A stretch of 64,000 nucleotides of DNA from an uncultured Gammaproteobacteria bacterium (GTDB lineage Bacteria; Patescibacteriota; Patescibacteriia; Magasanikbacterales; GWA2-37-8), in NCBI GenBank assembly GCA_964510885.1, contig CAZEDL010000004.1:3182-67181 (forward strand). Reading direction: 5' to 3'. The notes under the pieces were generated by a model. That model searched no databases and was not told where the DNA came from. It worked only from the letters and a program-made list of their open reading frames with translations. This document shows positions 1-64,000 of the stretch, piece after piece. The position numbers and the translations under genes were made by a program. Position 1 is the first letter of the stretch. The number at the start of each line of letters is the position of its first letter.

Positions 1-161
1 CGGCGACACTAGAGACCTGCACTTGATTTTCCAAGATGTTCTCCTTTTTTTCTTCAACAAAAAACTGAACACTATCTCTATAATAGAGATAAACCTCCAT
101 TACACAGACAGAGATCAGGCAATTTTCAAGGATAACCAAAGAGGCGCATCTACCATGCTAG

Positions 162-243
162 TGGGCAAGGAGGGACTCGAACCCTCAAGCCTTGCGGCAT
201 TAGTTCCTAAGACTAACGCGTATACCAGTTCCGCCACTTGCCC
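162..243 (-). tRNA. tRNA-Leu (anticodon TAG), class II with long variable arm
   Basis: The reverse complement folds as a cloverleaf: acceptor GGGCAAG/CTTGCCC, anticodon loop CTTAGGA, long variable arm GCCGCAAGGC, T-loop GGTTCGAGTCC. Confidence 0.85.
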
Positions 244-393
244 AAAAGTAGGCATATCTAATCATATGAAACTAAAAAAAGCAATAAAACAGACCTGCCA
301 AAATAGCGATCTTAATATATTCCCCTAAAAATGGAAATTCCTGCTCGGGAGAGCAGGAACAGAGGGGGGTGGGCCGTGCCAGAAGGTGCTGGA

Positions 394-1035
394 TCAAGCA
401 GCGCGATGGTAGGCGTCGACAAGCTGGGCGACGGCGCTGACGACCGCTCGGATCTTGTCGGCCACGTCAGGAAAGGACTTGACCACAGTGAGGCGAGGAT
501 GGTCCTTCCAGGCCAGCTCGCTAGCGCGAGCCAGCTCGACTGCACGCTCATACGGCTCAAACCGAACGCCGTTATTAGCGCGCTGGCCGGCCTCATAGAG
601 TGTCCGGTCTTCAAGGTGAGGTGGGGTCAGTAGGAAGACGGCCCGGTAGCGAGCGAGCTCAGCCATGAGATCGACATGATAGCGCGCTACGAATTCTTTC
701 AGGCCACCCGGGAGATAGGCCGCTGCACCCACGATGCCACGATCACAGAGGACGAACGGAACGCCGCGCTCCCGAGCCATGTCCAGAAACACCGCTTCGA
801 GTGGCCGCTGCACTCCGACCACCGCATCCTGGAAGTTAACCTGCCACTCCGGCGTCCACTCGAGATCGCGACCAGGGAGCGGAAAGCCGCCATTTAAGAG
901 CATGGTCGCTACCTCTGGCATCTCCAGGAACATGTTCGGGAACTGCTGTAGGACGAGATGACTGATCGTAGTTTTGCCTGAGCGTGGGCCACCTTCAATC
1001 ACCACCAGCTTGGGTTCTACAATCTTTTGACTCAT
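394..1035 (-). CDS. P-loop NTPase, AAA_28/NadR-like ATPase family
   Basis: Walker A motif GGPRSGKTT near the N-terminus. The 213-aa product resembles AAA_28-type ATPases. The gene is visibly GC-richer than its neighbours. Confidence 0.5.
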   Translation of the reverse strand: MSQKIVEPKLVVIEGGPRSGKTTISHLVLQQFPNMFLEMPEVATMLLNGGFPLPGRDLEWTPEWQVNFQDAVVGVQRPLEAVFLDMARERGVPFVLCDRGIVGAAAYLPGGLKEFVARYHVDLMAELARYRAVFLLTPPHLEDRTLYEAGQRANNGVRFEPYERAVELARASELAWKDHPRLTVVKSFPDVADKIRAVVSAVAQLVDAYHRAA

Positions 1036-1151
1036 GAAAAACCTCCAAAAAAACGTTTGGTTGAAAGATCGCAGTAATGGACCCTCGGCCCACTACTACC
1101 AGTTTCAAGGCAAAAAAATCCCTCTCACCAGTGGTAAAAGGGATTAAATAG

Positions 1152-3374
1152 TTATCGTCCGCCGCGGAAACCGCCACCGCCGCCACGACCACCAAATCCG
1201 CCCCGCTGTGGGCGTGGACCGCGCTCAAAGGCTGGTTGTTCCTGGTAGCCTTCCGGTTTCGGCAAGAGCTGTTTCATGCTGAGGTTAATGCGGCCAAGGT
1301 TATCAATTTCTTTAACCACAACTTTGACTTTATCACCGAGCTTCAAAACATCGCTTGGTTTATTGGTGCGTGTCCAGGCAATTTCACTCACATGCACGAG
1401 GCCATCCTGGCCAGGCAACACCTGGATAAAGGCGCCAAAATCTTCAAGGCGCACCACAGTACCTTCATACGTTTCGCCCGGGGTAACTTCGTGAGTTAAT
1501 TCCTCTACCCATTTTACTGCCTTCTCAAGGCCAACCGCATCACTCGAAGTGATACAGACGCGGCCATCATCTTCAATATCAATCGATACACCGGTTTCGG
1601 CAATAATTTTATTGATCATCTTACCACCAGGACCAATCACATCACGGATCTTGTCTGGATTAATCATAACTGTCACGATGCGTGGGGCATATGGCGACAA
1701 ATCGGGTCGCGGAGATGGCAAAATTTTAGCCATTTCGGACAACAAGGTTAAGCGAGCTGTCTTGGCTTGACTAAAGGTCTGATCCACAATCTCCCAGCTA
1801 AGACCGCTGGTTTTGGTATCCATTTGGAGCGCGGTAATACCATCAGCCGTACCGGCAATTTTGAAATCCATACCACCCGGGCCGTCTTCGATATCCTGTA
1901 AATCGGTTAATACTTTCCATTTGCCATTTGCATCACTCGCAAGACCCATCGCAATTCCAGCCACCGGCTTCTTGATTGGCACACCAGCGTCCATAAGGGC
2001 GAGCGTTGAACCGCACGTCGATGCCATGGAACTTGAGCCATTGCTGCCAAGCACTTCGGATACCACGCGAATCGCATACGGAAATTCTGTTTCTGGTGGC
2101 AACATCGGTACGAGGGCTCGTTCTGCCAAAGCGCCGTGCCCGATCGCGCGATTGCCTGGGCCGCGCAGCGGGCCAGTTTCGCCATAAGTTGCCGGCGTGT
2201 CATTGTAATGATGCATATAACGCTTGGTTCCCTCTTCTTCCATCGTATCAAGCGTTTGCACATCACCCGGCGCACCAAGAGTCGCGACCGACAGCACCTG
2301 CGTGTCGCCGCGCATAAACATACCAGAGCCATGGGTGCGTGGTAACAGCGCTACTTCAATATTCAAATCACGAATATCAGTGAGCGAGCGGCCATCCAGG
2401 CGCTGCTCTTTTTTCAAAATCTGTTCGGTAATATATTTTTCGACATAAATTTTGACGCGGCCAAGCACAATCTTTTTGATTTTTTCATCGAGCCCTTCTT
2501 TGGCCGACAGCATTTCATCAACAGCTTTGCTAAAGCGCTCTACCATCGCGACGCGCTCCATTTTACCTTTCTTTACCCCTTCAAAAATCCAGTCATCGAC
2601 ATGGCTCGCTACCAGTTGAATCGCTTCTTGCTCGGTAGCGCGCAGGGTCAATTCTTTTTCATCAGGGTTAGCCGACAAATCAAGTTTCGGCTGACCGACT
2701 TCACGCTGTAATTTGGTAATAAATTCAATGAGCGGAGCGAGTTCGGCGGCGCCATATTTAAGAGCTGCGAGCACATCCTGATCAGGCGCATCTTTACACC
2801 CGGCTTCCACCATAATCACTTTGTCTGGCGTACCAGCGACCACAATATCAACATCACTCGTTTCACGTTCGGCAAATGACGGGTTGATTTTGAAGGCACC
2901 ATTCACCCGGCCAACGCGAGCGCCAGCAATCGGGCCATTCCACGGAATATTCGACAGACTTAATACCGTAGCCGCAGCAATCAATGCCGGAACCTGCGAA
3001 TCATTTTCGCCATCCACCGACAGAGCCGTCAGAATAACCTGAATATCATTGCGCATCTGATCGTTGAACAGCGGGCGAATCGCGCGATCCACCAGGCGGC
3101 CTGACAAAATCGCATCTTCACTCGGGCGGCCTTCGCGCTTGATAAAGCGGCTGCCTTTAATTTTTCCAGCGGCGTATAATTTTTCTTCGAAGTTCACCAT
3201 CAGCGGGAAAAAATCGATGCCGTCGCGCGTATTTTTACTCATCACGACGCTGGCCAAAATCACCGTATCGCCATAACGCACGGTGCATGATGCATTAGCC
3301 TGCAAGCTAAAATGGCCGGTTTCCACCGTCAGGGTGCGGCCGCCCCAGTTGAGCGACCATTGTTTGATATTCAT
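1152..3374 (-). CDS. pnp: polyribonucleotide nucleotidyltransferase (PNPase) with C-terminal Gly/Arg-rich tail
   Basis: 740 aa with two RNase PH domains, KH and S1 regions (GETYEGTVVRLEDFGAFI) and a C-terminal RGGFGGRGGGGGFRGGR tail. Confidence 0.95.
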   Translation of the reverse strand: MNIKQWSLNWGGRTLTVETGHFSLQANASCTVRYGDTVILASVVMSKNTRDGIDFFPLMVNFEEKLYAAGKIKGSRFIKREGRPSEDAILSGRLVDRAIRPLFNDQMRNDIQVILTALSVDGENDSQVPALIAAATVLSLSNIPWNGPIAGARVGRVNGAFKINPSFAERETSDVDIVVAGTPDKVIMVEAGCKDAPDQDVLAALKYGAAELAPLIEFITKLQREVGQPKLDLSANPDEKELTLRATEQEAIQLVASHVDDWIFEGVKKGKMERVAMVERFSKAVDEMLSAKEGLDEKIKKIVLGRVKIYVEKYITEQILKKEQRLDGRSLTDIRDLNIEVALLPRTHGSGMFMRGDTQVLSVATLGAPGDVQTLDTMEEEGTKRYMHHYNDTPATYGETGPLRGPGNRAIGHGALAERALVPMLPPETEFPYAIRVVSEVLGSNGSSSMASTCGSTLALMDAGVPIKKPVAGIAMGLASDANGKWKVLTDLQDIEDGPGGMDFKIAGTADGITALQMDTKTSGLSWEIVDQTFSQAKTARLTLLSEMAKILPSPRPDLSPYAPRIVTVMINPDKIRDVIGPGGKMINKIIAETGVSIDIEDDGRVCITSSDAVGLEKAVKWVEELTHEVTPGETYEGTVVRLEDFGAFIQVLPGQDGLVHVSEIAWTRTNKPSDVLKLGDKVKVVVKEIDNLGRINLSMKQLLPKPEGYQEQPAFERGPRPQRGGFGGRGGGGGFRGGR

Positions 3375-3541
3375 ATGTGTTCCTTTCTTGAAGTTGCTAT
3401 GCGAGCTAAAGACCTACTAGCAGGTCTGTGTGTCTGCATACCAACCTCATTATAAATAAATTGTTACATTGTCATATTGTTAAATTGCTATCGGTGAAAA
3501 TCTCACAAAAAACAATTTAGCACTTTAACAATTTAGCAATT

Positions 3542-4120
3542 TTATACCTTCGGTGGAGCCGCCTTCTTCCGAGCCGGAGGCCGTGGGCTATACGTCGGAA
3601 TCAAAAACTTGCCTTTCTCAAGACTCAAATCCATAAAATCATCAGCCGCTTCTTTCAATTTACCAGACGTAGTGTTGCCAAAGGCCACCACTTCTACCTG
3701 TTTGCCCTGGTTGCGCAGATATTCAATCAGCGGCATATAATCACCGTCGCCACTGACCAGCACAATCGCATCAAGGCTCGGGCTAAGGCGAATCGCATCT
3801 ACCGCAATGCCAACATCCCAATCAGCTTTTTTCTCACCGCCATAAAAAATCTGGAGCGGCTTGTCTTTGGTTTCAATGCCAAGATTATAGAGCGCATCGA
3901 AAAACGGCTGCTCTTCTTTGCTTTCAGTTGATACCACATAGGCAATCGCCCGGATCAATTTCCGGCCTTCAGTCGCCGCTTTTACGATCGCCCCGAAGTT
4001 AACTTTCGCGCCATACAAATTCTTGGCGCTATAATACATATTCTGCACATCAATAAACACCCCAACGCGTTGGTCAGGGTGTTTAAGGGGATGATTTTTT
4101 TTGTTAGGCGACGCGTTCAT
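3542..4120 (-). CDS. NYN-domain (LabA/PIN-like) protein
   Basis: Motifs VGVFIDVQNMYYS ... VLVSGDGDY are typical of NYN/LabA nucleases. The gene lies between rpsO and pnp. Confidence 0.7.
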   Translation of the reverse strand: MNASPNKKNHPLKHPDQRVGVFIDVQNMYYSAKNLYGAKVNFGAIVKAATEGRKLIRAIAYVVSTESKEEQPFFDALYNLGIETKDKPLQIFYGGEKKADWDVGIAVDAIRLSPSLDAIVLVSGDGDYMPLIEYLRNQGKQVEVVAFGNTTSGKLKEAADDFMDLSLEKGKFLIPTYSPRPPARKKAAPPKV

Positions 4121-4475
4121 TGCCAGCATCTTTTAAATCCATGGCCTCGTCATCGAGCATCTCATCTTCGGTTTCAGCGCCAGTAGCGCCTGGTTTCGGG
4201 ATTGTGCGGCCACCTTTAATTTTAAGTTTTTTAAGAATCTGTTCGCAGCTTTCTGGATTTTCTTTGCGGAGATAACGGATCAAGCTGCGGCGCGTACTCA
4301 CTTTGCGGAGCAAACCACGGCGAGAAGAATGATCTTTCGGGTGAAGTTTAAGGTGCTCAATCAGCTCATCAATTTCAGCACTGAGAATGGCAATCTGGAC
4401 TTCGCTTGAGCCAGTATCGCCCTCATGAGTCTGAAATTTTTTAATAATACTCGCTTTTTTCTTGACGTCTAACAT
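4104..4475 (-). CDS. rpsO: 30S ribosomal protein S15 with acidic C-terminal extension
   Basis: The S15 core (GDTGSSEVQIAILSAEIDELIEHLKLHPKDHSSRRGLLRKVSTRRSLIRYL) is followed by an acidic tail of about 35 aa. The rpsO-pnp neighbourhood is classical. Confidence 0.85.
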   Translation of the reverse strand: MLDVKKKASIIKKFQTHEGDTGSSEVQIAILSAEIDELIEHLKLHPKDHSSRRGLLRKVSTRRSLIRYLRKENPESCEQILKKLKIKGGRTIPKPGATGAETEDEMLDDEAMDLKDAGNERVA

Positions 4476-4652
4476 ACGATATATGCGGTTATATCACCGA
4501 GCGCTTCCCGAGCATATTTCAGGAAGGTTCAGTTCTGGCTAAATCATAGGGCCGAGCCTGTGGTGGCCAGAATGAGTAAAGTAGGATCATCGTAGCCGAA
4601 TAGGCCAAAAAAGTCAAGCTTACAGATGAAGGGGTTACCTAGCCCCGCCAGA

Positions 4653-6980
4653 CTAAATTCGCACACCAGTCGCCTTAATAGCCGCTAAAAAAGGCTCCAG
4701 CTCCGTCTCAAGAGCCTCTAATTCAGCATACTGTTCACGCATCGCTTGACTATCCCGGCGGGTGTAGGCTTGCCCAAAAGCCAATTGAATTGTTTTAAAC
4801 CTGACTTCGCTAGTCGCCCAAATATCAACTGGCAGCTGCGCTCTTCGAGACAAAATCGTCAATTTATCAAAAGGAAATTTGTTCTGAAAAGTACGATTTT
4901 TCCCAGACGAAAATTCATCACCATACATCATGGTCATAAGGCTGGCGATGCGAGGATCTTTTTCCTCTGGCTGAGAGTCTTTTTTAGCTAAACCTCGCGA
5001 CGTATCGCGGCCTGCGTCTTGGGGCTGACCGACAAGCTGTTCCAAGTGGGCTTCAGCATCAAGTAACAGTTCCACTGAACCCGTATATGCTTCAACTTGA
5101 TGATTAAAACTGTCAAAATTGCTAAATAACGCAGGGATCCCGTCTCCCTGGCGATAATTTTTATCAAACTGTTCATAGGTTTTTCTCAGTCCACCAGCAC
5201 TCTTAAGCCGATTTCGCCACTCATCACGCTGCTCCCGATCCGGGTGTTTACTGAAATAAGCCTCGGCTTTTTTATCTAAAGAAACCAAGCCTTCTTTAAC
5301 TGAACCGTACAAATATTGCATCAATTCATACGCTTCTGTCAGAGCTTTATCATATGCCGGATAAAAGGCATTCTCGTCGTGGGCAACAGTTCGGACCACA
5401 CGAGCCAAGTTACGCAAAGCCTCTAAACGAGATTGGTGGCTTTTCCCACCTTTCGTTTCCCAGCGCGCCTTACTATCGACAATCGTACTCGCCAACCGCT
5501 CAGTAGTTTTGACAATATGTTCGGAAGCGCACAAATACGCAGAGCCGCGGGCTTCGGCCCGAGCCTCTTGATCAAGTTTCTCAAGTTCAGTCACAAGGCC
5601 CTGCGGTATGCCAACCTCTTTAGCCGTCTTCGGGCGCGCTTTGTCTCCGGGTGCCGGATGCACCAACAAAAAGTCATCTATTGAAACTGTTGGCGGCAAT
5701 TCTGTGAACACTTTTACCCAATATCGAGCAAAGTAAACTTCGCCAATAATTGGAGGGGCTACCGTTCGATCTAGCAGCGACCCATCTTCGCCAATTTCAT
5801 CATCAGCTTTTATAGGGAATAAATCATTGGGAAAATCAGCGTGGTCGCGGGCTTGTTGCAAAACTGAACGAGCACCCTCAAGTTCAAGTTTTATGAGCGG
5901 CACCTCTCTTCTGTTCGGATCTGGAGCGGTCGAAGATAGCGCCACATCCGGAGTGGCTGGAGCTGGCGACGATTTTGGAGCAGCTGACGGTGCGGCGGCA
6001 ACACTCGGCGACAAAACTGCCGCTACCGGTGGTGGTGAAACTGGTACTAGAGACGGGGTAGGTACATCCACTGGTTGCGGCGTTACCGGGCTGGCAGAAC
6101 CTGCTGCCGACTGAGGAGTCTGAGCTGGTGCCGATGTACCGGGCAAAGGCGGCGGCTCTTCCGGTGGATCCTTCAAAAGATACCCAGCCCCAACAAAATA
6201 GGCCTCAAGGTCGGCTTGAGTAGCAATAAGTCTAGATCCATATACCGGCTTATTCCCTGTTCCCTTAAGTAACTCTGCATCCAAGACTCCGCCTAACTTT
6301 CGCACAAGAATGAGGATGTCTTTGGGATATATTATTTTCACTTGCTGGCCATCTTTGCTGCCAGGAGCACTCTCAACAATAGGGGGTGTTACCGGCGCCA
6401 CCCCGTTGCGCAGCAAAGAAAAGAACACTTCACTGCGCACCCCATTTTTCCTCAAAGTTATGACTAGATTATTTTTTGGGTCTTTGGGCATTTTATCGTC
6501 AAATCCCAAATGTATGTCGCCTTCGATCTTTATCGAAGGCGGCGCACTTACCACTTCAGGTGTTACAATCGCAGGACTTACCCCAGATACTGGAGCGGCA
6601 ACAACGGCAGTTTGCTTATTGTCCCAATCGTTCGGCAACGGCTGATCATGGAGCGGGTATTTTTCTAAACTGAAACATTCTTTAAATAAGGGCCCTAGCA
6701 ATACAAACAGCTGACGATGTTTTTTATGTAAATTTCTAATCGCTTTATCTTTTTTTCCAAGATCAGTAGTAACGCCTACGGCTATCCGAAGGCTAGGAAG
6801 CTCAGCAAGTTTCGCCTCCAAATCCTTCTTCAGTTGAGGAGATATATGGGGCTCAAGTTTTGCAATATCACCTGCAATCTCCTGGTCCTCAACCCTAAAC
6901 GTAACACCGCTTTCTACTTCAAATAGAAACAAATCAACAATTGGTCGGGGTTGCGGGCCACCTTCACGATTTTTGGCCAT
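4653..6980 (-). CDS. large hypothetical protein (775 aa) with central Pro/Ala/Ser-rich low-complexity linker
   Basis: Long ORF with no transmembrane segments and a central PPEEPPPLPGTSAPAQTP...PSAAPKSSPAPATP region. I recognised no domain. Confidence 0.5.
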   Translation of the reverse strand: MAKNREGGPQPRPIVDLFLFEVESGVTFRVEDQEIAGDIAKLEPHISPQLKKDLEAKLAELPSLRIAVGVTTDLGKKDKAIRNLHKKHRQLFVLLGPLFKECFSLEKYPLHDQPLPNDWDNKQTAVVAAPVSGVSPAIVTPEVVSAPPSIKIEGDIHLGFDDKMPKDPKNNLVITLRKNGVRSEVFFSLLRNGVAPVTPPIVESAPGSKDGQQVKIIYPKDILILVRKLGGVLDAELLKGTGNKPVYGSRLIATQADLEAYFVGAGYLLKDPPEEPPPLPGTSAPAQTPQSAAGSASPVTPQPVDVPTPSLVPVSPPPVAAVLSPSVAAAPSAAPKSSPAPATPDVALSSTAPDPNRREVPLIKLELEGARSVLQQARDHADFPNDLFPIKADDEIGEDGSLLDRTVAPPIIGEVYFARYWVKVFTELPPTVSIDDFLLVHPAPGDKARPKTAKEVGIPQGLVTELEKLDQEARAEARGSAYLCASEHIVKTTERLASTIVDSKARWETKGGKSHQSRLEALRNLARVVRTVAHDENAFYPAYDKALTEAYELMQYLYGSVKEGLVSLDKKAEAYFSKHPDREQRDEWRNRLKSAGGLRKTYEQFDKNYRQGDGIPALFSNFDSFNHQVEAYTGSVELLLDAEAHLEQLVGQPQDAGRDTSRGLAKKDSQPEEKDPRIASLMTMMYGDEFSSGKNRTFQNKFPFDKLTILSRRAQLPVDIWATSEVRFKTIQLAFGQAYTRRDSQAMREQYAELEALETELEPFLAAIKATGVRI

Positions 6981-6984
6981 ATAA

Positions 6985-7356
6985 TTATCCTCCAGACAGC
7001 TTAGTTAATACAAACCGTGTTATAGCATATGATACTGTCACGATTACAACCCCGATAATCGCTGTTTGCATCGTGTCTTTGGCGTTACTGATTGCATCTT
7101 CATTACCTTGCGAAGTCAACCATCGGAAACCGGCATACAGCATAAGGCCAAAAAAAGCAAAAGACAACACGACAAATACCGTCGGAACCACTCGAGTTAT
7201 TATGCCAGAAAAGGTATTTTGATCCCCGGTCTCGAACCCCACCGCCTTGCTGGTTTCGGTTAAGCCATAATCTCCGGCCAGAACAGGCGCCGCCATCAAG
7301 AGCACGCTAAAAACGCTTAAAAAAAATAAAAATTTTTTAAGAAAAAAATGGCGCAT
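6985..7356 (-). CDS. TrbC/VirB2-like (T4SS-pilin-like) small membrane protein, paralog 1
   Basis: Signal/TM1, then LYAGFRWLTSQGNEDAISNAKDTMQTAIIGVVIVTVSYAI, a motif shared with the nine-gene array at 9.1-14.0 kb. Start placed at the internal MRHFF Met. Confidence 0.55.
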   Translation of the reverse strand: MRHFFLKKFLFFLSVFSVLLMAAPVLAGDYGLTETSKAVGFETGDQNTFSGIITRVVPTVFVVLSFAFFGLMLYAGFRWLTSQGNEDAISNAKDTMQTAIIGVVIVTVSYAITRFVLTKLSGG

Positions 7357-7454
7357 ATTTCTCTTATTTAAGACCTTTTTTGAAAAACTACAACCATAGT
7401 AGCACACCTTGCTTTTTCTGTAAAAAATCGATAGGATACGATCATTTCCTAAAC

Positions 7455-7526
7455 GTCCTTGTAGTTCAATGGATAGAACGAGAGCCTTCTAAGCTCTAAA
7501 TCTAGGTTCGATTCCTAGCAAGGACA
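7455..7526 (+). tRNA. tRNA-Arg (anticodon TCT)
   Basis: Cloverleaf with acceptor GTCCTTG/CAAGGAC, anticodon loop CTTCTAA and T-loop GGTTCGATTCC. Confidence 0.85.
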
Positions 7527-7665
7527 CACCGAACATCAAAAATCCTAATGACTGATATCAAAACTTGCCAAAAGCTTTTTTTCACTGTAGTATCTTAAAA
7601 CTAGGTTGTCTAATTTGAAATTAGATATTAGAATTTTTGGTACTCCTCGCGAAGCGAAGAGATAT

Positions 7666-7738
7666 GGTGGCCATGGTATAATGGTTATTACGCGAGATTG
7701 TGGCTCTCGCAATACGGGTTCAATTCCCGTTGGCCACC
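7666..7738 (+). tRNA. tRNA-His (anticodon GTG) with encoded G-1
   Basis: An extra 5' G pairs with discriminator C73, the tRNA-His hallmark. Anticodon loop TTGTGGC. Acceptor GTGGCCA/TGGCCAC. Confidence 0.85.
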
Positions 7739-7740
7739 CA

Positions 7741-7839
7741 CATTGAACCGGGGAAGGTCTGGAAACCGGGAGGTTTCCACCTCTGCCGGGGAGAGCGCAC
7801 GAGAGGGCGGAAGCCCTTTCGTGGGAGCGAAGCGACGGA
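7741..7839 (+). other. tRNA-trailer conserved structured element, copy 1 (after tRNA-His)
   Basis: Starts CATTGAACC, complementary to the tRNA-His T-loop. Core is GGGGAAGG-GGAAACC[GGGA]GGTTTCC-...-GGGC[GGAA]GCCC-TTTCGTGGGAGCG. It is followed by a direct duplicate of the tRNA 3' end. About 85% identical to the copies at 37495 and 44701. Confidence 0.7.
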
Positions 7840-7915
7840 AATTCCCGTTGGCCACCCACATTGAACCGGGGAAAGTTTGGGAAGAGATTCCTGGCAACTC
7901 CCAATAACAGTAAAA
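7840..7915 (+). repeat. 34-nt direct duplicate of the tRNA-His 3' end plus the element start, then a degenerate partial second element copy
   Basis: 7840-7873 is identical to 7722-7755. The following GTTTGGGAAGAGATTCC resembles the element hairpin region. Confidence 0.6.
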
Positions 7916-7961
7916 TCTCTTCACATAGAAGAGATTTTAAATTTAAGGACTAAACAGGTCT

Positions 7962-9038
7962 ATGGCGGCAGCAAAGCAAAAAGTACTTATTCTCTCCTGC
8001 ACTGGCGGCCTTGGCCATATTAAAGCTGGAACAGCGCTCTATGAGAGGGCTGTTCAATGTTACCCGAATATCGATGCCCGTCATATTAATGTTCTTGAAT
8101 ACCTGTCGCCTCTTCTGCGACGCCTAATTGGCGGATCCTACGATTTTTGGCTTCGGCTTACCCCGTCGCTATACCATTATCTGTACACCCTCGATGATAG
8201 CGGGCGAGGCACCATCTCGACGATCGCCCATTCATTGGTCGGGGCCATACTAAAAAAACCATTACAAAATTTGATTACCGACTGTCTCAATTTTAAACCT
8301 GATCGAATTATCACGACACATTATCTGATACCTTTTTTATTAAAGAATCGGATAACCGCGCCCATAGACGTCGTGATAACTGACTATCGAGCGCATCAAG
8401 TCTGGCTACATTCAAATGTGCGCCGTTATTTTGTAGGTAGCGCCGAGACTGCCGCTGGCATAAAAAATCAAAACCAACCAATTATAGTTAGTGGCATCCC
8501 TATCAGCCCAGATTTTATTAAAAAAAATACAGAACCAAATAGCGCTGAGCTCAGCCGTTCAGATTCACCAACCATCCTGCTATTGGCCGGAGGCAGCGGG
8601 CTTATCGACACCACGCCATATGCTAGAAATATTTTAGAAAATATTAAAAACGCTCGTGTCATCGCAGTCGCAGGGAAAAACTACGAGGCATTATTCAAAA
8701 AATTAACCGCCCTGTCAGCCCTGTACCCTAATCTAAGTGTCCATACCTACCTTGATCCGATTGCCAACTGGATGAAACAAGCCGATATCATTGTAACCAA
8801 ACCAGGTGGATTAACGGTGACTGAAGCCGTATTCCTAAAAAAACCGCTCGTGTTAATCGGGCCTGCTCCTGGGCAAGAAGCAGCTAACGTTCGATTCGTT
8901 CTGAGCCATGGTTACGGCCAAAAGGCAGCCGCCGCGAAAGACCTATCAAGAGTAATTACCACTGAATTAAAAAAGCTGCCAGGGCAATCACGCGCAGAGC
9001 AGCTATTTCCTAACGACATAATTTTAAACGCAAACTAA
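7962..9038 (+). CDS. diacylglycerol glycosyltransferase (MGDG synthase/UgtP-like, GT28)
   Basis: N-terminal VLILSCTGGLGHIKAGTALYE resembles the MGDG-synthase/UgtP signature. The C-terminal GT28 fold includes a KPGGLTVTE motif. Confidence 0.75.
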   Translation: MAAAKQKVLILSCTGGLGHIKAGTALYERAVQCYPNIDARHINVLEYLSPLLRRLIGGSYDFWLRLTPSLYHYLYTLDDSGRGTISTIAHSLVGAILKKPLQNLITDCLNFKPDRIITTHYLIPFLLKNRITAPIDVVITDYRAHQVWLHSNVRRYFVGSAETAAGIKNQNQPIIVSGIPISPDFIKKNTEPNSAELSRSDSPTILLLAGGSGLIDTTPYARNILENIKNARVIAVAGKNYEALFKKLTALSALYPNLSVHTYLDPIANWMKQADIIVTKPGGLTVTEAVFLKKPLVLIGPAPGQEAANVRFVLSHGYGQKAAAAKDLSRVITTELKKLPGQSRAEQLFPNDIILNAN

Positions 9039-9068
9039 AAAACGTCTCGCTACGGCGGGACGTTTTTT
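9036..9068. terminator. bidirectional intrinsic terminator hairpin
   Basis: AAAAACGTCTCGC-TACG-GCGGGACGTTTTT lies between convergent genes. Confidence 0.6.
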
Positions 9069-9089
9069 AGAAACATTATACCACTTTAA

Positions 9090-9536
9090 TTAAGGCAGAA
9101 CCTTAAACTGAAAACCAGGCAACAACGAACTCGGGCCCGTGGGTTTTGTCACATAGTTGCTGTACACAAGCCCATTGAAAACAAATACCGTTATACCATA
9201 AGACATCAGTACAATGGCGAGGCCGATAATAGAATTACGGATGATCATTTTGGCCTTGATGATCGGTTCTTCTTCGCCAGCCGACGTGACCCATAAATAT
9301 CCAGCATACACTATTAAAGCCAAAAATACCGTCCCCAGCATCCCAAGCGCCGCCACAATTATTTTGGCAGCCACGAGTCGCGGATCAGAATTGCCAAGAC
9401 CGCTCGGAGCGCCAGCTGCGCCAAGCTGAGCATTAATATCGGAGCTAAGGCTGGTTTGAGAATGAACCACAGTTAGTGGGGCGCCAGCCAAAAGAATCGC
9501 TATACCCATCACTACCGCAAAAAGGTGTCTTTTCAT
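9090..9536 (-). CDS. TrbC/VirB2-like pilin-family membrane protein, paralog 2
   Basis: Signal peptide, then LALIVYAGYLWVTSAGEEEPIIKAKMIIRNSIIGLAIVLMSYGI. Confidence 0.6.
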   Translation of the reverse strand: MKRHLFAVVMGIAILLAGAPLTVVHSQTSLSSDINAQLGAAGAPSGLGNSDPRLVAAKIIVAALGMLGTVFLALIVYAGYLWVTSAGEEEPIIKAKMIIRNSIIGLAIVLMSYGITVFVFNGLVYSNYVTKPTGPSSLLPGFQFKVLP

Positions 9537-9562
9537 AAAAAAATAATTATGGCGCTGGCACG

Positions 9563-10114
9563 TCAAATATCTTTCAAACACACATCAGAAGGATTCGCGC
9601 AGGATCCCGGAACCAACGGCTTCTCTTTCGATGGTTCTGTGCCAGCCGCATAACATCTCCCTCCATTATTCTCGCAGCTCACTACCGGGGCATTGTTGCT
9701 AGCCGATCCTCCCACCTGATTAGCTCCGGTAGCAGACGTAATGCGATCAACCACAAAAATAGTAATGGCGTACGCTGCCATGGTGATAGCCAGCCCTATC
9801 AGAGCGGATCGAATAATATTCTTACCAGCATCAATTTCTCCTTCATCACCGCGAGAATTCATCCAACGGATACCTCCATACACGGTGAGAGCCAAAAATA
9901 AGGTACCTGACAAAGATAGTAAGGCTCGGATAATTTTACCAATCGTGGTCGACAAAGCCGTTTCACCGTTCGTGGTATCGTACCCAGCTCCAGCGCCAAT
10001 CTTTTGTGCAAGCCCTCCTGCTTCAAACCCAATATTTGGGGCTGCTGAGGCAAAATTTATCGAACCGGTCAACAGGCAAAGTATAGCAACGAAAGAATAA
10101 ATAAATTTTTTCAT
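9563..10114 (-). CDS. TrbC/VirB2-like pilin-family protein, paralog 3, with Cys-rich C-terminal extension
   Basis: Core LALTVYGGIRWMNSRGDEGEIDAGKNIIRSALIGLAITMAAYAI. C-terminal tail SCENNGGRCYAAGTEPSKEKPLVPGSCANPSDVC has 4 Cys. Confidence 0.6.
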   Translation of the reverse strand: MKKFIYSFVAILCLLTGSINFASAAPNIGFEAGGLAQKIGAGAGYDTTNGETALSTTIGKIIRALLSLSGTLFLALTVYGGIRWMNSRGDEGEIDAGKNIIRSALIGLAITMAAYAITIFVVDRITSATGANQVGGSASNNAPVVSCENNGGRCYAAGTEPSKEKPLVPGSCANPSDVCLKDI

Positions 10115-10124
10115 ATAATTTTAG

Positions 10125-10646
10125 TTATCTAACCGGCCCAGCACAGCATACAGTCGCCCCATCTGAGCGATCGGTACAGGAGCCGAGCGATATGGTTGAA
10201 TCTGAGCAATTTTGCGAACAGACCCCGCTATAATTTTGACATTGGGCTTCAGTTGTAATTGAAGCCTTCTCTGCCTCACCAGATCCTCCTGCGCTAAGTC
10301 GGCTGCCCACAAATGCCGTAATGGCATACGCCGACATTACGATCACGAGCCCAATTATCGCTGCCTTGATAATCTCTTTACCTTTCTCAATCTCACCCTC
10401 GTCACCGCGCGCGAGCATCCAGCGAATGCCACCATAAATAGTAAGCAGTAAAAAAATCGTACCGACCAACGATAATGCGGCAGTTACGATCGTCGCCACG
10501 GCAGGCGTCAATTCGCGCTGGAGCCCTGCCCGGCTACTCGGGCCAACCGCGCTATCAAGCTGATTTAAACCATTCTTGAACTGAGCCTGGGCAGACACTG
10601 GCACCAAAAGCATGATTGACAGCATTGCCCAAAAATATTTCTTCAT
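10125..10646 (-). CDS. TrbC/VirB2-like pilin-family protein, paralog 4, with Cys-rich C-terminal extension
   Basis: Core LLLTIYGGIRWMLARGDEGEIEKGKEIIKAAIIGLVIVMSAYAI. Tail QCQNYSGVCSQNCSDSTISLGSCTDRSDGATVCC has 7 Cys. Confidence 0.6.
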   Translation of the reverse strand: MKKYFWAMLSIMLLVPVSAQAQFKNGLNQLDSAVGPSSRAGLQRELTPAVATIVTAALSLVGTIFLLLTIYGGIRWMLARGDEGEIEKGKEIIKAAIIGLVIVMSAYAITAFVGSRLSAGGSGEAEKASITTEAQCQNYSGVCSQNCSDSTISLGSCTDRSDGATVCCAGPVR

Positions 10647-10668
10647 AGCCCTTTATTATTTGTCGTAA

Positions 10669-11100
10669 TTAAATACTAATCGTTTCAGGACCTGTAGGTT
10701 GAGTCACGGTATCGGTAGTAGTTGCCCCTAACCTATCAAACACAAACCGCGAAATCGCGTACGACGCCATCACTATCACAAGCCCAATCAAGGCAGCCTC
10801 CATGATATCTTTGGCTTTAGTGACAGCATCTGAATTGCCGCGAGCGAGCATCCAAGTGATCCCGGCATAAAAAATCAGAATAAAAAAGATTATTGCAAGC
10901 AGGCTTAAGAGTGCGGCCACTACTTTACCAATCAGCTGTGGCACATTGCCGGCCCCAGCTAACGTTTTTGGCACTAAACCACCCGTGGCTTTTTGAGTAT
11001 CGCCGAGGCCATATTTATCGCCATTGTCTGCCTGCACCATCGCCACCGAGACAAAGAGGGTAGCAAATAAAAATACCCCTGCCAAAAATATGCGTTGCAT
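10669..11100 (-). CDS. TrbC/VirB2-like pilin-family protein, paralog 5
   Basis: Signal peptide, then ILIFYAGITWMLARGNSDAVTKAKDIMEAALIGLVIVMASYAI. Confidence 0.6.
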   Translation of the reverse strand: MQRIFLAGVFLFATLFVSVAMVQADNGDKYGLGDTQKATGGLVPKTLAGAGNVPQLIGKVVAALLSLLAIIFFILIFYAGITWMLARGNSDAVTKAKDIMEAALIGLVIVMASYAISRFVFDRLGATTTDTVTQPTGPETISI

Positions 11101-11233
11101 AAGTCTTAATCACTAAAAAACTAGTAGGCAACTAATTATTGAAAGAGAGAAATAGTTAAAATAATTATTTTTCTCTACCAACAAAAGTACCGCGAAGGGG
11201 AGAGTTGAAACTCTCCCCCACGATACGTATACA

Positions 11234-11668
11234 CTAGACAGGTTGAGTCGTAGCGCTTACCAAGCTGCTTACCACAAAGTTGGCAATAGCGTATGCTGAC
11301 AAAATAATCGCCAAACCAATGATACCGCTGAAAATCATTTTCTTAGCTTCACCAACTTTATCATCATTTCCACCCGCGGTCATCCAGGTAAAACCACCAA
11401 TCAAAATGATTACAACTGCGACGATACCAAGGAGACCCATGAGCACCTTGATAATGCGAGCAATAGTGATACGGATGTCAGTACTGGTGAGGCCGGTGTT
11501 GGCTCCGTATTGGATACCCAAGTCACTTTCGTTAATTGGCTTTACTGGGCCGCTGATGCCTGGCACCTGGTCGCCACCCTGGGCGAACGTCGCCACTGGC
11601 ACCGCCATACTGCCGATCATCATAGCTCCCATCGCGAAGCTGACTAAGAACTGTTTGAATCGTGTCAT
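11234..11668 (-). CDS. TrbC/VirB2-like pilin-family protein, paralog 6
   Basis: Start placed at MTRFKQ, preceded by RBS GGAGGTGAAGAT. Core ILIGGFTWMTAGGNDDKVGEAKKMIFSGIIGLAIILSAYAI. Confidence 0.6.
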   Translation of the reverse strand: MTRFKQFLVSFAMGAMMIGSMAVPVATFAQGGDQVPGISGPVKPINESDLGIQYGANTGLTSTDIRITIARIIKVLMGLLGIVAVVIILIGGFTWMTAGGNDDKVGEAKKMIFSGIIGLAIILSAYAIANFVVSSLVSATTQPV

Positions 11669-11765
11669 ATCTTCACCTCCTTCCCAGTAGAAACAAATTG
11701 TTTCATATGTGATGTTACAAAATAAACTGATCTGACCCCAGTATAACATACTGGCGCGAAACTTG

Positions 11766-12206
11766 TCACGAACCTTTGCTGAGAAAAACCAAATACTGAT
11801 CGAGCAAGAAATAACTAGCCAAAACTAGACCTAAGCCAATGGCTGCCCAGAGCATAGTCATAGCACCGCTGTGGACACGGTCGGGATTACCAAACGACAA
11901 TAACCACGAAGCCCCCCCTTTAATAAATACGATAAGGGCCACCGACCCAACAATTCCGAGCGCACCCTTTATGACGATGCCGAGGATAGTAGTCACTTCA
12001 ACCGGTCTCGCCCCATTTGCGCCTGGCGCCAATGGATTTTCTAAACATTGACGGTCTTTAGGGCAATCCTTATTTGCACCTGGTGTCTCGTCGCTAGTTT
12101 GAGCAAACACCGGGGCGGCCAACAAACCAACAGCAAGTGTTGCTAACAGCACCAAGAGCATCCATCGTCTAGAAAACTGCTGTGCCAGAGAAATCATATT
12201 AAACAA
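11766..12206 (-). CDS. TrbC/VirB2-like pilin-family protein, paralog 7
   Basis: The N-terminal region carries CPKDRQC. Core FIKGGASWLLSFGNPDRVHSGAMTMLWAAIGLGLVLASYFL. Confidence 0.55.
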   Translation of the reverse strand: MFNMISLAQQFSRRWMLLVLLATLAVGLLAAPVFAQTSDETPGANKDCPKDRQCLENPLAPGANGARPVEVTTILGIVIKGALGIVGSVALIVFIKGGASWLLSFGNPDRVHSGAMTMLWAAIGLGLVLASYFLLDQYLVFLSKGS

Positions 12207-12222
12207 CTGATAAAGATAAAAA

Positions 12223-13305
12223 TTATGACGCGCCGGTCAGCAATTGAAACACAAATCCAACTAGTACATAGCTCGCTAAAATAGCCACCACCCCAAGACT
12301 CGTCCATACCACCATTCTCTGGGCCTGCTCCACGCGCTCAGAATTTCCAGCCGCAGTCATCCAGAGCACACCGGCAACAATATATAATACCAGCGTAACA
12401 CCTCCGAGAATGGCCAGCGGCACCGAAATCAACCACCCAATCAAAGCCGCCCCTAGTTTCGAAGAATTACTATACGAATTAAACCGGCTCATCTGATTAA
12501 GCTCGGCCACTTGGTCCTGAATATCTTTCAGTGAACCGGGAGCATCTTCATCCTCACCCTCTGCCGCAGTTTTTTCCGGCGCCGGGAGCTTGCTAAAATC
12601 CATCAATGCGTCACAATCACTAATTATTTTGCCGCCTTCTTCACGGTCTTTCACGTCATACGCCTTGAGCCCTTCGCCGCAAATGCGCAGAGCTGGATCT
12701 TTTTGATTACCATTAAAGCCTTTAACAAATTCCGAATTATAGCGGCGGCGCCAATCTACATGGCGTTCGCAATCAGAGGGTACACCATTAGGTTTATCCG
12801 ATGGTTTACAGCAGCAAAACGGCGGATTATTAGCTACAGCCGGCTTCATCGTGTACTTACTTTTCATCTCTTCAAGCAAATCATCTTCTTGTTTTTGCAC
12901 GACCCCTTCATATTTTTCTTTGGCAATTTTTTTGGATTCGACCGTACAGGTTTTCCCATCATAATTCAGAACCATTTTACCCCCCAAATAAAATAACCGA
13001 TTTGGATATTCATCAAAACGATAAAAACCTGCCCACGAGAACAGCGGGATATCGAACTTTTTTTTATAAACGTCAATTTTATACGTTTTGTTAACTTTAA
13101 AAAAACCCGGATTAATGCCGACCATTACTGTACAAACACCAAGACACTCCAGCGACTCAGGATCATTGCAGGCATCACCCATGCCAACCAACTCAGGGGC
13201 ATACAATTCTTCAAACTGCGCCGCTGAAGCCGCGACAGGAAGCAGCTGAATAGTAGCCGCAATAAGCATCAAAGCAATAGCGTGCCAGTTAAAAAATCTT
13301 CGCAT
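12223..13305 (-). CDS. Cys-rich extracytoplasmic domain fused to C-terminal TrbC/VirB2-like pilin module, paralog 8
   Basis: N-terminal domain of about 270 aa with roughly 12 Cys (CNDPESLECLGVC, PPFCCCKPSDKPNGVPSDCERH). C-terminal LVLYIVAGVLWMTAAGNSERVEQAQRMVVWTSLGVVAILASYVL. Confidence 0.55.
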   Translation of the reverse strand: MRRFFNWHAIALMLIAATIQLLPVAASAAQFEELYAPELVGMGDACNDPESLECLGVCTVMVGINPGFFKVNKTYKIDVYKKKFDIPLFSWAGFYRFDEYPNRLFYLGGKMVLNYDGKTCTVESKKIAKEKYEGVVQKQEDDLLEEMKSKYTMKPAVANNPPFCCCKPSDKPNGVPSDCERHVDWRRRYNSEFVKGFNGNQKDPALRICGEGLKAYDVKDREEGGKIISDCDALMDFSKLPAPEKTAAEGEDEDAPGSLKDIQDQVAELNQMSRFNSYSNSSKLGAALIGWLISVPLAILGGVTLVLYIVAGVLWMTAAGNSERVEQAQRMVVWTSLGVVAILASYVLVGFVFQLLTGAS

Positions 13306-13324
13306 AACACTAAATAAAAGCCAT

Positions 13325-14035
13325 TTATTTAAGGATAAACTCAGGATCAACACCAACAGCCGAGGCCAAAAACTTAATCAAAATATAACCACCAAACGCA
13401 ATCAATAGCCCAATCACCACCGCTACCAAAATATCTTTGGCCTGGGAAATTTTTTCTTCATTGCCTTGGGATAAAATCAATATAAAACCACCATACACAA
13501 ACATCACGAGCGATACTCCACCAATAATAGAAAATAAATACTGCGTAATTTTAATAGCCAGCGTAATAAAAATATTAACACTGCGACACTGGTCAGTTAA
13601 CTCATTTTGTAAAGCACAATCCGGAATTAATCGGCTGCGGATAATTGTCGATGGCTGACTAGCGCCCCCCTCAGCACCCTCGGTAGTGCCAAGCAACTCT
13701 TTAAGACGAGTGGTTTTTTCCTGCTCCCAACCTTTCAGCGCTGCCTGACAAATATCATCGGTCTGTGCATAGTTACAATCAAAAAATCGCTTACTAGTGG
13801 CGGTGTTGGAATTTTTTTCCTTCGTACAGTCGCTCTGAGCGGCCACCGTCGAACACTGAGCAATAAACTGAGCCTGGTCTTTCACCGTTTCAGCCGTCAA
13901 TTTAGTCAAATTTTCAAAACAAAAACAGCTGCCAGCTGCTACTGCCGCTGGAGCTGGGAAAAACAAACCACCGCAGCCAGCAGCAAATAATAATCCGAAT
14001 ATAAAGAGGCGAATCTGTGAAGCCATAGTCTTCAT
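13325..14035 (-). CDS. Cys-rich N-terminal domain fused to C-terminal TrbC/VirB2-like pilin module, paralog 9
   Basis: Signal peptide, then about 10 Cys (SCFCFENL, QCSTVAAQSDCTKEK, DCNYAQTDDICQ, DCALQNELTDQC). C-terminal LVMFVYGGFILILSQGNEEKISQAKDILVAVVIGLLIAFGGYIL. Confidence 0.55.
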   Translation of the reverse strand: MKTMASQIRLFIFGLLFAAGCGGLFFPAPAAVAAGSCFCFENLTKLTAETVKDQAQFIAQCSTVAAQSDCTKEKNSNTATSKRFFDCNYAQTDDICQAALKGWEQEKTTRLKELLGTTEGAEGGASQPSTIIRSRLIPDCALQNELTDQCRSVNIFITLAIKITQYLFSIIGGVSLVMFVYGGFILILSQGNEEKISQAKDILVAVVIGLLIAFGGYILIKFLASAVGVDPEFILK

Positions 14036-15435
14036 AAGGTTTGCTGAATTTTAGCGGCCGCCCGATTTAAAATATCTTGACGCCACTCAAGTAGTCGATT
14101 GGGATCAGGTGGCGCTTGCAGCCATTCATGAATCATATCACGAATAGCCCGGCTAGCGGAATCATAATTTTGCCCGCGGTACCAATTATCAGCGATCAAA
14201 AGCTGACCGACAAATGGCGCCAAATCTGGATCTTCAGATTGTTTTTTAATATTAGACCTGAGTGCCGTCGGGCGCTTTGTTTCAGTGAGATAGGTTTCAG
14301 TCGCGCTCGAATGAGTCAAATAATTAATGAATGCCCACGCCGCCGACTGTTTTGTCGATTTAAGCGTCACCGCATCTACATAATAGTTGGCCACATTCAC
14401 CGGGCGGGCCGGATCGAGCTGTAACAAGGGCAAAACCCCTACATTTAATTGTGGGGCGCGCGCCCTGATGACCGGCAAATGATAGCTGTACCCAAAGAAA
14501 AAAGCCGCCGACCCGCTCGTAAACGCATCAAGAGCAGGGCCCATTGACTCATTCCACGTATAGGTGTCACGGGTCGGATTGGCAAAATCAGTATAAAAAT
14601 TCATTACCGTCATAGCCGGAGTTTCTTCACCATTCCGGTTGGCAGTAAGATTAAAAATTGGCTGATTGCCAGTTTTCGATATAAAGCTAACACCGCTCTG
14701 TTCGAACAACAAGTAAATCAAATCGTCGCTTGCGGTAATGTTATTTCCGGTGCCAAAAGCCGCTCCGGCCTGGGTGATTTTGTTGGCGTCTTTGTCGTAC
14801 TTAGAGATTTTTTTTACCGCCGCCTGGAATTCTTCCCATGTTTTTGGTGGCTCCGCCACTCCCGCCCGATCCAGCAAATCCTTATTATAATACAAAGCCA
14901 TGGTATCAAGAGATAGTGGCAGGCCGTACACTTTTCCATCCATCACCACATCTTTCTTAACTGTCTGCACATATTCCCGGTCAACCTGGAGGGCATTAGG
15001 CAGCGGCCGGGCTACAGTCGTAATCGTAGTTTTAGATCCAATCGTTCCTTCGGTAGTCACCATCGTCGTATCCGGAACGCTCTCTGGCATCGGGGCCAGC
15101 TTCGTTTTAAGTGCACGCATGCTGCGGTTAGACACCGACACAATATCCGGCCCACGATCTTCGGCCAACGCCTCTAAGAGGCGTGGATAAAACTCATCCG
15201 CGCGCAATTGGCGCAAATTGACGGTTATATACGGGCGGTTAGACCGGTAAGTAGCGATCATCTTCTGCAAGGCATCGACATCATCAAATACGGTCCAATA
15301 CTCAAGCGTTATCGGTTTGGTGGCCGCTTGTTCAGTCCCAGACAGGCCTTTACAGCCAAAACCTGTCAACAATAAACAAAAAAATATCGAGCCAAATAAA
15401 ATACGCGCGCGACTAAGCTGCTTTTTCGATACCAT
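14032..15435 (-). CDS. ABC transporter extracellular solute-binding lipoprotein (family 1, sugar-type)
   Basis: Lipobox LLTGFGC. The 467-aa product has periplasmic-binding-fold length and composition. No permease gene is adjacent. Confidence 0.6.
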   Translation of the reverse strand: MVSKKQLSRARILFGSIFFCLLLTGFGCKGLSGTEQAATKPITLEYWTVFDDVDALQKMIATYRSNRPYITVNLRQLRADEFYPRLLEALAEDRGPDIVSVSNRSMRALKTKLAPMPESVPDTTMVTTEGTIGSKTTITTVARPLPNALQVDREYVQTVKKDVVMDGKVYGLPLSLDTMALYYNKDLLDRAGVAEPPKTWEEFQAAVKKISKYDKDANKITQAGAAFGTGNNITASDDLIYLLFEQSGVSFISKTGNQPIFNLTANRNGEETPAMTVMNFYTDFANPTRDTYTWNESMGPALDAFTSGSAAFFFGYSYHLPVIRARAPQLNVGVLPLLQLDPARPVNVANYYVDAVTLKSTKQSAAWAFINYLTHSSATETYLTETKRPTALRSNIKKQSEDPDLAPFVGQLLIADNWYRGQNYDSASRAIRDMIHEWLQAPPDPNRLLEWRQDILNRAAAKIQQTL

Positions 15436-15457
15436 AGGTTTAAATGTCTAAACCCAA

Positions 15458-15528
15458 ATAACGAATGCCGAACAAAATTCCTAAATCTAAATTATCAAAA
15501 GGTCATTCGGAATTCGGATTTCGTCATT
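15458..15528. repeat. GTCATTCGGAATTCGGATTTCGTCATT repeat unit flanking galU (left copy)
   Basis: Shares acgaatgc...taaatcta...gtcattcgGaattcggatttcgtcatt with the block at 16455-16555. Confidence 0.6.
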
Positions 15529-15532
15529 CAAA

Positions 15533-16396
15533 TTATACCACACTCTTCAAATACTTCCTAAACTCGTCCTTCAAAGCCGGATCTTTAAGCGCAAAGTCAA
15601 CATTGGCACGCAGCCAGCCAATTTTAGAACCTGTGTCATAATAAATCGCGTCGTTAACTTCGCACGTATACACCGGGCGACGCTTCATCAGCGATTTTAT
15701 CGCATCTACCAGCCAAATTTCTCCTCCTTTGCCAGGTTTTAGCTTCTCTAAATCACCAAAAATATCCGGGGTCAGGACATAACAACCATGGGTTGCCAAA
15801 TTTGACGGAGCTTCACTTGGTTCGGGCTTCTCGACCAACGAAAAAATTTGGAAAATATTCTTTTCAATCTGTTTCACATCAGCAATCCCATATTTCGACA
15901 CCTCACTTTTCGGTACCCGGATCCCCGAAATCACGGGATCGCCATATTTTTCAAAGACTTCCAAGCATTGTTTGGTGCGTGGCGGATTCGAATAAATAAA
16001 TTCATCGCCCCAAATCACCACAAACGGCTCATCCCCCACCACGTCTTTGGCCGATAACACGGGCGTGCCATTTCCATACGGCCCCTTCTGGCGGATATAA
16101 ATAAAATTGGCCATCTCGGCAATCTCTTGAATCTGCTTACGTTGGCTGTCTTTTCCCTGTTTTTTCAGCCAATTCTCCATTTCGTAATTATAGTCAAAAT
16201 GATCCTCCACGGCCCTTTTACTGGCACCAGTGACCAAAATAATATCGGTGATACCTGATGCCACCAATTCCTCCACCACATACTGTATAATGGGCTTGTC
16301 AACAATCGGCAACATTTCTTTCGGTTGGGCTTTGGTGGCAGGTAAAAACCGCGTCCCAAACCCGGCCACCGGAATAACCGCTTTTCTAATTTTCAT
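15533..16396 (-). CDS. galU: UTP--glucose-1-phosphate uridylyltransferase
   Basis: MKIRKAVIPVAGFGTRFLPATKAQPKEMLPIVDKPIIQYVVEE is the canonical GalU N-terminus. Confidence 0.9.
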   Translation of the reverse strand: MKIRKAVIPVAGFGTRFLPATKAQPKEMLPIVDKPIIQYVVEELVASGITDIILVTGASKRAVEDHFDYNYEMENWLKKQGKDSQRKQIQEIAEMANFIYIRQKGPYGNGTPVLSAKDVVGDEPFVVIWGDEFIYSNPPRTKQCLEVFEKYGDPVISGIRVPKSEVSKYGIADVKQIEKNIFQIFSLVEKPEPSEAPSNLATHGCYVLTPDIFGDLEKLKPGKGGEIWLVDAIKSLMKRRPVYTCEVNDAIYYDTGSKIGWLRANVDFALKDPALKDEFRKYLKSVV

Positions 16397-16454
16397 ACAT
16401 ATTTTCTTTAAAAACAGGTAGCTGGAGTATACCAAATAGGCTTAAAAAGTCTAC

Positions 16455-16555
16455 GATTAATGACGAAATCAGAATTACGAATGCTAAATCTATTATTCAT
16501 GCCGAAACTTTCAGAAAAACAATTCGTCATTCGAAATTCGGATTTCGTCATTTTC
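16455..16555. repeat. inverted pair of GTCATTCG-family repeat units (right flank of galU)
   Basis: 16458-16484 aatgacgaaatcagaattacgaatgc is the inverted partner of 16526-16552 gtcattcgaaattcggatttcgtcatt. Confidence 0.6.
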
Positions 16556-16773
16556 ACCGCACCTCCTCCCAACTGAGTATCGTGTAATCCCCGCCAACCG
16601 GGAATCCCGGCGGGGGGGCACAGGTCAGATTAGCATCATACGTAAGGGTAGTATTTTTATACCCGGAATCGATAAATCCATTAAAGTATACCATAATAGA
16701 GCCAAGACAGACAGAAACAAACTCGACTTTTCAAACAACCTAGTAAATGCTAAAGTGGGGCCAATCATAGCTT

Positions 16774-17811
16774 ATGAACGATACATATAAACGACCTAAC
16801 TGGCTGGCCAGTCAGGAATCACACCCAGGTATATTTCATGCCACTCGAAATTTAGAAGAGTGCCAACACAAATTATCTGATCACGAGATTGTGTTGCCAC
16901 AGATATTCAGCGAACGACTCACCATCATGGAAACCCGCGAGAAACGTCACAGTGAATATGCCTACGAGAGCTTTGACTCCGCCACTCTTATTATTGAAGA
17001 ACTAAGGACTAATCCTGAATTCTTTTCCTCCGCGTTCCCACAACTGACCGAAGCTGAAAAAAATGCTTTTTTAATAGCCAGCTTAGCCAGCGATGTTGGC
17101 AAAACCGGATCTATCGATACATCACCCGAAGACAAAGAAAGGATTACTGAAATTTATAATCTTGATAGCGTACCGCGAGAATATTTGGCCCTGCCCGCAG
17201 CCACCGCTATCGATCGCATAAAAGCCACGGCCGCTGCCGAAAGCGCCAACGGCAAAACTCCCAAAAATAATTTAAGTGGGCAAGCAGCTGACTACCTGCC
17301 TATTTTCTGCCGACCAGCCAAACCAGGCTACGCCCCGCTTGACGCGGATACTATCACCCTCCGACAAGTATTTGATCGTCATATTTACTGGACCCATGAT
17401 TTATTTTCAATCGCCTATGGCGACTCTCATCCGGCCACGGTCAGCGCCTCGGCCCATCATTTTTTAGAAGGCGAAAATCCGACCAGCCTTGATTTATTAC
17501 AGCACAATCCAGCCGATGGTGTGGCCATGATCGCCAAGCTCACTATCCTGCTTGATAAAACCAATGCCCACATGCGCCGTGGTAAAAAAATCCTAAAACG
17601 AGCCTTTGAAGATGCGCTTAAAGAAATAAACACAAAAATTAGCACTATCACCACCGCCAAAGCTGAGGCTGACCCAGCCCATACCGCGGCCTATCGTGAC
17701 CAGGGAGCCCGTCTATACAGCGACTTTAACGCTTTGGCCGAAAAAATATACCCACTCGAAGAAGCTCGGCTACGTGAAGCACCGCGACCGACTCCCGAGG
17801 TTGCCGACTAA
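16774..17811 (+). CDS. hypothetical protein (345 aa)
   Basis: Long ORF with no transmembrane segments. I recognised no domain. Confidence 0.5.
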   Translation: MNDTYKRPNWLASQESHPGIFHATRNLEECQHKLSDHEIVLPQIFSERLTIMETREKRHSEYAYESFDSATLIIEELRTNPEFFSSAFPQLTEAEKNAFLIASLASDVGKTGSIDTSPEDKERITEIYNLDSVPREYLALPAATAIDRIKATAAAESANGKTPKNNLSGQAADYLPIFCRPAKPGYAPLDADTITLRQVFDRHIYWTHDLFSIAYGDSHPATVSASAHHFLEGENPTSLDLLQHNPADGVAMIAKLTILLDKTNAHMRRGKKILKRAFEDALKEINTKISTITTAKAEADPAHTAAYRDQGARLYSDFNALAEKIYPLEEARLREAPRPTPEVAD

Positions 17812-17842
17812 TTCCTTTTATGATACGATCAGGACCACTTTT

Positions 17843-17924
17843 GCCCAGGTGGTGAAATTGGTAGACACTCAGGACTTAAAATCCTGCGGCTTCGGCCATG
17901 CGGGTTCGATTCCCGCCCTGGGCA
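17843..17924 (+). tRNA. tRNA-Leu (anticodon TAA), class II
   Basis: Acceptor GCCCAGG/CCTGGGC, anticodon loop CTTAAAA, long variable arm CGGCTTCGGCCATG. Confidence 0.85.
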
Positions 17925-17925
17925 C

Positions 17926-18342
17926 ATGAAATCCCCTTCTTTTATATTCATTCTCACTTCACTACTCCTCTTTTCCGGTTGCACACAGGCTACTACCCCA
18001 ACGACACCTGCACCTCCGCCTTCAACAGCACCGGCCTCCCCTGACACTGACATCACCAATACCGACCGCCTCAAAGCCGCCGTGTTTGCCTTTGCCAACA
18101 AAAAAACAGCCGGCGATTGGAGCAAAGAATACACAATCACCGCTATACACGAAACAAATCAAGCGGCCCTAGGCACCTGGAAAAAAAATCAACATTATAA
18201 CTGGATCGCCTACAAAAAAACCAATGGCGATTGGCAGGTGCTGCTGGCCTTACCACGCTTTATGTGTTCTGAAACCAAACTAATCCCTTCAGAATTTAAA
18301 AATTTCTTCAAAGATCCGCTCGCTTTGAGCGGTTGTGAGTAA
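17926..18342 (+). CDS. hypothetical lipoprotein
   Basis: Lipobox LLFSGC followed by a Thr/Pro-rich linker. Confidence 0.5.
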   Translation: MKSPSFIFILTSLLLFSGCTQATTPTTPAPPPSTAPASPDTDITNTDRLKAAVFAFANKKTAGDWSKEYTITAIHETNQAALGTWKKNQHYNWIAYKKTNGDWQVLLALPRFMCSETKLIPSEFKNFFKDPLALSGCE

Positions 18343-18387
18343 GCGCTTTCTTCAGGGCAAAAATAACCGACTGAATAATACGAAAAA

Positions 18388-19722
18388 TTACTGTCGCGCA
18401 TCAACCGGCGTAGCAGTAAACAAAAAAGCTTCGGCAGCCGCTGGCTTTGCCTCTAAAAAATCTTTTAAAAATCGCAAATTAACAGCCAAAGGCAATGACA
18501 ATTGATCAGATGCTAAGAGTTGATCCACAACCTCAATGAGACGCGTCATAGTTGGCACGTAATACGACGTCAAGCCAGAAGTAAAACCACCTTTTACTTC
18601 TTGAGTATTAGCTTCAAAATCAATCACTCGGCCGCGCAGCTTTGTTAGGCCGGAAAATTCCGGCTTGCCACCACGCGCCAGCCAGCGGAAAAACCCGAGA
18701 ATTTTAGTTTCTCCAATTTTGTCTTTATCCAGCATTCCTTTCCCACTGCTTTCTTCGGCCAATTCTCGCTCCATAGTGCGGGTAATCGTAGCAAACAAAT
18801 TACCGTCTTTATCCCAATCGATCATTGCAGCTGAGCCACTGCCGGTCGGAATCAAATAATCGGTGCTTTGTTGGTCATGCCCATTTTGTTTCCACAACAA
18901 GAGATAATGATCTTCGGTAATCCCGAGGGTCGAAGCCCCGATATGGTTATTGAGAAGCGAAGTTGTAAGATCGGCGAAGCGGTGCACCCCCCGACTATCA
19001 GTAGCGATTGGTAACAAGTACGTAGCATCTGCCAATCGTTTGCCACTACTTTGGTCTTCCAGATACCGCCCGGCAATTTCATTGGTCAAAAAGCTATCGT
19101 AATACCCGCCAGCATGGCACACCGCCGTATGAGCCGCAATATCAAGGTCTTCCGACAGGCAGCATTTTAATTCATTGGTAAAATACTTGCGCGTCCGCCG
19201 CGACTGGTTGAATTGAAAACTTAAAAATTTGATAAAAAAATCATCATTTTCCTCTAAGTGATGGCGAATTTTGTGCGGCACTGCATCCGACAAGGTAGCC
19301 CGCCACTCTGGCCCCGTATCGATTAATATCGAATTGAGTAACTTAGAAAATAAAATATATTCGTGGCGCACCATCGGTTCAATCACAAATCCGCGCCCGA
19401 CTTCTTTGTCGGAGGGTTTCACCTCGGCCCAGGCAATCGGCACTGCTTTCATTTCTGCCGGTTCAAAATCAAAAAAATGCTTCACCTCGTGACCAAAATT
19501 AGTTATTTCACGCAGTACTTTGACCACGATCAGCCCAATCAAGAGCACAATCCACCATTCCTCCGAAAAATGGTGGACCAAATTCGGCCCCTCTACAAAA
19601 GTAAGGCTAATAGAAAAAATCAAAATACCCAAATTCAATAATAGCCCCCACAACTCATGCCGTTTAATCCGGCTAAGGTAAGAAATATAATCGCGGTACA
19701 TGACCACTGACATACTAAGCAC
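18388..19722 (-). CDS. membrane-anchored hypothetical protein (possible degenerate Nudix-like segment)
   Basis: Two N-terminal TM helices. ITRTMERELAEESSG loosely resembles a Nudix box. Confidence 0.4.
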   Translation of the reverse strand: MLSMSVVMYRDYISYLSRIKRHELWGLLLNLGILIFSISLTFVEGPNLVHHFSEEWWIVLLIGLIVVKVLREITNFGHEVKHFFDFEPAEMKAVPIAWAEVKPSDKEVGRGFVIEPMVRHEYILFSKLLNSILIDTGPEWRATLSDAVPHKIRHHLEENDDFFIKFLSFQFNQSRRTRKYFTNELKCCLSEDLDIAAHTAVCHAGGYYDSFLTNEIAGRYLEDQSSGKRLADATYLLPIATDSRGVHRFADLTTSLLNNHIGASTLGITEDHYLLLWKQNGHDQQSTDYLIPTGSGSAAMIDWDKDGNLFATITRTMERELAEESSGKGMLDKDKIGETKILGFFRWLARGGKPEFSGLTKLRGRVIDFEANTQEVKGGFTSGLTSYYVPTMTRLIEVVDQLLASDQLSLPLAVNLRFLKDFLEAKPAAAEAFLFTATPVDARQ

Positions 19723-19740
19723 AGTTAAATAATCAACATA

Positions 19741-20226
19741 TCATTGATCAGTACCAGCCTCCAGCCCCAGTCGCTTCACCCAATCTTCGGTCAGTGCAGC
19801 AGCGGCTTCTTCCACTTGCTTCGGCGTCCAATCAGCGTGCTCCGCTTCAATATCGCGCCGGTGTTCGGCAGTTAACACAGCTTTCAAGTCGCCAAGCTGG
19901 CTTTTCAAATCAAACATTTTTTTCTTCAGTAGATCGAGCGTCTTTTGGTCTTGCTCGACCGAGGGAATAACGCTATCTGCTTGGGGGGAGAGCTGCAATT
20001 GCGCCCGGATAGCGGCTACTGCTTTCACCACTTGCTGCATACTCCCCATCACCCGCTGAGCCTGCTGCTGCGTAGTCCGGACTTCTTTGGTTACCTGTTC
20101 GGCTCGCTCCCTGGCGCCAAGTTTTTTTTCAAGCTCTTCAGCCTGCTTTTCTTTGCTCGCTTCGACACCAATCTCCCTGCCCTCTGACCGGTTCACACGC
20201 TGCTGATTTTCTGATTCGAAAGACAT
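19741..20226 (-). CDS. coiled-coil hypothetical protein
   Basis: 161 aa rich in Glu/Lys/Gln with heptad-like repeats. Confidence 0.45.
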   Translation of the reverse strand: MSFESENQQRVNRSEGREIGVEASKEKQAEELEKKLGARERAEQVTKEVRTTQQQAQRVMGSMQQVVKAVAAIRAQLQLSPQADSVIPSVEQDQKTLDLLKKKMFDLKSQLGDLKAVLTAEHRRDIEAEHADWTPKQVEEAAAALTEDWVKRLGLEAGTDQ

Positions 20227-20441
20227 ATTGGTTTAACGTTGTCACCCCGAGCCCTAAACGGATTCTTTTGAAATAAGACTTTACAAAAAACGAAAGATCT
20301 TTATCCTGGTAATCGCTAACAATGTAACAATTTAGCAATATAACAGTTAACTTTTGAAACAAAAATTCCTCTTTTGACGTCGGAATGACAATTTAGAGAA
20401 ACATTGCCAACAAAAATAATCTCCGTTACAATACTAACATT

Positions 20442-21479
20442 ATGACCTACAAAAATCAAAGCGAATCGCCCGATCGGTTGGTTGAACCAGAGAGTGTTGC
20501 AGCCGAAACCAGCCTAGAAAATTCTCTGCGCCCCGGCCGCTTAACCGACTTTGTCGGCCAAGAGCATATCAAACAAAACCTGAATATCGCCATCCAGGCC
20601 GCCCAAAAACGAAGTGAGCCGCTCGAACATATCCTGTTGTATGGCAACCCTGGCCTTGGCAAAACCACCTTGTCGCATATTATCGGCAAAGAAATGAACG
20701 CCACCGTGCGGGTCACATCCGGGCCTACCCTCGAAAAAGTCGGCGACTTGGCTGCTATTTTATCCAATTTACAAGCCGGGGATATCTTGTTTATTGATGA
20801 AATCCACCGACTGAACAAAACTATTGAAGAAGTGCTCTATCCGGCGCTCGAAGATTTTTCATTAGACATTATTCTTGGCAAAGGCCCAGCCGCGCGCACC
20901 ATACGCATGCCGCTGAACCCCTTCACCCTGATTGGCGCCACCACCAAGCTCAGCCTGTTGTCGGCTCCGCTCCGCGACCGGTTCGGCCACACCTTTCATC
21001 TCAATTTTTACGAAGAAGCCGATATTAAAACCATCGTGGAGCGCAACGCCGGCATTTTGAAGGTGCGCATCGACACACCATCTTCCGCCCTCATCGCCAG
21101 CCGCTCCCGCCGCACCCCGCGCATTGCCAACCGCCTGCTCAAACGGTTGCGGGATATGGCTGAAATTGATAATAACGGCCACATTTCCGAAGCTGTAAGC
21201 AAAAAAGCCCTCAACCTCCTCGCTATCGACCAATTTGGGCTTGATGATCTCGACCGTCGCCTGCTCAGCACACTGATCGAAAAATTCAATGGTGGGCCAA
21301 CCGGCTTATCCACCCTCGCCGCCGCCGTGGCCGAAGAAATGGACACAATCGAGACTGTTTACGAACCTTTTTTGCTGCAAATGGGTTTTATCGAGCGCAC
21401 TCCACGCGGCCGCCTGGCCACGCTCCGGGCTTATGAGCACCTGGGGTTTGATCGACGAATCGAACCAACTTTGTTATAA
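20442..21479 (+). CDS. ruvB: Holliday junction branch-migration ATPase RuvB
   Basis: LRPGRLTDFVGQEHIKQNLNIAIQAAQKRSEPLEHILLYGNPGLGKTTLSHIIGKEM. Confidence 0.95.
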   Translation: MTYKNQSESPDRLVEPESVAAETSLENSLRPGRLTDFVGQEHIKQNLNIAIQAAQKRSEPLEHILLYGNPGLGKTTLSHIIGKEMNATVRVTSGPTLEKVGDLAAILSNLQAGDILFIDEIHRLNKTIEEVLYPALEDFSLDIILGKGPAARTIRMPLNPFTLIGATTKLSLLSAPLRDRFGHTFHLNFYEEADIKTIVERNAGILKVRIDTPSSALIASRSRRTPRIANRLLKRLRDMAEIDNNGHISEAVSKKALNLLAIDQFGLDDLDRRLLSTLIEKFNGGPTGLSTLAAAVAEEMDTIETVYEPFLLQMGFIERTPRGRLATLRAYEHLGFDRRIEPTLL

Positions 21480-21510
21480 TCAGCATACTATCTATTAGAT
21501 AATCATTGTT

Positions 21511-21765
21511 ATGTTTACGGTCGAACTGGCAGTTTTCTTCTATATCTACTTGGCTTTTATAACGGTGTTTGGCGTACTAGTTCTCACGAACCTGCTCCAT
21601 CTTGTTCATACTGGCACCATCACCCTACTCAGCTCCATAGTCACGGGCATAGTGGTAGTTTTCAGCTTTTTTATTATCTCCAGCACCTGGGGTTACGCTC
21701 AAACTATTGACTGGCACACGCCGATCACCCTTTGGGACAATGCCTGGATCGGCAGCTTATTTTAA
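21511..21765 (+). CDS. small membrane protein (2 TM)
   Basis: 84-aa hydrophobic ORF directly upstream of the PH-domain membrane protein. Confidence 0.4.
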   Translation: MFTVELAVFFYIYLAFITVFGVLVLTNLLHLVHTGTITLLSSIVTGIVVVFSFFIISSTWGYAQTIDWHTPITLWDNAWIGSLF

Positions 21766-21780
21766 CGGCTCGGCCCGTGT

Positions 21781-22338
21781 ATGAAATTATCCGAGTTTAT
21801 CCACCAAAAATCATACGAACGCGTAGAACTATTGGTTCGCCATGACTGGGTCACCTTTATTCCTTACGCCTTCATCACCCTAATTTTAGCGGTCATTCCA
21901 TTAGTCCTAAAAGTTCTACTAGACAACATTTTCCCTGGATTTTTGAATAATCCGGTGATCCTGACGTTGGCGATATTGTTTGGCAGCATCTATTATCTGT
22001 CGATCAGCTTATTTTTCTATACCTATTTTGTCACGTTCTATCTTGACCTGCTTATTATCACCAACGATCGTTTGCTCGAAGTGACTCAAACCAATCTCTT
22101 CTACCGATCGGTCTCAGAAATGGATATTTACCACGTACAGGATGTCACCTCTGAAACCAAAGGATTTTTCGGATCAATCTTCCGCTACGGCAACATTCTG
22201 ATCCAAGATTCAAGTGCGCTCACCAAATTCGATCTGCGCCAAGTGCCCGAACCCGATAAATTACGGGAAAAAATTCTGGAACTAGCCGAAATCGACCGCC
22301 GCTTCCATATGAAAAGACACGATATTGCTCCTACGTGA
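21781..22338 (+). CDS. bacterial PH-domain (YdbS/YdbT-like) membrane protein
   Basis: Two TM helices followed by a bPH_2-like domain. Confidence 0.5.
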   Translation: MKLSEFIHQKSYERVELLVRHDWVTFIPYAFITLILAVIPLVLKVLLDNIFPGFLNNPVILTLAILFGSIYYLSISLFFYTYFVTFYLDLLIITNDRLLEVTQTNLFYRSVSEMDIYHVQDVTSETKGFFGSIFRYGNILIQDSSALTKFDLRQVPEPDKLREKILELAEIDRRFHMKRHDIAPT

Positions 22339-22362
22339 TTTAAACTAAACAAACCAACACAT

Positions 22363-22391
22363 AAAAAATCCGGCCGCTAAGCCGGATTTTT
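22363..22391. terminator. bidirectional intrinsic terminator
   Basis: AAAAAATCCGGCCGCTAAGCCGGATTTTT lies between convergent genes. Confidence 0.65.
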
Positions 22392-22410
22392 AAACTCTAT
22401 AAAACAAAAC

Positions 22411-23958
22411 CTAATAAATCCTCTCGATCTTCGTCCCTATATAATAATGCGCCAAAATCTCGCGATAGGCCCACCCATCATTCCCTGCGCGTAGCATCGC
22501 ATCTCGAGCGCTCATCCCAACTCCGTGACCAAGGCGAGTCAGCCCTTTATCATGTATCGCTTCCACCGGCTGTAACCAGGGCTTGTCAGTGCCACCCCAA
22601 GCTGCACTCCACGAGCGAGTAGTGCCATTTGATCGGCTAAAATACGGAGTCACCACCGGCGCGCCATTATACGTAACTAGCTGCCCGGCCGTAGCGGTCG
22701 TAGCCGCTACAATTTTTGGCTGGTTAATTTCACCGTTGTATCCTAAATACAATTGATCGGCAGTGGTAGCCACCATATCAAATACGGGGCGGGGCTTGCC
22801 AGGGGCAGATAATTTCTGCCAAGCATACGATCGCGCCGCCACTTGCAGCGCCTTAGCATATTCGGTCGGCACCCCATCAGACGCTTCGGTTACACCCGCC
22901 ACATATCGCTCTAGCGGCAGCTCATTAATACCCCACACTTCACTCGTTTTTGGATTATAGGCAACAATGAACGTGTCACGATAGACATTAAAATTGCTTT
23001 TACGGCCAGACAGTGTGCGGGTGTATTCGGGCAATTCCCAATAGCTGCCGGGGTCAAGCGGCGAGAAATAAAGTGGAAAAGTGGTTTTTAAAACCTGGTC
23101 AGGCCAGCGAGCTTCATACTGACCATCTTTATAATAAACACTCACACGGGTGCCAGCGGGTAAAACAGCGAGCGTGGACGTGCCGGAAATCATCTGGTAA
23201 TCAAAGGGTGACGTCCATACGATCGGCTCTGCGCTTGAAAACAAATTAATCCTGACCCGCGGTTCTGCTACTAGTGGCCGCTCTGGCGGAAGTGCATCAT
23301 CCCAAAACCCGACAATTTCGGTAGTAGTGGCTGCAGTCTCGGTTGTTGGCAGGGCGCTTACAGCCGGAGTAGAGGTGATTGGTGTCGAGCTGGCTAATAC
23401 CGCTTGAACCGTACTCGTAACCACCGGCACAGCTGGCGCACTCACCGCCGCTGCATTTTTTACAACTTTAATAACAATATAAAAATGTGAATCATTAATC
23501 CAGGTGGTATTTTCCGCTGCCAAATAAAAATCTTCGCGATATATTCCTGGTGTCTGTGGTGCCGTTATTGTAAACGTCAGCTTGGCAGTCTCCCCAGAAG
23601 CCGCCTTGGCTACAATCCGCGCCGGACGACTGGAAGATAGCCAGGTTTTTCCCCGCAACGAACTGACATGGTAATTAGGATCGACTGTATAAGCTGATAC
23701 CTCTCTTGGGCCAGAGGCAGACCACAGCTCCCTACCCTTATTTTTAAAGGTAAAAGTCACTGTTTTGGAACCACCAGGTAAGAATGTCGTTCCATCCGGC
23801 AGCGACTGGCCCAAAAGCTCCGCGCTATAGCGAGTATTTTTTATCACCGGCGCGGTTATTTTGGCCGACGCGGGAGTAACTTGAGAAAAAATTACTAAAC
23901 TTAAAAGCACCCCCGTTAAAATCGCGCTACCGCGCGCTAATCGATTGAAAAAATGCAT
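22411..23958 (-). CDS. SpoIID/LytB-domain protein (secreted)
   Basis: C-terminal GHGVGMSARDAMLRAGNDGWAYREILAHYYIGTKIE is the SpoIID signature. Confidence 0.75.
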   Translation of the reverse strand: MHFFNRLARGSAILTGVLLSLVIFSQVTPASAKITAPVIKNTRYSAELLGQSLPDGTTFLPGGSKTVTFTFKNKGRELWSASGPREVSAYTVDPNYHVSSLRGKTWLSSSRPARIVAKAASGETAKLTFTITAPQTPGIYREDFYLAAENTTWINDSHFYIVIKVVKNAAAVSAPAVPVVTSTVQAVLASSTPITSTPAVSALPTTETAATTTEIVGFWDDALPPERPLVAEPRVRINLFSSAEPIVWTSPFDYQMISGTSTLAVLPAGTRVSVYYKDGQYEARWPDQVLKTTFPLYFSPLDPGSYWELPEYTRTLSGRKSNFNVYRDTFIVAYNPKTSEVWGINELPLERYVAGVTEASDGVPTEYAKALQVAARSYAWQKLSAPGKPRPVFDMVATTADQLYLGYNGEINQPKIVAATTATAGQLVTYNGAPVVTPYFSRSNGTTRSWSAAWGGTDKPWLQPVEAIHDKGLTRLGHGVGMSARDAMLRAGNDGWAYREILAHYYIGTKIERIY

Positions 23959-24129
23959 AGCACAAATCAGTATACCATGCGTTGCAGCAGGGTACAACGA
24001 ATGATATACTAAATAAAATTCCTAATTCACCTAATATCTAATATTAGCAGCATTTCCAAGGCCTCATTTCCAATTTAGTATTGGACACCATATTAGACAT
24101 TAGAAATTAAAATTTAGAAATTTAAAAAT

Positions 24130-24429
24130 ATGGGGTTCTTCTCAGTTCTATTTGGCGGCACCGAATACTCCACCACTCCCCACCCGCTCAGTACCGACGC
24201 CATGCAGCACCTCTTCTGGAAAATCGACCACCCTAATCTTTCAGTTCATCTAAAACAATTGGTGGAGGCCGAAGTTCTCAAAGGCCGCAGCGATGCCGGC
24301 CAAATTTCCCTGGCCCACATCCGCACCATCCTAATCGGGCTTGAACACCGTCATTTACTGACCGAATTTAATCGGCGGGATTTTTTTACCATTTTCAAAA
24401 ACTATTTCGAGACTCATTTTAAATCCTAA
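24130..24429 (+). CDS. hypothetical small protein
   Basis: 99-aa ORF immediately upstream of the flippase gene. Confidence 0.35.
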   Translation: MGFFSVLFGGTEYSTTPHPLSTDAMQHLFWKIDHPNLSVHLKQLVEAEVLKGRSDAGQISLAHIRTILIGLEHRHLLTEFNRRDFFTIFKNYFETHFKS

Positions 24430-24430
24430 C

Positions 24431-25846
24431 ATGTCCGTTAACCAGATCATTGCCAAGAACACCCTGTCCCAGGTCGGGGGTAAAATAATCAGCACGCTGC
24501 TCGGGCTCGTGGCCGTAGCCATCATGACGCGCAGCCTGGGGGTAGAACAATTCGGTTGGTATGTTACCGCCGTAGGCTTCTTGCAATTTGTAGGGATTTT
24601 AAGTGATTTTGGCTTCATCATTACCACCACCAGCCTGTTGTCCGAACCGGCCTTTGATAAAGACAAGCTATTTAACACCCTTTTCAGTTGGCGATTTGTG
24701 AGTGCTCTGATATTCCAAGGGTTTGCTCCACTGATCTTTCTCGCCCTGCCCTATCCGGCACCGGTAAAAATTGGCGTCACTATTACCAGCATCTCTTTCT
24801 TTGCTCTGGCTATCGGCCAAGTATTTATCGGCTATTACCAAGCTAAGCTGCAAAATTATCAACAAGCAATTAGTGAAATTGTGGGTCGGGCCGCTCTCGC
24901 CCTCGGCGTAGCGCTCGCGGCCATAAGCCAAGCCGGATTTGTAGCCATGATGGTCGCCGTCACCCTGGCATCGGTAATTTCCACCACCTATTTGATAATT
25001 AAACACGGCCGGGTCACCTGGAGTTTTGACCGAGCCATCTCACGGGCCATTTTTATCCGCATGTGGCCAACCGCACTCTCAGTAATCTGTAACGCCTTCT
25101 ACCTGCAGGGCGACCGAGTCCTGCTACCATTGTTTGTGAGCCAAACCACCGTCGGGCTCTACGGCGCCGCCTACCGCGTGCTTGACATTATCATCCAGGT
25201 GGCCGCTCTAGTGATGGGGGTCATGATGCCGCTAGCCACCTTTGCCTGGTCACGGGGCCAGCTAGCTGATTTCAAAAAATATTTTCACCTCAGTCTAACC
25301 CTAGTTGCCACAATTCTATTTCCAGCCGTGGCCGGAATCTTTATTTTGGACGAACCAATCATGTCATTTGTGGCCGGAGCCGAATTTGCTAGTGCCGGAT
25401 ATATGCTCCGCTACCTGAGTCTCGCTATTTTCGGGATCTGTTTTGGGTTAGCATTTGGCTATTTGGCCCTGGCGATCAACCGTCAGCGCCAGGCACTACT
25501 CATCTACTTCTCCGATGCCCTTATCAGCACTCTGGCCTATATTATCTGTATTCGCTGGTGGGGGGTGAAAGGGGCGATTGGCGTCACAATTTTTTCTGAG
25601 CTGTACGCCGGAATCGGCCTCGCAATTATAGTTATTTCCTATACAAAACTGCGGCCGAATTTATTGACACTCGGTAAAATTGCGCTGGCCAGCCTGATCA
25701 TGGCTGGCTGCACCGCACCCTTTGCCAGGGCCCCCTTGCCCATTTCACTTAGCATCGGCCTCCTTAGTTACTCCGCCCTGGTAGTTATATTTCGAGTTAT
25801 TTCCCCCGCCGCCCTACGAGAACTATTAGTTGCCAAAAAGACCTAA
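24431..25846 (+). CDS. MOP-superfamily oligosaccharide/lipid-II flippase (Wzx/MurJ-like)
   Basis: About 14 TM helices. N-terminal KNTLSQVGGKIISTLLGLVAVAIMTRSLGVEQFG is typical of polysaccharide-biosynthesis flippases. Confidence 0.65.
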   Translation: MSVNQIIAKNTLSQVGGKIISTLLGLVAVAIMTRSLGVEQFGWYVTAVGFLQFVGILSDFGFIITTTSLLSEPAFDKDKLFNTLFSWRFVSALIFQGFAPLIFLALPYPAPVKIGVTITSISFFALAIGQVFIGYYQAKLQNYQQAISEIVGRAALALGVALAAISQAGFVAMMVAVTLASVISTTYLIIKHGRVTWSFDRAISRAIFIRMWPTALSVICNAFYLQGDRVLLPLFVSQTTVGLYGAAYRVLDIIIQVAALVMGVMMPLATFAWSRGQLADFKKYFHLSLTLVATILFPAVAGIFILDEPIMSFVAGAEFASAGYMLRYLSLAIFGICFGLAFGYLALAINRQRQALLIYFSDALISTLAYIICIRWWGVKGAIGVTIFSELYAGIGLAIIVISYTKLRPNLLTLGKIALASLIMAGCTAPFARAPLPISLSIGLLSYSALVVIFRVISPAALRELLVAKKT

Positions 25847-25949
25847 TCTGGTAGAATATTGCTACATAAAACATCAAACGTAAAATACGGTAATCACAGA
25901 TAATCTATCAATCACATGTTTCATGTTTTAAGTTTAAAGCTTCATAGAT

Positions 25950-27002
25950 ATGGACTTTAGCAAACTCAAAAATTATCTGTTTCTCGGGCTCTTGATTGCC
26001 GTTACCGGGTTGTTCTTCTCCATTCTGAAGCCTTTTGTCTACCCCCTCTTCTGGGCAGCTGTCATCGCCACTTTGTTTTATCCCTTATTCAAAAAAATCA
26101 ACGACTCCTTTAAACGCCCGAATTTAAGTGCCGCTGCTTCTTTGGCCATTATCACGGTGAGCATACTCTTACCTATCAGCATTATCGGGACCTTGCTAAT
26201 CAAAGAATCGGTCGGTATTTACAGCGCCATCAACGATAATCGCGGCGAGATTAGTGAGTCGCTGCAAAAATTTTTCTCGGCCTTACAGCACAACCAATTC
26301 ACCGCCGGGCTACAGATCGACCAAGAGCTGATAAGCGAAAAAATAAGCGAGGTCAGCCGGAACGTGGTTACTTTTATCTTTAATATCGTCACGAACTTTA
26401 CACAAAATTCCCTCACCTTTATCGGGTTATTTATCATGATGCTCTATGCCTTATTTTTCTTCTTGCGCGATGGTGAGAGAATGCTAAAAAAAGTGATGTA
26501 CCTGTGCCCGCTTGGCGATCGCTACGAACAATTACTCTATAAAAAATTCACTTCGACTGCCCTGGCTACCCTAAAAGGTGTGCTTATTATCGGCAGTATC
26601 CAAGGGCTACTTGGCGGCATTGCCTTGGCTGTTGCCGGTGTGCAGGGCGCCCTTATTTGGGGAATCTTAATGGCCTTTTTCTCTATCACCCCCGGTATTG
26701 GCTGCGCCATCATTTGGGTGCCAGCCAGTATTATCTTGTTTTTAACGGGCGATATTACAGGAGGGTTGATTGTAGCCGGCGTCGGTCTTTTGCTCATCAG
26801 CACTATCGACAACCTGCTGCGCCCGGTGCTGGTCGGTAAAAATATTCAAATGCATCCGTTATATATTCTATTTTCAACATTGGGCGGCATTGCACTATTT
26901 GGCATTTCCGGCTTTGTAATCGGTCCTGTTATTACCGCTCTATTTTTGTCCTTCTGGGAAATTTACGAACAATATTATCACAGCGAATTAACTCAAAATT
27001 AA
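25950..27002 (+). CDS. AI-2E family transporter (UPF0118/PerM-like)
   Basis: 8-TM topology with the characteristic C-terminal GxxLxGxxGxxLxxP-like region. Confidence 0.7.
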   Translation: MDFSKLKNYLFLGLLIAVTGLFFSILKPFVYPLFWAAVIATLFYPLFKKINDSFKRPNLSAAASLAIITVSILLPISIIGTLLIKESVGIYSAINDNRGEISESLQKFFSALQHNQFTAGLQIDQELISEKISEVSRNVVTFIFNIVTNFTQNSLTFIGLFIMMLYALFFFLRDGERMLKKVMYLCPLGDRYEQLLYKKFTSTALATLKGVLIIGSIQGLLGGIALAVAGVQGALIWGILMAFFSITPGIGCAIIWVPASIILFLTGDITGGLIVAGVGLLLISTIDNLLRPVLVGKNIQMHPLYILFSTLGGIALFGISGFVIGPVITALFLSFWEIYEQYYHSELTQN

Positions 27003-27005
27003 TCT

Positions 27006-27470
27006 ATGCAAGCGAGCGCTCTCGGATTATTCCCCCTCTTCGACGCCAGCAGCTACCGGGTAGGAATTGTAGTCTCTAGTTTCAACCATGATCTAACCAG
27101 CGGGCTACTCGATCAGGCACTGAGTGAACTAGAGCGCTACCAAGTAAAAAAAACCAATATTACTACGATCACCGTAGCTGGCTGTATTGAAATCCCCGTC
27201 GTGATCGAGGCCATGGCGCACAAAAAATCATTTGATTGTCTGATTGTACTCGGTGTGGTAATCCGCGGCGACACCCCTCATTTTGAATACGTTTGTAAAA
27301 TTGTCTCCGAAGGAGTGCGGCATACCATGCAAGCTCACACCCTTCCAGTCGGGTTTGGCATTCTGACCTTGAATAAAAAAAGTCAGGCTGCCGAACGCCT
27401 GATAGCCGGAGCTTCTGCAGCTGCAGCGGCGTTACAAGCCGCCAAGGCAATCAAACAGATTATTGAATAG
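27006..27470 (+). CDS. ribH: 6,7-dimethyl-8-ribityllumazine synthase
   Basis: YRVGIVVSSFNHDLTSGLL ... IEIPVVIEAM ... VIRGDTPHFEYVC. Confidence 0.85.
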   Translation: MQASALGLFPLFDASSYRVGIVVSSFNHDLTSGLLDQALSELERYQVKKTNITTITVAGCIEIPVVIEAMAHKKSFDCLIVLGVVIRGDTPHFEYVCKIVSEGVRHTMQAHTLPVGFGILTLNKKSQAAERLIAGASAAAAALQAAKAIKQIIE

Positions 27471-27562
27471 CCAAAAATAATTAGGCCAACCATCTCCTTT
27501 CCCTGACCACCGTAATCTACTGTCTGGTTCCCAATTAACCATACTGATACTATGTCTACCGT

Positions 27563-28477
27563 ATGTCTTTAACAAATTATTGGTCCGGTTTACTAGGCAT
27601 AGTAATTATAATTGTCAGCTACCTTCTGTTTCGTTACTGGCAAAAAATTAAACAAGCGCCAATCATGTTAGATAATCTTCCCGGGATTAAGCGCATCACT
27701 ACCAGTTTTTTAAATAACTACAGCACGGACTTTACCATACTGGCCCGACAAGGAAGAATTGACCCGATCATCGGACGAGTCGAAGAAGTACGTAAGCTCA
27801 CCCAAGTACTGGCTCGACGCACAAAAAATAACGCTCTCTTAATCGGCGCTCCTGGTGTCGGTAAAACTGCCATTGTGGAAGGTCTAGCCCAGAGAATTAT
27901 AAAAAAAGACGTTCCAGAAACCTTACTTAATAAACGGGTTCTAGCCCTTGATGTGGCGACTATTATGTCTGGCACCAAATACCGTGGAGAATTTGAACAA
28001 CGCGCTAAAAAAATTATCCAGGAAATCAGCGCTTCTCAACGCTCAATCATACTCTTTATCGACGAAATACATTCCGTAGTTCAATCGCAAGGCAGTGAAG
28101 GCTCGATCAATCTTTCCGACATCTTAAAACCAGCTTTAGCGCGGGGAGATCTTCAGATGATTGGGGCGACAACTACTGAAGAGTATACTAAATACATAAA
28201 AACTGATCCCAGTTTTGATCGTCGTTTCCAACCCATTGAAGTTGTGGAAGCAAGTGAAAATGAAACCTTAGACATTCTTCAGGGGGTGAAAGAAAAATAT
28301 CAGGAATACCATAAAGTTACCTTTACCGATGCCGCTTTGAAGACTGCTGTTCAGCTAGGAAAGCAGCTTATTACTGACCGCAAATTACCAGACAAGGCTA
28401 TTGACGCCCTTGATGAAGCGGCCGCCATGGTGAAAGTAAGCAATATTTCTACCGCTGTCAGCACTGTCCTCTATTAA
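27563..28477 (+). CDS. Clp/Hsp100-family AAA+ ATPase, D1 domain only, with N-terminal TM helix (truncated)
   Basis: Walker A GAPGVGKTA and IDEIH as in the first AAA module of ClpB/ClpC. The ORF stops after D1 and has no Clp N-domain. Confidence 0.6.
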   Translation: MSLTNYWSGLLGIVIIIVSYLLFRYWQKIKQAPIMLDNLPGIKRITTSFLNNYSTDFTILARQGRIDPIIGRVEEVRKLTQVLARRTKNNALLIGAPGVGKTAIVEGLAQRIIKKDVPETLLNKRVLALDVATIMSGTKYRGEFEQRAKKIIQEISASQRSIILFIDEIHSVVQSQGSEGSINLSDILKPALARGDLQMIGATTTEEYTKYIKTDPSFDRRFQPIEVVEASENETLDILQGVKEKYQEYHKVTFTDAALKTAVQLGKQLITDRKLPDKAIDALDEAAAMVKVSNISTAVSTVLY

Positions 28478-28479
28478 AC

Positions 28480-28680
28480 CGCGGCTACTGCCACCCCGAA
28501 GTAGCGGAATTGTTGAAAAAAATTCAAGATTTGGACCGTCAAATCCTGACCGCAAACGATCACGAACTAACTATTTTGACGCAAAAAAGAGAAGTGCATG
28601 AAACAGAACTCAGCCATAGCGGAGTAGTCACGGTTGACTCAAGTGATGTAGAAAAAGTTATTAAAGAATGGACTAATTAA
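28480..28680 (+). pseudogene. out-of-frame remnant of the Clp middle-domain/D2 junction
   Basis: In the +1 frame after the D1 stop: LKKIQDLDRQILTANDHELTILTQKREVHETELSHSGVVTVDSSDVEKVIKEWT. This resembles the coiled coil and the VTEEDIAEVVSRWTGIP junction of ClpB. No D2 follows. Confidence 0.35.
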
Positions 28681-28798
28681 TTATTTCTGGAACCACTTCC
28701 AGAATTTTATTTTTAACAGCAAGTGTATACCTCTTAACACGAGCACACAAACCACGTCAAAAACAGGAACTAAATTAGCCGTAGCCGCGGCGGTACTC

Positions 28799-29182
28799 TT
28801 GATCGGAGGCGGAGCCTTCGTCATCGTCCCCCGGTTACGAATGCGCCCACCAACCTTAAATCAACCCCTCACTAACCAAGGCAGCAATCAAATAATACCC
28901 CCGAGCACTACTCCTAAATTACCATCTGATAACCCAACAAGCTGTACCGATAGCGACGGTGGTGGAAGCATTGCCGCTCAAATCCAAAAATTTGGTGAAG
29001 TGTCAGTCATGTTCCGCACTGGCAAAACGACCATATCCGACACGTGCAGCTCTACCCCGGTCAGTATCTTTGAGGCATCATGTGACAGTAGCGATATCAA
29101 TGGTTATAAAGTTCAAGAAGTAAGATGTGGATCATTGGTAGGTCCTGGATCAACCTGCCGACGTGGGGCCTGTGTAAGATAA
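28799..29182 (+). CDS. small secreted Cys-rich protein (6 Cys), non-ATG (TTG) start
   Basis: Upstream in frame is a hydrophobic LAVAAAVLLIGGGAFVIV segment with no ATG. The mature part carries 6 Cys. Confidence 0.35.
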   Translation: MIGGGAFVIVPRLRMRPPTLNQPLTNQGSNQIIPPSTTPKLPSDNPTSCTDSDGGGSIAAQIQKFGEVSVMFRTGKTTISDTCSSTPVSIFEASCDSSDINGYKVQEVRCGSLVGPGSTCRRGACVR

Positions 29183-29191
29183 AACAGTTTC

Positions 29192-29223
29192 AAAAAACTA
29201 CCCACTATTATGGGTAGTTTTTT
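29192..29223. terminator. bidirectional intrinsic terminator
   Basis: AAAAAACTACCCA-CTATTA-TGGGTAGTTTTTT. Confidence 0.7.
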
Positions 29224-29232
29224 ATTTCTGGT

Positions 29233-29303
29233 TGCGGGAATAGGACTCGAACCTATAACCTCCGGGTTATGAGCCCGGCGAGCTGCCAGTTGCTCCATCC
29301 CGC
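29233..29303 (-). tRNA. tRNA-Met or Ile2 (anticodon CAT), elongator-type
   Basis: Reverse complement GCGGGATGG...CCGGG-CTCATAA-CCCGG...GGTTCGAGTCC...TCCCGCA. G1-C72 is paired, so this is not an initiator. Confidence 0.75.
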
Positions 29304-29318
29304 TATATATTTATTCTG

Positions 29319-29391
29319 AGCGGCAGACCGGATTCGAACCGGCGACCTCTTCCTTGGCAAGGAAGCGTTCTACCAACTGAACTACTACCGC
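29319..29391 (-). tRNA. tRNA-Gly (anticodon GCC)
   Basis: Reverse complement GCGGTAG...CTTCC-TTGCCAA-GGAAG...GGTTCGAATCC...CTGCCGC-T. Confidence 0.85.
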
Positions 29392-29573
29392 GTGTTAATT
29401 TTTGGCAACAAATTTAAGGCTGGTCACAGTATAGCCGATCTGGTTTCCCTTGTCAATCTAGTGCAATTTCGCCTGTTCATTTCTAGCGGACTATTCCTTT
29501 TGGGGCCGAAAAACGACACCACAGCTCAACCAAAAATATCCCGCTGGCAGCGGGATATTTTTATTAAGAAGTA

Positions 29574-30392
29574 CTATTTGTTGAGAGCGGCGCGAGTTTT
29601 AGCACCGACATTAATTTCCACTATTTTCTTTGCCTTCTGATATGCTTTCACTGCTGCTACGGTAGTTGGCCCGTAGACCCCATTTGGCTTAACTGTTTTT
29701 GAGAAGTAGCCAAGTCCATGCAGCCTTCTTTGTAATTCGAGAATATCTCTAGCAAGCACAGTGCCCCGAGAGCTGGGACTCAAATTACGATTGAATTTAT
29801 AAAGAACAGGCGGTTTAACAACTGGAGTAGTCGGAACAGTCGGAGTTGTCGGAGTTGTCACCGGGATTGGATTAACTACCGGAGCTGGACTTGGTGTTGG
29901 GCTAGGAGTTGGGGAAGGGGGCAAAAGTGGACCGCCTCCGCCTCCATCATTTCGTGAAGGTGCTGAGCCGCCTGCTCCGCCTGGATCAGGCAAGCTACAG
30001 GTTGCGGTCGGAGTGACACGGATAGTATGAGAACTGTCTGTCTGTGAAGCAGGGTTGGTACAAGTAATGAGAACGGACGAATTGTTAGCGCCACAGGTAG
30101 TAGTGACCTGCGAGCAGGTGCTGTCAAAAGAAGTTCTAAAACCGCTTTTGTCAGTTGATTGAAGTAAAATACGAGAATTATCCGTCACCGTAAAATCGAT
30201 CGAATCTTCGTTAACTCGAAACGACTCTACTTTACTGCTCGAATCTATCGTATAGTACTTCTCTAAACTCGGCACATAGATCGATACTGTAGCATCACCC
30301 ATAGTCACAGTATCAAAGGCCGCCTGTGCGCCGCTAACCGGTAACAATAGTAATGCCCCAAGCACAATCACATATTGTAGTTTACTTTTCAT
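29574..30392 (-). CDS. secreted protein with C-terminal peptidoglycan-binding domain (PG_binding_1)
   Basis: Signal peptide, Gly/Pro/Thr-rich linker, then DILELQRRLHGLGYFSKTVKPNGVYGPTTVAAVKAYQ. Confidence 0.6.
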   Translation of the reverse strand: MKSKLQYVIVLGALLLLPVSGAQAAFDTVTMGDATVSIYVPSLEKYYTIDSSSKVESFRVNEDSIDFTVTDNSRILLQSTDKSGFRTSFDSTCSQVTTTCGANNSSVLITCTNPASQTDSSHTIRVTPTATCSLPDPGGAGGSAPSRNDGGGGGPLLPPSPTPSPTPSPAPVVNPIPVTTPTTPTVPTTPVVKPPVLYKFNRNLSPSSRGTVLARDILELQRRLHGLGYFSKTVKPNGVYGPTTVAAVKAYQKAKKIVEINVGAKTRAALNK

Positions 30393-30463
30393 AGGGTATG
30401 TGATGGACATCCTTTTTATCAAGCTAATTGAACAAAAGGACTGTCTAAATTAAAGGGGCTATT

Positions 30464-31672
30464 TTAATATTTCCAAACACTTACTCTCCAAGTACCATCG
30501 ATAGATCCAGGGTTGTCATTATCTCCACAAACTCGGATTGTTACAGTATTATTATCAGTCACAGCGGCAGACCATGAAGCATTGGCCAAATCAGCGTCTG
30601 CCTCAGCGGTACCAGGCGAAGCCACTGCTAAATCACCAACCTCTGCGCCAATTACGGTAACATCATTTGCAGCGTCACAATTATTGGCCCCAGCGTCAAA
30701 AGCAAGGGAACCAGTTAACACGCTAAAATGCTTCAGAACAGTAGTACCCGCGCCACCGATTTTAAGACCAGCATTAAATGTAGCAACACCTCCTACTACC
30801 ATAGTGCTGCTCACCGATGCCGTACCATCAAGCGCCAAGCGCTGAGCATTGATCGAACCATTGGCATAACTCACATCAAAGCTAGTAAGAGTTTGGCCTA
30901 CAGCCAAATAGTTGCTGGTAGTGGCGTAGGTAGAAGAAGCATAGTAAACTTTGTCGCTTCCGGCAAAAACCGTACCTGACGCATAAACATCCTTGAAAGC
31001 CTGGGTATACGAACCGATATCTGCAACATTATGCGCATCTGCCAGCACATTGCCGCGGAAAGTAACTGTACCGCCGACAATAAGCGTGCTACTCACGGCG
31101 ACTCCGGCATCAACAGATAACCCACCGGTTACATTTAAACTGCCATTGTCATAGCTGGCATTAAAACTTTGCGGCACGCCACCAACACTGATATATTTAC
31201 TACTTGTTACAATCGTAGAAGTGACCGAAGTCAGAGTGCCGGCGCCGCTTAAATTAAGCGCTGTTCCAAACATGGTGCCAGATGAATAAACATTGTTAAA
31301 CGCTTTGGTATAAGAACCAAGATTTGGAACCCCGTGGGCATCAGCAAGAAGATTCCCGCGGAAGGTTGCCGCTCCGCCTACAATGAGTGTGCTGCTTACC
31401 GAAGCAGCCCCATCCACGGATAATGGGCCGCTAGTATTCAGGCTGCCATTAGCATAACTAACATTGTGACTTACTGGCGAGGCACCGACGCTTAAATAAC
31501 CAGTATTAGTGGCGCTTGAAAACGACACACCCCCCGTCACCGATAAAGTCCCACCAATGCTGACATTGTGGCCGACGGTGGTAGCTGCCATTGCGGCAGG
31601 GGTACCAGCCAAGCACGCTACAACTGTAGTCAGTGACAGCAAGAGCCCGTAAGCTTTCTTTCCTCTTAGCAT
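30464..31672 (-). CDS. secreted beta-rich surface protein with three internal repeats of about 85 aa
   Basis: Repeat units Y[LI]SVG..P.S.N.SY.NGSLN..G.LSVD...VSSTLIVGG..TFRGN.LADAH.V...GSYT.AF..VY.SGT occur three times. Confidence 0.55.
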   Translation of the reverse strand: MLRGKKAYGLLLSLTTVVACLAGTPAAMAATTVGHNVSIGGTLSVTGGVSFSSATNTGYLSVGASPVSHNVSYANGSLNTSGPLSVDGAASVSSTLIVGGAATFRGNLLADAHGVPNLGSYTKAFNNVYSSGTMFGTALNLSGAGTLTSVTSTIVTSSKYISVGGVPQSFNASYDNGSLNVTGGLSVDAGVAVSSTLIVGGTVTFRGNVLADAHNVADIGSYTQAFKDVYASGTVFAGSDKVYYASSTYATTSNYLAVGQTLTSFDVSYANGSINAQRLALDGTASVSSTMVVGGVATFNAGLKIGGAGTTVLKHFSVLTGSLAFDAGANNCDAANDVTVIGAEVGDLAVASPGTAEADADLANASWSAAVTDNNTVTIRVCGDNDNPGSIDGTWRVSVWKY

Positions 31673-31738
31673 ATACATTGAGTTAATAAACATCTTTTTT
31701 ATCTCTGATTATTCTTGAGACAAAAGGTCTAAATAAAA

Positions 31739-32212
31739 TTATTTTAAATTTCCACCGCCAGCAGGCGAAAAATGCATCACATCGAGCACTAAATCAACAA
31801 TCGGATCATACAAAATTGCCTGCGTCGGATAAATAACTACGCGATCACCTTTTTTGGCAAACTGGTAAAAAATGGGATTTTCTTTTCGCAAAGCGTCGAC
31901 ATCAACGATTGTAGTCACAGTTACCCGCCCGGTCGGTAAATAAATATGCTTACCAAGTTTTTTTATCAAATCGTTAATGGAAGCATCTTTCCCAGCCACT
32001 TCTACCAGCTGCTGATTTAATTTATTTGTGCCAGTAGTTAGCAATTGTTCCTTGGCAATTGGAACAGGGGTCTGCCGCACGTCATGTTTATTTTTAAAAT
32101 CAAAGGCAAAAAATGCCCCAATTAATATGATTAAAAATGATAAAGCAAGTAACCAGAGAAAAAAAGTTTTGCTCGCTTGTGTTTTATCTGATACCGATTT
32201 TTTTTTAAACAT
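31739..32212 (-). CDS. membrane-anchored hypothetical protein
   Basis: N-terminal TM helix followed by a 130-aa domain of about 130 residues. Confidence 0.45.
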   Translation of the reverse strand: MFKKKSVSDKTQASKTFFLWLLALSFLIILIGAFFAFDFKNKHDVRQTPVPIAKEQLLTTGTNKLNQQLVEVAGKDASINDLIKKLGKHIYLPTGRVTVTTIVDVDALRKENPIFYQFAKKGDRVVIYPTQAILYDPIVDLVLDVMHFSPAGGGNLK

Positions 32213-32405
32213 GTTTGCTGCTATAAAAAAAGAGCTGGTAATGTATTTTAAAATACAGGCTATTTACTTATTGTAAATCTAATTATACAGTTTTTTTCTT
32301 TTTCTTTAAAGAAAATGTCAATAGAATGCAGTGTGGACAACTGAAAAAGCGTAGTACCCGTTGCCAAAACCAGACAAATAAAATATTCTATAGTCACTAA
32401 ATCGT

Positions 32406-33425
32406 ATGTCACAGCTCAAGCACCTCATTGTCATTCCACTTCTTGTCATCGGGATTTCCTATCTTACCATTAAACCTCTCCCGGTCCACGCGGAAACCGC
32501 TACCAGCACCCTGGAAGCTGGTTTTGCCAGCGGCTTTCGCTATTCTAAAAGCCCGCTTGTCACAAGCAATACCATCATCCGTATTTACGTCACCTTACAA
32601 AACCAATCTACCGCCGATATTCTTGGCACGGTACGCATTTTTGACAATGACCAGCCAATTGGCGACATACCATTCTCGATTGTAGCCAATCGCCTCATAG
32701 AAGTCTGGATCGATTGGACAGCCACCCCTGGTCCGCATTCTATTCGCGCCACTATTATTGACGCTAGAATCTCAAAAGCCGGTGAGTCGCCCGTAGCTAT
32801 CGCCCTTAGCATCCCAAACTCAAGTATCGACCTACAAACAGTGCCACTACCTGCACCGCCAACACCCACCTCCACCCCGACTGAATCGTCAAGCCGCCCA
32901 ACATCTGACCAGCCCGACCCGCCAGATACCGTCGGCGCTGCATCCACGACTTCGACCGACACTAAAAATGATCCTGCTGTCACAATTACCACTTTACTCG
33001 CAGCCGCTTTTGAAAAATTGCTGGCACTTGGTAAATCTAATACTACTTCTTCCACTAATTCTCAAACAGCGACCGTTTCGAGCAGCGATCAAAGCCAGCC
33101 GGATTCCATCGGGCAGCAGTTCAACGCCATTTTAAAGAGTCTAACCTCCGATCTAACCACCAAAAATAACAGTTTAAAAGCTGCTATTACGAGCGGCCAA
33201 GGCACCGAGCCGATCTTAACCGAACCTATCAACGCTCTCGAAGACAAAACTTTTATCAAAATCCCTGATAACAAAAAGCCAACTAAACAGCTGGTATATA
33301 GTTGGCTCATTTCCATTGCCATTACCATCCTGAATACGTGGTGGCTGATGGTAGTTATCTTTCTTATTATTCTGCGCGCTTTATACAAACTCTGGAAAGC
33401 GGTGCGCGAACAAGATGACGATTAG
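32406..33425 (+). CDS. Ser/Thr/Pro-rich surface protein with signal peptide and C-terminal TM anchor
   Basis: Signal peptide, PAPPTPTSTPTESSSRPTSDQPDPPDTVGAASTTSTD low-complexity region, and a C-terminal hydrophobic helix. Confidence 0.5.
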   Translation: MSQLKHLIVIPLLVIGISYLTIKPLPVHAETATSTLEAGFASGFRYSKSPLVTSNTIIRIYVTLQNQSTADILGTVRIFDNDQPIGDIPFSIVANRLIEVWIDWTATPGPHSIRATIIDARISKAGESPVAIALSIPNSSIDLQTVPLPAPPTPTSTPTESSSRPTSDQPDPPDTVGAASTTSTDTKNDPAVTITTLLAAAFEKLLALGKSNTTSSTNSQTATVSSSDQSQPDSIGQQFNAILKSLTSDLTTKNNSLKAAITSGQGTEPILTEPINALEDKTFIKIPDNKKPTKQLVYSWLISIAITILNTWWLMVVIFLIILRALYKLWKAVREQDDD

Positions 33426-33433
33426 GTAAATCA

Positions 33434-33907
33434 CTAATAAGCGATCACACTGATAGCCAGTGCTGGATTAAGGTGGTCATGAAAAAAGTAGGTACCGGCT
33501 TGTTTGAACGTCACTTTATAACCTTCATCAGCGCCAAAGGCTCCTGATTCTACTCCAGTGCCAGGGTCGGTATGACCATGATTTCGATCATAATCATCGC
33601 CTTGGCCTTCGGCGATATTATGAGTTTTGCCATCTTTACTATTAAACTGGACTACGCCACCAACCGGAATCAAAACCGTGTTTGGCTCGGCCCGATCAGG
33701 CAGCAAATCAACCGTTTGAAATAGCGGACGGGTCGGAACCGTAGCGGATGGCTGCAACTTAGCATCTGCCGCACTCGGGCGCTGGTAGGCATGTCTTGCC
33801 CCCACAAACCCTACCCCCATGGCCAACAAAAGGAGCGCCAGATATACTCCTCTTTTTTTTATTAGATCAGTATAGTCAGTCACAAACAATAGCAGCTTAT
33901 TCGACAA
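33434..33907 (-). CDS. cupredoxin-like protein lacking the Cys ligand (FHDHLNP in place of HCEPHPYM)
   Basis: TM anchor. C-terminal GTYFFHDHLNPALAISV aligns with the copper-site loop of the neighbouring cupredoxin, but Cys is replaced by Asp. Confidence 0.4.
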   Translation of the reverse strand: MSNKLLLFVTDYTDLIKKRGVYLALLLLAMGVGFVGARHAYQRPSAADAKLQPSATVPTRPLFQTVDLLPDRAEPNTVLIPVGGVVQFNSKDGKTHNIAEGQGDDYDRNHGHTDPGTGVESGAFGADEGYKVTFKQAGTYFFHDHLNPALAISVIAY

Positions 33908-34283
33908 CTTCTACCGTTCCTTTCATATACGGATGCGGTTCACAGTGGTATGGGAAAACTCCCACAGTGTCAAAGGTATAGCTATACGTTTCGTTCTGTC
34001 CGAAAAAGGCGCTGGCTGGGCCGGTGCCACTATCTACCGTCACCGTGTGTTTGGCCACATCTTTGTTGGTCCAGGTCACAGTCGTGCCTTTCTTCACCGT
34101 AAGGGTAGCTGGGCCATAGGCATACTTTTCAATCGTCACCGCATTCGCTGCCTGAGGAGCGGTGGCAGTCGGCGCGCCATCCTCTGGCTGCGTAGTCGCC
34201 GTCGGAGCAGTTGCGCCACAGCCGCTCATCACGAGCATCAAACCAAACATTGCAACCACACTTAAGCTTTTAGCATTCATCAT
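33897..34283 (-). CDS. blue-copper (plastocyanin/amicyanin-like cupredoxin) lipoprotein
   Basis: Lipobox LMSGC. Type-1 copper ligands occur at AKHTVTV ... YHCEPHPYMKGTV. Confidence 0.65.
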   Translation of the reverse strand: MMNAKSLSVVAMFGLMLVMSGCGATAPTATTQPEDGAPTATAPQAANAVTIEKYAYGPATLTVKKGTTVTWTNKDVAKHTVTVDSGTGPASAFFGQNETYSYTFDTVGVFPYHCEPHPYMKGTVEVVE

Positions 34284-34389
34284 ATAAAAAAATAACTATA
34301 AATTAACAAGATGATAATACCACACCCATAAAAAAATTAACAACTAAAAACCTCCCCATTTACGAGGAGGTTTAGCGCTCATTCAGAGC

Positions 34390-35115
34390 TTAGAATTTGT
34401 CCGGGTTCTGTTTTACGATCGCTCCAGCAATTGCATCAGCGATCTTGCCGATCTGAGCTTCGGCTTTGACCTGGTTGTCATACGAACCGGCATAGTCCTT
34501 TGCGCCATAGGTATCAACGGCCGCTTTCAGGAGTCCGACGTGTTCGTTAACCAGCGTCTTCACCGCTTCGCGCGGCAAATTTGGGTTGGCCTGCGAGAAG
34601 AAATCCGAGATCGCATCGACATATCCGCCGAGGTTAGCTACGGCTTTGTCCATGCCAGCTTTATCGCCAGCCTTGGCGGCTACCGTGTAATCAACGAAAA
34701 AGCCGATGTGGCTGCGCCAGATAGCCAAAAATTTAGTGCCGGCTTCTTTGCCGTATACGCTGCCGACCGCTTCAGATAATTGAACCGAATTAGCATCAAG
34801 AGCTTTGGCTGCCGCTTCAAAATCAGCCCGGCCATCAAATCCAGCGCGCACCGCCGTGGCTGCCAAGCTAACATGCTGGCGTTCCAAGGCGTTCAAAAGA
34901 ACGCGCAGATCAGCTGCTGCCGTATCCGTCACCGGAGCCGGTTTGGCCATCATAGTATCCCCCATTTTTTCCATTCCCATTTTATCCATTGCCATGTCAT
35001 GGCCCATATCTTTTTTCCCGGCCGTCAGAGTGGCCGCGCCATAACCGACCACTAGGCCGATTACTACCATTACTACTCCGACCATTACGGCCGAACCGCT
35101 TTTGTTAGACATCAT
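34390..35115 (-). CDS. membrane-anchored protein with Met-rich (MxxM-type, copper-binding-like) N-terminal segment
   Basis: GHDMAMDKMGMEKMGDTMM precedes an alpha-helical domain. The gene is adjacent to the cupredoxin genes and the stretch is visibly GC-richer. Confidence 0.45.
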   Translation of the reverse strand: MMSNKSGSAVMVGVVMVVIGLVVGYGAATLTAGKKDMGHDMAMDKMGMEKMGDTMMAKPAPVTDTAAADLRVLLNALERQHVSLAATAVRAGFDGRADFEAAAKALDANSVQLSEAVGSVYGKEAGTKFLAIWRSHIGFFVDYTVAAKAGDKAGMDKAVANLGGYVDAISDFFSQANPNLPREAVKTLVNEHVGLLKAAVDTYGAKDYAGSYDNQVKAEAQIGKIADAIAGAIVKQNPDKF

Positions 35116-35222
35116 GTTTGCATCTTGCATAGGTGCGAAAAAATTAAACAAGTTAATTAACAATCTTCGACCTTTCTTAAGGTGCTTTTAGTATAGCAAA
35201 GCAAGAAAAAAAATGCCACCCT

Positions 35223-35843
35223 CTAAGCCCTCTTCATTTGAGCCAAAAAATAGCGATGCCACACAATGGTGGTAAGCTCCGGATGAAAGGCCAGAGCCAG
35301 ATAATACTGTCCTTTCGACCGCTGTTCCGCCGCTACAATTTCAGCATTATGTGAAGCGAGGGCCGCAACCCCAGATTCGATCCGTACAAACCGTGGTGCG
35401 CGAATAAACACCGCCTGGCACTCCCCAAGCATAGTGGCGAGCGACGTTTCAAACGAGGCAGCCTGGCGACCATAGGCATTGCGATCCACCGTGATATCCA
35501 TTAATTCGAACGTCCGCTGATCAGCCGTTCTATGCAGCACCTTTTTAGCGAGCAAAATAGCCCCCGCGCAGGTCCCCATGATAGCCGGAATTTTTTTCAT
35601 GGCAGCGAACATATCTTCACGTTCTAATAATTTGTGCAGCACCGTACTTTCCCCGCCCGGCACAATAAGGCCGTCGAGCTCTGCTAAATCTTGCTTATTT
35701 CTGACCTCGATAATCTCTATCCGTAATCCTAAATCAACTGCCGCTGCCATCAGTGCCTGCACGTGCTCAACCACTCCGCCTTGCAGACTCAAAACACCTA
35801 TCTTTAAAAATGTCGCACTGTTTTTATGTTTTAATGTTTTCAT
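35223..35843 (-). CDS. pdxT: pyridoxal 5'-phosphate synthase glutaminase subunit
   Basis: LKIGVLSLQGGVVEHVQAL...GLIVPGGESTV...MGTCAGAILLAKKV. Confidence 0.85.
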   Translation of the reverse strand: MKTLKHKNSATFLKIGVLSLQGGVVEHVQALMAAAVDLGLRIEIIEVRNKQDLAELDGLIVPGGESTVLHKLLEREDMFAAMKKIPAIMGTCAGAILLAKKVLHRTADQRTFELMDITVDRNAYGRQAASFETSLATMLGECQAVFIRAPRFVRIESGVAALASHNAEIVAAEQRSKGQYYLALAFHPELTTIVWHRYFLAQMKRA

Positions 35844-35852
35844 GCTTTAAAG

Positions 35853-36743
35853 TTACACTCCCCTTTCCGCCATTTTCACTGCCAAAGTTCTAATCTCCTG
35901 CCCCGGCATCGCCTGTCCTAACCCCTCACTCGCCAGCGCAATTTTTTTAGCATCCCTAAAATGCGCCACTGCATCCACCACTGCCTTGGCCCGCACCGCC
36001 GGATCACTGCTCTTAAAAATTCCCGACCCCACAAATACTCCATCCACACCCAGCTGCATACACAGTGCTGCATCAGCCGGCGTAGCAATCCCGCCTGCTG
36101 CAAAATTCACCACTGGCAGCCTGCCAAGTTTGGCGGTAGTCAGCACCAGTTCATACGGCACTCGCATGGCAATCGCCATTTTTTTGAGCGTCGCCATTTT
36201 TTTCTTATGCAATAACTCTTGAATTTCAATCACACCCTGATTCATCGCCCGAATATGGCGAATCGCTTCCACGATATTCCCACTCCCGGCTTCGCCCTTG
36301 GTGCGAATCATCGCTGCCCCTTCGTGTATCCGGCGGAGCGCCTCACCAAGATTACGCGCCCCACACACAAACGGTGCCGTAAACGGTGTTTTATTAATAT
36401 GAAACTCTTCATCAGCCGGCGTCAGCACCTCACTTTCATCAATAAAATCAAGCTCGAGCGCTTCAAGCACCTGCGCTTCTACAAAATGTCCGATGCGACA
36501 TTTTGCCATCACCGGAATCGTCACCGTGCGCTGAATCTGTTTAATCATCGCGGGATCGCTCATCCGCGCCACACCGCCTTCAGCCCGGATATCAGCCGGA
36601 ATTTTTTCAAGCGCCATCACCGCCACCGCCCCAGCAGCTTCGGCGATCTTGGCTTGCTCGCTGGTCGTGACATCCATAATCACGCCACCCTTCAGCATTT
36701 GAGCCAAACCGGATTTAACCGTAAAAGTTCCTGTCTGTTTCAT
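35853..36743 (-). CDS. pdxS: pyridoxal 5'-phosphate synthase lyase subunit
   Basis: [45 protein letters not shown]...[16 protein letters not shown]. Confidence 0.9.
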
Positions 36744-36949
36744 AGAGTAAGATCGAAATAAAATATCTTGCCGCTCGGGCGAAAAAGCCTAGATATATAA
36801 CACCAAAAAAATCGCTTTGTCTATTGATTAAAATCGTAAAACTATCTTGACAAAATTATAATTCTACGTTATTATTGCCTGTTTTCACTATACCTAAAAC
36901 GAGACCCTAAACGCGAGAACGGTGTATTGACAACACCAAAGGAGACCCT

Positions 36950-37204
36950 ATGGCTCAGTACCTACGACTTACGATGCTGCTCTTTGTATTTATCAACGGC
37001 TGTGCCAGCGCACGACCAGATCGGCTGCGGATCTGTCGCCTGGTAGACCCCAACTGCGGACTGACCACGCTTGAAGTGGTCACAGTCAAGGTCAACGGCT
37101 GCGCGAAGGCCACCGAGATTCACGAAGTTGGGCCCGCACGCATCGTGCCCGGTGGCAGCCGCCGGATCACCGGCTCATGCCACGTCATCGGCGACACGCA
37201 ATAG
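36950..37204 (+). CDS. small Cys-containing lipoprotein (hypothetical)
   Basis: Lipobox FINGC. 84 aa, GC-rich. Confidence 0.35.
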   Translation: MAQYLRLTMLLFVFINGCASARPDRLRICRLVDPNCGLTTLEVVTVKVNGCAKATEIHEVGPARIVPGGSRRITGSCHVIGDTQ

Positions 37205-37236
37205 CTCGCCCCTCCCACCCAAAGGATGGAGGAGGG

Positions 37237-37312
37237 CGCTCGCTGTCCCGTTCTCCTCCATCCCTATTCACTATTTCACTGTTGGAATAATGAATAGAGA
37301 GGAGAACGGCTA
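37237..37312. repeat. nested inverted repeat (long hairpin)
   Basis: CCGTTCTCCTCcatcc-CTATTCACTAtttcactgttggaaTAATGAATAG-aGAGGAGAACGG. Confidence 0.5.
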
Positions 37313-37421
37313 AAAACCAGGCACTATCTGCCTGTTTTTTAATTAAAAACTAAGAATCCTTTAAGATATTGACCAACCTCAACATTTTTGTTAGAGTAGC
37401 GGACGACTTTTTAAAAAGTAC

Positions 37422-37493
37422 GCCGCGGTAGCTCAGTGGTAGAGCGCAGCCCTGAAGAGGCTGGCGTCGTCAGTTCGATTCTGACCCGCGGCA
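37422..37493 (+). tRNA. tRNA-Phe (anticodon GAA)
   Basis: Acceptor GCCGCGG/CCGCGGC, anticodon loop CTGAAGA, T-loop GTTCGATTC. Confidence 0.85.
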
Positions 37494-37494
37494 C

Positions 37495-37620
37495 GCGCCC
37501 CCGAATCGAACGGGGAAGGCTTGGGAATCGGGAGGTTCCCACCTCTGCCGGGAAGAGCACACAAGAGGGCGGAAGCCCTTTGGTGAGAGGTTCTGATTCG
37601 CATCGGAACCAATTTTGCTT
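37495..37620 (+). other. tRNA-trailer conserved structured element, copy 2 (after tRNA-Phe)
   Basis: Begins GCGCCCCCGAATCGAAC, where GAATCGAAC is the reverse complement of the tRNA-Phe T-loop. Core GGGGAAGG-GGGAATC[GGGA]GGTTCCC-...-GGGC[GGAA]GCCC. It is followed at 37621-37634 by a duplicate of the tRNA 3' end CTGACCCGCGGCAC. Confidence 0.7.
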
Positions 37621-37820
37621 CTGACCCGCGGCACAAGACGAGTGAGTTGATTGTAATTAGGGAGTGCAATTAGTAGTTTGGATAAAATAAAAGAGCGGAT
37701 TCACATTCCTCTGTCCAAATTATTAACTACTAAATACAAACTACTCAATTACGGGGTATACTATGGTATATCCCTCAACGCTCGGAAAACCCAAATAAAT
37801 TTGGTTTTTCCTCACTAATT

Positions 37821-37894
37821 CGGGGTATGGCTCAATTGGCTAGAGCGCCTGGTTTGGGACCAGGAGGTTGTGGGTTCAAGTCCCACTACCCCGA
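37821..37894 (+). tRNA. tRNA-Pro (anticodon TGG)
   Basis: Acceptor CGGGGTA/TACCCCG, anticodon loop TTTGGGA, T-loop GGTTCAAGTCC. Confidence 0.85.
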
Positions 37895-37896
37895 CA

Positions 37897-37928
37897 AATA
37901 AAATATCCGGCAACAAGCCGGTTATTTT
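37897..37928 (+). terminator. intrinsic terminator after tRNA-Pro
   Basis: AAAATATCCGGC-AACAA-GCCGGTTATTTT. Confidence 0.6.
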
Positions 37929-37970
37929 AATTGACCCCGGCCAAGTATCCAGGTATCGTAGAAAATACCT

Positions 37971-38600
37971 ATGGAAAAACCTTCTTACCAACCAAGCCCA
38001 GTCCGTCGGACGGCCGAACGAGCCGGCCAAATTTTGGCCGCTGCTGCCGCCTTGTCTGGAGGGACAGAAAACTTGGCCCGAGCCGACGAAAAAGCTGCCG
38101 CACCAGCACCAGCTGAAGCGGCGCAAACTGAAAAGCCTAAAGCCAATGATACCGAGGACACACCCGAGCCCGCCCCCAATAAACTGATCCGTGCTGCCCG
38201 TATTGTCGGTGAAGGTATATTAGAATTTAAAAATGCCATCGGTTCAGATGGAAAAATAGTTAAAAAAACTATCGACGATGACTATGCCGAAGATGGTGGC
38301 AAATATGTGATTCATATTCAACCATACGTCTTCACTAATCCAGCCTTTAAAGATAGATTCCTCAAAGAGGGCGGGCAAGCATCGACCACCGAAGTCGCGG
38401 TGTATGTAACCAAAAAAATATTCAACTTGGTCGAAGAAGGTCGATGGGTAAAATTCCAAATGGAAAAATTTGGCCCCAAAGACCCAACCCCGGAGGTACA
38501 ACGATTTTGGCTCACCCCCGCAGGCCACGAGCCACCACCGGCCATCGACATTACAAGCAGTAAACAAGGCCCAAAAGACAGTCGTGCCCAAAAAAAATGA
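37971..38600 (+). CDS. hypothetical protein (Ala/Pro/Glu-rich N-terminus)
   Basis: 209-aa ORF followed by a strong terminator. Confidence 0.45.
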   Translation: MEKPSYQPSPVRRTAERAGQILAAAAALSGGTENLARADEKAAAPAPAEAAQTEKPKANDTEDTPEPAPNKLIRAARIVGEGILEFKNAIGSDGKIVKKTIDDDYAEDGGKYVIHIQPYVFTNPAFKDRFLKEGGQASTTEVAVYVTKKIFNLVEEGRWVKFQMEKFGPKDPTPEVQRFWLTPAGHEPPPAIDITSSKQGPKDSRAQKK

Positions 38601-38640
38601 ACCTTCCGAAATTCCGGAACACCTAAAATTATTCACAAAT

Positions 38641-38675
38641 AAAAAATCCCCCGGCGCATGGTCGGGGGATTTTTT
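38641..38675. terminator. bidirectional intrinsic terminator
   Basis: AAAAAATCCCCCG-GCGCATGGT-CGGGGGATTTTTT. Confidence 0.7.
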
Positions 38676-38711
38676 CTCTTCTAAGAGAACTCTCCTAAAA
38701 TGTTAAACCTC

Positions 38712-39746
38712 CTACCAATCCAGCGTTCCACCCACTTTATATTCCGTCACGCGCGTTTCAAAGAAATTCTTTTCTTTACTCAAATCAATCGCTTCACTCA
38801 TCCACGGGAATGGATTCGGCGTGTTGTACTGAGCCGGCAATCCAATACGAGCCAAGCGGCGATCAGCAATGTGCTCAATGTACTGCTTGAACCCTTCCGC
38901 ATTCATCCCAAAGATCCCTTTCGGGAACACTTCCTGGGCAAACGTATACTCAAGCACCACTGCCTTCTTCACCAGGTCAATAATATGCTGCTGGAACTCA
39001 GCCGTCCATAATTCTGGCTGCTCTTCTTTAATAGTGTTGATCATGTTGATACCGAAATTCAGATGCTGCGATTCGTCACGCATGATGTACTGAATCTGTT
39101 CGGCGCTCCCAATCATTTTATTCAAACGCTGGAATCCAAACATCACCGCAAACGAACTGTAAAAGAAAATTCCTTCCATAATCAGCGAAAACACACACAT
39201 GTTCTCAAGGAACTTCTGATCATTGGCAAAGGTGCCAGTCTTAAAAGTCGGGCTGAAGATACCATCATTGAAACCGAGGATAAATTCATCTTTGTTATAG
39301 ATAGCATCTACCTCTCGATACATGTTGAAGATCTCACTTTCATCCATGCCCAGGCTCTCCACAATATACTGATAGGCATGCGTATGAATAGCTTCTTCAT
39401 ATCCCTGGCGCAACAGATACATGCGACATTCCGGACTCGTCACATGTTTGTAGAACGCGAGCACCACATTATTAGCCGCCATCGAGTCAGCCGTGCTGAA
39501 AAACCCGAGCACCGTTTTCAGCGCTTTACGTTCATCTTCACTCAAAAAGGTTGGTGATTTCCATTGCTCGATATCTTTCTGCATGCTGATTTCAGTCGGT
39601 AGCCAATGATTGGCATTACCAGCATTATACGCATCCCAGGCAAAGATATGTTTCATTGGATAGAGCTGAATCACATCCGCATCCTCCCCATTGATCACGC
39701 GCCGCTTGTTGATATCAACGCGCTGACTGGTTTTTTGAATAGGCAT
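38712..39746 (-). CDS. nrdB: class I ribonucleotide reductase beta (R2) subunit
   Basis: Di-iron ligand regions EEAIHTHAYQYIV and ...MRDESQHLNFG. Ferritin-like fold. Confidence 0.9.
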   Translation of the reverse strand: MPIQKTSQRVDINKRRVINGEDADVIQLYPMKHIFAWDAYNAGNANHWLPTEISMQKDIEQWKSPTFLSEDERKALKTVLGFFSTADSMAANNVVLAFYKHVTSPECRMYLLRQGYEEAIHTHAYQYIVESLGMDESEIFNMYREVDAIYNKDEFILGFNDGIFSPTFKTGTFANDQKFLENMCVFSLIMEGIFFYSSFAVMFGFQRLNKMIGSAEQIQYIMRDESQHLNFGINMINTIKEEQPELWTAEFQQHIIDLVKKAVVLEYTFAQEVFPKGIFGMNAEGFKQYIEHIADRRLARIGLPAQYNTPNPFPWMSEAIDLSKEKNFFETRVTEYKVGGTLDW

Positions 39747-39765
39747 AGAAGTTTTTTACCGTCAC

Positions 39766-39800
39766 TTGTCATTCCCGCGTAGGCGGGAATCCAGACAATT
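39766..39800. repeat. GTCATTCCCGCG-family palindromic hairpin (single arm) in the nrdA-nrdB intergenic spacer
   Basis: TTGTCATTCCCGCGTAGGCGGGAATCCAGACAA. Confidence 0.65.
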
Positions 39801-39821
39801 ACCAAATTAAATCACGAACTA

Positions 39822-42668
39822 CTAACTCTGGCACGATTCACACGTCGGATCATTGATAGCACAGGCTTTCATCGTAGCAGCTGAAATCGGAGCAATTGGA
39901 AACGCTGCTGGCGGCTTCACTGGTTGCGGAGCCGGTGCTGCTTGTTCCGTAGCCGCTGGCGCGGAGCCCCCCGGAGCGCGTAGATGGGTCGAGCCAAATT
40001 TAGCCGTATCAACGGTAGATTTTTCTACCTGAGAAGCACCAAGAGTGCGCAGGTAATACGTGGTCTTAAGCCCCAATTCCCAAGCATACATATACACCTC
40101 ACTGAGTTCACGCCCACTTGTGCCATGGAAATAAATATTGAGCGACTGACTCTGGTCAATCCATTTGCCGCGATAGGCTGCCGATTTAATCAGCCAACGT
40201 GGATTAATTTCGAATACTTCTTTATGTTTAGCACGGATATGAGCTGGAATTTCCTGGATATTCGCAATACTACCATCGTGGTATTTAATCTTGCCAAGCA
40301 TTTCGTAATCCCAGAGATTCAATTTTTTCAGATCATCGACAAGGTATGGATTGATGACAATAAAATCTCCGGCCTGATTAGATTTTACATACAAATTCTT
40401 ATAGATCGGCTCAATTGTTGGCAAACAGCCGACGATATTTGCCGTCGTGGCGGTCGGCGCCACAGCCAAACAGTTCGAATTGCGCATGCCATGTTCTTTG
40501 ATTGCAGCGCGCACCACATTCCAATCCATTCGTGCCGTGCGGGCCACATCGATTTTTTCACCCCGTTCCTGTTCGAGCAAATCAAGCGTATCGAGCGGCA
40601 AAATTCCGCGATCCCATTTTGATCCGCGATAGGTTTGGTACGCCCCGCGTTCTTTAGCCAGTTCGGTCGAAGCGAGAATCGCATAGTAAGCAACCGCTTC
40701 CATACTATAGTCAGCGAATTCCACACACCCTTCGGAATCAAAATCAATTCCCATCATATACAGCGCATCCTGAAATCCACGGATACCAAGACCCACCGGG
40801 CGATGACGGAAGTTACTGCGGCGCGTATCTTCGGTCGGATAAAAGTTAATATCAATGACATTATCAAGCATGCGCATCGCGATCGGCACCACTTCTTGTA
40901 CCAATGCAACATCGTATTTACCGTCCTTAACGAACTTGGCAAAGTTAAGTGAACCGAGGTTACACACCGCCGTTTCATCTTCGGAGTTATTAAGCGTAAT
41001 TTCGGTGCAAAGGTTAGAATTGTGCACCACGCCGACATGATCCTGCGGCGAACGCACATTGCTCGGATCTTTGAACGTGATCCACGGATGACCAGTTTCA
41101 AACAGCATCGCCAGCATCTTCTTCCAGAGGTCACGAGCTTTAATTTTTTTGAACAACGTAATCTTGCCTTCGGCAGCCAGCTGCTCGTATTTTACATATT
41201 TCTCATCGAATTTCTTGCCATAGATATGATGCAGATCTGGCGTTTCATCCGGACTAAACAATGTCCAGTCTTCATCCGCACGCACGCGCTTCATGAACAA
41301 ATCTGGAATCCAGTTAGCCGTATCCATATCATGCGTGCGGCGGCGTTCATCACCCGTATTTTTGCGCAGTTCGAGGAACGCTTCGACATCATAATGCCAG
41401 CATTCGAGGTACACACACGCGGCGCCCCGGCGGCGGCCACTGCGGTTGATAGCCACCGTGACATCATTTGCAATTTTGAGGAATGGCACTACCCCCTGGC
41501 TCTCTACACCAGTACCTTTAATATAGGCGCCAGTGCCACGAATATTCGTCCAATCAGTGCCAATACCACCAGACCATTTAGATAGCTGAGCATTGTCGCT
41601 ATAGGTTTTAAAGATATTATCGAGCGAATCGGTAACGGTGTTCAAATAGCACGAAGCCAGCTGCGGTTTGTGCGTGCCAGCGTGGAACAACGTCGGCGTC
41701 GACGGCGTGTACAACAATTTCGACATGATGTCATAAAACGCAATCGTGTGTTCGAGCCGATTTTCTTTTTCAGAAATCGCCGAACCCATCGCAATGCGCA
41801 TCCAGAACATTTGTGGTGTTTCAAGCACGCGCTTGGCATCATGATCACTCAAGAAATAGCGGTCATAAATAGTTTGAAGACCAATATAGGTGAACAAATC
41901 ATCGCGCTCAATTACCAAGGCTTTGGCCAATGTATCGAGGTCAAACGTGAGCATCTTCGGATCAAGCCGTTCAATTTCTACCCCGCGGCGAATATTAGCG
42001 ATAAAGGCGGCACGATACTGCGCTTCGATATTTTTGTAATCAATCACGTCACGACCAATTACTTCTTGGTAGTTGAGAGAAAGGAGTAAACGAGCGGCAA
42101 CTTTTCCATAGGCTGGATCCTGCTCAAGCATCGCGCGAGCGGTCATGATCAAACTGCGAGAAATGTCGGTCGTCTTAATCCCTTCGTATAATTCCGAGCG
42201 CGATTGCTGCAAAATCGCTTCGGCATTTACCGCTGATTCGAGGCCAACCACTGCATAGCTAAGCGATTTGCGTAGTTTATCCATGGAAAACGGTTCCATT
42301 TTGCCCGAACGCTTCGTGATCATGAGTGCATTCTTTTCAATTTTGGCAATCGTGGCACGCTTTTTCTCTTCACGCTCTTTGGCATGTTCGTAGCGGTAGA
42401 GAATGTAGGATTTGGCAATATCAAACAAACCTTCTTGCATCAGCGAGCGCTCTACAAAATCCTGCACCGCTTCCACCGCCGGGGTGGTGTTCTGAAACGA
42501 TTGCTCGAGCTGATCGACCACCATGGTGGTAATAGCTGCAACTTTGGCATCATCCGCCTGGCCGCGCACTTCGATGCACGCTTTGCGGATAGCCGCTGCA
42601 ATTTTATCCGGATCAAAATCAACCACCGATGAATCACGTTTTTTAATTTTTAGTATCGTCGACGACAT
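39822..42668 (-). CDS. nrdA: class I ribonucleotide reductase alpha (R1) subunit with N-terminal ATP-cone
   Basis: 948 aa. ATP-cone (VVDFDPDKIAAAIRKA), catalytic NLCTEI and AVAPTATTANI regions, C-terminal CESC redox pair. Confidence 0.95.
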   Translation of the reverse strand: MSSTILKIKKRDSSVVDFDPDKIAAAIRKACIEVRGQADDAKVAAITTMVVDQLEQSFQNTTPAVEAVQDFVERSLMQEGLFDIAKSYILYRYEHAKEREEKKRATIAKIEKNALMITKRSGKMEPFSMDKLRKSLSYAVVGLESAVNAEAILQQSRSELYEGIKTTDISRSLIMTARAMLEQDPAYGKVAARLLLSLNYQEVIGRDVIDYKNIEAQYRAAFIANIRRGVEIERLDPKMLTFDLDTLAKALVIERDDLFTYIGLQTIYDRYFLSDHDAKRVLETPQMFWMRIAMGSAISEKENRLEHTIAFYDIMSKLLYTPSTPTLFHAGTHKPQLASCYLNTVTDSLDNIFKTYSDNAQLSKWSGGIGTDWTNIRGTGAYIKGTGVESQGVVPFLKIANDVTVAINRSGRRRGAACVYLECWHYDVEAFLELRKNTGDERRRTHDMDTANWIPDLFMKRVRADEDWTLFSPDETPDLHHIYGKKFDEKYVKYEQLAAEGKITLFKKIKARDLWKKMLAMLFETGHPWITFKDPSNVRSPQDHVGVVHNSNLCTEITLNNSEDETAVCNLGSLNFAKFVKDGKYDVALVQEVVPIAMRMLDNVIDINFYPTEDTRRSNFRHRPVGLGIRGFQDALYMMGIDFDSEGCVEFADYSMEAVAYYAILASTELAKERGAYQTYRGSKWDRGILPLDTLDLLEQERGEKIDVARTARMDWNVVRAAIKEHGMRNSNCLAVAPTATTANIVGCLPTIEPIYKNLYVKSNQAGDFIVINPYLVDDLKKLNLWDYEMLGKIKYHDGSIANIQEIPAHIRAKHKEVFEINPRWLIKSAAYRGKWIDQSQSLNIYFHGTSGRELSEVYMYAWELGLKTTYYLRTLGASQVEKSTVDTAKFGSTHLRAPGGSAPAATEQAAPAPQPVKPPAAFPIAPISAATMKACAINDPTCESCQS

Positions 42669-42979
42669 ACGATAACACGTTAGTGAAAAAAATCCCCTCG
42701 CTACTTAGATGCTGTTTACAGCAGCGGCACACAGCGGTATCGCGTGAAGTCGAGCACTCTTATGACCAGACAAACAGGTAGATCTAAGACTGCTCCACTA
42801 GGGCGGCACGTAGGCGGCGTAGTAAAAAACAGAAAAGTCCCGGGTGGGACTTAGAAGTATAGCACAGCGTAAATACTAGATATAGGGATGTTATCCACAG
42901 TTATACCACAATATGTTGTTTTTATAGTAAATTTCGGTGTCAGCGCACGCTGACGGAAAAATCCGCCAATAAATCCGGG

Positions 42980-43693
42980 CTATTTGCCCTCTCTGCGCTC
43001 CGAGGCAGCATAAAAATCAAGGGCTTTTTGAAACTCGGCCGGTGAAAAATCGGGCCATAGCGTCTCTGTAAAATACAACCGGGCCTCCGCTACATCCCAC
43101 ATCATGAACCCGGTCGAAAAATGCGGCTCGCCACCGGTGCGGATAACCAGGTCTACTGGGGGGAGATCGCGCGTTGCTAAATATTGTTTGATGGCCTGCT
43201 CCGTAATGGCCGCACGTTCCGCATCTGGCAAAGCTGCAATATGCTTAATCGCCGCTGTCATTTCTGCCGTACCACTATATGCAAGGAGCAAAGTCAAATT
43301 AAATTTCTGATGACTCGCAGTCTTGTCGATAACGGTTTGAATAGCCTTCTGACAGGAGGGCGGAAAATACGTTTTCCACTCCCCGATCACCCGCACTCGC
43401 ACCTCATTATCAAACAAGACTTTAGCCGAAGCCATTTTTTTAAAATACTGCTCAAATAAAGTAAATAAAAATTTCACTTCAAGCGCGCTACGCTTAGTTA
43501 CATTACCAACTGAACAACCCCACACCGTCAGACACGGAATCTTGAGATCAAGCGCGGTTTGCAAAATTGTCTCTACTGCCTTCGCTCCTTCCTGATGCCC
43601 AAAAAAGGCTGGTTTACCAAGCTGCTTGGCCCAACGGCGATTCCCGTCTGGAATAATGGCAATATGGGCAGGAAGCATGTTTTCAGTCACCAT
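42980..43693 (-). CDS. uppS: undecaprenyl-diphosphate synthase (cis-prenyltransferase)
   Basis: HIAIIPDGNRRWAKQLG ... conserved UPPS motifs. Confidence 0.9.
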   Translation of the reverse strand: MVTENMLPAHIAIIPDGNRRWAKQLGKPAFFGHQEGAKAVETILQTALDLKIPCLTVWGCSVGNVTKRSALEVKFLFTLFEQYFKKMASAKVLFDNEVRVRVIGEWKTYFPPSCQKAIQTVIDKTASHQKFNLTLLLAYSGTAEMTAAIKHIAALPDAERAAITEQAIKQYLATRDLPPVDLVIRTGGEPHFSTGFMMWDVAEARLYFTETLWPDFSPAEFQKALDFYAASERREGK

Positions 43694-43771
43694 AAACAGT
43701 CTCTAAACCTAAAAATAAAGCCCCCTAAAAATAACATAAAAGACTAGAGAGAGCAATCGTTAAGGAAATTT

Positions 43772-43893
43772 GAGCTTGGTGAAAAACTGTCATTCTGAGT
43801 GAAACGAAGAATCCCTTAACGCTAACTTCAGTAGCAATGTTGACTATAAGGGATCCTTCGCTCCGCTAAGGATGATAGGTTACCGTGATTTTT
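43772..43893. repeat. MITE-like palindromic element (TGTCATTCTGAGTGAAACG family) with perfect 15-bp outer terminal inverted repeats (TIRs)
   Basis: Outer TIR GAGCTTGGTGAAAAA/TTTTTCACCAAGCTC. Inner CTGTCATTCTGAGTGAAACGAAGAATCCCTTAACGCTAAC...TATAAGGGATCC. Confidence 0.75.
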
Positions 43894-43975
43894 CACCAAG
43901 CTCAGGCAATTTACAGATCGCTATTTTTATATTACGTTATAGTTAGTCAAAAATTTATAAAGACTAACCTTTTTT

Positions 43976-44620
43976 ATGAATGATTTTAAAACCAGAGATC
44001 AACTGGCAGTCGCCGCTAGTGGAGCTGGCCAAGAACACGACCCTGAAGAGATGAGCCCGCTTGAAAAACAGCTCTACGGCAAAACTCTAGCTGAAATTCA
44101 AAACGCCCTAGGGCCAGCCGGAAGTATTGGTAAAAATGAAATTTTTGTCGAAACGTATGGGGCAAACGGCAAATTTGAAGCCGCCATCCTGGCGATTGCC
44201 GAAGCGGTGGCTGCCAAAAAACAAGGGCTAGTTCCCGGACCAAAATTTGTGAGCCAATTTTCTGAGCTCGACCTCGAATTTCGTGAAGTGATTGGCGAGG
44301 CCCTGGTTCAGGAACTCGACAATGATCAAATTCTCGAGGGGAAAAACCTAGCCGAACTAACCGACGCCCTCCTGAAGCTTAACGCTCTGCAAAAAGCCCT
44401 GCCTGCTTCCAGAAAGATGCTAAACCAAGGCACGCCGATTGACTTCAAATTCCTACTCGAAAATTACGTAAGAAATATTCCTGGTCTAAAAGCTGAAATC
44501 TCTAATCAAGACCACCTAAACAACATGGCCTACTCGCATCTCCCCCAAATCTTTGGTCTCCGATCTGCCGCCGAAAATCTCGCAGCAGACACTGCCATAT
44601 CTCTTGATAAAGCAGCCTAA
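43976..44620 (+). CDS. hypothetical protein
   Basis: 214-aa ORF. I recognised no domain. Confidence 0.45.
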   Translation: MNDFKTRDQLAVAASGAGQEHDPEEMSPLEKQLYGKTLAEIQNALGPAGSIGKNEIFVETYGANGKFEAAILAIAEAVAAKKQGLVPGPKFVSQFSELDLEFREVIGEALVQELDNDQILEGKNLAELTDALLKLNALQKALPASRKMLNQGTPIDFKFLLENYVRNIPGLKAEISNQDHLNNMAYSHLPQIFGLRSAAENLAADTAISLDKAA

Positions 44621-44683
44621 GAAAAGGCAACAAAAAAACAAGCTTAATAAGAAGCTTGTTTTTTTGTATACGAGTTATCTGTG

Positions 44684-44700
44684 TGGACCAATGGGGACTC
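44684..44700 (-). repeat. 17-nt direct duplicate of the tRNA-Ala 3' end (distal to the element)
   Basis: TGGACCAATGGGGACTC is identical to 44810-44826. Confidence 0.7.
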
Positions 44701-44809
44701 TCAGTCGCTACGCTCCCACAAAAGGGCTTCCGCCCTCTCGTGCGCTCTCCTCAAAAAAGGTGGAAACCTCTCGATTTCCAAACCTTCCCCGTTCGAGTCC
44801 ATATACTAG
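44701..44809 (-). other. tRNA-trailer conserved structured element, copy 3 (after tRNA-Ala, minus strand)
   Basis: Minus-strand sequence: CTAGTATATGGACTCGAACGGGGAAGGTTTGGAAATC[GAGA]GGTTTCCACC...GGGC[GGAA]GCCCTTTTGTGGGAGCGTAGCGACTGA. GGACTCGAAC is the reverse complement of the tRNA-Ala T-loop. Confidence 0.7.
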
Positions 44810-44882
44810 TGGACCAATGGGGACTCGAACCCCAAACCTTCGCCTTGCAAAGGCGTTGCTCTACCAATTGAGCTATTGGCCC
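44810..44882 (-). tRNA. tRNA-Ala (anticodon TGC) with G3:U70
   Basis: Reverse complement GGGCCAA...ACGCC-TTTGCAA-GGCGA...GGTTCGAGTCC...TTGGTCC-A. The G3:U70 wobble is the Ala identity element. Confidence 0.85.
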
Positions 44883-44956
44883 GTCAATTTATACGGACAC
44901 ATCGTACCAGGTCGTACCATAAAAGTCAATCTAGTGGTATAATTAAGCCAGACTTC

Positions 44957-45463
44957 ATGGCGGCACAAAACTTTTCATATATGGACCCCATCTTTCTTAA
45001 CACCGAGCTGTGCTACCTCGGCCAAATTTTCCTTGCTCTCGTACTCGGCAGTTTTCTTGGCTGGCAACGCGACCGCTCCGGTAAACCAGCCGGCATTCGC
45101 ACCTACGCGCTAGTAGCAGCCGGCTCTGCCTTTTTCACCTTATTGTCCCTGTATGCCTTTGGCACTGACAGCCCGAGCCGAGTCGCCGCACAAATTCTCG
45201 TCGGTATTGGTTTTATTGGTGCCGGCACCATTTTGCATAAAGCCGATCATATCGAAGGACTCACCACGGCCGCCGGCCTCTGGATCGCCGCCGCCATCGG
45301 CATGGGTGTAGCGGCTGGTTGGTACCTGCTCTCTACCACTACCACCCTCCTCGTTTTTATCTACCTACTCATCGATGAAAAAAAATGGTTCGTGAAAACC
45401 ACTAATACTTCCCTACCAATCAAATCTAACCGTTCAAAAAAAACTAATGAAAAAACGGGTTAA
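44957..45463 (+). CDS. MgtC/SapB-family membrane protein
   Basis: LVLGSFLGWQRDRSGKPAGIRTYALVAAGSA...GIGFIGAGTIL...AAGLWIAAAIGMG. Confidence 0.7.
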   Translation: MAAQNFSYMDPIFLNTELCYLGQIFLALVLGSFLGWQRDRSGKPAGIRTYALVAAGSAFFTLLSLYAFGTDSPSRVAAQILVGIGFIGAGTILHKADHIEGLTTAAGLWIAAAIGMGVAAGWYLLSTTTTLLVFIYLLIDEKKWFVKTTNTSLPIKSNRSKKTNEKTG

Positions 45464-45477
45464 CGACCCGTTTTTTA
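45450..45477 (+). terminator. intrinsic terminator overlapping the MgtC stop codon
   Basis: AAAAAACGGGT-TAACG-ACCCGTTTTTT. Confidence 0.65.
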
Positions 45478-45611
45478 TTTTTACAATACCCGCAGTATTT
45501 CACCCGCTGAATTGCACTTTTCATGAAAATGACAACAGCCACTCAACAGCCTGACGCCATTTTCTTCCAGTGCATCGGCCGCTTCATTATTTTTTAAAAT
45601 ACACTATCAAA

Positions 45612-46112
45612 TTACTGCTTCAACCAATACGCCAAGAGTGCCAGAAACCCCGTATACAAAAAATGTATATGCCAGCGCTTTAATAGATTCAAAAAATACA
45701 ATGCCACTACCAACGGTAACGCCACGACCACCAAGGGATTATGCCAAAACCGCCGCCCAGTCGCCCGCCACAGCGCTTCAGCATCACCCGTAGAAGGAAT
45801 CGCATGCAATCCAATCGCAATCGCGAGCCACCCATACACCGCCGTATGATAATCCACATACGGCATTTTTATGCCAGCGAACAGCACCATGGCCACGATA
45901 GTATTCACAATCAACGGGCCGAACGACACCAAGATGTGCTGATAAAAATACTGCGGATCGTCATGCCGCACATACCCAGCCACCTGGCCGAATTGAAATA
46001 ATTTTATTTTGTGGATCTTGACCCCAGAAAGCCAACAAAACAAAGCATGGCCAAGCTCGTGCATGGCCACTCCCGGTGCCGTGATAAGGGCGTATAAATA
46101 GGCAAAAAACAT
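45612..46112 (-). CDS. membrane-embedded HExxH zinc-metalloprotease-like protein
   Basis: VAMHELGHALFCWLSG with 4-5 TM helices (DUF3267/M50-like). Confidence 0.5.
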   Translation of the reverse strand: MFFAYLYALITAPGVAMHELGHALFCWLSGVKIHKIKLFQFGQVAGYVRHDDPQYFYQHILVSFGPLIVNTIVAMVLFAGIKMPYVDYHTAVYGWLAIAIGLHAIPSTGDAEALWRATGRRFWHNPLVVVALPLVVALYFLNLLKRWHIHFLYTGFLALLAYWLKQ

Positions 46113-46150
46113 ACAAAAAACTTTTTCAACACCTCAGTAATTTAAAATAT

Positions 46151-46257
46151 TGTCATTCCCGCGCAGCAGCGGGAATCCACAATCAAAATGTTCAATTTAT
46201 AATTTGTAATTATTGAACAGTACAGTGCTGGATTCCCGATCTTGGTCAGGAATGACA
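46151..46257. repeat. GTCATTCCCGCG-family palindromic MITE-like element
   Basis: TTGTCATTCCCGCGCAGCAGCGGGAATCCA ... TGGATTCCCGATCTTGGTCAGGAATGACA. Confidence 0.75.
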
Positions 46258-46307
46258 CAAGTTGGTTTTGACATGAGTTCACTGTAACAATAAAATTGCC
46301 TATATTA

Positions 46308-47609
46308 TTAAGTGCTAGACTGTTTTTGATACAAAAAGATGAGTGCGCTCAAAATCCACCACTCCATCGCCAGATCATTTTTAAAATAGGGCACATCAAG
46401 CATACCGTGGACAATAAACGCAACTAAGAGAGCCGATAAACCCGCCCCCAGCACCACTTCCTTCCGCTTATATATTCCATACGCCACGCGGAGCAAATAT
46501 CCATACATCACTACAAATGCCACCATCCCAAACAAGCCAATCTCTGTCCAAAAATTCAACACCACATTATGCGGATAAATAATCCGCTCCATTTGTTTGG
46601 GATTATAAAACGGCTTTTGAATCTTACGAAAAAACTGGCGAATCCCCGTGCCGAGGATAAAATGGCTCGGCGACTCGGTGAGATAATTGATCGAATACGT
46701 CCACAGTCGCACCCGATTACCGCCCGACTGATAATGAATTGGCAGTGCATTTGGGAAAAAAGCGACCATTCCTGCCAGCATCACTGCCAAGGCAGTTACA
46801 GCCAACACTATTTTTTTATAACCGACCAGAAATAAAAATACCATTCCGCCCACCGCCAAAGCCAAAAACCCGCCCTGCGAACGAGTAAACACCGTGGCCA
46901 CCAGCGCCAGTCCAAGTGCTACCCAAAATAATACTCGCACCTGTCGGCTTAACGGCTCAACGGTACTGACTCCTTGCGTTATCTTAAAAAACTTCCGCTG
47001 AATCGAGGGAAACAGCGCGGCTGCAAGCAGCATAACAATCGGCCCCAAGTACAACGTCACCGCATTTGGCGACGTAAAAAAAGCTGTTACCCGGCGCGTC
47101 TCCGGGTTAGTCCATTGTTCCGTAGCAATTCCGAGACCCGTAAACTGCTGCACGATCGCATATATACTAATACTTAATGTTGATAGCACGAGCGCCGTCC
47201 GAAGATCACTCCACGCTAATTTATTTTTTAAACTGATCAAGATAAAAAACAAAACAATTGGCTCCAAAAAATAGGCCCGCCATTGCCCAAGTGACGCAAT
47301 CGCCATATCGCTCACCCAAATACTGCTGGCCGATGAAATCAAAAATAGCAAGATAGCGGTTACAAACACCCGATGTTGCTTACAAAATTTCCACAATTCT
47401 GGCACTACTTCTCGCGCCTGAAAAATAAGCCAGCCGCAGGCAATGCCGCCAAATCCGGCTTCTAGCATTGTCGAAGGCAACGGGCCGAGCTTAAAGCGGA
47501 TTAAATAGGTTGGCAGGCTAATAATAAACAAGCCAATCGCATAAGGCACATGGCGTTTCATGAGCCAAACGAGGAGTAAGAAATAGATTACCAGAAAAGC
47601 TAAAACCAT
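46308..47609 (-). CDS. O-antigen ligase/polymerase-family membrane protein (Wzy_C-like)
   Basis: About 11 TM helices with a large extracytoplasmic loop. Typical Wzy_C architecture. Confidence 0.55.
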   Translation of the reverse strand: MVLAFLVIYFLLLVWLMKRHVPYAIGLFIISLPTYLIRFKLGPLPSTMLEAGFGGIACGWLIFQAREVVPELWKFCKQHRVFVTAILLFLISSASSIWVSDMAIASLGQWRAYFLEPIVLFFILISLKNKLAWSDLRTALVLSTLSISIYAIVQQFTGLGIATEQWTNPETRRVTAFFTSPNAVTLYLGPIVMLLAAALFPSIQRKFFKITQGVSTVEPLSRQVRVLFWVALGLALVATVFTRSQGGFLALAVGGMVFLFLVGYKKIVLAVTALAVMLAGMVAFFPNALPIHYQSGGNRVRLWTYSINYLTESPSHFILGTGIRQFFRKIQKPFYNPKQMERIIYPHNVVLNFWTEIGLFGMVAFVVMYGYLLRVAYGIYKRKEVVLGAGLSALLVAFIVHGMLDVPYFKNDLAMEWWILSALIFLYQKQSST

Positions 47610-47713
47610 ATAGATAAAGTTGCTTAACTATAACAAAAGACTAGAAATTGGTCTATAAAAATCACAATAAAACAGGTAATTAATATCAGAGCTAGGCGAA
47701 AAATCACCCCCAC

Positions 47714-47842
47714 CTGTCATCCTGAGCGGAGCGAGGGATCCCTTACAGCCAATCTCCCTGGTGAAGTTAGCATTAAGGTATTTTCCTTAAGGTGGCCCTT
47801 TAGGGTTCGTTTCACTTAGAATGACAGTTTTTCACCAAGGTC
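47714..47842. repeat. MITE-like palindromic element (TGTCATCCTGAGC...GAATGACAG) with right outer TTTTTCACCAAGGTC
   Basis: Internal GGGATCCCTTACAGCC...TTAAGG...GGGTTCGTTTCACTTAGAATGACAG is the reverse-complement partner of the 43787 copy. Confidence 0.7.
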
Positions 47843-47915
47843 TTAATATATCACTTGGATTGACGAAAAGGTCGTAAATTCAGTATTATGCAAGCAAGTT
47901 AAAAGGAGACAAACC

Positions 47916-48944
47916 ATGCCTAAGCGTCATTTTCTCCTGGCTTCACCTACCATGTTGGAGACCGCTCTGGAAACCCAGCAGTCACTGATTGCCATGGGCG
48001 ACGAGCGTTTCGAAGTCGCAGAAATCGAATGTGCAACATTCACCGATCGTGAAAGATGGGTCCGGGTCCCAAAAGGTCTACAACTATCGACTGCCGTACC
48101 CATACTTGAGAGCTGTACTGACCCCAATGCAGACCTGTGGCAACAGCTCTTCACGATAGATGCACTAGAAGGTGCCGGGGTCAGCCACACCATCCTGTGC
48201 ACACCTAAACTAGTTTACGACCGAGCTGACCGAGTCGCGAACCCAGGGGAAGCTCTCAGCATGGCAGTGGTAGCCGGATGCTTCAAGCAGTTCCGAACCC
48301 TACGATCCATCGTATGCGTAGAGCCGCACGCCCTACAGATCGCCGGTTTCTACCGCCCCATCACACTTGTGCCTGTGAAGAGCTCCGATATCATGGCTCG
48401 GTACTTCACGGAGTTATTAGGGGGCGACCTAAACCAGGTTGCAGTCGTGTCCCCTGACGCAGGCGCGCTCAAGCGGGCCAGAAAATTCAGGAACCGCCTG
48501 AAGCTGCGCACTGCTGTAGGGAGTTTGGACAAAGATCGTATCGATGCCACCACTGTGGTGATCCTCGGCTACTCCGGCGACCCAAAAGACATCATGGGCA
48601 AAATCGTCATCCTCTATGACGACATGATCGCGAGTGGGAGCACTGCCATCGAAGCAGCCCAATACCTGATGGAGCTTGGAGCTCGTCAGGTCTACATCGT
48701 GGCTACCCACGGCATCTTCACTCCAAGTCAACGCAAAGACGAGGAGAGACTCTACACCGCCGAAGAACGATTTGAAGCAGCAGGCTTCCCTGTGGTCTTC
48801 ACCAGGACTGTCCCCAAAAAGGAAGGCTGGTATGCAGCGAACCGATGGGCAACAGCACTCCCCATCGGCCAACTTCTAGCCAAAAACATTCACAATATGA
48901 CCACTCCTGGCGGAAGCAACCGCGAAAACTTCGCAGCCCACTAG
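47916..48944 (+). CDS. prs: ribose-phosphate pyrophosphokinase-like (PRPP synthetase family), divergent
   Basis: PRPP-binding loop VILYDDMIASGSTAIEAA and N-terminal Prs-like R5P region (TIDALEGAGVSHTILCTPKLVYDRADR). Visibly GC-richer. Confidence 0.55.
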   Translation: MPKRHFLLASPTMLETALETQQSLIAMGDERFEVAEIECATFTDRERWVRVPKGLQLSTAVPILESCTDPNADLWQQLFTIDALEGAGVSHTILCTPKLVYDRADRVANPGEALSMAVVAGCFKQFRTLRSIVCVEPHALQIAGFYRPITLVPVKSSDIMARYFTELLGGDLNQVAVVSPDAGALKRARKFRNRLKLRTAVGSLDKDRIDATTVVILGYSGDPKDIMGKIVILYDDMIASGSTAIEAAQYLMELGARQVYIVATHGIFTPSQRKDEERLYTAEERFEAAGFPVVFTRTVPKKEGWYAANRWATALPIGQLLAKNIHNMTTPGGSNRENFAAH

Positions 48945-49000
48945 CCCCAGCTCATTCCCCCGGTCGAGCCTCCGTCCCCTCCCACCCCTCGACCAAAACC

Positions 49001-49031
49001 AAAAACACTCCGAATGATTCGGAGTGTTTTT
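49001..49031. terminator. bidirectional intrinsic terminator
   Basis: AAAAACACTCCGAA-TGA-TTCGGAGTGTTTTT. Confidence 0.7.
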
Positions 49032-49045
49032 GTATTCTAACAAAA

Positions 49046-49603
49046 TTATTTTAACCGACCGTGTCTAACCATATACGCCAAGCGCACCACCGCATACGCG
49101 ATAAAATTATTCTCTATTTCTCCTTCAAGAGCCATTTTTTCTGCCTGCTTTATCGGTACAAACCGCCTCTCCAAAATTTCTTCCCCGACATCAAGTGGCA
49201 ACGGGCTCAGCGACAAATCCGTCGCCAAAAAAAGATACACCGGCCAAATCATTTTATCCGAATCCACCGCCTGTTTCCATTGCACCCATTTTTTGGCAGC
49301 ATAGCCCCCTTCTTCGCGGAGCTCACGTTGCGCCGCCTTGCGTGGCAGCTCCTTTTTTTCTACCTGACCAGCGGGTAAAAACCACTCTATCTTTCCATTC
49401 CCAGCGCGACGCTCTCGAATCAATAACAACTCTTGCTTAGTGTTCAGCGCCAAAATGAGCACGCTCGCCGGCCGACTGCAATATTCAAACGTGTCCTTTT
49501 TTCCATTCGGCAACACCACCGGCCGCTGATAAATTGTAAAAATTTTTCCCTGGTACTTTTTCTGTAGTGACCCAAATTTAATTTTTTTAACCATAAAAAT
49601 CAA
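49046..49603 (-). CDS. NUDIX hydrolase
   Basis: Nudix box AGQVEKKELPRKAAQRELREEGG. Confidence 0.7.
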   Translation of the reverse strand: MIFMVKKIKFGSLQKKYQGKIFTIYQRPVVLPNGKKDTFEYCSRPASVLILALNTKQELLLIRERRAGNGKIEWFLPAGQVEKKELPRKAAQRELREEGGYAAKKWVQWKQAVDSDKMIWPVYLFLATDLSLSPLPLDVGEEILERRFVPIKQAEKMALEGEIENNFIAYAVVRLAYMVRHGRLK

Positions 49604-49691
49604 ATTGTCATTCCCGCGTAGGCGGGAATCTACAATTCAAAACGAGAAGTAAAGCGACTGGATTCCCGCCTACGCGGGAATGACACCAATT
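49603..49691. repeat. GTCATTCCCGCG-family palindromic MITE-like element (near-perfect 25-bp TIRs)
   Basis: TGTCATTCCCGCGTAGGCGGGAATC ... GGATTCCCGCCTACGCGGGAATGACA. Confidence 0.8.
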
Positions 49692-49734
49692 TTTATTATT
49701 TCCTATTCCTTGTTCCTTGCTCTTTGTTCCTTTA

Positions 49735-51030
49735 TCAATACCGATAATGCCCGGGCTTGAACGGCCCATTCGCCGGTACACCCAGATACTCGGCCTGTTT
49801 TTTGGTCAACGCGGTCAACTTCGCCCCTAATTTATCCAAGTGCAACCGCGCCACTTCTTCATCCAGCTCTTTCGGGAGTACATACACTTTCCCCTGTTCA
49901 TATTCCCCTTTATTATCCCACAGAGCAAGCTGCGCCAAGACCTGATTGGTAAACGACGTGCTCATCACAAAACTCGGGTGCCCATGCGCATTTCCGAGAT
50001 TCACGAGCCGACCTCGTGATAATAAAATCAGCGCTTTACCATTGTCCCAAATAAATTTATCTACCTGAGGCTTAATATTTTCTTCCGTAATATTTTTTTG
50101 GCTGGTGAGCCAAGCCACATCGATTTCACTATCAAAATGACCAATATTGCACACAATCGCGCCATCTTTCATAGCAGTCATATGTTCGCCCGTAATCACA
50201 TCACAGCAGCCAGTTGCCGTGACAAAAATATCCCCGACAGCGGCCGCCTCATCCATAGTGACCACTTCATACCCTTCCATGGCAGCCTGAAGCGCATTGA
50301 TCGGATCGATCTCAGTGACCAGCACCCGCGCCCCAAACCCGTGCATACTCTGCGCACAGCCCTTGCCCACGTCGCCAAATCCGGCCACCACCACCACTTT
50401 CCCCGCAATCATAATATCCGTGGCGCGCTTGATACCGTCGGCCAAACTTTCGCGACAGCCGTATTTATTATCAAATTTCGATTTGGTTACTGAATCATTC
50501 ACATTGATAGCCGCCGTGCCGAGAGTCTTCTTTTCCATCATCTGGTACAACCGGTGCACGCCAGTGGTCGTTTCTTCCGACACCCCTTTAATATCCTTCA
50601 GCATCTCTGGATGCTTCTCATGCACGAGCACAGTCAAATCACCACCGTCATCAAGTAGCATATTCGGCCCTTTGCCGCCGGCAAACTTCAAACTCTCCTC
50701 GACACACCGCCAATACTCGGCTTCACTTTCACCTTTCCAGGCAAACACCGGGATGCCGGCTGCCGCAATCGCTGCTGCCGCATGATCCTGGGTCGAAAAA
50801 ATATTACAGCTACTCCAGCGCACTTCGGCACCAAGCTCCACTAATGTTTCGATGAGCACGGCCGTCTGAATTGTCATATGCAAACAACCGGCAATTCGCG
50901 CCCCCTTCAAAGGCTTCTTTTTCCCGTGCTGCTGGCGCAGAGCCATAAGCCCAGGCATTTCCTTCTCGGCTAAAATAATCTCTTTGCGCCCCCAGTCGGC
51001 CAGCTTAATATCTGCTACTTTATAATCCAT
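49735..51030 (-). CDS. ahcY: adenosylhomocysteinase
   Basis: [32 protein letters not shown] ... NAD-binding GxGxxG ... C-terminal YRY. Confidence 0.95.
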
Positions 51031-51066
51031 ACATTTTAATTTTCAATTTATAATTTACAATTTTCA

Positions 51067-51741
51067 CTACCTTACCCGATGCGCACTATGATGCACCCGA
51101 TGCGGAGCTACAGCGCGACGCGGCTTTTTGCCAGATTTCGCAGCTCCCTTTGCCGAATCACCCGAGCGGGTAAATTCTTCTTTAAAAATCCGCACGATAA
51201 AAAAACTGCCAAGCACGGACATGACCCCCACCGCCACAAACAAAAACCGGAATGAAAATTGTTCGGCAATATACCCCCCGAGCCCAGCCGCAGCAGCCGT
51301 TGCCAAACTAATAATCGTATCGTAGACCCCCCATTCATAACCCTGCCGGTCGCGGTTCATGAACCGGGTAAAAATGATGCGCCAACTCGGGAACGACAAT
51401 GCCCCACCGAGCCCGTACAAAAATTGAATCAAATACAATTGCCACAAGGTGGTAGACAGAGCATACCCAAATGGCACAATCGAAATCAAGAGTGACCCGA
51501 TAAACAAAGTTTTTAATTCCCGCCGGTGCCCCTTGTCTTCATCATCCCATTTCCCCACCAGCACCTGAAACGCCGCTTTGGTAAACAACTGAATGGTGAG
51601 CGCCATACCGACCGAAGTCAGCGTGGTACCAGCAATCCCCTGCACCACAAACACGGCAAAAATGGGCTGCAAGAGACCAAAGCTGCCCAAAATAAAAATA
51701 TCCGAAATGATGAGGGTGCGTAAAACACTATGCATTCTCAT
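51067..51741 (-). CDS. MFS-transporter N-terminal half (6 TM), apparently truncated
   Basis: Motif-A-like GKWDDEDKGHRRELKTL between TM2 and TM3. Only 6 TM helices. The C-terminal half is absent, since the upstream gene abuts. Confidence 0.45.
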   Translation of the reverse strand: MRMHSVLRTLIISDIFILGSFGLLQPIFAVFVVQGIAGTTLTSVGMALTIQLFTKAAFQVLVGKWDDEDKGHRRELKTLFIGSLLISIVPFGYALSTTLWQLYLIQFLYGLGGALSFPSWRIIFTRFMNRDRQGYEWGVYDTIISLATAAAAGLGGYIAEQFSFRFLFVAVGVMSVLGSFFIVRIFKEEFTRSGDSAKGAAKSGKKPRRAVAPHRVHHSAHRVR

Positions 51742-51750
51742 AGCTAATAA

Positions 51751-52695
51751 TTACCAAGTGAGTTCATGACCATATGCCCGCTTAAACCGGGCTTTAAATT
51801 CATCGATTGTAAAGGTGTGTTTCTGCGTGCCATACGTTTCAATCGCATAGCTGGCCGCCACGCTGCCAACTTCGGCGCACTCTTTCCAGCCGAGTCCCTT
51901 TTGCTGCGCTGCCCAAAAACCAGCGCGATACGCATCCCCAGCTCCGGTCGGATCATCGCACGATTGCGGCGCGCACGCCGCCACCTGGATTGGTTCCTGC
52001 CCGCGCACAGTCACAATCGATCCCTGCTCGCCAAGCGTAGTAATCAAAACTTCCGTCTGCTCGAGCATTTCTCGCCCACTCCAACCCGTGCGCTCTTCGA
52101 GCAGTTTCATTTCATAATCATTCCCAATCACCGCATATGATTGCGACACCATTTGCTTCAATTCCACTTCGTTAAAGGCAATAATTTGCTGACCCGGATC
52201 AAACACTGTTTTTATTCCGAGCTCCTTGGCTTCTTTTAAATGCTTAGTCATCACATCGCGGTGGGTAGGGCTCACAAACGCGAGTGTCGGCCGGGGTGTA
52301 ACGGTGGAAAGCGCAACATCAGCCGCACTCTGTAGCGGCCCCGGAAAAAAGGCCGTGATCTGATTGTCATCGCGATCGGTAGTGATGTATCCAGCAGCCG
52401 AAAACACATTAGGGTCTGTGACTATATGTTCGGTATGAATGCCCATCTGCTCAAAATGATCGCGATATTCAGCCGCATCTTTGCCAAGTGCCGACACAAT
52501 GATCGGCTCAGCCCCTAGGAGTTTCAGGGTATAGGCAATATTGCCAGCGGTGCCACCCCGGCTCTGTTCCAACCGATCCACCATAAAACTCACATTCAGG
52601 ATATGGATTTGTTCGGGCAGAATATGATTTTTGAAACTGTCCGGAAAGCCCATGATGTAATCGTAGGCGAGCGAGCCAGAGACCAGAATAGACAT
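51751..52695 (-). CDS. PfkB-family carbohydrate/nucleoside kinase (adenosine-kinase-like)
   Basis: GGTAGNIAYTLKLLG ... DPTGAGDAYRAGF. Adjacent to ahcY. Confidence 0.8.
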   Translation of the reverse strand: MSILVSGSLAYDYIMGFPDSFKNHILPEQIHILNVSFMVDRLEQSRGGTAGNIAYTLKLLGAEPIIVSALGKDAAEYRDHFEQMGIHTEHIVTDPNVFSAAGYITTDRDDNQITAFFPGPLQSAADVALSTVTPRPTLAFVSPTHRDVMTKHLKEAKELGIKTVFDPGQQIIAFNEVELKQMVSQSYAVIGNDYEMKLLEERTGWSGREMLEQTEVLITTLGEQGSIVTVRGQEPIQVAACAPQSCDDPTGAGDAYRAGFWAAQQKGLGWKECAEVGSVAASYAIETYGTQKHTFTIDEFKARFKRAYGHELTW

Positions 52696-52812
52696 ATCAT
52701 GAATGATTAAAAAATTGTCGATTTCGCCCTCAGCATATCAAAAAGAGTAAACATTGTCTAACAAAAATCTTCCAGTTTAAGTCTCCGAAAATGGCTAAAC
52801 GGAATTGGTTCG

Positions 52813-52897
52813 GTGTCATTCCCGCGCAGGCGGGAATCCAGAAAAGCAAGGCCGGGGTTAAAAGTGACCGTGGATTCCCGCCTGCGCGGGAATGACA
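52813..52897. repeat. GTCATTCCCGCG-family palindromic MITE-like element
   Basis: GTGTCATTCCCGCGCAGGCGGGAATCCA ... TGGATTCCCGCCTGCGCGGGAATGACA. Confidence 0.8.
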
Positions 52898-52991
52898 ATT
52901 AAAAAATCTCTCCAATTAAGGAGAGACGACAATCAGTTGGGGAACCCGCGGGCGACGATGGTCGCCCGGGGTGGGGGTCAGGTGGGTGGGC

Positions 52992-53321
52992 TTAAGCGAA
53001 GACGGGAGAGAGGAACCTGGCCTCGATCTCAGCAATCTGCGCCTCGAGGAGGAGGCGGACACGCGGATCGTAGGTGTGGCGCTTCAGGTTGCGGCCAGCG
53101 GTCAGCAGACCAATGTCGGCCTTGCGACGCTGCTTCGAGGAGCGAGCACACAAGGCATCCTTCTTAGCCCGCTCGAACCGAAGAGTGAGGATCTCGAGGT
53201 GGTTGGCACGAGCGACCACCTCACTGATCCGTCGGCGACGGCGCTGGTCCCGACGACCTCCGACCCGAAAGTCAGACGAGGTGCAACGACTGTTTCCTGA
53301 ACTTCCATTATGACGTGGCAA
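52992..53321 (-). CDS. small highly basic hypothetical protein in a very GC-rich patch (TTG start after AAGGAGG)
   Basis: RBS AAGGAGG, 5 nt, then TTG. Product MPRHNGSS...RRDQRRRRRISEVVARANHLEILTLRFERAKKDALC... The local GC is far above its surroundings. Confidence 0.35.
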   Translation of the reverse strand: MPRHNGSSGNSRCTSSDFRVGGRRDQRRRRRISEVVARANHLEILTLRFERAKKDALCARSSKQRRKADIGLLTAGRNLKRHTYDPRVRLLLEAQIAEIEARFLSPVFA

Positions 53322-53580
53322 AAGCGCCTCCTTATAAAAACCGGCTATAGCCGGCGACACAAATTGCATAAAAAAACTCTATATCATTTGTATCACCGAC
53401 TATTTTCACCTGATTATAAAGCAAAAAACCTCTTTGATAAGGGATTTTTTAGCATTTATAACAATAGAGTGTGACACATTTAAAGAATTTTGTCAACCCA
53501 TAAAAACGCACAGCCAAGCCTAAATAATTCTTGACAACCAAGTACAGTTAGATACCATATGAGAAATAAAAATTTACATT

Positions 53581-53949
53581 ATGCTTCCTTATACCTTCAC
53601 CGCTCCAGTGGTCGCCGGCCACGGCAATGGCGACAAACTAAACGCCCCCACCGCCAATTTTGATCTTTCGTTTGCCACCTCGCTCCAGCGCGGGCTCTAC
53701 ACCTGCACCGCCGCCATGAATGATCAAACTTTCAACGGCCTACTATACTATGGCCACAACTCACTTACCGGCACAGACTGTTTCGAAGTACACTTACTGA
53801 ATTTTTCAGGAAACTTATACGAAAAAAAAATAACGGTCACCGTTGACCGTTATATTCGGCAAGAAAAAAAATTTACTGACGAGGCCAGTCTCAAAGCTCA
53901 AATCGCTACCGATCTTAGCACTGCTGCAGATTATTTTTCCAAAAAATAA
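53581..53949 (+). CDS. riboflavin kinase (monofunctional flavokinase domain)
   Basis: APVVAGHGNGDKLNAPTANFDL ... EVHLLNFSGNLYEKKITV matches the RibF C-terminal kinase domain. Confidence 0.7.
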   Translation: MLPYTFTAPVVAGHGNGDKLNAPTANFDLSFATSLQRGLYTCTAAMNDQTFNGLLYYGHNSLTGTDCFEVHLLNFSGNLYEKKITVTVDRYIRQEKKFTDEASLKAQIATDLSTAADYFSKK

Positions 53950-54606
53950 TTAAAACCGGCCGCCGACTCCACCCACCACGATCGCTCCGCCCGTCACTCC
54001 GTTATGGTCACTTTCGGCTCCAGGCACGTTAGCCCCTTTCCCCACCACACCTTTTACATCGGCACCAAGCACCAATTTATCGCCAACCAAGTGGGCTTCG
54101 GCACGCACACCGAGAAAAGCTTCTCCCCCCGGAGCTGTCATGCCTGGCCGTAAATCAAGCACTCCTCCAGCTTTTGGCCCCACATAAATCGGAGCTTTCC
54201 CAGTTTTAAATAAAATCGAGGCTTCTGCCCCCACTTCACCGCCGCCAACACCATTTTTATCAAATTTAACTCCACCAAGCACTGCTCCCCCAACGAGCGC
54301 TTCGCCCGGCTTGCCTGGTCGAACATGGGTTTCGGCCCCGACCGCTGCCACGAGCGCACCACTTCCGTGGGTGCTCCCCTCCAAATTAAGATCGACGGTT
54401 ACAGTTGGCCGATGTTTCTCTTTGTGATGACCGGCCTCAGACTTCTTGGCAACTGTCTCCGTACGAGCAGCCGGATGCGTTTCGGCTTGGGCCTTGCTTA
54501 CCTCACCTCCGCTAAGAGCAGCGGCGAGGGCGGCAGCCGCAGCAAATTCTGGTCCTCGTCTCATATAGTTAAAAATAAAGGATAAAAGCATCCTACTATT
54601 CCACAA
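53950..54606 (-). CDS. secreted Gly-rich repeat protein (hypothetical)
   Basis: Signal peptide, then GG/GxG-rich repeats. GC-rich. Confidence 0.4.
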   Translation of the reverse strand: MWNSRMLLSFIFNYMRRGPEFAAAAALAAALSGGEVSKAQAETHPAARTETVAKKSEAGHHKEKHRPTVTVDLNLEGSTHGSGALVAAVGAETHVRPGKPGEALVGGAVLGGVKFDKNGVGGGEVGAEASILFKTGKAPIYVGPKAGGVLDLRPGMTAPGGEAFLGVRAEAHLVGDKLVLGADVKGVVGKGANVPGAESDHNGVTGGAIVVGGVGGRF

Positions 54607-54662
54607 AACACCGCATTTGTCAATCTATTTTTTAAAAAATACCTGTAATTAGGGCCTTTATT

Positions 54663-55439
54663 CTAAAAAATAAACCACCAAAGTGCCAGCGCCGCCACTA
54701 TCCGATAGATTCCAAACACTTGAAACGAATGACTGCGCACATACCTCAAAAGCCACTTCACCACCCCGAGAGCTACTACAAATGACACTATAAATCCCAC
54801 TGCCAAGACCAATCGCCCCTCAGGAACCAACAGCTCTTTATAATTTTTAATCACATCAAGGCCGCTTGCCGCCGCCATCGTCGGAATTGCGAGTAAAAAA
54901 GAAAATTCCACCGCTGACTCCCGACTAAATCCAAGTGCCATCGACCCCACAATCGTGGCCCCCGAACGCGACACCCCCGGAATCATTGCTACTGCCTGGC
55001 TAAGGCCAATAATCACTGCCTGCCGATAACTCATCTCGCCAAGCGACTTGGGGGCAACCTCCTGCTTCCGTACCAGCCGCTCAAAAACGATTAATACCAC
55101 GCCCCCGATAGCCAAAGCGCCAATCACCACCGCCACATTTCCGAGTAAGTACTGTTTAATTATTTTATAAAACAAGAGACCCAGTGCCCCCGTTGGTAAA
55201 AATGCGACCGCCACTTTTTTTAACAACGGCCAATCAACCAAGAGGCGTCGCGCATACAACACCACGATCGCCAAAATCGCACCCAGCTGGATCACCACCT
55301 CAAAGCTCTTCATGAATTCCGAATTCGGCAGCTTGAGTAGCGCTCCGGCAGCAATCAAATGTCCAGTCGAGGAGATCGGCAAAAATTCCGTCACTCCTTC
55401 TATTATCCCCAAAACTACTGCCTGAAAAATAGATGGCAT
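54663..55439 (-). CDS. uppP: undecaprenyl-diphosphatase
   Basis: AVVLGIIEGVTEFLPISSTGHL and 8 TM helices. Confidence 0.85.
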   Translation of the reverse strand: MPSIFQAVVLGIIEGVTEFLPISSTGHLIAAGALLKLPNSEFMKSFEVVIQLGAILAIVVLYARRLLVDWPLLKKVAVAFLPTGALGLLFYKIIKQYLLGNVAVVIGALAIGGVVLIVFERLVRKQEVAPKSLGEMSYRQAVIIGLSQAVAMIPGVSRSGATIVGSMALGFSRESAVEFSFLLAIPTMAAASGLDVIKNYKELLVPEGRLVLAVGFIVSFVVALGVVKWLLRYVRSHSFQVFGIYRIVAALALWWFIF

Positions 55440-55485
55440 ATTTAAAAATTTTATAAACTTCTTAGTCCCGATGGACTTAGTCAAA

Positions 55486-55631
55486 ACTTACGCGCTTGGG
55501 ACAATTGTCATCCTGAACGTAGTGAAGGATCCCTTAACGCTAACTTATTACTACTGTTAACTATAAGGGATTCCCCCAAAGGGACGGCTCCGGGGTTCGT
55601 TTCACTCAGAATAACAGTTGAACGGGTAAGT
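55486..55631. repeat. MITE-like palindromic element (TGTCATCCTGAACGTAGTGAAGG family) with outer AACTTACGCG/CGGGTAAGT TIRs
   Basis: TGTCATCCTGAACGTAGTGAAGGATCCCTTAACGCTAAC...TATAAGGGATTCCC...GGGTTCGTTTCACTCAGAATAACAG. Confidence 0.7.
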
Positions 55632-55645
55632 CGTGTTAGTAAAAA

Positions 55646-56257
55646 CTACTTATTCAAAATCTTCTCCTCTTTCCGTGCGATCAAAATCGCCGCCACCGCC
55701 ACTATCAATCCCAAAAACAAGACTTGCAGCGTCCCCGTCAAATGCCGCGCCCGCTCCCACGCCTGCCCAAAAAAATAACCAAACAAAATATAGGTCGGCG
55801 CAAACAGCAGCGCACTCGTTATATTATACAAAAAAAATTCCCGGCTGCGCATCTTGGTAAGCCCGGCCACAAACGGAATCACCGGCCGGAGCGGCCCGAT
55901 AAACCGGGCCAGCACCACACTCTTGTTACCATTCCGTTCAAAAAATCGCACCCCTTTATCGAGATATTCTAGCTTAAACCAACGGCTACCCGGCGTAAAC
56001 CACACTGTCCCCTGGCGGCCCAAATAAAAGCTAATCGCATCCCCAATCACGCTCCCGATAATAACCGGGATCATCAAATCCACCACTCCCACCCGGCCCT
56101 GAGCTGCAAAAATTCCGACCACAATAATAATGGTAGTACCCGGTACAAACAAGCCAATAAATGCCAACGACTCCAAGATTGAAACAAAAAACAACAGGCC
56201 GTAAATCCACGGGCCGGCCTGTTGAAAAGTAGTCAGTAAAAAATGAATCGGACGCAT
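55646..56257 (-). CDS. DedA/SNARE-associated family membrane protein
   Basis: FFERNGNKSVVLARFIGPLRPVIPFVAGLTKMR. Confidence 0.8.
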   Translation of the reverse strand: MRPIHFLLTTFQQAGPWIYGLLFFVSILESLAFIGLFVPGTTIIIVVGIFAAQGRVGVVDLMIPVIIGSVIGDAISFYLGRQGTVWFTPGSRWFKLEYLDKGVRFFERNGNKSVVLARFIGPLRPVIPFVAGLTKMRSREFFLYNITSALLFAPTYILFGYFFGQAWERARHLTGTLQVLFLGLIVAVAAILIARKEEKILNK

Positions 56258-56283
56258 AGGCTACGGTGTCGGCACAATTACCG

Positions 56284-56838
56284 CTACCGCTCACTTCTAT
56301 TAAAACGTTCCTGCAACCAGCGAAACAACCCCTGGTATTGTTCATCATGTGGTACTAGGCTCTCATCTCGGTCACCAACTAATCGAGCCAATTCTTCATG
56401 ATGCACAAACCGCACCGCCGCCACTTCGTCGGCCTGAAGCACACATGCTTCAATCGGTGTATCTATTTCTGCCGCATACACGTGGGCCAATTCCCGGGCC
56501 GGATGCAGACGATCAGGAAACGGAAAAATCTCTTTGGTAGTAAATAAAAAGGTAAACGCGTCTTCTGGCACATCAAGGCCAATCTCTTCGAGAGTCTCCT
56601 GCCGGGCGGTAGCCAGAGGCGTCGCCCCAGCCACCACATGCCCCGCACTCGAGCTATTCCACTTCAGCGGATTACCATCTTTATGCACCGAACGCTGCTG
56701 AATTAGCACCTCACCGTGCCGGTTAAACAACCATACATCCACAGTCAGATGCCAATCACCATCGCGATGCACCTCATGACGCGGTTTTACCTCTCCCGTT
56801 GGGTTCCCCGCTTCATCACACACTTCTAGATATTCCAT
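56284..56838 (-). CDS. NUDIX hydrolase (candidate dihydroneopterin-triphosphate pyrophosphatase by context)
   Basis: Nudix box GHVVAGATPLATARQETLEEIGL. Divergently adjacent to the folate cluster. Confidence 0.6.
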   Translation of the reverse strand: MEYLEVCDEAGNPTGEVKPRHEVHRDGDWHLTVDVWLFNRHGEVLIQQRSVHKDGNPLKWNSSSAGHVVAGATPLATARQETLEEIGLDVPEDAFTFLFTTKEIFPFPDRLHPARELAHVYAAEIDTPIEACVLQADEVAAVRFVHHEELARLVGDRDESLVPHDEQYQGLFRWLQERFNRSER

Positions 56839-56987
56839 ACCATTATACTCGACGTTCCGGAGCGTAAATAAAAATAACGCTAGACATTTTTTAACGTTAT
56901 CACACCCGCACCTAGAATACTAGTCAAGCGCTTGTCAGAGATACCTAAATAAGCTATATTTCCGCTTGTAATTCTTAGCCTTTTTCT

Positions 56988-57674
56988 ATGCAAAATAGCG
57001 ATCTCGTCACCAGACTACAATCCCTCATTGCCGACAAACACCTGCTCCAGCACCCCTTCTATCAGCACTGGGAAAAAGGCACTCTCCCCAAAGAAGTACT
57101 GGCCAAATATGCCGAACAATATTACCACTTAGAACGCAACTTCCCCCGCTTCCTCAGCCAGATCCACACCAACTGCGATGACCCAGCCCTCCGCCAGACC
57201 ATTACCGACAATCTATACGACGAAGAGCATGGCCAGAATAACCACCGCGAGCTCTGGCTGCGCTTTGCCGAGGCCGTGGGTGCATCCCGGGCAGAAGTAG
57301 AAAATTCTGTTCCGCTGCCAGAAACGGAGGCCACCCTCCACACTTTCACCACGCTTAGCCAAACGTCATCTTTGGCCGGCATCTCTGGCCTCGCTGCCTA
57401 CGAACACCAGATTCCAGCTGTCGCCACCAAAAAAATCGAGGGCTTAGAAAAAAATTACGGTATTACCGATGATCGCGGGCTAGCCTTCTTTCGAGTACAT
57501 GGCATAGTTGATGTCGATCATGCCAATGCCTGGTGGGACGCGATCGCTAAAGACGCCACCACTCCGGAACAAGCCGCGGAAGCAGAGCAGAGCGTGATCA
57601 CTGGACGCGATGCCCTGTGGAATTTTTTAACCGGTGTCTGCCGCGCCTATTTCCCACAAGCTTTGGCTTGTTAA
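56988..57674 (+). CDS. CADD/PqqC/TenA-like haem-oxygenase-like di-iron protein (candidate self-sacrificing pABA synthase)
   Basis: All-alpha 228 aa with E..H pairs (EEHGQNNHRELW, AAYEHQIP, HGIVDVDHANAWWD). Lies directly upstream of folP, as CADD-type pABA synthases do. Confidence 0.55.
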   Translation: MQNSDLVTRLQSLIADKHLLQHPFYQHWEKGTLPKEVLAKYAEQYYHLERNFPRFLSQIHTNCDDPALRQTITDNLYDEEHGQNNHRELWLRFAEAVGASRAEVENSVPLPETEATLHTFTTLSQTSSLAGISGLAAYEHQIPAVATKKIEGLEKNYGITDDRGLAFFRVHGIVDVDHANAWWDAIAKDATTPEQAAEAEQSVITGRDALWNFLTGVCRAYFPQALAC

Positions 57675-57695
57675 GAGCTTGAAGAGCTATACAGC

Positions 57696-57750
57696 TGTCA
57701 TTCTCGCGCATCCGCCTCCGCCATTTGGCGGATGGCGGAGGGAATCCAGC
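57696..57750. repeat. GTCATTC-family palindromic hairpin element
   Basis: TGTCATTCTCGCGCATCCGCCTCCGCCA-TT-TGGCGGATGGCGGAGGGAATCC. Confidence 0.65.
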
Positions 57751-57779
57751 AATCACCATAGACGTCGAAACTAAAAAAC

Positions 57780-58586
57780 ATGGACTTCTCTCCAAAAAAA
57801 ACCCAAATCATGGGGGTGCTCAACGTCACCCCCGATTCTTTTTTTGATGGCGGACAGTGGCACGGTGATCTCGATCGAACCCTCGCCCATGCTGAAGAAT
57901 TGATTGCCGCTGGCGCCGATTACCTAGATATCGGCGGCGAAAGCTCACGCCCCGGCGCCACTCCAGTCCCGGAAGACGAAGAATTACAGCGCGTAATTCC
58001 GCTTATTGAGAAGCTCAGGGCCATATCGCACGTTCCTATTTCTATCGACACCTATAAACCAAGGGTGGCCAAAGCCGCATTGGCGGCAGGAGCTAGCATC
58101 ATCAACGACATCACTGGCCTCACCGATCCAGCCATGCGCAAAGTAGCTGCTGAATATAACGCCCCGGTGATTATCATGCACATGCTCGGTCGCCCGCAAA
58201 CCATGCAACAAAACCCTACCTATACCGATGTCGTGGCCGACATCTCGCACTTCTTTACTACCCAAATTAAACTGGCTACAGTCGCCGGCATTACCAACAT
58301 TATCCTCGATCCCGGGCTCGGCTTTGGCAAAACCCTTGAGCACAACCTAACGATTATAAAACGCCTGCACGAATTCACCGCTCTTGGCTATCCTGTTCTC
58401 ATTGGCCCCTCACGTAAATCATTCATTGGCACAGTAACTGGCAACCTCCCACCGGCAGAGCGTCTTGAAGGCACCATCGCCGCTGCGGTTATGAGCGCAT
58501 TAAACGGCGCTAATATTATTAGGGTCCATGATGTAAAAGAATGCAAACGAGCACTGCAGGTTGCGGATGCGGTAAAAAATTATTAA
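57780..58586 (+). CDS. folP: dihydropteroate synthase
   Basis: IMGVLNVTPDSFFDGG ... DIGGESSRPGA ... DPGLGFGK. Confidence 0.9.
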   Translation: MDFSPKKTQIMGVLNVTPDSFFDGGQWHGDLDRTLAHAEELIAAGADYLDIGGESSRPGATPVPEDEELQRVIPLIEKLRAISHVPISIDTYKPRVAKAALAAGASIINDITGLTDPAMRKVAAEYNAPVIIMHMLGRPQTMQQNPTYTDVVADISHFFTTQIKLATVAGITNIILDPGLGFGKTLEHNLTIIKRLHEFTALGYPVLIGPSRKSFIGTVTGNLPPAERLEGTIAAAVMSALNGANIIRVHDVKECKRALQVADAVKNY

Positions 58587-58590
58587 TACC

Positions 58591-58686
58591 TGCCATCCTG
58601 AACGAAGGCTCACGCGGCAGTGAAGGACCCCCTGGTATTAACCTTACTCTTGCTACGAGGGGGGTCCCTCGTATCTCGGGATGACA
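58591..58686. repeat. MITE-like palindromic element (TGCCATCCTGAACGAAGG...CGGGATGACA)
   Basis: Imperfect TIRs, central GGACCCCCTGG...GGGGGGTCC. It occupies the folP-folB spacer and creates a spurious N-terminal extension on the folB ORF. Confidence 0.7.
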
Positions 58687-58694
58687 AAAAACCT

Positions 58695-59048
58695 ATGGAC
58701 AAAATAATTCTCTCTGACTGTCACTTTCTCGCCTGCATTGGCGTCACCACCGCAGAACGGGGAGCCCCCCAACCAATCAGCATCGATCTCGAACTGAATT
58801 TCGACACCCGCCTCGCTGGCCAGTCTGATTCATTATCTGATACTATCAACTATAGTGCTATTCATAGCACACTGCAGGCATATATCACCTCTCATTCATT
58901 TCAACTGATCGAGGCGCTGGCCGAACATCTAGCGACAGAGGTGATTGCCAGCTTCCCTATCAAACAACTAACACTGCGCCTCAAAAAACCCGGCGCACTG
59001 AATAAAAAAGGCGGCGCCTACGCGGCCGTCGAAATCACTCGTCCTTAA
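58695..59048 (+). CDS. folB: dihydroneopterin aldolase
   Basis: MDKIILSDCHFLACIGVTTAERGAPQPISIDLEL. T-fold of about 118 aa. Confidence 0.75.
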   Translation: MDKIILSDCHFLACIGVTTAERGAPQPISIDLELNFDTRLAGQSDSLSDTINYSAIHSTLQAYITSHSFQLIEALAEHLATEVIASFPIKQLTLRLKKPGALNKKGGAYAAVEITRP

Positions 59049-59062
59049 TAGTTACCTTACGT

Positions 59063-60157
59063 ATGAAAAAAACCCTCCTCGCACTCAGCGCACTTTTGAT
59101 TTTAACCGGGCAAGGCTGCACTCTGTCCGGCATCGATTCTGCCAGCAGCACACCCGTTGGATCTGTCGCACCAGCCAGTGAACCAGATCAACATGTCGAC
59201 CTATCGCGGCTCGATGGTAGCAACGGCCTGTTCCGTTTTTTTGCCACACTGCCAGCAGGATGGCATGCCGAATATTCAAGTGACGCAAAAGCTCTGTTGA
59301 TTTACGATCATATAAATCCGCAGGCAAAGTACACTCAAGATGAAGCGATTATTTTTATTAACACCTTCACAGCCAAATCATTTCTTACTCTAACCACTGT
59401 CGACATTACCAAACGCTCCCCCACCACCATTGCTGGGCGTAGCGCCATGATCTACGAAATTACCAAAAAATCTACGGCGCCTGCATTCGCCAATCAGCCA
59501 GCCTGGCGAAATGAAAAACATGAAGTTACCGATATTCGCTTTACCAAAAACAATCCCAGTATTTTTTACGTCATTGCCCGCAATCCGAAATTATCCGTCG
59601 ACACCTTTGGCACTATTCTAAACTCATTGCAATTTCATAATGACCCAGCTACCTTTGTGCCCCCACTGCCAGATGCCAAAGCCCGCCTCACCAAAAAACC
59701 GTTCGGCATCCTGATCAATAAACAAACCTCTCCTGTCGTGCCCGAACGATTCTCCGGCTACCACACCGCTGTTGATTTTGAAATCCTTGATAAACACGAA
59801 TTTGTGACTCGTATACCAGTCGCTGCAGTGTGCGGCGGGCCAGTAAAAAAGAAAGAAGCGAAAGCCGGATACGGTGGCGTATTGATACAAGAATGCATGA
59901 TCAATGATCAACCTATCACAGTAATCTACGGCCATTTATCCTGGTCAAAAACCAAAGTGAAAGCCGGCGACTACCTCTCGCCCGGCGAAGAATTCACAAC
60001 CCTTGGCGAATCACCCAAAGAAACCGACAGCGAACGCAAGCATCTACACCTCGGCTTCCATAAAGGCACGGCGATTGAATACCGGGGATATGTAGCGACG
60101 AAGTCTGCTCTGTCTGCTTGGCTTGATCCGTGCGCGTATAACGTCTGCGGACAATAA
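59063..60157 (+). CDS. M23-family metallopeptidase lipoprotein
   Basis: Lipobox LTGQGC. C-terminal HTAVDF ... YGHLS ... HLHLGFH as in LytM-type M23 peptidases. Confidence 0.75.
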   Translation: MKKTLLALSALLILTGQGCTLSGIDSASSTPVGSVAPASEPDQHVDLSRLDGSNGLFRFFATLPAGWHAEYSSDAKALLIYDHINPQAKYTQDEAIIFINTFTAKSFLTLTTVDITKRSPTTIAGRSAMIYEITKKSTAPAFANQPAWRNEKHEVTDIRFTKNNPSIFYVIARNPKLSVDTFGTILNSLQFHNDPATFVPPLPDAKARLTKKPFGILINKQTSPVVPERFSGYHTAVDFEILDKHEFVTRIPVAAVCGGPVKKKEAKAGYGGVLIQECMINDQPITVIYGHLSWSKTKVKAGDYLSPGEEFTTLGESPKETDSERKHLHLGFHKGTAIEYRGYVATKSALSAWLDPCAYNVCGQ

Positions 60158-60191
60158 ACAGCGTCATGCCAAAACTGCTCAAACACCGCCT

Positions 60192-60689
60192 ATGACCGCA
60201 CCGTCAACTCACACCGCCTACCTCGGCCTTGGCTCCAATCTCGGAGATCGGGCTAGCTATATTAATCAAGCAAAACAGGCGTTAACCGGCCTCGGGCAGC
60301 TCGTAGCTGAATCATCGCTCTACGAAACTGCTCCGCAAGGCTGGGTTAACCAACCTGCTTTTCTCAACTGCGCAGTAGCTCTCGCCACTGACCTATCTCC
60401 GCGCGACCTGCTCGCTGCTGCTCTCACTATCGAAAACCAGCTGGGCCGCGTGCGCACCATGCTGCTCGGGCCACGCATCATCGATATTGATATTTTATTA
60501 TATGACGACCTGGTCGTGTCTGAAAAAAACCTGACCATCCCCCACCCTAGCCTGCATAAGCGGGCCTTTGCGCTGATCCCGCTATTAGAAATTGACCCTG
60601 ACATATCTCACCCGGTGCTGCAGCGGAAAATGTCCGAACTACTCAGGTCTCTGCCCGACCAATCTGTTACCAAACTGACCTCGCACTAA
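60192..60689 (+). CDS. folK: 2-amino-4-hydroxy-6-hydroxymethyldihydropteridine pyrophosphokinase
   Basis: AYLGLGSNLGDR ... LYETAPQGW ... GPRIIDIDILLYDD. Confidence 0.85.
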   Translation: MTAPSTHTAYLGLGSNLGDRASYINQAKQALTGLGQLVAESSLYETAPQGWVNQPAFLNCAVALATDLSPRDLLAAALTIENQLGRVRTMLLGPRIIDIDILLYDDLVVSEKNLTIPHPSLHKRAFALIPLLEIDPDISHPVLQRKMSELLRSLPDQSVTKLTSH

Positions 60690-60690
60690 T

Positions 60691-61446
60691 ATGACCAAAC
60701 CCTCCACCTCTTGGGGCCCCGTCGCCGACTGGTATGACAGTCTGCTCTCCGCGCCCGGCACCTACCAGCAAGATGTAATCCTGCCGAATTTGCTACGCCT
60801 GCTCGACCCAAAAAAATCAGACACCCTGCTCGACATCGGCTGTGGACAAGGCTTCTTTGCCAAACACTTCAGCGCTCGCGGAGCCGCTGTCACCGGGCTT
60901 GATATCTCACCCGAACTAATTGCCATTGCCGAAAAAGCAGCTCCGGATGCCGGCTTTTTTGTTGGTTCGGCCGAAAACCTGTCGACCATTAAAGACAAAT
61001 CCATTACTAGCGCCTATAGTATCCTGGCCATTCAGAATATCAAAAACACCGGCGCCGTATTCGCCGAATGCGCTCGCGTTCTGAAAGCCAATGGCCGCTT
61101 AGCACTGGTGCTCAATCATCCCGCGTTCCGGATTCCCAAACAGAGTGCCTGGGGCTGGGATGACACGACTAAAACCCAATATCGACGGGTGGACAGCTAC
61201 TTATCCGAAATCAGTGTACCAATTGACATGCATCCCGGTAAAAAAGATTCAGTCGCTACCATCTCATTCCATCGCCCCCTGCAATATTATTTCAAATTAC
61301 TTGCCAATAATGGCTTTGTAATTACTCGCCTTGAAGAATGGATATCGCACAAAAAGAACGGCCCAGGGCCCCGCGCAGCGGCTGAAAATAAAGCCCGCCA
61401 CGAATTCCCGCTATTTTTATACCTTGAAGCTAAAAAATCTACATAA
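60691..61446 (+). CDS. class I SAM-dependent methyltransferase
   Basis: Motif I LLDIGCGQGFFAKHFSARGAAVTGLDIS. Confidence 0.75.
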   Translation: MTKPSTSWGPVADWYDSLLSAPGTYQQDVILPNLLRLLDPKKSDTLLDIGCGQGFFAKHFSARGAAVTGLDISPELIAIAEKAAPDAGFFVGSAENLSTIKDKSITSAYSILAIQNIKNTGAVFAECARVLKANGRLALVLNHPAFRIPKQSAWGWDDTTKTQYRRVDSYLSEISVPIDMHPGKKDSVATISFHRPLQYYFKLLANNGFVITRLEEWISHKKNGPGPRAAAENKARHEFPLFLYLEAKKST

Positions 61447-61455
61447 TAATGCAGC

Positions 61456-62220
61456 ATGCCAGACGCTTCACTCCAAAACATATTCGATTCGCTCTCCCAC
61501 CTCGAACACTCACAAATCTTTTGCGGCGCTACCAACCACACCGCTACCTGTAGCGACGAGCGGATTGTCATTGGTTCAATCCATATCCCTGGAGCCGGGA
61601 TATTAACTCGCGACCCGGTGGCCACGGCGCGCCTGCTAAAAAATATCGGCATCACCGAATTAACCTCTCACGAAAACTGCGGCGCCGCGGCGGCTGCCCA
61701 CACCGCTATCACCTTTGAATTAAAAACCAGCCCAGACCTCCAACCACCAGCATGGTTTGTGGCGAGCAGTAGCGAAGAAACGGCGCGACAATTTGTAGCC
61801 AAAACGGTCGAATCCTTAAAAACCATAGGTGTGCCAGCAGTAGAGCACCATCTGACCTTCGACAACGGCGGCATGGTTGGCGACTGCACTGTTCACCATG
61901 CTACCGTCATTTACTACGACATCGCTGGCCGCGGCTTTAACCAATACGCGGCCCCTGGCAAACTGCCACTCGGATTTGTAATCACCGCCATACCAAACGA
62001 AGAAACAACCAACCTCGGGAATATCGAGGCCGTCGTTGGCATTGCCTTCGGCAAAAACGGGAAGCCCAAATTCTACCAGCACACTCCGCTCAAAATCGCC
62101 CTCCTCACCACCGAACAAAACACACCAGACATCCTCCCCAAAATTAACCACGCCCTAGCTGCCAAATTCCCCAAACAAATCAAACAAATTACCGTAGAAA
62201 CAGTTCAAATCCACTTCTAA
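61456..62220 (+). CDS. hypothetical protein in folate cluster (possible divergent FolE/T-fold-like)
   Basis: 254 aa. VEHHLTFDNGGMVGDCTVHHATVIYYD resembles the GTP cyclohydrolase I CEHHLVPF...HVAYIP region, but the first Cys is absent. Confidence 0.4.
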   Translation: MPDASLQNIFDSLSHLEHSQIFCGATNHTATCSDERIVIGSIHIPGAGILTRDPVATARLLKNIGITELTSHENCGAAAAAHTAITFELKTSPDLQPPAWFVASSSEETARQFVAKTVESLKTIGVPAVEHHLTFDNGGMVGDCTVHHATVIYYDIAGRGFNQYAAPGKLPLGFVITAIPNEETTNLGNIEAVVGIAFGKNGKPKFYQHTPLKIALLTTEQNTPDILPKINHALAAKFPKQIKQITVETVQIHF

Positions 62221-62284
62221 TTTCCAATCTCTAACACATAATCGCTTCACTCAACATCACACCCCGAACCATTGCGCAGCGATT

Positions 62285-62432
62285 GCCACTCGACACGGTA
62301 AGGAGAAGCGGTCCAGAGGACGGGCCCTGCTGTTTGAGGAGCTCCGCCGGAGGCGGAGTGACGAGTTCAGGGCCCGAGCTTCGACGCGCCGATGTGAGTG
62401 GCAGAAGCGGAGCACCGGTTCGGTGGTTTTTT
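62285..62432 (+). ncRNA. candidate structured small RNA ending in an intrinsic terminator (identity unknown)
   Basis: Nested helices GCCACTC/GAGTGGC, GGGCCCTG/CAGGGCCC and CTCCGCC-GGA-GGCGGAG, then CACCG-GTT-CGGTG-G-TTTTTT. GC-rich, in a convergent intergenic region. Confidence 0.35.
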
Positions 62433-62491
62433 GGTCACTTTTTTGCCACCAAAAAAGTGACACACTCAACCGCTCACAAAAAACACAAACA

Positions 62492-62519
62492 AAAAACGTA
62501 CACCATAGTGTACGTTTTT
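62492..62519. terminator. bidirectional intrinsic terminator
   Basis: AAAAACGTACAC-CATA-GTGTACGTTTTT. Confidence 0.65.
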
Positions 62520-62534
62520 AAAATTTTCTAAATA

Positions 62535-63248
62535 CTACTGCTTCTCTTCCACCACAACACTTTTAATCTTCATCGGCTGCACCGGCCGCGAGCCCTCCCC
62601 ACCCGGCTGCGTTGGTGCCTCAACTATTTTATCCACTGCTTCCATACCACTAAGTACGTGCCCAAAAATCACATAATTCGGCGGCAACGGATAATCCGCA
62701 TGCATAATAAAGAATTGGCTGCCATTGGTATTCGGGCCGGCATTCGCCATCGCCACCGTACCGCGCGTATACTGGCCGGTAAACGGTTCATCATCGAAAC
62801 GATACCCCGGGCCGCCACCTCCGGTGCCGGTCGGATCCCCACCCTGAATCATAAAGCCCGGAATAGTACGGTGGAAAATCGTGCCGTCATAAAATTTCTG
62901 CTTCGCTAAATTCACAAAATTCGCACTGGTCTTTGGGGTTTGCTGTGACAAGGCAATCACAATATCTCCAGCTTCAGTCTGAAGCGTTACCATAGTTTCC
63001 ATGTCTGGGGTAGCCATACGTTTATCTGAATTAGAATTAATCGGGGTGTTTGGTTCATTTGCCACAGTATCTTCGGGCTCCGCCGCGGTTGTGGCCGACC
63101 CAACAGAATCATATGGCATAGTATCGACAGATGTATATGCGTCCACCGGCACACCACTCTGAGCACCATCCCCACACCCAGGGAGGAGTACTATACTGAG
63201 TAAGACTAAAAAATTCAAGCCTAGTCCTAATGTTTTACTTTGTTTCAT
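62535..63248 (-). CDS. cyclophilin-type peptidyl-prolyl cis-trans isomerase lipoprotein
   Basis: Lipobox LLPGC. FHRTIPGFMIQGGDPTGTGGGGPGY ... GSQFFIM. Confidence 0.85.
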   Translation of the reverse strand: MKQSKTLGLGLNFLVLLSIVLLPGCGDGAQSGVPVDAYTSVDTMPYDSVGSATTAAEPEDTVANEPNTPINSNSDKRMATPDMETMVTLQTEAGDIVIALSQQTPKTSANFVNLAKQKFYDGTIFHRTIPGFMIQGGDPTGTGGGGPGYRFDDEPFTGQYTRGTVAMANAGPNTNGSQFFIMHADYPLPPNYVIFGHVLSGMEAVDKIVEAPTQPGGEGSRPVQPMKIKSVVVEEKQ

Positions 63249-63265
63249 ACACTAAATTATTTATC

Positions 63266-63369
63266 ATGACTTACGCGCCATGACTTTTCCCTGAACGGGT
63301 TCGGCCAATAAATGGCCGCCCTGAGGCCTCGCGGGCGAGGAGAGTGAAGGGAAATGTCATGGCGCGTAA
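63266..63369. repeat. MITE-like palindromic element with 26-bp TIRs (TTACGCGCCATGACTTTTCCCT)
   Basis: TTACGCGCCATGACTTTTCCCTGAACGGG...GTGAAGGGAAATGTCATGGCGCGTAA. Shares the CCTGAACG/GTGAAGG core with the 55486 and 58591 copies. Confidence 0.75.
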
Positions 63370-63372
63370 ACC

Positions 63373-63987
63373 CTATTTATAAGCAAGACACGCTATAATT
63401 CCGGCCAGAATAATCAACGCCGCCCCAAAGAAAAATCCGCCCTTACGGAATTTTTTCTCAGCCGAAATTTTAATAAACCAGAATAATTGCCCGCCGAGCG
63501 CCAAGGCGACGATCGCGATCAAGAGCCAGCCTTCCGGATTTTTGAGCGCACTCGGATTGACCAGTGAAAAATGAAAGATTGAACTAAGATACGCCACATA
63601 CACCACGCGATGTAATCGTTTCCACCAAGTGGGAGTCAGCTTATCAACCGCCCAATCGGTAGAACTAAACGCCATCACCATAAACAGCGGCAGAGCGATC
63701 ACTCCAAATATCACCGGATTTTGTAGTGGGTTAAATGAATAGAACACCGCGCTGGTTTGCCACTGGAATAAATACTTCAGCACCGTAAATACATGCAGCG
63801 AAATCAGAATAAAACCAGACACGCCCATATAGCGGCGTAGTCGCCAATAGTCAGCGGTCCGCGGCCACCACCGAAATATGGCGCTCATTAACAAAGCCAA
63901 GCTAAATAACATTTCACCGGCAAAGGCAAAACTAAGCACCAGCGAGGTGCCAAGATCACCCCGGTTAAGGTGGTAGTAATTATACAA
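63373..63987 (-). CDS. ferric-reductase-like transmembrane haem-binding protein (MsrQ/YedZ-like)
   Basis: Six TM helices with conserved His pairs (HVFTVLKY, HRVVYVAYLSSIFH). Confidence 0.5.
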   Translation of the reverse strand: MYNYYHLNRGDLGTSLVLSFAFAGEMLFSLALLMSAIFRWWPRTADYWRLRRYMGVSGFILISLHVFTVLKYLFQWQTSAVFYSFNPLQNPVIFGVIALPLFMVMAFSSTDWAVDKLTPTWWKRLHRVVYVAYLSSIFHFSLVNPSALKNPEGWLLIAIVALALGGQLFWFIKISAEKKFRKGGFFFGAALIILAGIIACLAYK

Positions 63988-64000
63988 AAAGTGAAGCAGC

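Follow-up and report, generated by a model that had tools for sequence, protein, structure and literature searches.

A candidate class of small, strand-specific insertions without genes behind tRNA genes of Patescibacteria, described from a tRNA-Ala locus

Within the 64-kb stretch of DNA analyzed here (the window), a tRNA-Ala(TGC) gene without encoded CCA occupies positions 44810-44882 of the minus strand, on which ARAGORN and Rfam agree (start 44809/44810). A promoter-like site (TTGACT, 17 nt, TG-TACGAT; 44901-44929, minus strand), found by consensus scan only, lies directly 5' of this gene. Most tRNA genes of the window likewise do not encode CCA (161-243, 7455-7527, 17843-17925, the 29318-39391 region, and 37821-37895). 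The window encodes an MgtC protein and a glycosyltransferase whose nearest homologues are 43 to 64% identical and are labeled Patescibacteria or Magasanikbacteria.

The 3' side of tRNA-Ala is organized into a series of features that are all read on the minus strand. A repeat search returned an exact 18-nt direct repeat, GTGGACCAATGGGGACTC, at 44683-44700 and 44809-44826. Its tRNA-proximal copy (X1; 44809-44826) equals tRNA nt 57-73 plus 1 nt and thus covers the 3' part of the T-loop, the 3' T-stem, the 3' acceptor strand, and the discriminator, so that the repeat stops at the discriminator base plus one C. Behind a spacer of 8 nt (44801-44808) follows the segment GGACTCGAAC (44791-44800), which is the reverse complement of tRNA-Ala nt 53-62 and is referred to here as anti-T. 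The repeat search recovered the same relationship as a 10-nt inverted repeat of 100% complementarity, GTTCGAGTCC at 44791-44800 against GGACTCGAAC at 44821-44830, the latter being the T-loop and 3' T-stem of tRNA-Ala. The earlier note had described complementarity to the T-arm at 10 of 10 positions and a 17-nt duplication of the tRNA 3' end; the former was recovered in full, and of the latter the duplication holds, while its length has to be corrected to 18 nt.

Anti-T is followed by a structured, conserved core of 90 nt (44701-44790), which includes GGGGAAGG (44783-44790), hairpin H1 with a GNRA loop (44757-44786), hairpin H2 of the form GGGC-GGAA-GCCC (44717-44742), and the 3' motif GAGCGTAGCGACTGA (44701-44715). 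The downstream repeat copy (X2; 44683-44700) comes next and is preceded by GA where tRNA nt 55-56 are TC. Two partners are available to anti-T of the Ala copy, either the T-arm of the tRNA (10 bp) or X2, with which it would form a closing stem (P1). The insert measures 126 nt, counted from the start of one repeat copy to the start of the other, and contains no conserved ORF. A strong intrinsic terminator with a 16-bp stem and A and T runs on both sides (44630-44667, minus strand) begins 15 nt past X2; it closes the unit of tRNA-Ala and element and is shared with the convergent gene at 43976-44620. Only the Ala copy has CCTTTTTTGA after H1 (44761-44780), which was flagged as terminator-like and might stop some transcripts within the element.

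The core motif AGAGGGCGGAAGCCCTTT was detected at exactly three sites in the window (7802, 37564, and 44721; 0.06 expected by chance), each just 3' of a tRNA and on the strand of that tRNA, and a second core motif marked the identical three sites (0.00 expected by chance). Likewise, a covariance model built from the family recovered three copies in the window and none further. Copy 1 lies behind tRNA-His on the plus strand (7741-7858, with a truncated second copy to 7883), with X1 at 7722-7740, anti-T at 7742-7749, H1 at 7754-7782, H2 at 7798-7823, and X2 at 7840-7858. Its anti-T reads ATTGAACC, and the T-loop of tRNA-His is TTCAA. Directly past X2, the first 25 nt of the element restart (CATTGAACCGGGGAAAGTTTGGGAA, 3 mismatches; 7859-7883) and then break off; this truncated, more diverged, older copy points to repeated insertion at tRNA-His. 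Copy 2, behind tRNA-Phe and also on the plus strand (37495-37634), has X1 at 37479-37494, anti-T (GAATCGAAC) at 37503-37511, H1 at 37516-37544, H2 at 37560-37585, and X2 at 37619-37634. It contains an additional hairpin (37589-37610, GGTTCTGATTCGCATCGGAACC), inside which a T-loop-like GTTC(T)GATTC pairs with anti-T, and between this hairpin and the 16-nt duplicate there is a second T-loop copy, mutated in part. The duplicates of the three window copies are 16 to 19 nt long, and each is derived from its own tRNA. Because C or CA comes after the discriminator base, the duplications cannot be delimited on the right more closely than to within 1 to 2 nt.

The Arg, Leu-TAA, Met, Gly-GCC, and Pro tRNAs of the window are followed by no 3'-end duplicate and no anti-T, and the same was true of Leu-TAG in the 160 nt visible downstream of it. 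This agrees with the distribution given in the earlier note, in which the element follows its tRNA on either genomic strand, is lacking at five other tRNAs (Arg, Leu-TAA, Met, Gly, and Pro), and is not a universal trailer; tRNA-His and tRNA-Phe on the plus strand and tRNA-Ala on the minus strand are the carriers among nine tRNAs in the window.

All tRNAs in the CPR loci examined were screened for a downstream duplicate of their own 3' end, which yielded elements with unrelated cores but the same arrangement of anti-T and duplicate. The layout of the class is a tRNA, a spacer (sometimes with a terminator), anti-T, a folded core, and a second copy of tRNA nt 57-73. Across the class, anti-T is the reverse complement of the neighboring tRNA from nt 53/54 to nt 62-73, and the folded cores measure 70 to 130 nt. 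The duplicate begins at nt 57 (±1 to 2 nt) and finishes at nt 73 plus 1 to 2 nt in most copies; its right edge is variable, extending to +7 at Trp and +25 at His. The two bases before X2 are GA in the family of the window copies (family A) and AG or CG in the others, always unlike the TC of the T-loop, and X2 is therefore not a complete T-loop or full target. Altogether, the elements are approximately 110 to 190 nt long, lack ORFs, and occur at at least nine different tRNAs. A repeat from the T-loop to the 3' end encloses the insert and leaves the tRNA intact at Ala and in 12 other copies, and the carrier tRNAs score 57 to 72 bits in Rfam.

A second family (family B) was found behind tRNA-Glu (L040, L130) and tRNA-Trp (L134), and tRNA-Tyr genes are followed by further, other cores; at the L130 tRNA-Tyr, anti-T is perfectly complementary to nt 54-73 over 20 nt. 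Complementarity to the T-arm is specific to the neighboring tRNA across the whole class. The exact anti-T run against the cognate tRNA (6 to 20 nt) equaled or exceeded that against every noncognate tRNA in 12 of 13 elements; it was strictly the longest in 4 of the 13, with few ties in most others. Approximately 14 of 46 distinct tRNA genes in the examined CPR loci carry an element, as do 5 of 20 in four syntenic Moranbacteria loci whose selection did not depend on the element. A small non-CPR control of 11 tRNAs gave one match, which was a tandem gene. A separate hairpin, "family C" (GGAAGCCAA...TTGGCTTCC, then GG(A/G)TGAGAA and a short copy of a tRNA 3' end), recurs behind tRNA-Tyr and the L030 tRNA, where it lies farther from the tRNA than other elements do (L030, 3590-3660; L040, 3090-3200; L134, 12680-12740; L137, 12750-12800).

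When 185,579 species genomes were scanned by pattern, five true relatives of the window core were identified. One is located behind tRNA-Gly(TCC) in a Magasanikbacteria metagenome-assembled genome (MAG) (L035), two behind tRNA-Thr(GGT) in Moranbacteria-type MAGs (L028 and L040), and one behind an intron-containing tRNA (L030); the fifth (L036) has no intact upstream tRNA and stands after a protein gene and its terminator. Two family A copies without an intact upstream tRNA were observed in total (L120, 860-1350; L036, 4930-5420), and the sequence 5' of the L120 copy is only a degenerate look-alike of a tRNA 3' end. The L030 carrier tRNA (3900-4500, minus strand) escapes ARAGORN and Rfam because it is split by a group I-like intron, which carries an ORF for an HNH endonuclease. 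Group I introns in Patescibacteria tRNAs are reported in a 2026 paper (PMC13011429), with which the L030 intron is consistent. A metagenome scan with the family A pattern gave 83 matches, of which 2 were real and both duplicated genome matches; one Logan contig (L126) breaks off within X2. Core identity was 82 to 91% between genomes versus 81 to 89% within the window, while host proteins were only approximately 60% identical, a pattern that speaks for spread of the element. The 11 to 19% divergence among the three window copies argues against a recent burst here.

The tRNA-sense strand is the folding strand. Minimum free energies of the sense and antisense strands of five elements were −51/−34, −57/−48.5, −55/−44, −62/−52, and −50/−37 kcal/mol. 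The family A fold consists of P1 (anti-T:X2), a long H1 with a GNRA loop, H2 (GGGC-GGAA-GCCC), and a variable third hairpin. Its stems contain G-U pairs and one compensatory change from A-U to G-C. Among the elements, compensatory and G-U changes are located in H1, H2, P2, and P3. Family B folds into a three-way junction with changes on both sides in 8 of 32 pairs among only three sequences, and its P1 pairs covary with tRNA identity (Glu versus Trp copies). Furthermore, wobble-compatible substitutions in P1 (L035 and the L040 Glu copy) are tolerable on the sense strand only. As the element lies between the promoter-like site 5' of the tRNA and a terminator-like hairpin, both consensus matches only, it is expected to be cotranscribed with the tRNA.

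Such an arrangement raises the question of whether the element is a trailer RNA that benefits the host. Anti-T and the duplicate could steer pre-tRNA folding, 3' processing, or stability by pairing with the T-arm or the 5' acceptor strand; alternatively, the core could itself be a small RNA, transcribed from the tRNA promoter and released via P1. The enclosure of tRNA and element by promoter-like and terminator-like signals and the covarying, sense-strand-specific fold are in line with this proposal. Likewise, the GAA(C) of anti-T pairs solely with the TTC of the real T-loop and not with X2, even in family B, and X2 is perfectly conserved in the three window copies, the cores of which differ by 11 to 19%. 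However, orthologous tRNAs of relatives function without the element, and only about one-third of tRNAs carry it. A terminator separates tRNA and element in Moranbacteria, the L036 and L120 elements lack an intact upstream tRNA, and some copies are decaying, with a disrupted H1 and degenerate anti-T in the L134 Thr copy and two mismatches in X2 of the L040 Thr copy. A trailer function is therefore possible but, in our view, unlikely.

Comparison with orthologous empty sites in syntenic loci shows that the element is an insertion. The element is absent from the tRNA-Ala gene adjoining MgtC in the relatives L139, L141, and L142, where a terminator follows directly, and the tRNA-His gene adjoining the MGDG-synthase (glycosyltransferase) gene is empty in L148, again with a terminator directly after it. 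L148 shares the gene order PNPase, NYN, S15, and pilin genes with the window. At tRNA-Thr(GGT), which is identical at 75 of 75 positions, an empty allele (L137) could be compared with a filled allele (L134/L135) for a related copy. The filled allele is 185 nt longer; its flank past X2 matches the empty-site flank at 71 of 90 positions, while the flank after X1 does not align with it. In addition, five tRNAs are patchily occupied among Moranbacteria with 70 to 83% identical RpsB. The occurrence of syntenic Ala, His, and Thr tRNAs without the element supports the claim of the earlier note that it is an insertion and not a general trailer. In the window, at least seven small genes with T4SS_pilin domains (6985-7407 and 9090-14035) flank the tRNA-Arg/His locus, and this array is syntenic in L148.

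Distal extra copies were truncated or degenerate in every case listed (His, 7859-7883; the third copy in L030; the second copy at the L040 tRNA-Tyr), which suggests that new insertions arise next to the intact tRNA. The tRNA-Trp locus of L134 is an exception, as the flank after X1, not X2, matches the empty site (32 of 41 positions), with which X2 has no more than 7 additional nt in common; these flanks do not fit a simple one-step insertion. Between this tRNA-Trp element and tRNA-Glu, L134 has a Pyr_redox_2 gene (13750-15310), and the two tRNAs are adjacent in all other syntenic loci. Behind tRNA-Thr(TGT) of L127 (12661-12770), a pseudo 3' half was observed that includes tRNA nt 44-58 and has a hairpin in place of the remaining T-arm; its acceptor end, GGTGGCTCA, is a different one and agrees with the tRNA in related genomes. 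This pseudo 3' half is a sign of replacement of the 3' part of a tRNA.

The direct repeat from the T-loop to the 3' end is also the classic footprint of tRNA-targeting integrases. The elements could thus be attR-proximal scars of larger integrase-bearing prophages or plasmids that entered tRNA genes and were later deleted, and other debris is indeed present at tRNA loci, such as the L127 pseudo 3' half. Nevertheless, at least 13 copies are equally compact and complete and never include a gene fragment, anti-T always forms the left boundary, and the cores are conserved with covariation. The three core motifs gave chance matches only in 2.9 million viral contigs. Deletion scars are, on this evidence, quite improbable.

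Several known identities were considered and discarded. Rfam at the gathering threshold, applied to the window and six loci, returned tRNAs alone, and in E-value mode the three element types gave only weak generic hairpin matches. A coding element was rejected: an antisense frame is open in most family A copies, yet it has no conserved start and runs into tRNA antisense, and the substitutions are stem compensatory rather than concentrated at third codon positions. A tRNA-like origin of the core was suggested by a 21-nt, 81% match between H1 and the variable-loop/T-arm region of tRNA-Ala; as this match was not reproduced in the His and Phe copies and the tRNA model misses the core, it was taken as chance. 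Hammerhead, hepatitis delta virus (HDV)-like, twister, and K-turn/box C/D motifs did not fit in an informal comparison by eye with their consensus sequences. A group I or group II intron, which would interrupt the gene and have a catalytic core of at least 200 nt or a domain V, was dismissed because the approximately 90-nt core follows a complete tRNA and matched no intron model. TIGR-Tas dual-guide arrays consist of tandem 36-nt units with an adjacent Tas protein, unlike the element. Finally, the sole inverted repeat is target derived and different at every tRNA, and the 16- to 19-nt duplication has a right edge varying from +1 to +25 nt and no fixed length, neither of which fits a MITE.

Full-text literature searches, including the accessible parts of PMC13011429 and of a 2023 paper on tRNA gene fragments, recovered no published description of the element. 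Copy 3, at tRNA-Ala, accordingly belongs to an apparently undescribed class of small, strand-specific, ORF-less insertions behind Patescibacteria tRNA genes.

The interpretation that we favor, and to which we assign about an even chance, is that the element is nonautonomous and mobile and that it enters tRNA genes in the form of a folded single strand, integrating site specifically at their T-loop/3' end. The T-loop-to-end repeat, the intact tRNA, and the tandem remnants together form a footprint of tRNA gene integration, and precedents for folded attachment sites lead us to prefer entry of a folded strand. The folded single strand would enter the T-loop/3' end of an intact tRNA gene, with the stem formed by anti-T and the duplicate mimicking the target or base pairing with it. 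Strand exchange at or just after position 56/57 would then link the tRNA body to the 3' end carried by the element, so that the tRNA stays intact and its displaced original 3' end remains as the downstream repeat. The recombinase would act in trans; no integrase, transposase, or reverse transcriptase was found in or beside any copy or among the approximately 60 ORFs of the window, and neither an excised nor a circular form was observed. Candidates are a tyrosine recombinase that recognizes a folded att site, comparable to CTXphi attP(+) or integron attC, or alternatively an HUH/Y1 enzyme, as in IS200/IS605 miniature elements. One possibility for the rematching of anti-T upon a change of tRNA is quasipalindrome correction against the adjacent tRNA.

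Folded-strand integration shares features with several known systems. Direct repeats from the T-loop to the tRNA 3' end are typical of tRNA-targeting integrases of the T-loop sublocation class, reportedly described by Williams in 2002 (Nucleic Acids Res). Like members of that tyrosine integrase class, the element has a repeat of this extent, leaves the tRNA intact, and shows tandem accretion with older remnants in distal positions. However, those elements are kilobases long, encode their own integrase, and use one tRNA each, whereas here approximately 110 to 190 nt without an ORF occur at at least nine tRNAs and carry an inverted target copy and a conserved folded core.

CTXphi attP(+) and integron attC are folded single-strand attachment sites, reportedly described in 2005 by Val et al. 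and Bouvier et al. The element resembles them in its inverted, target-like arms approximately 60 to 140 nt apart, its one-strand stem, and a mismatch beside the exchange point, as well as in the order of inverted arm, loop, and hybrid site that is seen after integration. Indeed, P1 (anti-T:X2), a sense-strand bias, and the mismatch at nt 55-56 are attC-type features and are present, the mismatch in all copies. In contrast, attP(+) and attC target dif or attI and are served by XerCD or IntI, whereas here tRNA genes are the targets and the loop consists of a conserved, folded core. Judged by eye, the present sequences (TYGAAC/GTGARA) approach the attC consensus RYYYAAC/GTTRRRY without fully matching it.

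Miniature derivatives of IS200/IS605 elements (PATEs; Deinococcus SRE) are small and hairpin rich, and their target is read by base pairing beside a hairpin. The present elements are likewise small, ORF-less, strand specific, and hairpin rich and lack terminal inverted repeats. Insertion 3' of a short motif may be a further likeness: if the element is taken to begin at nt 56/57, GTTC immediately precedes every copy, and the GAAC of anti-T would read the GTTC of the T-loop. PATEs depend on a Y1 (TnpA) transposase in the same genome, and no TnpA gene was found within the 64 kb of the window. Unlike the element, PATEs and SRE use guides of 4 to 5 nt and carry no copy of the flanking target. The element is best grouped with tRNA-targeted integrative elements as a miniature, hairpin-bearing form, and we see a substantial chance that it takes a new, base-pairing-guided route. 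More tentatively, and with a chance well short of even, the element may be a mobile element of a hitherto unrecognized kind, a gene-less folded nucleic acid of approximately 100 nt that chooses a specific tRNA gene by base pairing with its T-loop/3' end, with anti-T and the duplicate as a two-strand guide, and re-creates the tRNA; this could include an RNA stage started from the tRNA promoter and bounded by tRNA-processing enzymes.

A route through RNA has also to be weighed. RNase Z could cut after nt 73 of both repeats, and the RNA, possibly circular, could be reverse transcribed in trans, with the cDNA recombining within the 17-nt homology; R2, SINEs, and hybrid cDNAs of the Neurospora retroplasmid are analogues. 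The right edge of the repeat does coincide with the tRNA 3' end (nt 73 plus 1 to 2 nt) in most copies, cotranscription with the tRNA is expected, and copying of slightly more than one unit of a circle would leave the left edge constant at nt 57 and the right edge variable, as is seen. The element also resembles R2/SINE-type elements in its location within a conserved RNA gene, its expected use of a host promoter, and the presence of sequence taken from the target at the RNA 3' end. In contrast to R2/SINE-type elements, the host is a bacterium, no reverse transcriptase was found in the window, and there is no A-tail. Neither a CCA nor a poly(A) signature is present, and no tRNA-like fold, as RNase Z would require for cutting at X2, is evident. 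We consider mobility via RNA to have a distinctly low probability.

The length and position of X2 could likewise be those of a 17-nt 3' guide attached to a core scaffold, which would direct an RNA-guided nuclease or transposase to tRNA genes. The T-loop GTTC, universal beside the target, would serve as the adjacent motif, and the guide locus would be spared because TC has consistently been lost ahead of X2. Yet the intact neighboring tRNA is itself a perfect target, no TnpB, Cas12, or IscB-like gene was found within the 64 kb of the window, Rfam gave no omega-RNA or crRNA family, and anti-T is left unexplained. Guide RNA function is accordingly very improbable.

Integration into tRNA genes is the commonest entry of mobile DNA into prokaryotic genomes, and to our knowledge every known case needs an integrase encoded by the element. 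If the favored folded-strand interpretation is true, the elements described here would be a minimal form of tRNA gene integration, approximately 100 nt long and gene-less, with a target-matched hairpin that changes with the tRNA. They are abundant, occupying about one-fourth to one-third of sampled tRNA genes in CPR bacteria, which are genome reduced and otherwise have few mobile elements. In tRNA annotation and assembly, confusion can arise from anti-T segments and from the second copies of tRNA 3' ends. If the element is instead a functional trailer, it would add a new layer to tRNA biology in CPR bacteria. If it moves as inferred, it would offer a compact rule, perhaps programmable, by which base pairing selects the site, and a marker of gene flow among uncultured CPR lineages.

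Follow-up and report, generated by a model that had tools for sequence, protein, structure and literature searches.

The Neisseria Transformation Sequence (NTS), CGTCATTCCCGCGMAVGCGGGAATCYRG, encompasses the 20-bp dRS3 element ATTCCC N8 GGGAAT, and it was defined alongside a more degenerate Ssn-related motif (SRM) (PMC11893778, Nat Commun 2025). It is recognised by SsnA, a 94-aa GIY-YIG protein whose binding and cutting of the motif are strand-specific and require single-stranded DNA; cutting depends critically on the three bases 5' of the palindrome, and binding on the C immediately 3' of it (PMC11893778). Strand-specific cleavage data exist for Neisseria and Wolbachia, and in Neisseria SsnA acts on incoming single-stranded DNA; Ssn has been demonstrated to cut, not to transpose, and mobility was put forward only as a hypothesis (PMC11893778). 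As cited in the same paper, dRS3 is also the target of a phage recombinase in Neisseria (PMC11893778). A second line of work concerns REPINs, the short palindromic repeats associated with RAYT enzymes. The 21-mer ATTCCCGCGCAGGCGGGAATC has been described as the Neisseria master REPIN sequence, belonging to a Group 2 RAYT (bioRxiv 10.1101/2021.07.10.451892).

The window analysed here is a stretch of DNA of 64 kb. Sixteen hairpin units that follow the pattern TGTC-AT[stem-loop]AT-C lie between 39.7 and 63.4 kb. These units make up nine intergenic elements: seven are head-out inverted dimers (TGTCAT...ATGACA), and the other two, at 39767 and 57696, are singlets that read forward on the + strand. 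There is in addition one atypical palindrome; the elements sum to 999 nt, with single blocks of 28-160 nt. The sequence TGTCATYC occurs 16 times in the window against 2.9 expected, and scans for exact, SRM-pattern and structure-aware matches revealed no further copies in positions 1-39 kb. A looser search for GTCAT followed by any hairpin returned 18 matches against 15 in shuffles, and its matches are genuine only where 7-8 stem pairs are formed. The first-pass annotation of this DNA had listed ten copies, and the sequences it described are present at all ten positions. Its statement that every copy has terminal inverted repeats applies to the seven dimers, the copies at 39766 and 57696 being single hairpins and that at 63271-63369 being atypical. 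A hairpin at 16590-16620, proposed at the same time as a relative, lacks the GTCAT...ATC frame and was ruled out as a member of the family. The host is placed among the Patescibacteria, near Candidatus Magasanikbacteria: the window carries six paralogous T4SS_pilin genes, which point to the Patescibacteria, and the best named homologues of its PNPase and NrdA are from Candidatus Magasanikbacteria or 'Patescibacteria group' (72-77% identity). No Neisseria DNA uptake sequences were found in the window, and a Neisseriaceae genome was rejected on that ground.

Each unit is an oriented hairpin, 5' TGTC-AT[stem-loop]AT-C(C), and two types can be distinguished, a division that the first-pass annotation had already drawn. 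The type A unit is GTCATTCCCGCGYAGGCGGGAATC, which can be dissected as GTC-ATTCCCGC-GYAG-GCGGGAAT-C. Exact matches to GTCATTCCCGCGNAGGCGGGAATC are found at five places, 39768(+), 49607(+), 49684(-), 52815(+) and 52896(-), where 0 are expected from 100 dinucleotide-preserving shuffles, and reading of the sites together with a structure-aware scan added three degenerate type A units, altered by indels or by compensated stem changes, at 46151(+), 46257(-) and 57696(+). When the published SRM pattern, HGTCWYN(0-2)YYVSBRHN(0-5)WNVSBRGN(0-2)RNCYNB, is run across the window, it matches exactly the five intact type A units (0.27 expected in shuffles), and it gives 3 weak matches in 933 kb of unrelated metagenome loci; this background set consists of loci recovered by a metagenome scan with AdoHcy hydrolase, the best of them being 83% identical and none syntenic. 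Neither the three degenerate type A units nor any type B unit matches the pattern. The dRS3 core ATTCCC N8 GGGAAT is present in all five intact units, within (C/T)GTCATTCCCGCG.AGGCGGGAATCYRG. Measured against the NTS consensus, for which the criterion is at most one mismatch, one unit has 1 mismatch, three have 2 and one has 3, at positions 1, 14 and 28, which makes the intact units NTS-like but not strict Neisseria NTS: their first base is T and not C, and in three of the five the loop contains a T that the consensus excludes. The likeness to the Neisseria repeats extends to the hairpin itself, the 5' GTC and 3' C, the intergenic sites and the clustering. On these sequence criteria, the type A units are shown to be members of the dRS3/NTS/SRM class, and the family, which had been regarded as novel unless it matched a known one, is in this respect a known one. 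The host range of the SRM class is thereby extended to the Patescibacteria (CPR), a group that is not mentioned in the defining RefSeq study (PMC11893778) and was not covered by it.

The type A units are distributed over five elements. The first, A1 (39767..39794, +), is a single unit, TGTCATTCCCGCGTAGGCGGGAATCCAG, in the nrdA-nrdB spacer; it is both an exact and an SRM-pattern match, and as single-stranded DNA its hairpin folds at -10.7 kcal/mol (z -5.0). A2 (46151..46257) is a decayed dimer between M50-like and Wzy_C genes, in which the left unit has a loop 2 nt longer and the right-unit stem, ATTCCTGA/TCGGGAAT, has changed on both sides with pairing kept; its fold has z -5.9. The copy that was originally flagged, A3 (49606..49685), is a head-out dimer between NUDIX and AdoHcy hydrolase genes, with 25-nt arms (49606-49630/49661-49685) that are 100% complementary and separated by 30 nt (-32.2 kcal/mol, z -10.2). 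A4 (52814..52897) is a head-out dimer upstream of a PfkB kinase gene, with 27-nt arms (52814-52840/52871-52897) that are again 100% complementary (-38.7 kcal/mol, z -11.3), and its left unit is the one with 1 mismatch to the published NTS consensus. The earlier reading that the best arms lie in the copies placed at 49603 and 52813 was thus borne out. The fifth element, A5 (57696..57749, +), is a single unit in the TenA-folP spacer with an inner hairpin, TGTCATTCTC...GGGAATCCAG, that enlarges its loop (-17.9 kcal/mol, z -3.9). The GTC and the 3' C are kept in 8/8 type A units.

The second class of hairpin, type B (GTCATYCTGAGYGRARCGARGRATC), has the GTC…C frame in common with type A. Alignment of the units gives the consensus GTC-ATCCT-GA-GC-GAA-GC-GA-AGGAT-CCC. 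The start of the unit, TGTCATYCTGARYG, has 10 matches with up to two mismatches in the window against 2.15 expected, and seven of the ten are the type B arms 43788/43877, 47715/47826, 55506/55616 and 58591; the eighth arm, 58686(-), was recovered by the TGTCATYC scan. GTC is kept in five of the eight type B units and the C after the hairpin in all eight, and across the window units as a whole the loops and stems drift while GTC and the 3' C stay constant. Three of the type B dimers have an extra outer inverted pair, GAGCTTGGTGAAAAA, in varying states of decay. It is intact in B1 (43771..43904), a dimer with units at 43788+ and 43877- that lies between uppS (-) and a divergent ORF and folds at -30.2 kcal/mol (z -6.7). 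The perfect 15-bp outer pair that had been reported here at 43772/43893 is indeed perfect, and the inverted-repeat finder shows it to be a 16-mer, TGAGCTTGGTGAAAAA, at 43771-43786/43889-43904. In B2 (47689..47843, units 47715+ and 47826-) the outer arms, GAGCTAGGCGAAAAA and TTTTTCACCAAGGTC, have decayed, as have the outer flanks of B3 (55475..55636, units 55506+ and 55616-), which occupies the VTT-BacA spacer. The right unit of B2 contains an internal insertion of ~22 nt, and the right unit of B3 contains the same one, which indicates that a composite element was copied whole. The region 55023-59530, with three elements including B3, is 100% identical in an independent Logan assembly (L001, SRR16481186). 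The fourth dimer, B4 (58591..58686), is diverged and lies in the folP-folB spacer, where it reads TGCCATCCTGAACG... with a right unit TGTCATCCCGAG... (fold z -2.6).

Folding as single-stranded DNA separates these copies further. The type A elements fold strongly, with z of -4 to -11 relative to shuffles, whereas B2 and B3 fold no better than shuffles (z -0.7), and it follows that the family holds both young and old copies, with B2, on its whole-element fold, being one of the old ones. The atypical palindrome at 63271..63369 folds at -36 kcal/mol (z -8.5). Its GTCAT is 3' of the hairpin, and its CCCTGAACG...AGTGAAGGG and flank CTTACGCGC recur in B3; it is possibly B-related, and its membership is uncertain.

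The distribution of the type A motif outside the window has a bearing on its partner enzyme. An exact type A 25-mer, TGTCATTCCCGCGYAGGCGGGAATC, is present in at least 120 stretches of species-representative genomes from many phyla, and the carriers listed include Proteobacteria, Planctomycetota, Chloroflexota, Bacteroidota, Cyanobacteria, Rickettsiales, Legionella and a Neisseria, as well as 15 Patescibacteria loci and one MAG labelled Nanoarchaeota. In five of these at least 120 loci (L004, L016, L089, L108 and L115) an Ssn-like ORF lies directly against the motif, and a better profile identified a sixth type A cassette at locus L122, which came from the AdoHcy hydrolase metagenome scan. With the addition of one type B locus, there are seven loci (six type A, one type B) in which a GIY-YIG (Ssn-like) gene of 93-101 aa has units immediately beside it, and the ORFs of the three that were scanned (L004, L108 and L272) match GIY-YIG PF01541. 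The layout is that of a forward unit, 5 to 50 nt, ssn, 5 to 40 nt, and a reverse unit; the same unit-ssn-unit arrangement, with a gene of ~95 aa, is thus found in other genomes bearing the units, as in Neisseria. The first-pass annotation had looked to an IS200/IS605-type TnpA or a RAYT as the partner of such hairpins. All-against-all clustering of ORFs pointed elsewhere: among the matches listed, Ssn is the only recurrent small family that adjoins the motif, the larger clusters in the motif loci being ABC ATPases and SDRs at arbitrary distances from it. A PDB sequence search with an Ssn protein gave spurious WD40 matches only.

A second feature is the orientation of the units. Amongst 56 neighbouring pairs lying within 600 nt of each other (54 from the 120 listed loci and the window's two dimers), 38 are head-out (+-), with 6 in each other orientation, and the head-out pairs enclose an unconserved spacer of 18-75 nt. 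The dimers at 49606-49685 and 52814-52897 have the ends and the orientation of a cassette, with ~30 nt between the arms where ssn would be, and on this basis they look like gene-less copies of the unit-ssn-unit cassette. No Ssn/GIY-YIG homologue was detected within the 64 kb window by profile and homologue searches, no Ssn ORF was found in the 15 Patescibacteria motif loci even at E <= 1, and no CPR/Patescibacteria names appear among the best 120 of at least 8000 Ssn homologues; likewise, none of the seven cassette loci is from a labelled Patescibacteria genome. The PfkB gene beside ssn at L122 was considered as evidence of a full cassette at the same locus and was rejected, its product being only 27% identical to the window PfkB.

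Unlike the Neisseria SRM, type B (GTCATYCTGAGYGRARCGARGRATC in the window) fails the published pattern, yet it too brackets an Ssn-like gene. A type B scan of viral contigs returned 83 stretches, and at one of them (L272) an Ssn-like GIY-YIG gene is preceded, ~55 nt upstream, by a type B unit and closely followed by a type B dimer. From this single locus, type B is best read as the motif of a putative second Ssn specificity class. Literature searches with the type B strings gave no relevant paper, and those with the peptide artefacts IPAQAGIQ/SRLRGND likewise gave nothing relevant.

A comparison with relatives gives an indication of when the copies were acquired. The relative GCA_964585245.1 (L286) has an NrdA that is 90% identical and is collinear with the window from the VTT gene to nrdB, and it contains zero occurrences of TGTCATYC in the 14 kb where the window holds seven elements. 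Relative to the orthologous spacer of L286, the nrdA-nrdB spacer of the window has an insertion of ~40 nt that holds A1, and the VTT-BacA spacer has ~200 nt filled by B3 against 10 nt in L286; B2 and the adjoining PRPP-synthetase-like gene are both missing from L286. The elements are also lacking from two further relatives (80-81% NrdA). The absence of all seven elements from L286 argues for recent gain, and the comparison indicates that the copies were acquired in this Patescibacteria lineage after its split from the relative with 90% NrdA identity. The first-pass view of the family as a proliferating non-autonomous element or REP/BIME-like structured repeats is supported in so far as the copies are non-autonomous, REP/REPIN-like and, from the syntenic relative, of recent spread, and the copies it placed in the nrdA-nrdB and folP-folB spacers are located correctly. 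The filled and empty pairs show gain over a short evolutionary distance, and they bear on the identity of the mobiliser, be it Ssn, a RAYT or another enzyme.

Taken with the published family and its published partner enzyme, these observations make it probable that the window elements are non-autonomous copies of the Neisseria dRS3/NTS (Ssn-related motif) class; what is new is the CPR host, the second motif class and the clean filled and empty sites. In the proposed mechanism, the hairpin would form on single-stranded DNA, during replication or DNA uptake, and an Ssn nuclease encoded outside the window would bind it and cut one strand. Ssn, or another single-strand-specific enzyme, would then copy units into intergenic spacers, and any effects on the flanking operons would be secondary. 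It is also conceivable, although doubtful, that the unit-ssn-unit cassette is an autonomous single-stranded DNA mobile element with a ~95-aa GIY-YIG 'transposase', of which the gene-less dimers would be MITE-like derivatives actively invading a CPR genome of ~1 Mb. If that were true, the filled and empty sites at nrdA-nrdB and VTT-BacA, compared with GCA_964585245.1, could reveal a new transposition chemistry, its mechanism as well as its target. By analogy with SsnA in Neisseria, Ssn and its motifs may possibly police incoming single-stranded DNA in this lineage.

A different account holds that the elements are REPINs mobilised by a RAYT, an IS200/IS605-like Y1 HUH enzyme whose gene lies elsewhere in the genome, with the link to Ssn being incidental or secondary. 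The resemblance to REPIN-RAYT systems and to E. coli REP/BIME is considerable: the units are short and palindromic, occur as singlets and inverted doublets, and are intergenic, multi-copy, vertically persistent and non-autonomous. The pattern by which REPINs are recognised, inverted doublets less than ~130 nt apart together with REP singlets, is seen here in the seven dimers and two singlets, and the identical Neisseria 21-mer, which is contained in type A units with loop C, was assigned to a RAYT by another group (bioRxiv 10.1101/2021.07.10.451892). No target-site duplication of 2-10 nt was found at any of the nine type A and type B elements, as would be expected of single-strand 'peel and paste' elements; the atypical palindrome has a 2-nt flanking match that is consistent with chance. 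Against this account, there is no Y1/RAYT-like ORF among the Pfam-scanned window ORFs, the 120 listed loci yielded no recurrent motif-adjoining family other than Ssn, and in the cassettes seen the gene enclosed by head-out units is always a GIY-YIG nuclease rather than a Y1 HUH transposase. Mobilisation by a RAYT is for these reasons held to be unlikely. A wider comparison can be made with IS200/IS605 elements and gene-less PATEs, whose subterminal hairpins are recognised as single-stranded DNA, whose gene-less copies keep only the ends and whose insertions likewise lack target-site duplications; these differ from the window in that it holds no TnpA/TnpB, and the GIY-YIG partner belongs to a class without demonstrated transposition.

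It has also to be asked whether the elements act mainly in cis, as RNA structures in operon transcripts (attenuators, terminators, mRNA stabilisers or sRNA precursors) that were selected for gene regulation and spread incidentally. Most copies do lie between co-directional genes (nrdA-nrdB, folP-folB, AdoHcyase-NUDIX and VTT-BacA), and A3 resembles the Wolbachia small-RNA family WsnRNA46 (Rfam RF02625), with which it shares the layout TGTCAT-hairpin-ATCCAG ... CTGGAT-hairpin-ATGACA in an alignment spanning the full model; the match, at 48.8 bits, falls short of the family's gathering score of 65.3, and the stem sequence of A3 differs. The type A units lack a T-tract, none of the eight was flagged as an intrinsic terminator in a scan of 39-58.9 kb, and separate, conventional terminator-like hairpins occur nearby. 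Gene order is the same in L286 without any element, and the same operons work there without the units, so that the terminator role suggested for such hairpins in the first-pass annotation finds no backing for type A. B2 and B3 have no more structure than shuffled sequence, and an identical 25-mer turns up beside unrelated genes in many phyla, which speaks against an origin in gene-specific regulation. Support for a primarily RNA-regulatory role is weak, and such a role is judged quite improbable.

A further suggestion is that the units have been retained as the attachment or target sites of a site-specific recombinase, in the way that dRS3 in Neisseria is the integration target of filamentous prophages with an IS110/Piv-type enzyme. 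It draws on the published use of dRS3 by a phage recombinase, as cited in PMC11893778, but it would explain the use of sites and not the origin or multiplication of the repeats. None of the copies in the window adjoins an IS110/Piv-type gene, a prophage or an integrated element, and the suggestion is held to be very improbable. Pfam scans of the window ORFs found no transposase gene, whether Y1/RAYT, IS110 or other. The window elements show neither the target-site duplications nor the DDE-transposase parents that characterise classical MITEs; whilst the dimers do have inverted termini, the MITE nature proposed at first is set aside on the absence of duplications. Correia elements (CREE) are also small intergenic palindromic repeats, from the genus in which dRS3/NTS was first described, and a match to that family was rejected because the sequences are unrelated, the best alignment to the Correia inverted repeat having 10 mismatches in 28 nt.

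For annotation, the consequence is that blocks of 28-160 nt of this kind should be recorded as Ssn-related hairpin repeats and not as new MITEs, sRNAs or terminators. The repeats also push gene callers to the wrong start codons. The start of folB is likely to be the ATG at 58695, which places B4 in an intergenic position, and that of BacA is taken to be the ATG at 55439; with these two starts corrected, the intergenic placement first claimed for the copies holds for all elements.

The type A and type B units are also found on other contigs, in several cases flanking a gene for a small Ssn-like GIY-YIG single-strand nuclease. On a metagenome contig (L122) that had originally been fetched for an unrelated reason, positions 8088-8440 carry, in order, metK, a type A unit with the loop GCGGAGGC, ssn and a differing reverse unit (GGATCCCCGGGC...GAGGATGACA); owing to a single loop base, this unit is missed by the published pattern for the Ssn-related motif. 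Among the best 120 of at least 8000 matches to Ssn (P0241-P0360), numerous homologues lie on contigs of 500-1500 bp, as would be expected if repeated flanking units break assemblies. A contig (L007) from a metagenome-assembled genome labelled Nanoarchaeota contains, at 1511-1582 and 2731-2754, a type A unit that is exact as well as a unit resembling type B; either the host is an archaeon or the contig has been mis-binned.

Differences in repeats between the window and its syntenic relative GCA_964585245.1 coincide with small gene-content indels, which fall at the same junctions (window 43905-45650 and 47610-49045). The window alone carries a PRPP-synthetase-like gene and an ORF of 214 aa, and the relative alone carries ORFs of 101, 125 and 68 aa, an arrangement that recalls the dRS3-bounded variable regions of Neisseria.

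The repeats also extend into called reading frames. The longest ORF of folB starts at a GTG (58620), which is also the folB start called on a Logan contig, and the longest ORF of BacA starts at a TTG (55484); with these starts the 5' parts of the two ORFs (58620-58694 and 55440-55484) reach into repeat elements. The Pfam match and the alignment with the syntenic relative point to ATG 58695 and ATG 55439, respectively, as the probable true starts. When ORFs of two other motif-bearing loci are translated, the forward type A repeat yields the recurring peptide VIPAQAGIQ (L016) and another repeat yields DSRLRGND (L018); these strings look like spurious 'proteins', and they are unmentioned in any paper found in our literature search.

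Further repeats of the window lie outside types A and B. A structured element of ~80 nt with two conserved hairpins is present 3' of tRNA-His (7740-7883) and 3' of tRNA-Phe (37495-37634), the two copies being 87% identical. In each case the 3' end of the tRNA is repeated after the element (7722-7765 = 7840-7883 for tRNA-His; 37474-37494 = 37614-37634 for tRNA-Phe), and the element looks like a small insertion with tRNA 3' ends as its target. It has no match in Rfam and no copy in any of the fetched loci. A separate palindrome at 16459-16552, which has 25-nt arms that are 92% complementary (AATGACGAAATC...GATTTCGTCATT) and a z of -4.9 for its ssDNA fold, has another frame than either of these types; within the window there are three occurrences of the 12-mer AATGACGAAATC. 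Two intergenic regions (3457-3549 and 20318-20348) contain runs of an 8-nt-period repeat (AACAATTTAGCAAT...) together with inverted copies, and these may be operator or promoter arrays. Finally, six small paralogues, each encoding a T4SS_pilin (PF18895) domain, are arrayed at 9090-14035, and it was this array that gave the first hint of a Patescibacteria host.

Follow-up and report, generated by a model that had tools for sequence, protein, structure and literature searches.

The gene cluster described here raises the question of which steps of folate biosynthesis it encodes: whether the protein upstream of folP makes 4-aminobenzoate (pABA), whether the divergent Nudix hydrolase takes the FolQ step, and whether the 254-aa protein at the end of the run is a cryptic GTP cyclohydrolase I (FolE). 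The window, meaning the whole stretch of DNA analysed, is 64,000 nucleotides long. All eight ORFs listed in an earlier sequence-only reading of this DNA were found with the gene order, coordinates and strands claimed there, and its domain assignments agreed with the Pfam and NCBIfam results (Table 1). Since a Candidatus Magasanikiibacteriota MAG has gene order in common with the window and a PfkB identity of 57%, the genome probably belongs to the Patescibacteria and is related to that group.

Table 1. Features of the folate gene cluster and its flanks, numbered from the first letter of the window.
Feature	Position	Strand	Evidence and remarks
Nudix hydrolase, IDI-like subgroup	56284..56838	-	Pfam NUDIX, E 1e-17; divergent from the fol operon
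Sigma-70-like promoter match TTGTCA-17-TATATT	56932..56960	+	Consensus scan, 10/12; pattern match only
CADD-family haem-oxygenase-like dimetal 4-aminobenzoate synthase (predicted), 228 aa	56988..57674	+	TIGR04305
folP, dihydropteroate synthase (DHPS)	57780..58586	+	TIGR01496; Pfam Pterin_bind
folB, dihydroneopterin aldolase	58695..59048	+	TIGR00525; ORF open from GTG 58620
M23-family peptidase lipoprotein, between folB and folK	59063..60157	+	Pfam Peptidase_M23
folK, hydroxymethyldihydropterin pyrophosphokinase (HPPK)	60192..60689	+	TIGR01498; ORF open from TTG 60123
Class I SAM-dependent methyltransferase	60691..61446	+	Pfam Methyltransf_11, E 5e-21
254-aa alpha/beta protein, uncharacterised family	61456..62220	+	Last gene of the plus-strand run; no Pfam or NCBIfam match
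Structured non-coding stretch	62264..62519	+	Fold z-score; terminator scan

The three canonical folate genes each exceeded their NCBIfam equivalog cutoff: folP with 336 bits (cutoff 162.6; Pfam Pterin_bind E 5.5e-88), folB with 88 bits (cutoff 72) and folK with 132 bits (cutoff 54). Since the listed GTG and TTG starts of folB and folK precede the Pfam domains (the FolB domain begins at ORF residue 29), both genes likely start at the ATG codons, 58695 and 60192, instead; the folB orthologue in the syntenic metagenome locus L049 is 118 aa long. As the earlier reading had noted, folE, folC and folA were missing from the window, and the same was found for folE2, pabABC and ribA, both among the Pfam-scanned ORFs and in a motif scan of all six frames. 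The Pfam scan took in the ORFs of the window other than some whose translations looked plainly unrelated, such as PNPase, RNR subunits and small membrane proteins.

The promoter match lies upstream of the CADD gene, in the 149-bp intergenic region between the divergent genes. At the other end of the run, the methyltransferase gene follows the folK stop by 1 nt and the 254-aa ORF follows the methyltransferase stop by 9 nt. The only strong hairpins lie 3′ of the 254-aa ORF, in a non-coding stretch with fold z-scores of −9.2 (plus strand) and −5.7 (minus strand). There, positions 62264-62423 form an extended element of about 160 nt, which precedes hairpins at 62431-62461 and 62492-62519, the latter terminator-like on both strands. 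No Rfam family matched this stretch. Because of the 9-nt gap and its position before the only strong hairpins, the 254-aa ORF probably shares a transcript with the fol genes.

The 228-aa protein had been proposed as a CADD-like pABA synthase from its ligand pattern and its placement directly before folP, and both the pattern and the placement were confirmed. It scored 239.9 bits against the curated model TIGR04305 (cutoff 200) and matched the solved 4-aminobenzoate synthases, including CT610 (PDB 9pj4, 8va9 and 1rcw), with E values from 2e-45 to 7e-40. The six dimetal ligands E79, H86, E139, H171, D175 and H178 correspond to E81, H88, E142, H174, D178 and H181 of CT610. In the same alignment, Y25, Y41 and Y45 occupy the positions of CT610 Y27, Y43 and Y47, and W90, Y138 and K149 those of W92, Y141 and K152. 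In CT610, Tyr27 is the sacrificial tyrosine, Lys152 the amine donor and Tyr43 an essential tyrosine (PMC9522330, PMC11965152); the corresponding Y25, K149 and Y41 are all kept, as are all the residues found essential in CT610 and NePabS (PMC9522330, PMC11965152). The ORF is thus, by family and residues, a clear CADD-family pABA synthase, and pABA synthesis is its predicted activity. There is hardly any chance that it is instead a TenA/thiaminase II or PqqC protein: Pfam TENA_THI-4 does match (E 8e-26) and the PqqC model does so weakly (67.6 bits, cutoff 240), but the protein passes the CADD-specific cutoff while falling far under that of PqqC, in the PDB it matches CADD/pABA synthases with E values of 1e-40 to 1e-45, PqqC with 1e-8 to 1e-11 and thiaminase II with 1e-4, and it carries the sacrificial Tyr and the Lys in a gene directly upstream of folP.

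The known enzymes of this type, CADD/CT610 of Chlamydia trachomatis and NePabS/NE1434 of Nitrosomonas europaea, are self-sacrificing dimetal pABA synthases (TIGR04305, COG5424). The window protein is similar to them in length and alignable over most of it, shares the metal ligands and the three catalytic residues, and is also likened to them by its place in a folP/folB/folK cluster; unlike theirs, its host is a probable Patescibacterium. The metal-selecting aromatics are mixed, with Y138 as Y141 of CADD and F167 as F177 of NePabS. The same pair is present in the F148Y variant of NePabS, for which equal activity with Fe/Fe and with Mn/Fe has been reported (PMC11965152). The CADD-folP-(folB)-folK arrangement was also found in five metagenome loci (L024, L025, L027, L028 and L030), and CADD is linked to folP/folK in these and in L049 as it is in the window. 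Both the CADD-fol cluster type and the Chlamydia-type pABA synthase are already known.

What the analysis shows directly is which families the proteins belong to, which residues they conserve and which genes surround them; all enzymatic activities, the transcription as an operon and the taxon are inferred. The locus is most likely a dihydropteroate-branch folate operon with a CADD pABA synthase, a Nudix candidate for FolQ and a 254-aa ORF that is not FolE. The region between the Nudix and CADD genes would drive CADD, folP, folB and folK together with the M23, methyltransferase and 254-aa genes. The CADD enzyme, with its dimetal site formed by the six ligands, would produce pABA by cleaving its own Tyr25 in a single turnover, Lys149 donating the amine. 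FolB and FolK would convert dihydroneopterin to hydroxymethyldihydropterin diphosphate, which FolP would join with pABA.

The FolE proposal for the 254-aa ORF was drawn from two strings, VEHHLTF and HHATVIYYD, which are indeed present at residues 129-135 and 147-155. With no Pfam or NCBIfam match for the ORF, a family of 84 representatives was collected and 85 sequences were aligned. The string does not start with the Cys of CEHH, most members have Gly or a gap in place of E130, H131 occurs as an insertion in 2 of the 85 and H132 in 62, so EHH is not conserved. The invariant positions are C32, D34, G46, H72, C75, H147 and G202, and C32, D34, H72 and C75, identical in 85/85, form a CxD(E)...HxxCGA motif. 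The AlphaFold2 model was confident (pLDDT 94.2) with an alpha/beta fold, and a Foldseek comparison with solved structures yielded nothing significant; the 50 matches listed include no T-fold protein.

A role for the ORF as a divergent T-fold GTP cyclohydrolase I in the first pterin step is therefore very unlikely, although it is probably co-transcribed with folK (1-nt and 9-nt gaps), folE and folE2 are absent from the scanned window ORFs, and Cys, His, Cys and His are invariant in the family. The zinc site of FolE is Cys-His-Cys, and the invariant Cys, His and Cys, which could bind zinc, are the sole likeness to it; since GTP cyclohydrolase I also uses Zn(Cys,His,Cys), chemistry alone would leave room for a purine-ring hydrolase. 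Against FolE stand, besides the alpha/beta model and the unconserved string, the lack of a FolE, FolE2 or T-fold profile match for the ORF or any of the 85 members (Pfam, NCBIfam) and the alignment of the conserved motif to beta-carbonic anhydrases (beta-CAs). Genomic context points the same way: fol genes occur in none of 21 family loci, a homologue occurs in none of 26 CADD loci, including the five other CADD-folP-folK loci, and in L049 the fol cluster is complete but a GT4 glycosyltransferase occupies the place of the 254-aa gene. Conversely, another syntenic relative, L005, retains a homologue, which follows DedA with no fol genes between. Recruitment of the window clade as a zinc cyclohydrolase of another fold for the pterin branch is likewise very improbable, and much less likely than the ATP synthase partnership set out below.

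Somewhat less remote, though still improbable, is that the 254-aa protein and the methyltransferase act as a pair on a pterin or folate intermediate, in a lineage-specific extension of the pathway other than FolE. It would fit the tight spacing of folK, the methyltransferase gene and the 254-aa ORF, and in L049, too, the methyltransferase gene comes straight after folK, the two overlapping by 4 nt. However, in L049 the methyltransferase is kept without the 254-aa gene, and a similar methyltransferase lies beside no homologue locus except the identical Logan contig L001. The methyltransferase has an uncharacterised SAM methyltransferase (3bkw) as its best PDB match and is absent from the other CADD-fol clusters. 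The M23 gene (Peptidase_M23 34 bits, cutoff 28.7; weak lipid-attachment match LPAM_1 of 15.8 bits, under the Pfam cutoff of 20) has an equal position in L049 and is likewise absent from the other clusters. Both products are best explained as lineage-specific passengers.

The best PDB profile match of the 254-aa family was to a beta-CA, with both motifs aligned. An hhalign comparison with beta-CAs gave a probability of 88% for 56 columns; with looser settings it was 85% for 138 columns. In beta-CAs (PF00484; e.g., Trichomonas vaginalis, PDB 6y04), the pattern C-x-D-x-[R] ... A-G ... H-x-x-C-G runs in the same order, and its elements match structurally, at a strand end and then at a strand end plus helix N-terminus. 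The position of the dyad Arg is R36 in the window protein; across the family, 45 of the 85 members have R there and 39 have G. The beta-CA CafC was rank 50 of the 50 Foldseek matches listed (TM 0.25/0.33), Pfam Pro_CA was matched by just 2 of the 85 (E ≥ 0.2), and no member of the alignment reached the Pfam threshold. Unlike beta-CAs, the family has a further invariant His147 and an alpha/beta extension at the C terminus, roughly 80 residues long, along with YYD, LPxGF and IAxGxxG motifs. The invariant Cys32, Asp34, His72 and Cys75 thus resemble a beta-CA zinc site, the predicted link being partial, and the protein is not to be classed among the beta-CAs.

Of the 19 loci that come from species-representative genomes, 9 carry the family gene in the F1 ATP synthase operon (atpA-atpG-atpD-atpC run). 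In six of the nine its start is within about 30 nt of the atpC end, with an overlap in five; in one it sits between atpA and atpG. It is possible, if rather doubtful, that these proteins are an undescribed metalloprotein family with a beta-CA-like Cys-Asp-His-Cys site that, in Patescibacteria and some other lineages, partners the F-type ATP synthase and is encoded in its operon, and that the window copy is of a clade that moved out of the atp operon. The 254-aa ORF, of an uncharacterised alpha/beta family, is probably outside the folate pathway, and its position beside the fol genes is best explained as incidental, even though it probably shares their transcript.

The divergent Nudix protein had been suggested to act as FolQ. 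Its best NCBIfam and PDB matches are type-1 IPP isomerases (IDI), with scores below the equivalog cutoffs (69.4 bits, cutoff 127; 45 bits, cutoff 105.8). Ala65 aligns with the catalytic Cys67 of the wild-type IDI enzyme (3hyq), so the catalytic Cys is replaced; the three His metal ligands of IPP isomerases are retained. Relative to the consensus GX5EX7REUXEEXGU, the Nudix box (G66-HVVAG-A72-TPLATAR-Q80-E81-T-L-E84-E85-I-G-L) has A72 and Q80 in place of E and R and keeps the core E81, E84 and E85. An orthologue of NudB was ruled out by a score of 17.1 bits against model NF006961 (cutoff 103).

The known Nudix dihydroneopterin-triphosphate pyrophosphatases are FolQ (Lactococcus lactis YlgG, plant NUDT1) and E. 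coli NudB, and FolQ was first found through gene clustering with folate genes (PMC1971073). The window protein shares the Nudix fold and the clustering with folate genes; unlike FolQ and NudB, it falls in a different, IDI-like subgroup with Ala at the position of the IDI catalytic Cys. In two orthologous loci, L049 and an ERZ27296333 contig, the Nudix orthologues (61-64% identity) are again divergently paired with CADD, and Nudix genes unrelated to that of the window adjoin the CADD-folP-folK cluster in two other lineages (L024-L027, L030). Because of this conserved pairing and the unrelated Nudix genes flanking other CADD-fol clusters, a FolQ-like role is plausible but unproven; what does not stand is NudB orthology, and Nudix genes are common in general, which weighs against such a role for a neighbour.

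The chances are about even that the protein is instead a housekeeping enzyme, e.g., on isoprenoid or nucleotide diphosphates, with dihydroneopterin triphosphate dephosphorylated elsewhere or bypassed through RibA and TrpF as in Chlamydia. Consistent with this, IPP isomerases are its nearest characterised relatives and it keeps their three His ligands, its score against the NudB model is low, no fol genes lie near its L005 homologue, and CADD-bearing Chlamydiae lack FolQ altogether (PMC4161248). Two observations argue against a housekeeping role: the independent recruitment of two unrelated Nudix subfamilies beside CADD-folP-folK in other lineages, and the pairing with CADD in orthologous loci, although the latter may just reflect recent common ancestry. 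The IDI-like Nudix is the best candidate to strip pyrophosphate from dihydroneopterin triphosphate. A second Nudix gene lies within the window at 49046-49603.

All eight open reading frames (ORFs) of the folate cluster described in the sequence-only reading were present and correctly placed. folP, folB and folK each exceeded the equivalog cutoffs of NCBIfam, so the cluster covers the steps from dihydroneopterin to dihydropteroate together with pABA supply. Since the Pfam domains of FolB and FolK start about 25-30 residues inside their ORFs, ATG 58695 and ATG 60192 are the likelier starts. Only 1 nt separates folK from the methyltransferase gene, and 9 nt separate the latter from the 254-aa ORF; a promoter-like site lies inside the divergent intergenic region, and strong hairpins were found only 3' of position 62220. 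Short gaps, promoter-like site and hairpin positions fit a single transcription unit from the CADD gene through the 254-aa ORF.

Location of the features in the window and in the fetched loci (locus name before the colon)
Feature	Location	Strand	Basis
NUDIX	56284-56838	minus	Pfam/NCBIfam
Haem-oxygenase-like / CADD	56988-57674	plus	Pfam/NCBIfam
Dihydropteroate synthase (folP)	57780-58586	plus	Pfam/NCBIfam
FolB	58620-59048	plus	Pfam/NCBIfam
M23 peptidase; lipoprotein lipid-attachment match weak, sub-cutoff	59063-60157	plus	Pfam/NCBIfam
HPPK (FolK)	60123-60689	plus	Pfam/NCBIfam
Class I SAM methyltransferase	60691-61446	plus	Pfam/NCBIfam
254-aa ORF, without Pfam or NCBIfam match	61456-62220	plus	
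Promoter-like site	56932-56960		
Structured stretch of the gap	62264-62519	plus	
Extended element of the gap (~160 nt)	62264-62423		
Strong hairpins	62431-62461; 62492-62519		
Lumazine synthase (RibH)	27006-27470	plus	
Monofunctional flavokinase	53581-53949	plus	
Membrane protein array	6985-7407; 9090-14035	minus	
304-aa AAA ORF	27563-28477	plus	
Pterin-4a-carbinolamine dehydratase; PurN	L027:12549-12845; 12979-13587		
RibD and purine genes	L030:2482-3597		
ATP-linked homologues of the 254-aa ORF	L006:9887-10663		
	L008:9896-10678		
	L009:7748-8584		
	L010:9812-10696		
	L013:9914-10696		
	L016:9818-10615		
	L018:4527-5285		
	L019:8993-9754		
	L021:7559-8323		

Clusters of the form CADD-folP-(folB)-folK also occurred in the metagenome contigs L024, L025, L027, L028 and L030. 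For the CADD-type pABA route, both solved structures and a curated model of the family are available, and the cluster in the window is a known kind of folate cluster using this route, in an unusual host. The CADD-folP-folK cluster of L027 is flanked by pterin-4a-carbinolamine dehydratase and PurN, and that of L030 by RibD and purine genes, a hint that such clusters may sit in broader neighbourhoods of pterin and one-carbon genes.

The proposal that the protein encoded upstream of folP is a CADD-like pABA synthase holds, by family score, PDB relatives and key residues. Its score was 239.9 bits against a cutoff of 200 for TIGR04305, the model titled "CADD family putative folate metabolism protein", and only 67.6 bits against 240 for the PqqC model. 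Its best PDB relatives are deposited as 4-aminobenzoate synthase (9pj4, E 2e-45; 8va9, E 7e-40), and the structure of Chlamydia trachomatis CADD (CT610), 1rcw, was matched at E 4e-40, compared with 1e-8 to 1e-11 for PqqC proteins and about 1e-4 for thiaminase II. In CT610, the pABA ring derives from cleavage of Tyr27, and Lys152 donates the amine (PMC9522330; PMC11965152). An alignment mapped to CT610 numbering, in which the sequence-only reading had asked after these two residues, retained both, and with Y27 and K152 all other key residues examined: Y43, Y47, E81, H88, W92, Y141, E142, H174, D178 and H181. TenA or PqqC identity was ruled out by scores and residues. The CADD assignment itself is biology already known.

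Near the dimetal site, two aromatic positions set the preference for Fe/Fe or Mn/Fe; NePabS, the CADD-like enzyme NE1434 of Nitrosomonas europaea, has Phe at both, and its F148Y single variant is reported to be equally active with either metal pair (PMC11965152). The window protein carries Y138 (CT610 Y141) and F167 (CT610 Y170), a Tyr/Phe pair, whereas CT610 has Tyr/Tyr and NePabS Phe/Phe. This is the same combination as in the F148Y variant, which would make the protein a naturally occurring test of how Fe/Fe or Mn/Fe is selected.

The divergent Nudix gene had been put forward as a source of FolQ, the dihydroneopterin-triphosphate pyrophosphatase. The nearest characterised relatives of its product are type 1 IPP isomerases, but true isomerase identity was dropped since Ala65 replaces their catalytic Cys67 and the isomerase scores fell under cutoff. 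With the hydrolytic Nudix-box glutamates E81, E84 and E85 also kept, the protein is probably a hydrolase of an IPP isomerase-like subgroup. By its score on the NudB model (17 bits, cutoff 103), it is not a NudB orthologue.

Evidence for a FolQ-type role comes from gene context, by which FolQ was likewise first identified (PMC1971073). Orthologues with 61-64% identity are again divergently paired with CADD in L049 (GCA_964585245.1) and in a contig of ERZ27296333; a different Nudix subfamily lies divergently upstream of CADD in L024-L027, and yet another is directly 3' of folK in L030. A Nudix gene was adjacent in every CADD-fol lineage whose flanking sequence sufficed to judge. Against the FolQ reading, Nudix genes are common in genomes of this kind, and chlamydiae skip FolQ entirely, using RibA and TrpF instead (PMC4161248). 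A FolQ-type role has roughly even odds, and the protein is a reasonable candidate for it. The enzyme of this step in most bacteria was still an open question in a 2007 comparative-genomics survey (PMC1971073), on which the recurrence of Nudix genes from three unrelated subgroups beside CADD-fol clusters provides context evidence.

Other steps of the pathway were searched for by Pfam in the cluster, in almost every further ORF from 24 to 64 kb and in the unassigned ORFs of the first 24 kb, and neither these scans nor six-frame motif scans of the window detected FolE, FolE2, FolC, DHFR, PabABC or RibA. Riboflavin genes in the window amount to an isolated lumazine synthase gene and that of a monofunctional flavokinase; this is relevant because RibA can stand in for FolE in Chlamydia.

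The 254-aa ORF had been suggested to encode a cryptic FolE. It gave no match in Pfam, NCBIfam or PDB sequences; its relatives numbered only 3 in a word-indexed search across 5.8 billion proteins, but 84 in a full HMMER scan of 1.84 billion representatives. In the resulting 85-sequence alignment, C32, D34, G46, H72, C75, H147 and G202 are invariant, with C-I-D-E-[RG] and S-H-x-G-C-G-A-A as consensus motifs. The FolE-like string is not conserved: most members have Gly or a gap at the position of E130, the insertion that gives H131 is shared by 2/85 sequences, and H132 occurs in 62/85. A confident AlphaFold2 model built from the family alignment (mean pLDDT 94.2, pTM 0.91) was alpha/beta, with zero PDB matches at E<=0.001 in Foldseek and no T-fold protein among the 50 matches listed. 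Together with homologue loci that contain no fol genes, these results refute a FolE identity within the reach of sequence, predicted structure and gene context.

Gene context also separates this ORF from folate metabolism. No fol genes were found near its homologues in 19 genome loci or two Logan contigs, and no homologue in the 26 CADD loci. Synteny was compared between window 51751-62220, L005:1366-10744 (a Candidatus Magasanikiibacteriota MAG) and L049:3745-20161. L049 shares with the window the gene order O-antigen ligase, AhcY, PfkB, flavokinase, BacA, DedA, Nudix, CADD (broken by an assembly gap), folP, folB, M23, folK and methyltransferase, followed by a GT4 glycosyltransferase in place of the 254-aa ORF and then the same cyclophilin. 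In L005, PfkB (57% identity), flavokinase and DedA are present in this order, and the 254-aa homologue follows DedA without intervening Nudix or fol genes. The same chromosomal position therefore holds the fol cluster without the 254-aa gene in one case and the gene without the cluster in the other; judged by gene context, the ORF is not tied to folate.

Synteny with both loci also makes it probable that the window lies in or near Patescibacteria, and DHPS, FolB, FolK and a pABA synthase are encoded together in this probable Patescibacteria genome. According to a general statement in a 2026 preprint, DHPS is missing from Candidate Phyla Radiation genomes (bioRxiv 10.64898/2026.07.13.738296); if the placement is right, the window and L049 are counter-examples. 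The main worth of the folate cluster is as a data point.

The conserved motif of the 254-aa family corresponds to the zinc-site pattern of beta-carbonic anhydrases (beta-CAs), CxDxR ... HxxCG. In the PDB, the family profile matched best to 6y04, a beta-CA of Trichomonas vaginalis (E 0.067), in an alignment that pairs both motifs, and profile-profile comparison with 29 beta-CAs gave a probability of 88% across the zinc-binding core, or 85% over 138 columns with looser settings. The Pfam model Pro_CA was barely touched by 2 members, and a beta-CA was last of the 50 Foldseek matches listed (TM 0.25/0.33). The family departs from beta-CAs in an invariant His147 and in C-terminal motifs of its own, and the Arg of the beta-CA dyad is Gly in 39/85 members. 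On account of these differences, beta-CA family membership is not established, and the ORF product is treated as uncharacterised, with probable metal binding at a site resembling that of beta-CAs.

Among the 19 loci from species-representative genomes, nine have the homologue inside an F1 ATP synthase operon. It follows atpA-atpG-atpD(-atpC) in eight (L006, L008, L009, L010, L013, L016, L019 and L021) and lies between atpA and atpG in L018; subunit identities were Pfam-confirmed in L006 and L018. atpC was detected directly upstream in 5/8, where the homologue starts at most about 30 nt from the atpC end, overlapping it in four. This position within or at the 3' end of the operon, with overlap or near contact where atpC directly precedes the homologue, suggests a functional link between the family and ATP synthase. 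In a neighbour-joining tree, ATP-linked members are scattered across most of the family; the clade of the window protein, with L004 and the homologues P0002 and P0003, is separate and contains none. Homologues outside ATP synthase operons (L004, L005, L007, L011, L012, L014, L015, L017, L020 and L022) showed no shared functional theme. A literature search found no report of a carbonic-anhydrase-like protein encoded in an ATP synthase operon. This ATP-synthase-linked family outside Pfam and NCBIfam, with its beta-CA-like site, is the more original by-product of the analysis and a testable lead unrelated to folate.

The 314-nt gap 3' of the 254-aa ORF is highly structured, with an extended element followed by two long hairpins and fold z-scores of -9.2 (plus strand) and -5.7 (minus strand). 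Rfam gave no match, and neither the window nor the fetched loci contained another copy; the gap could represent a small RNA outside the known classes or an elaborate 3' end. Elsewhere in the window, a tandem array encodes about nine small membrane proteins, paralogues that begin with a signal-like segment and share a C-terminal hydrophobic helix pair around a conserved ...W(M/L)xxxG(N/D)...AK... motif. A 304-aa ORF has an N-terminal hydrophobic segment, an AAA domain and then AAA_lid_9, the lid domain type of Clp/Hsp100 ATPases; it looks like a truncated or unusual ATPase of that type.
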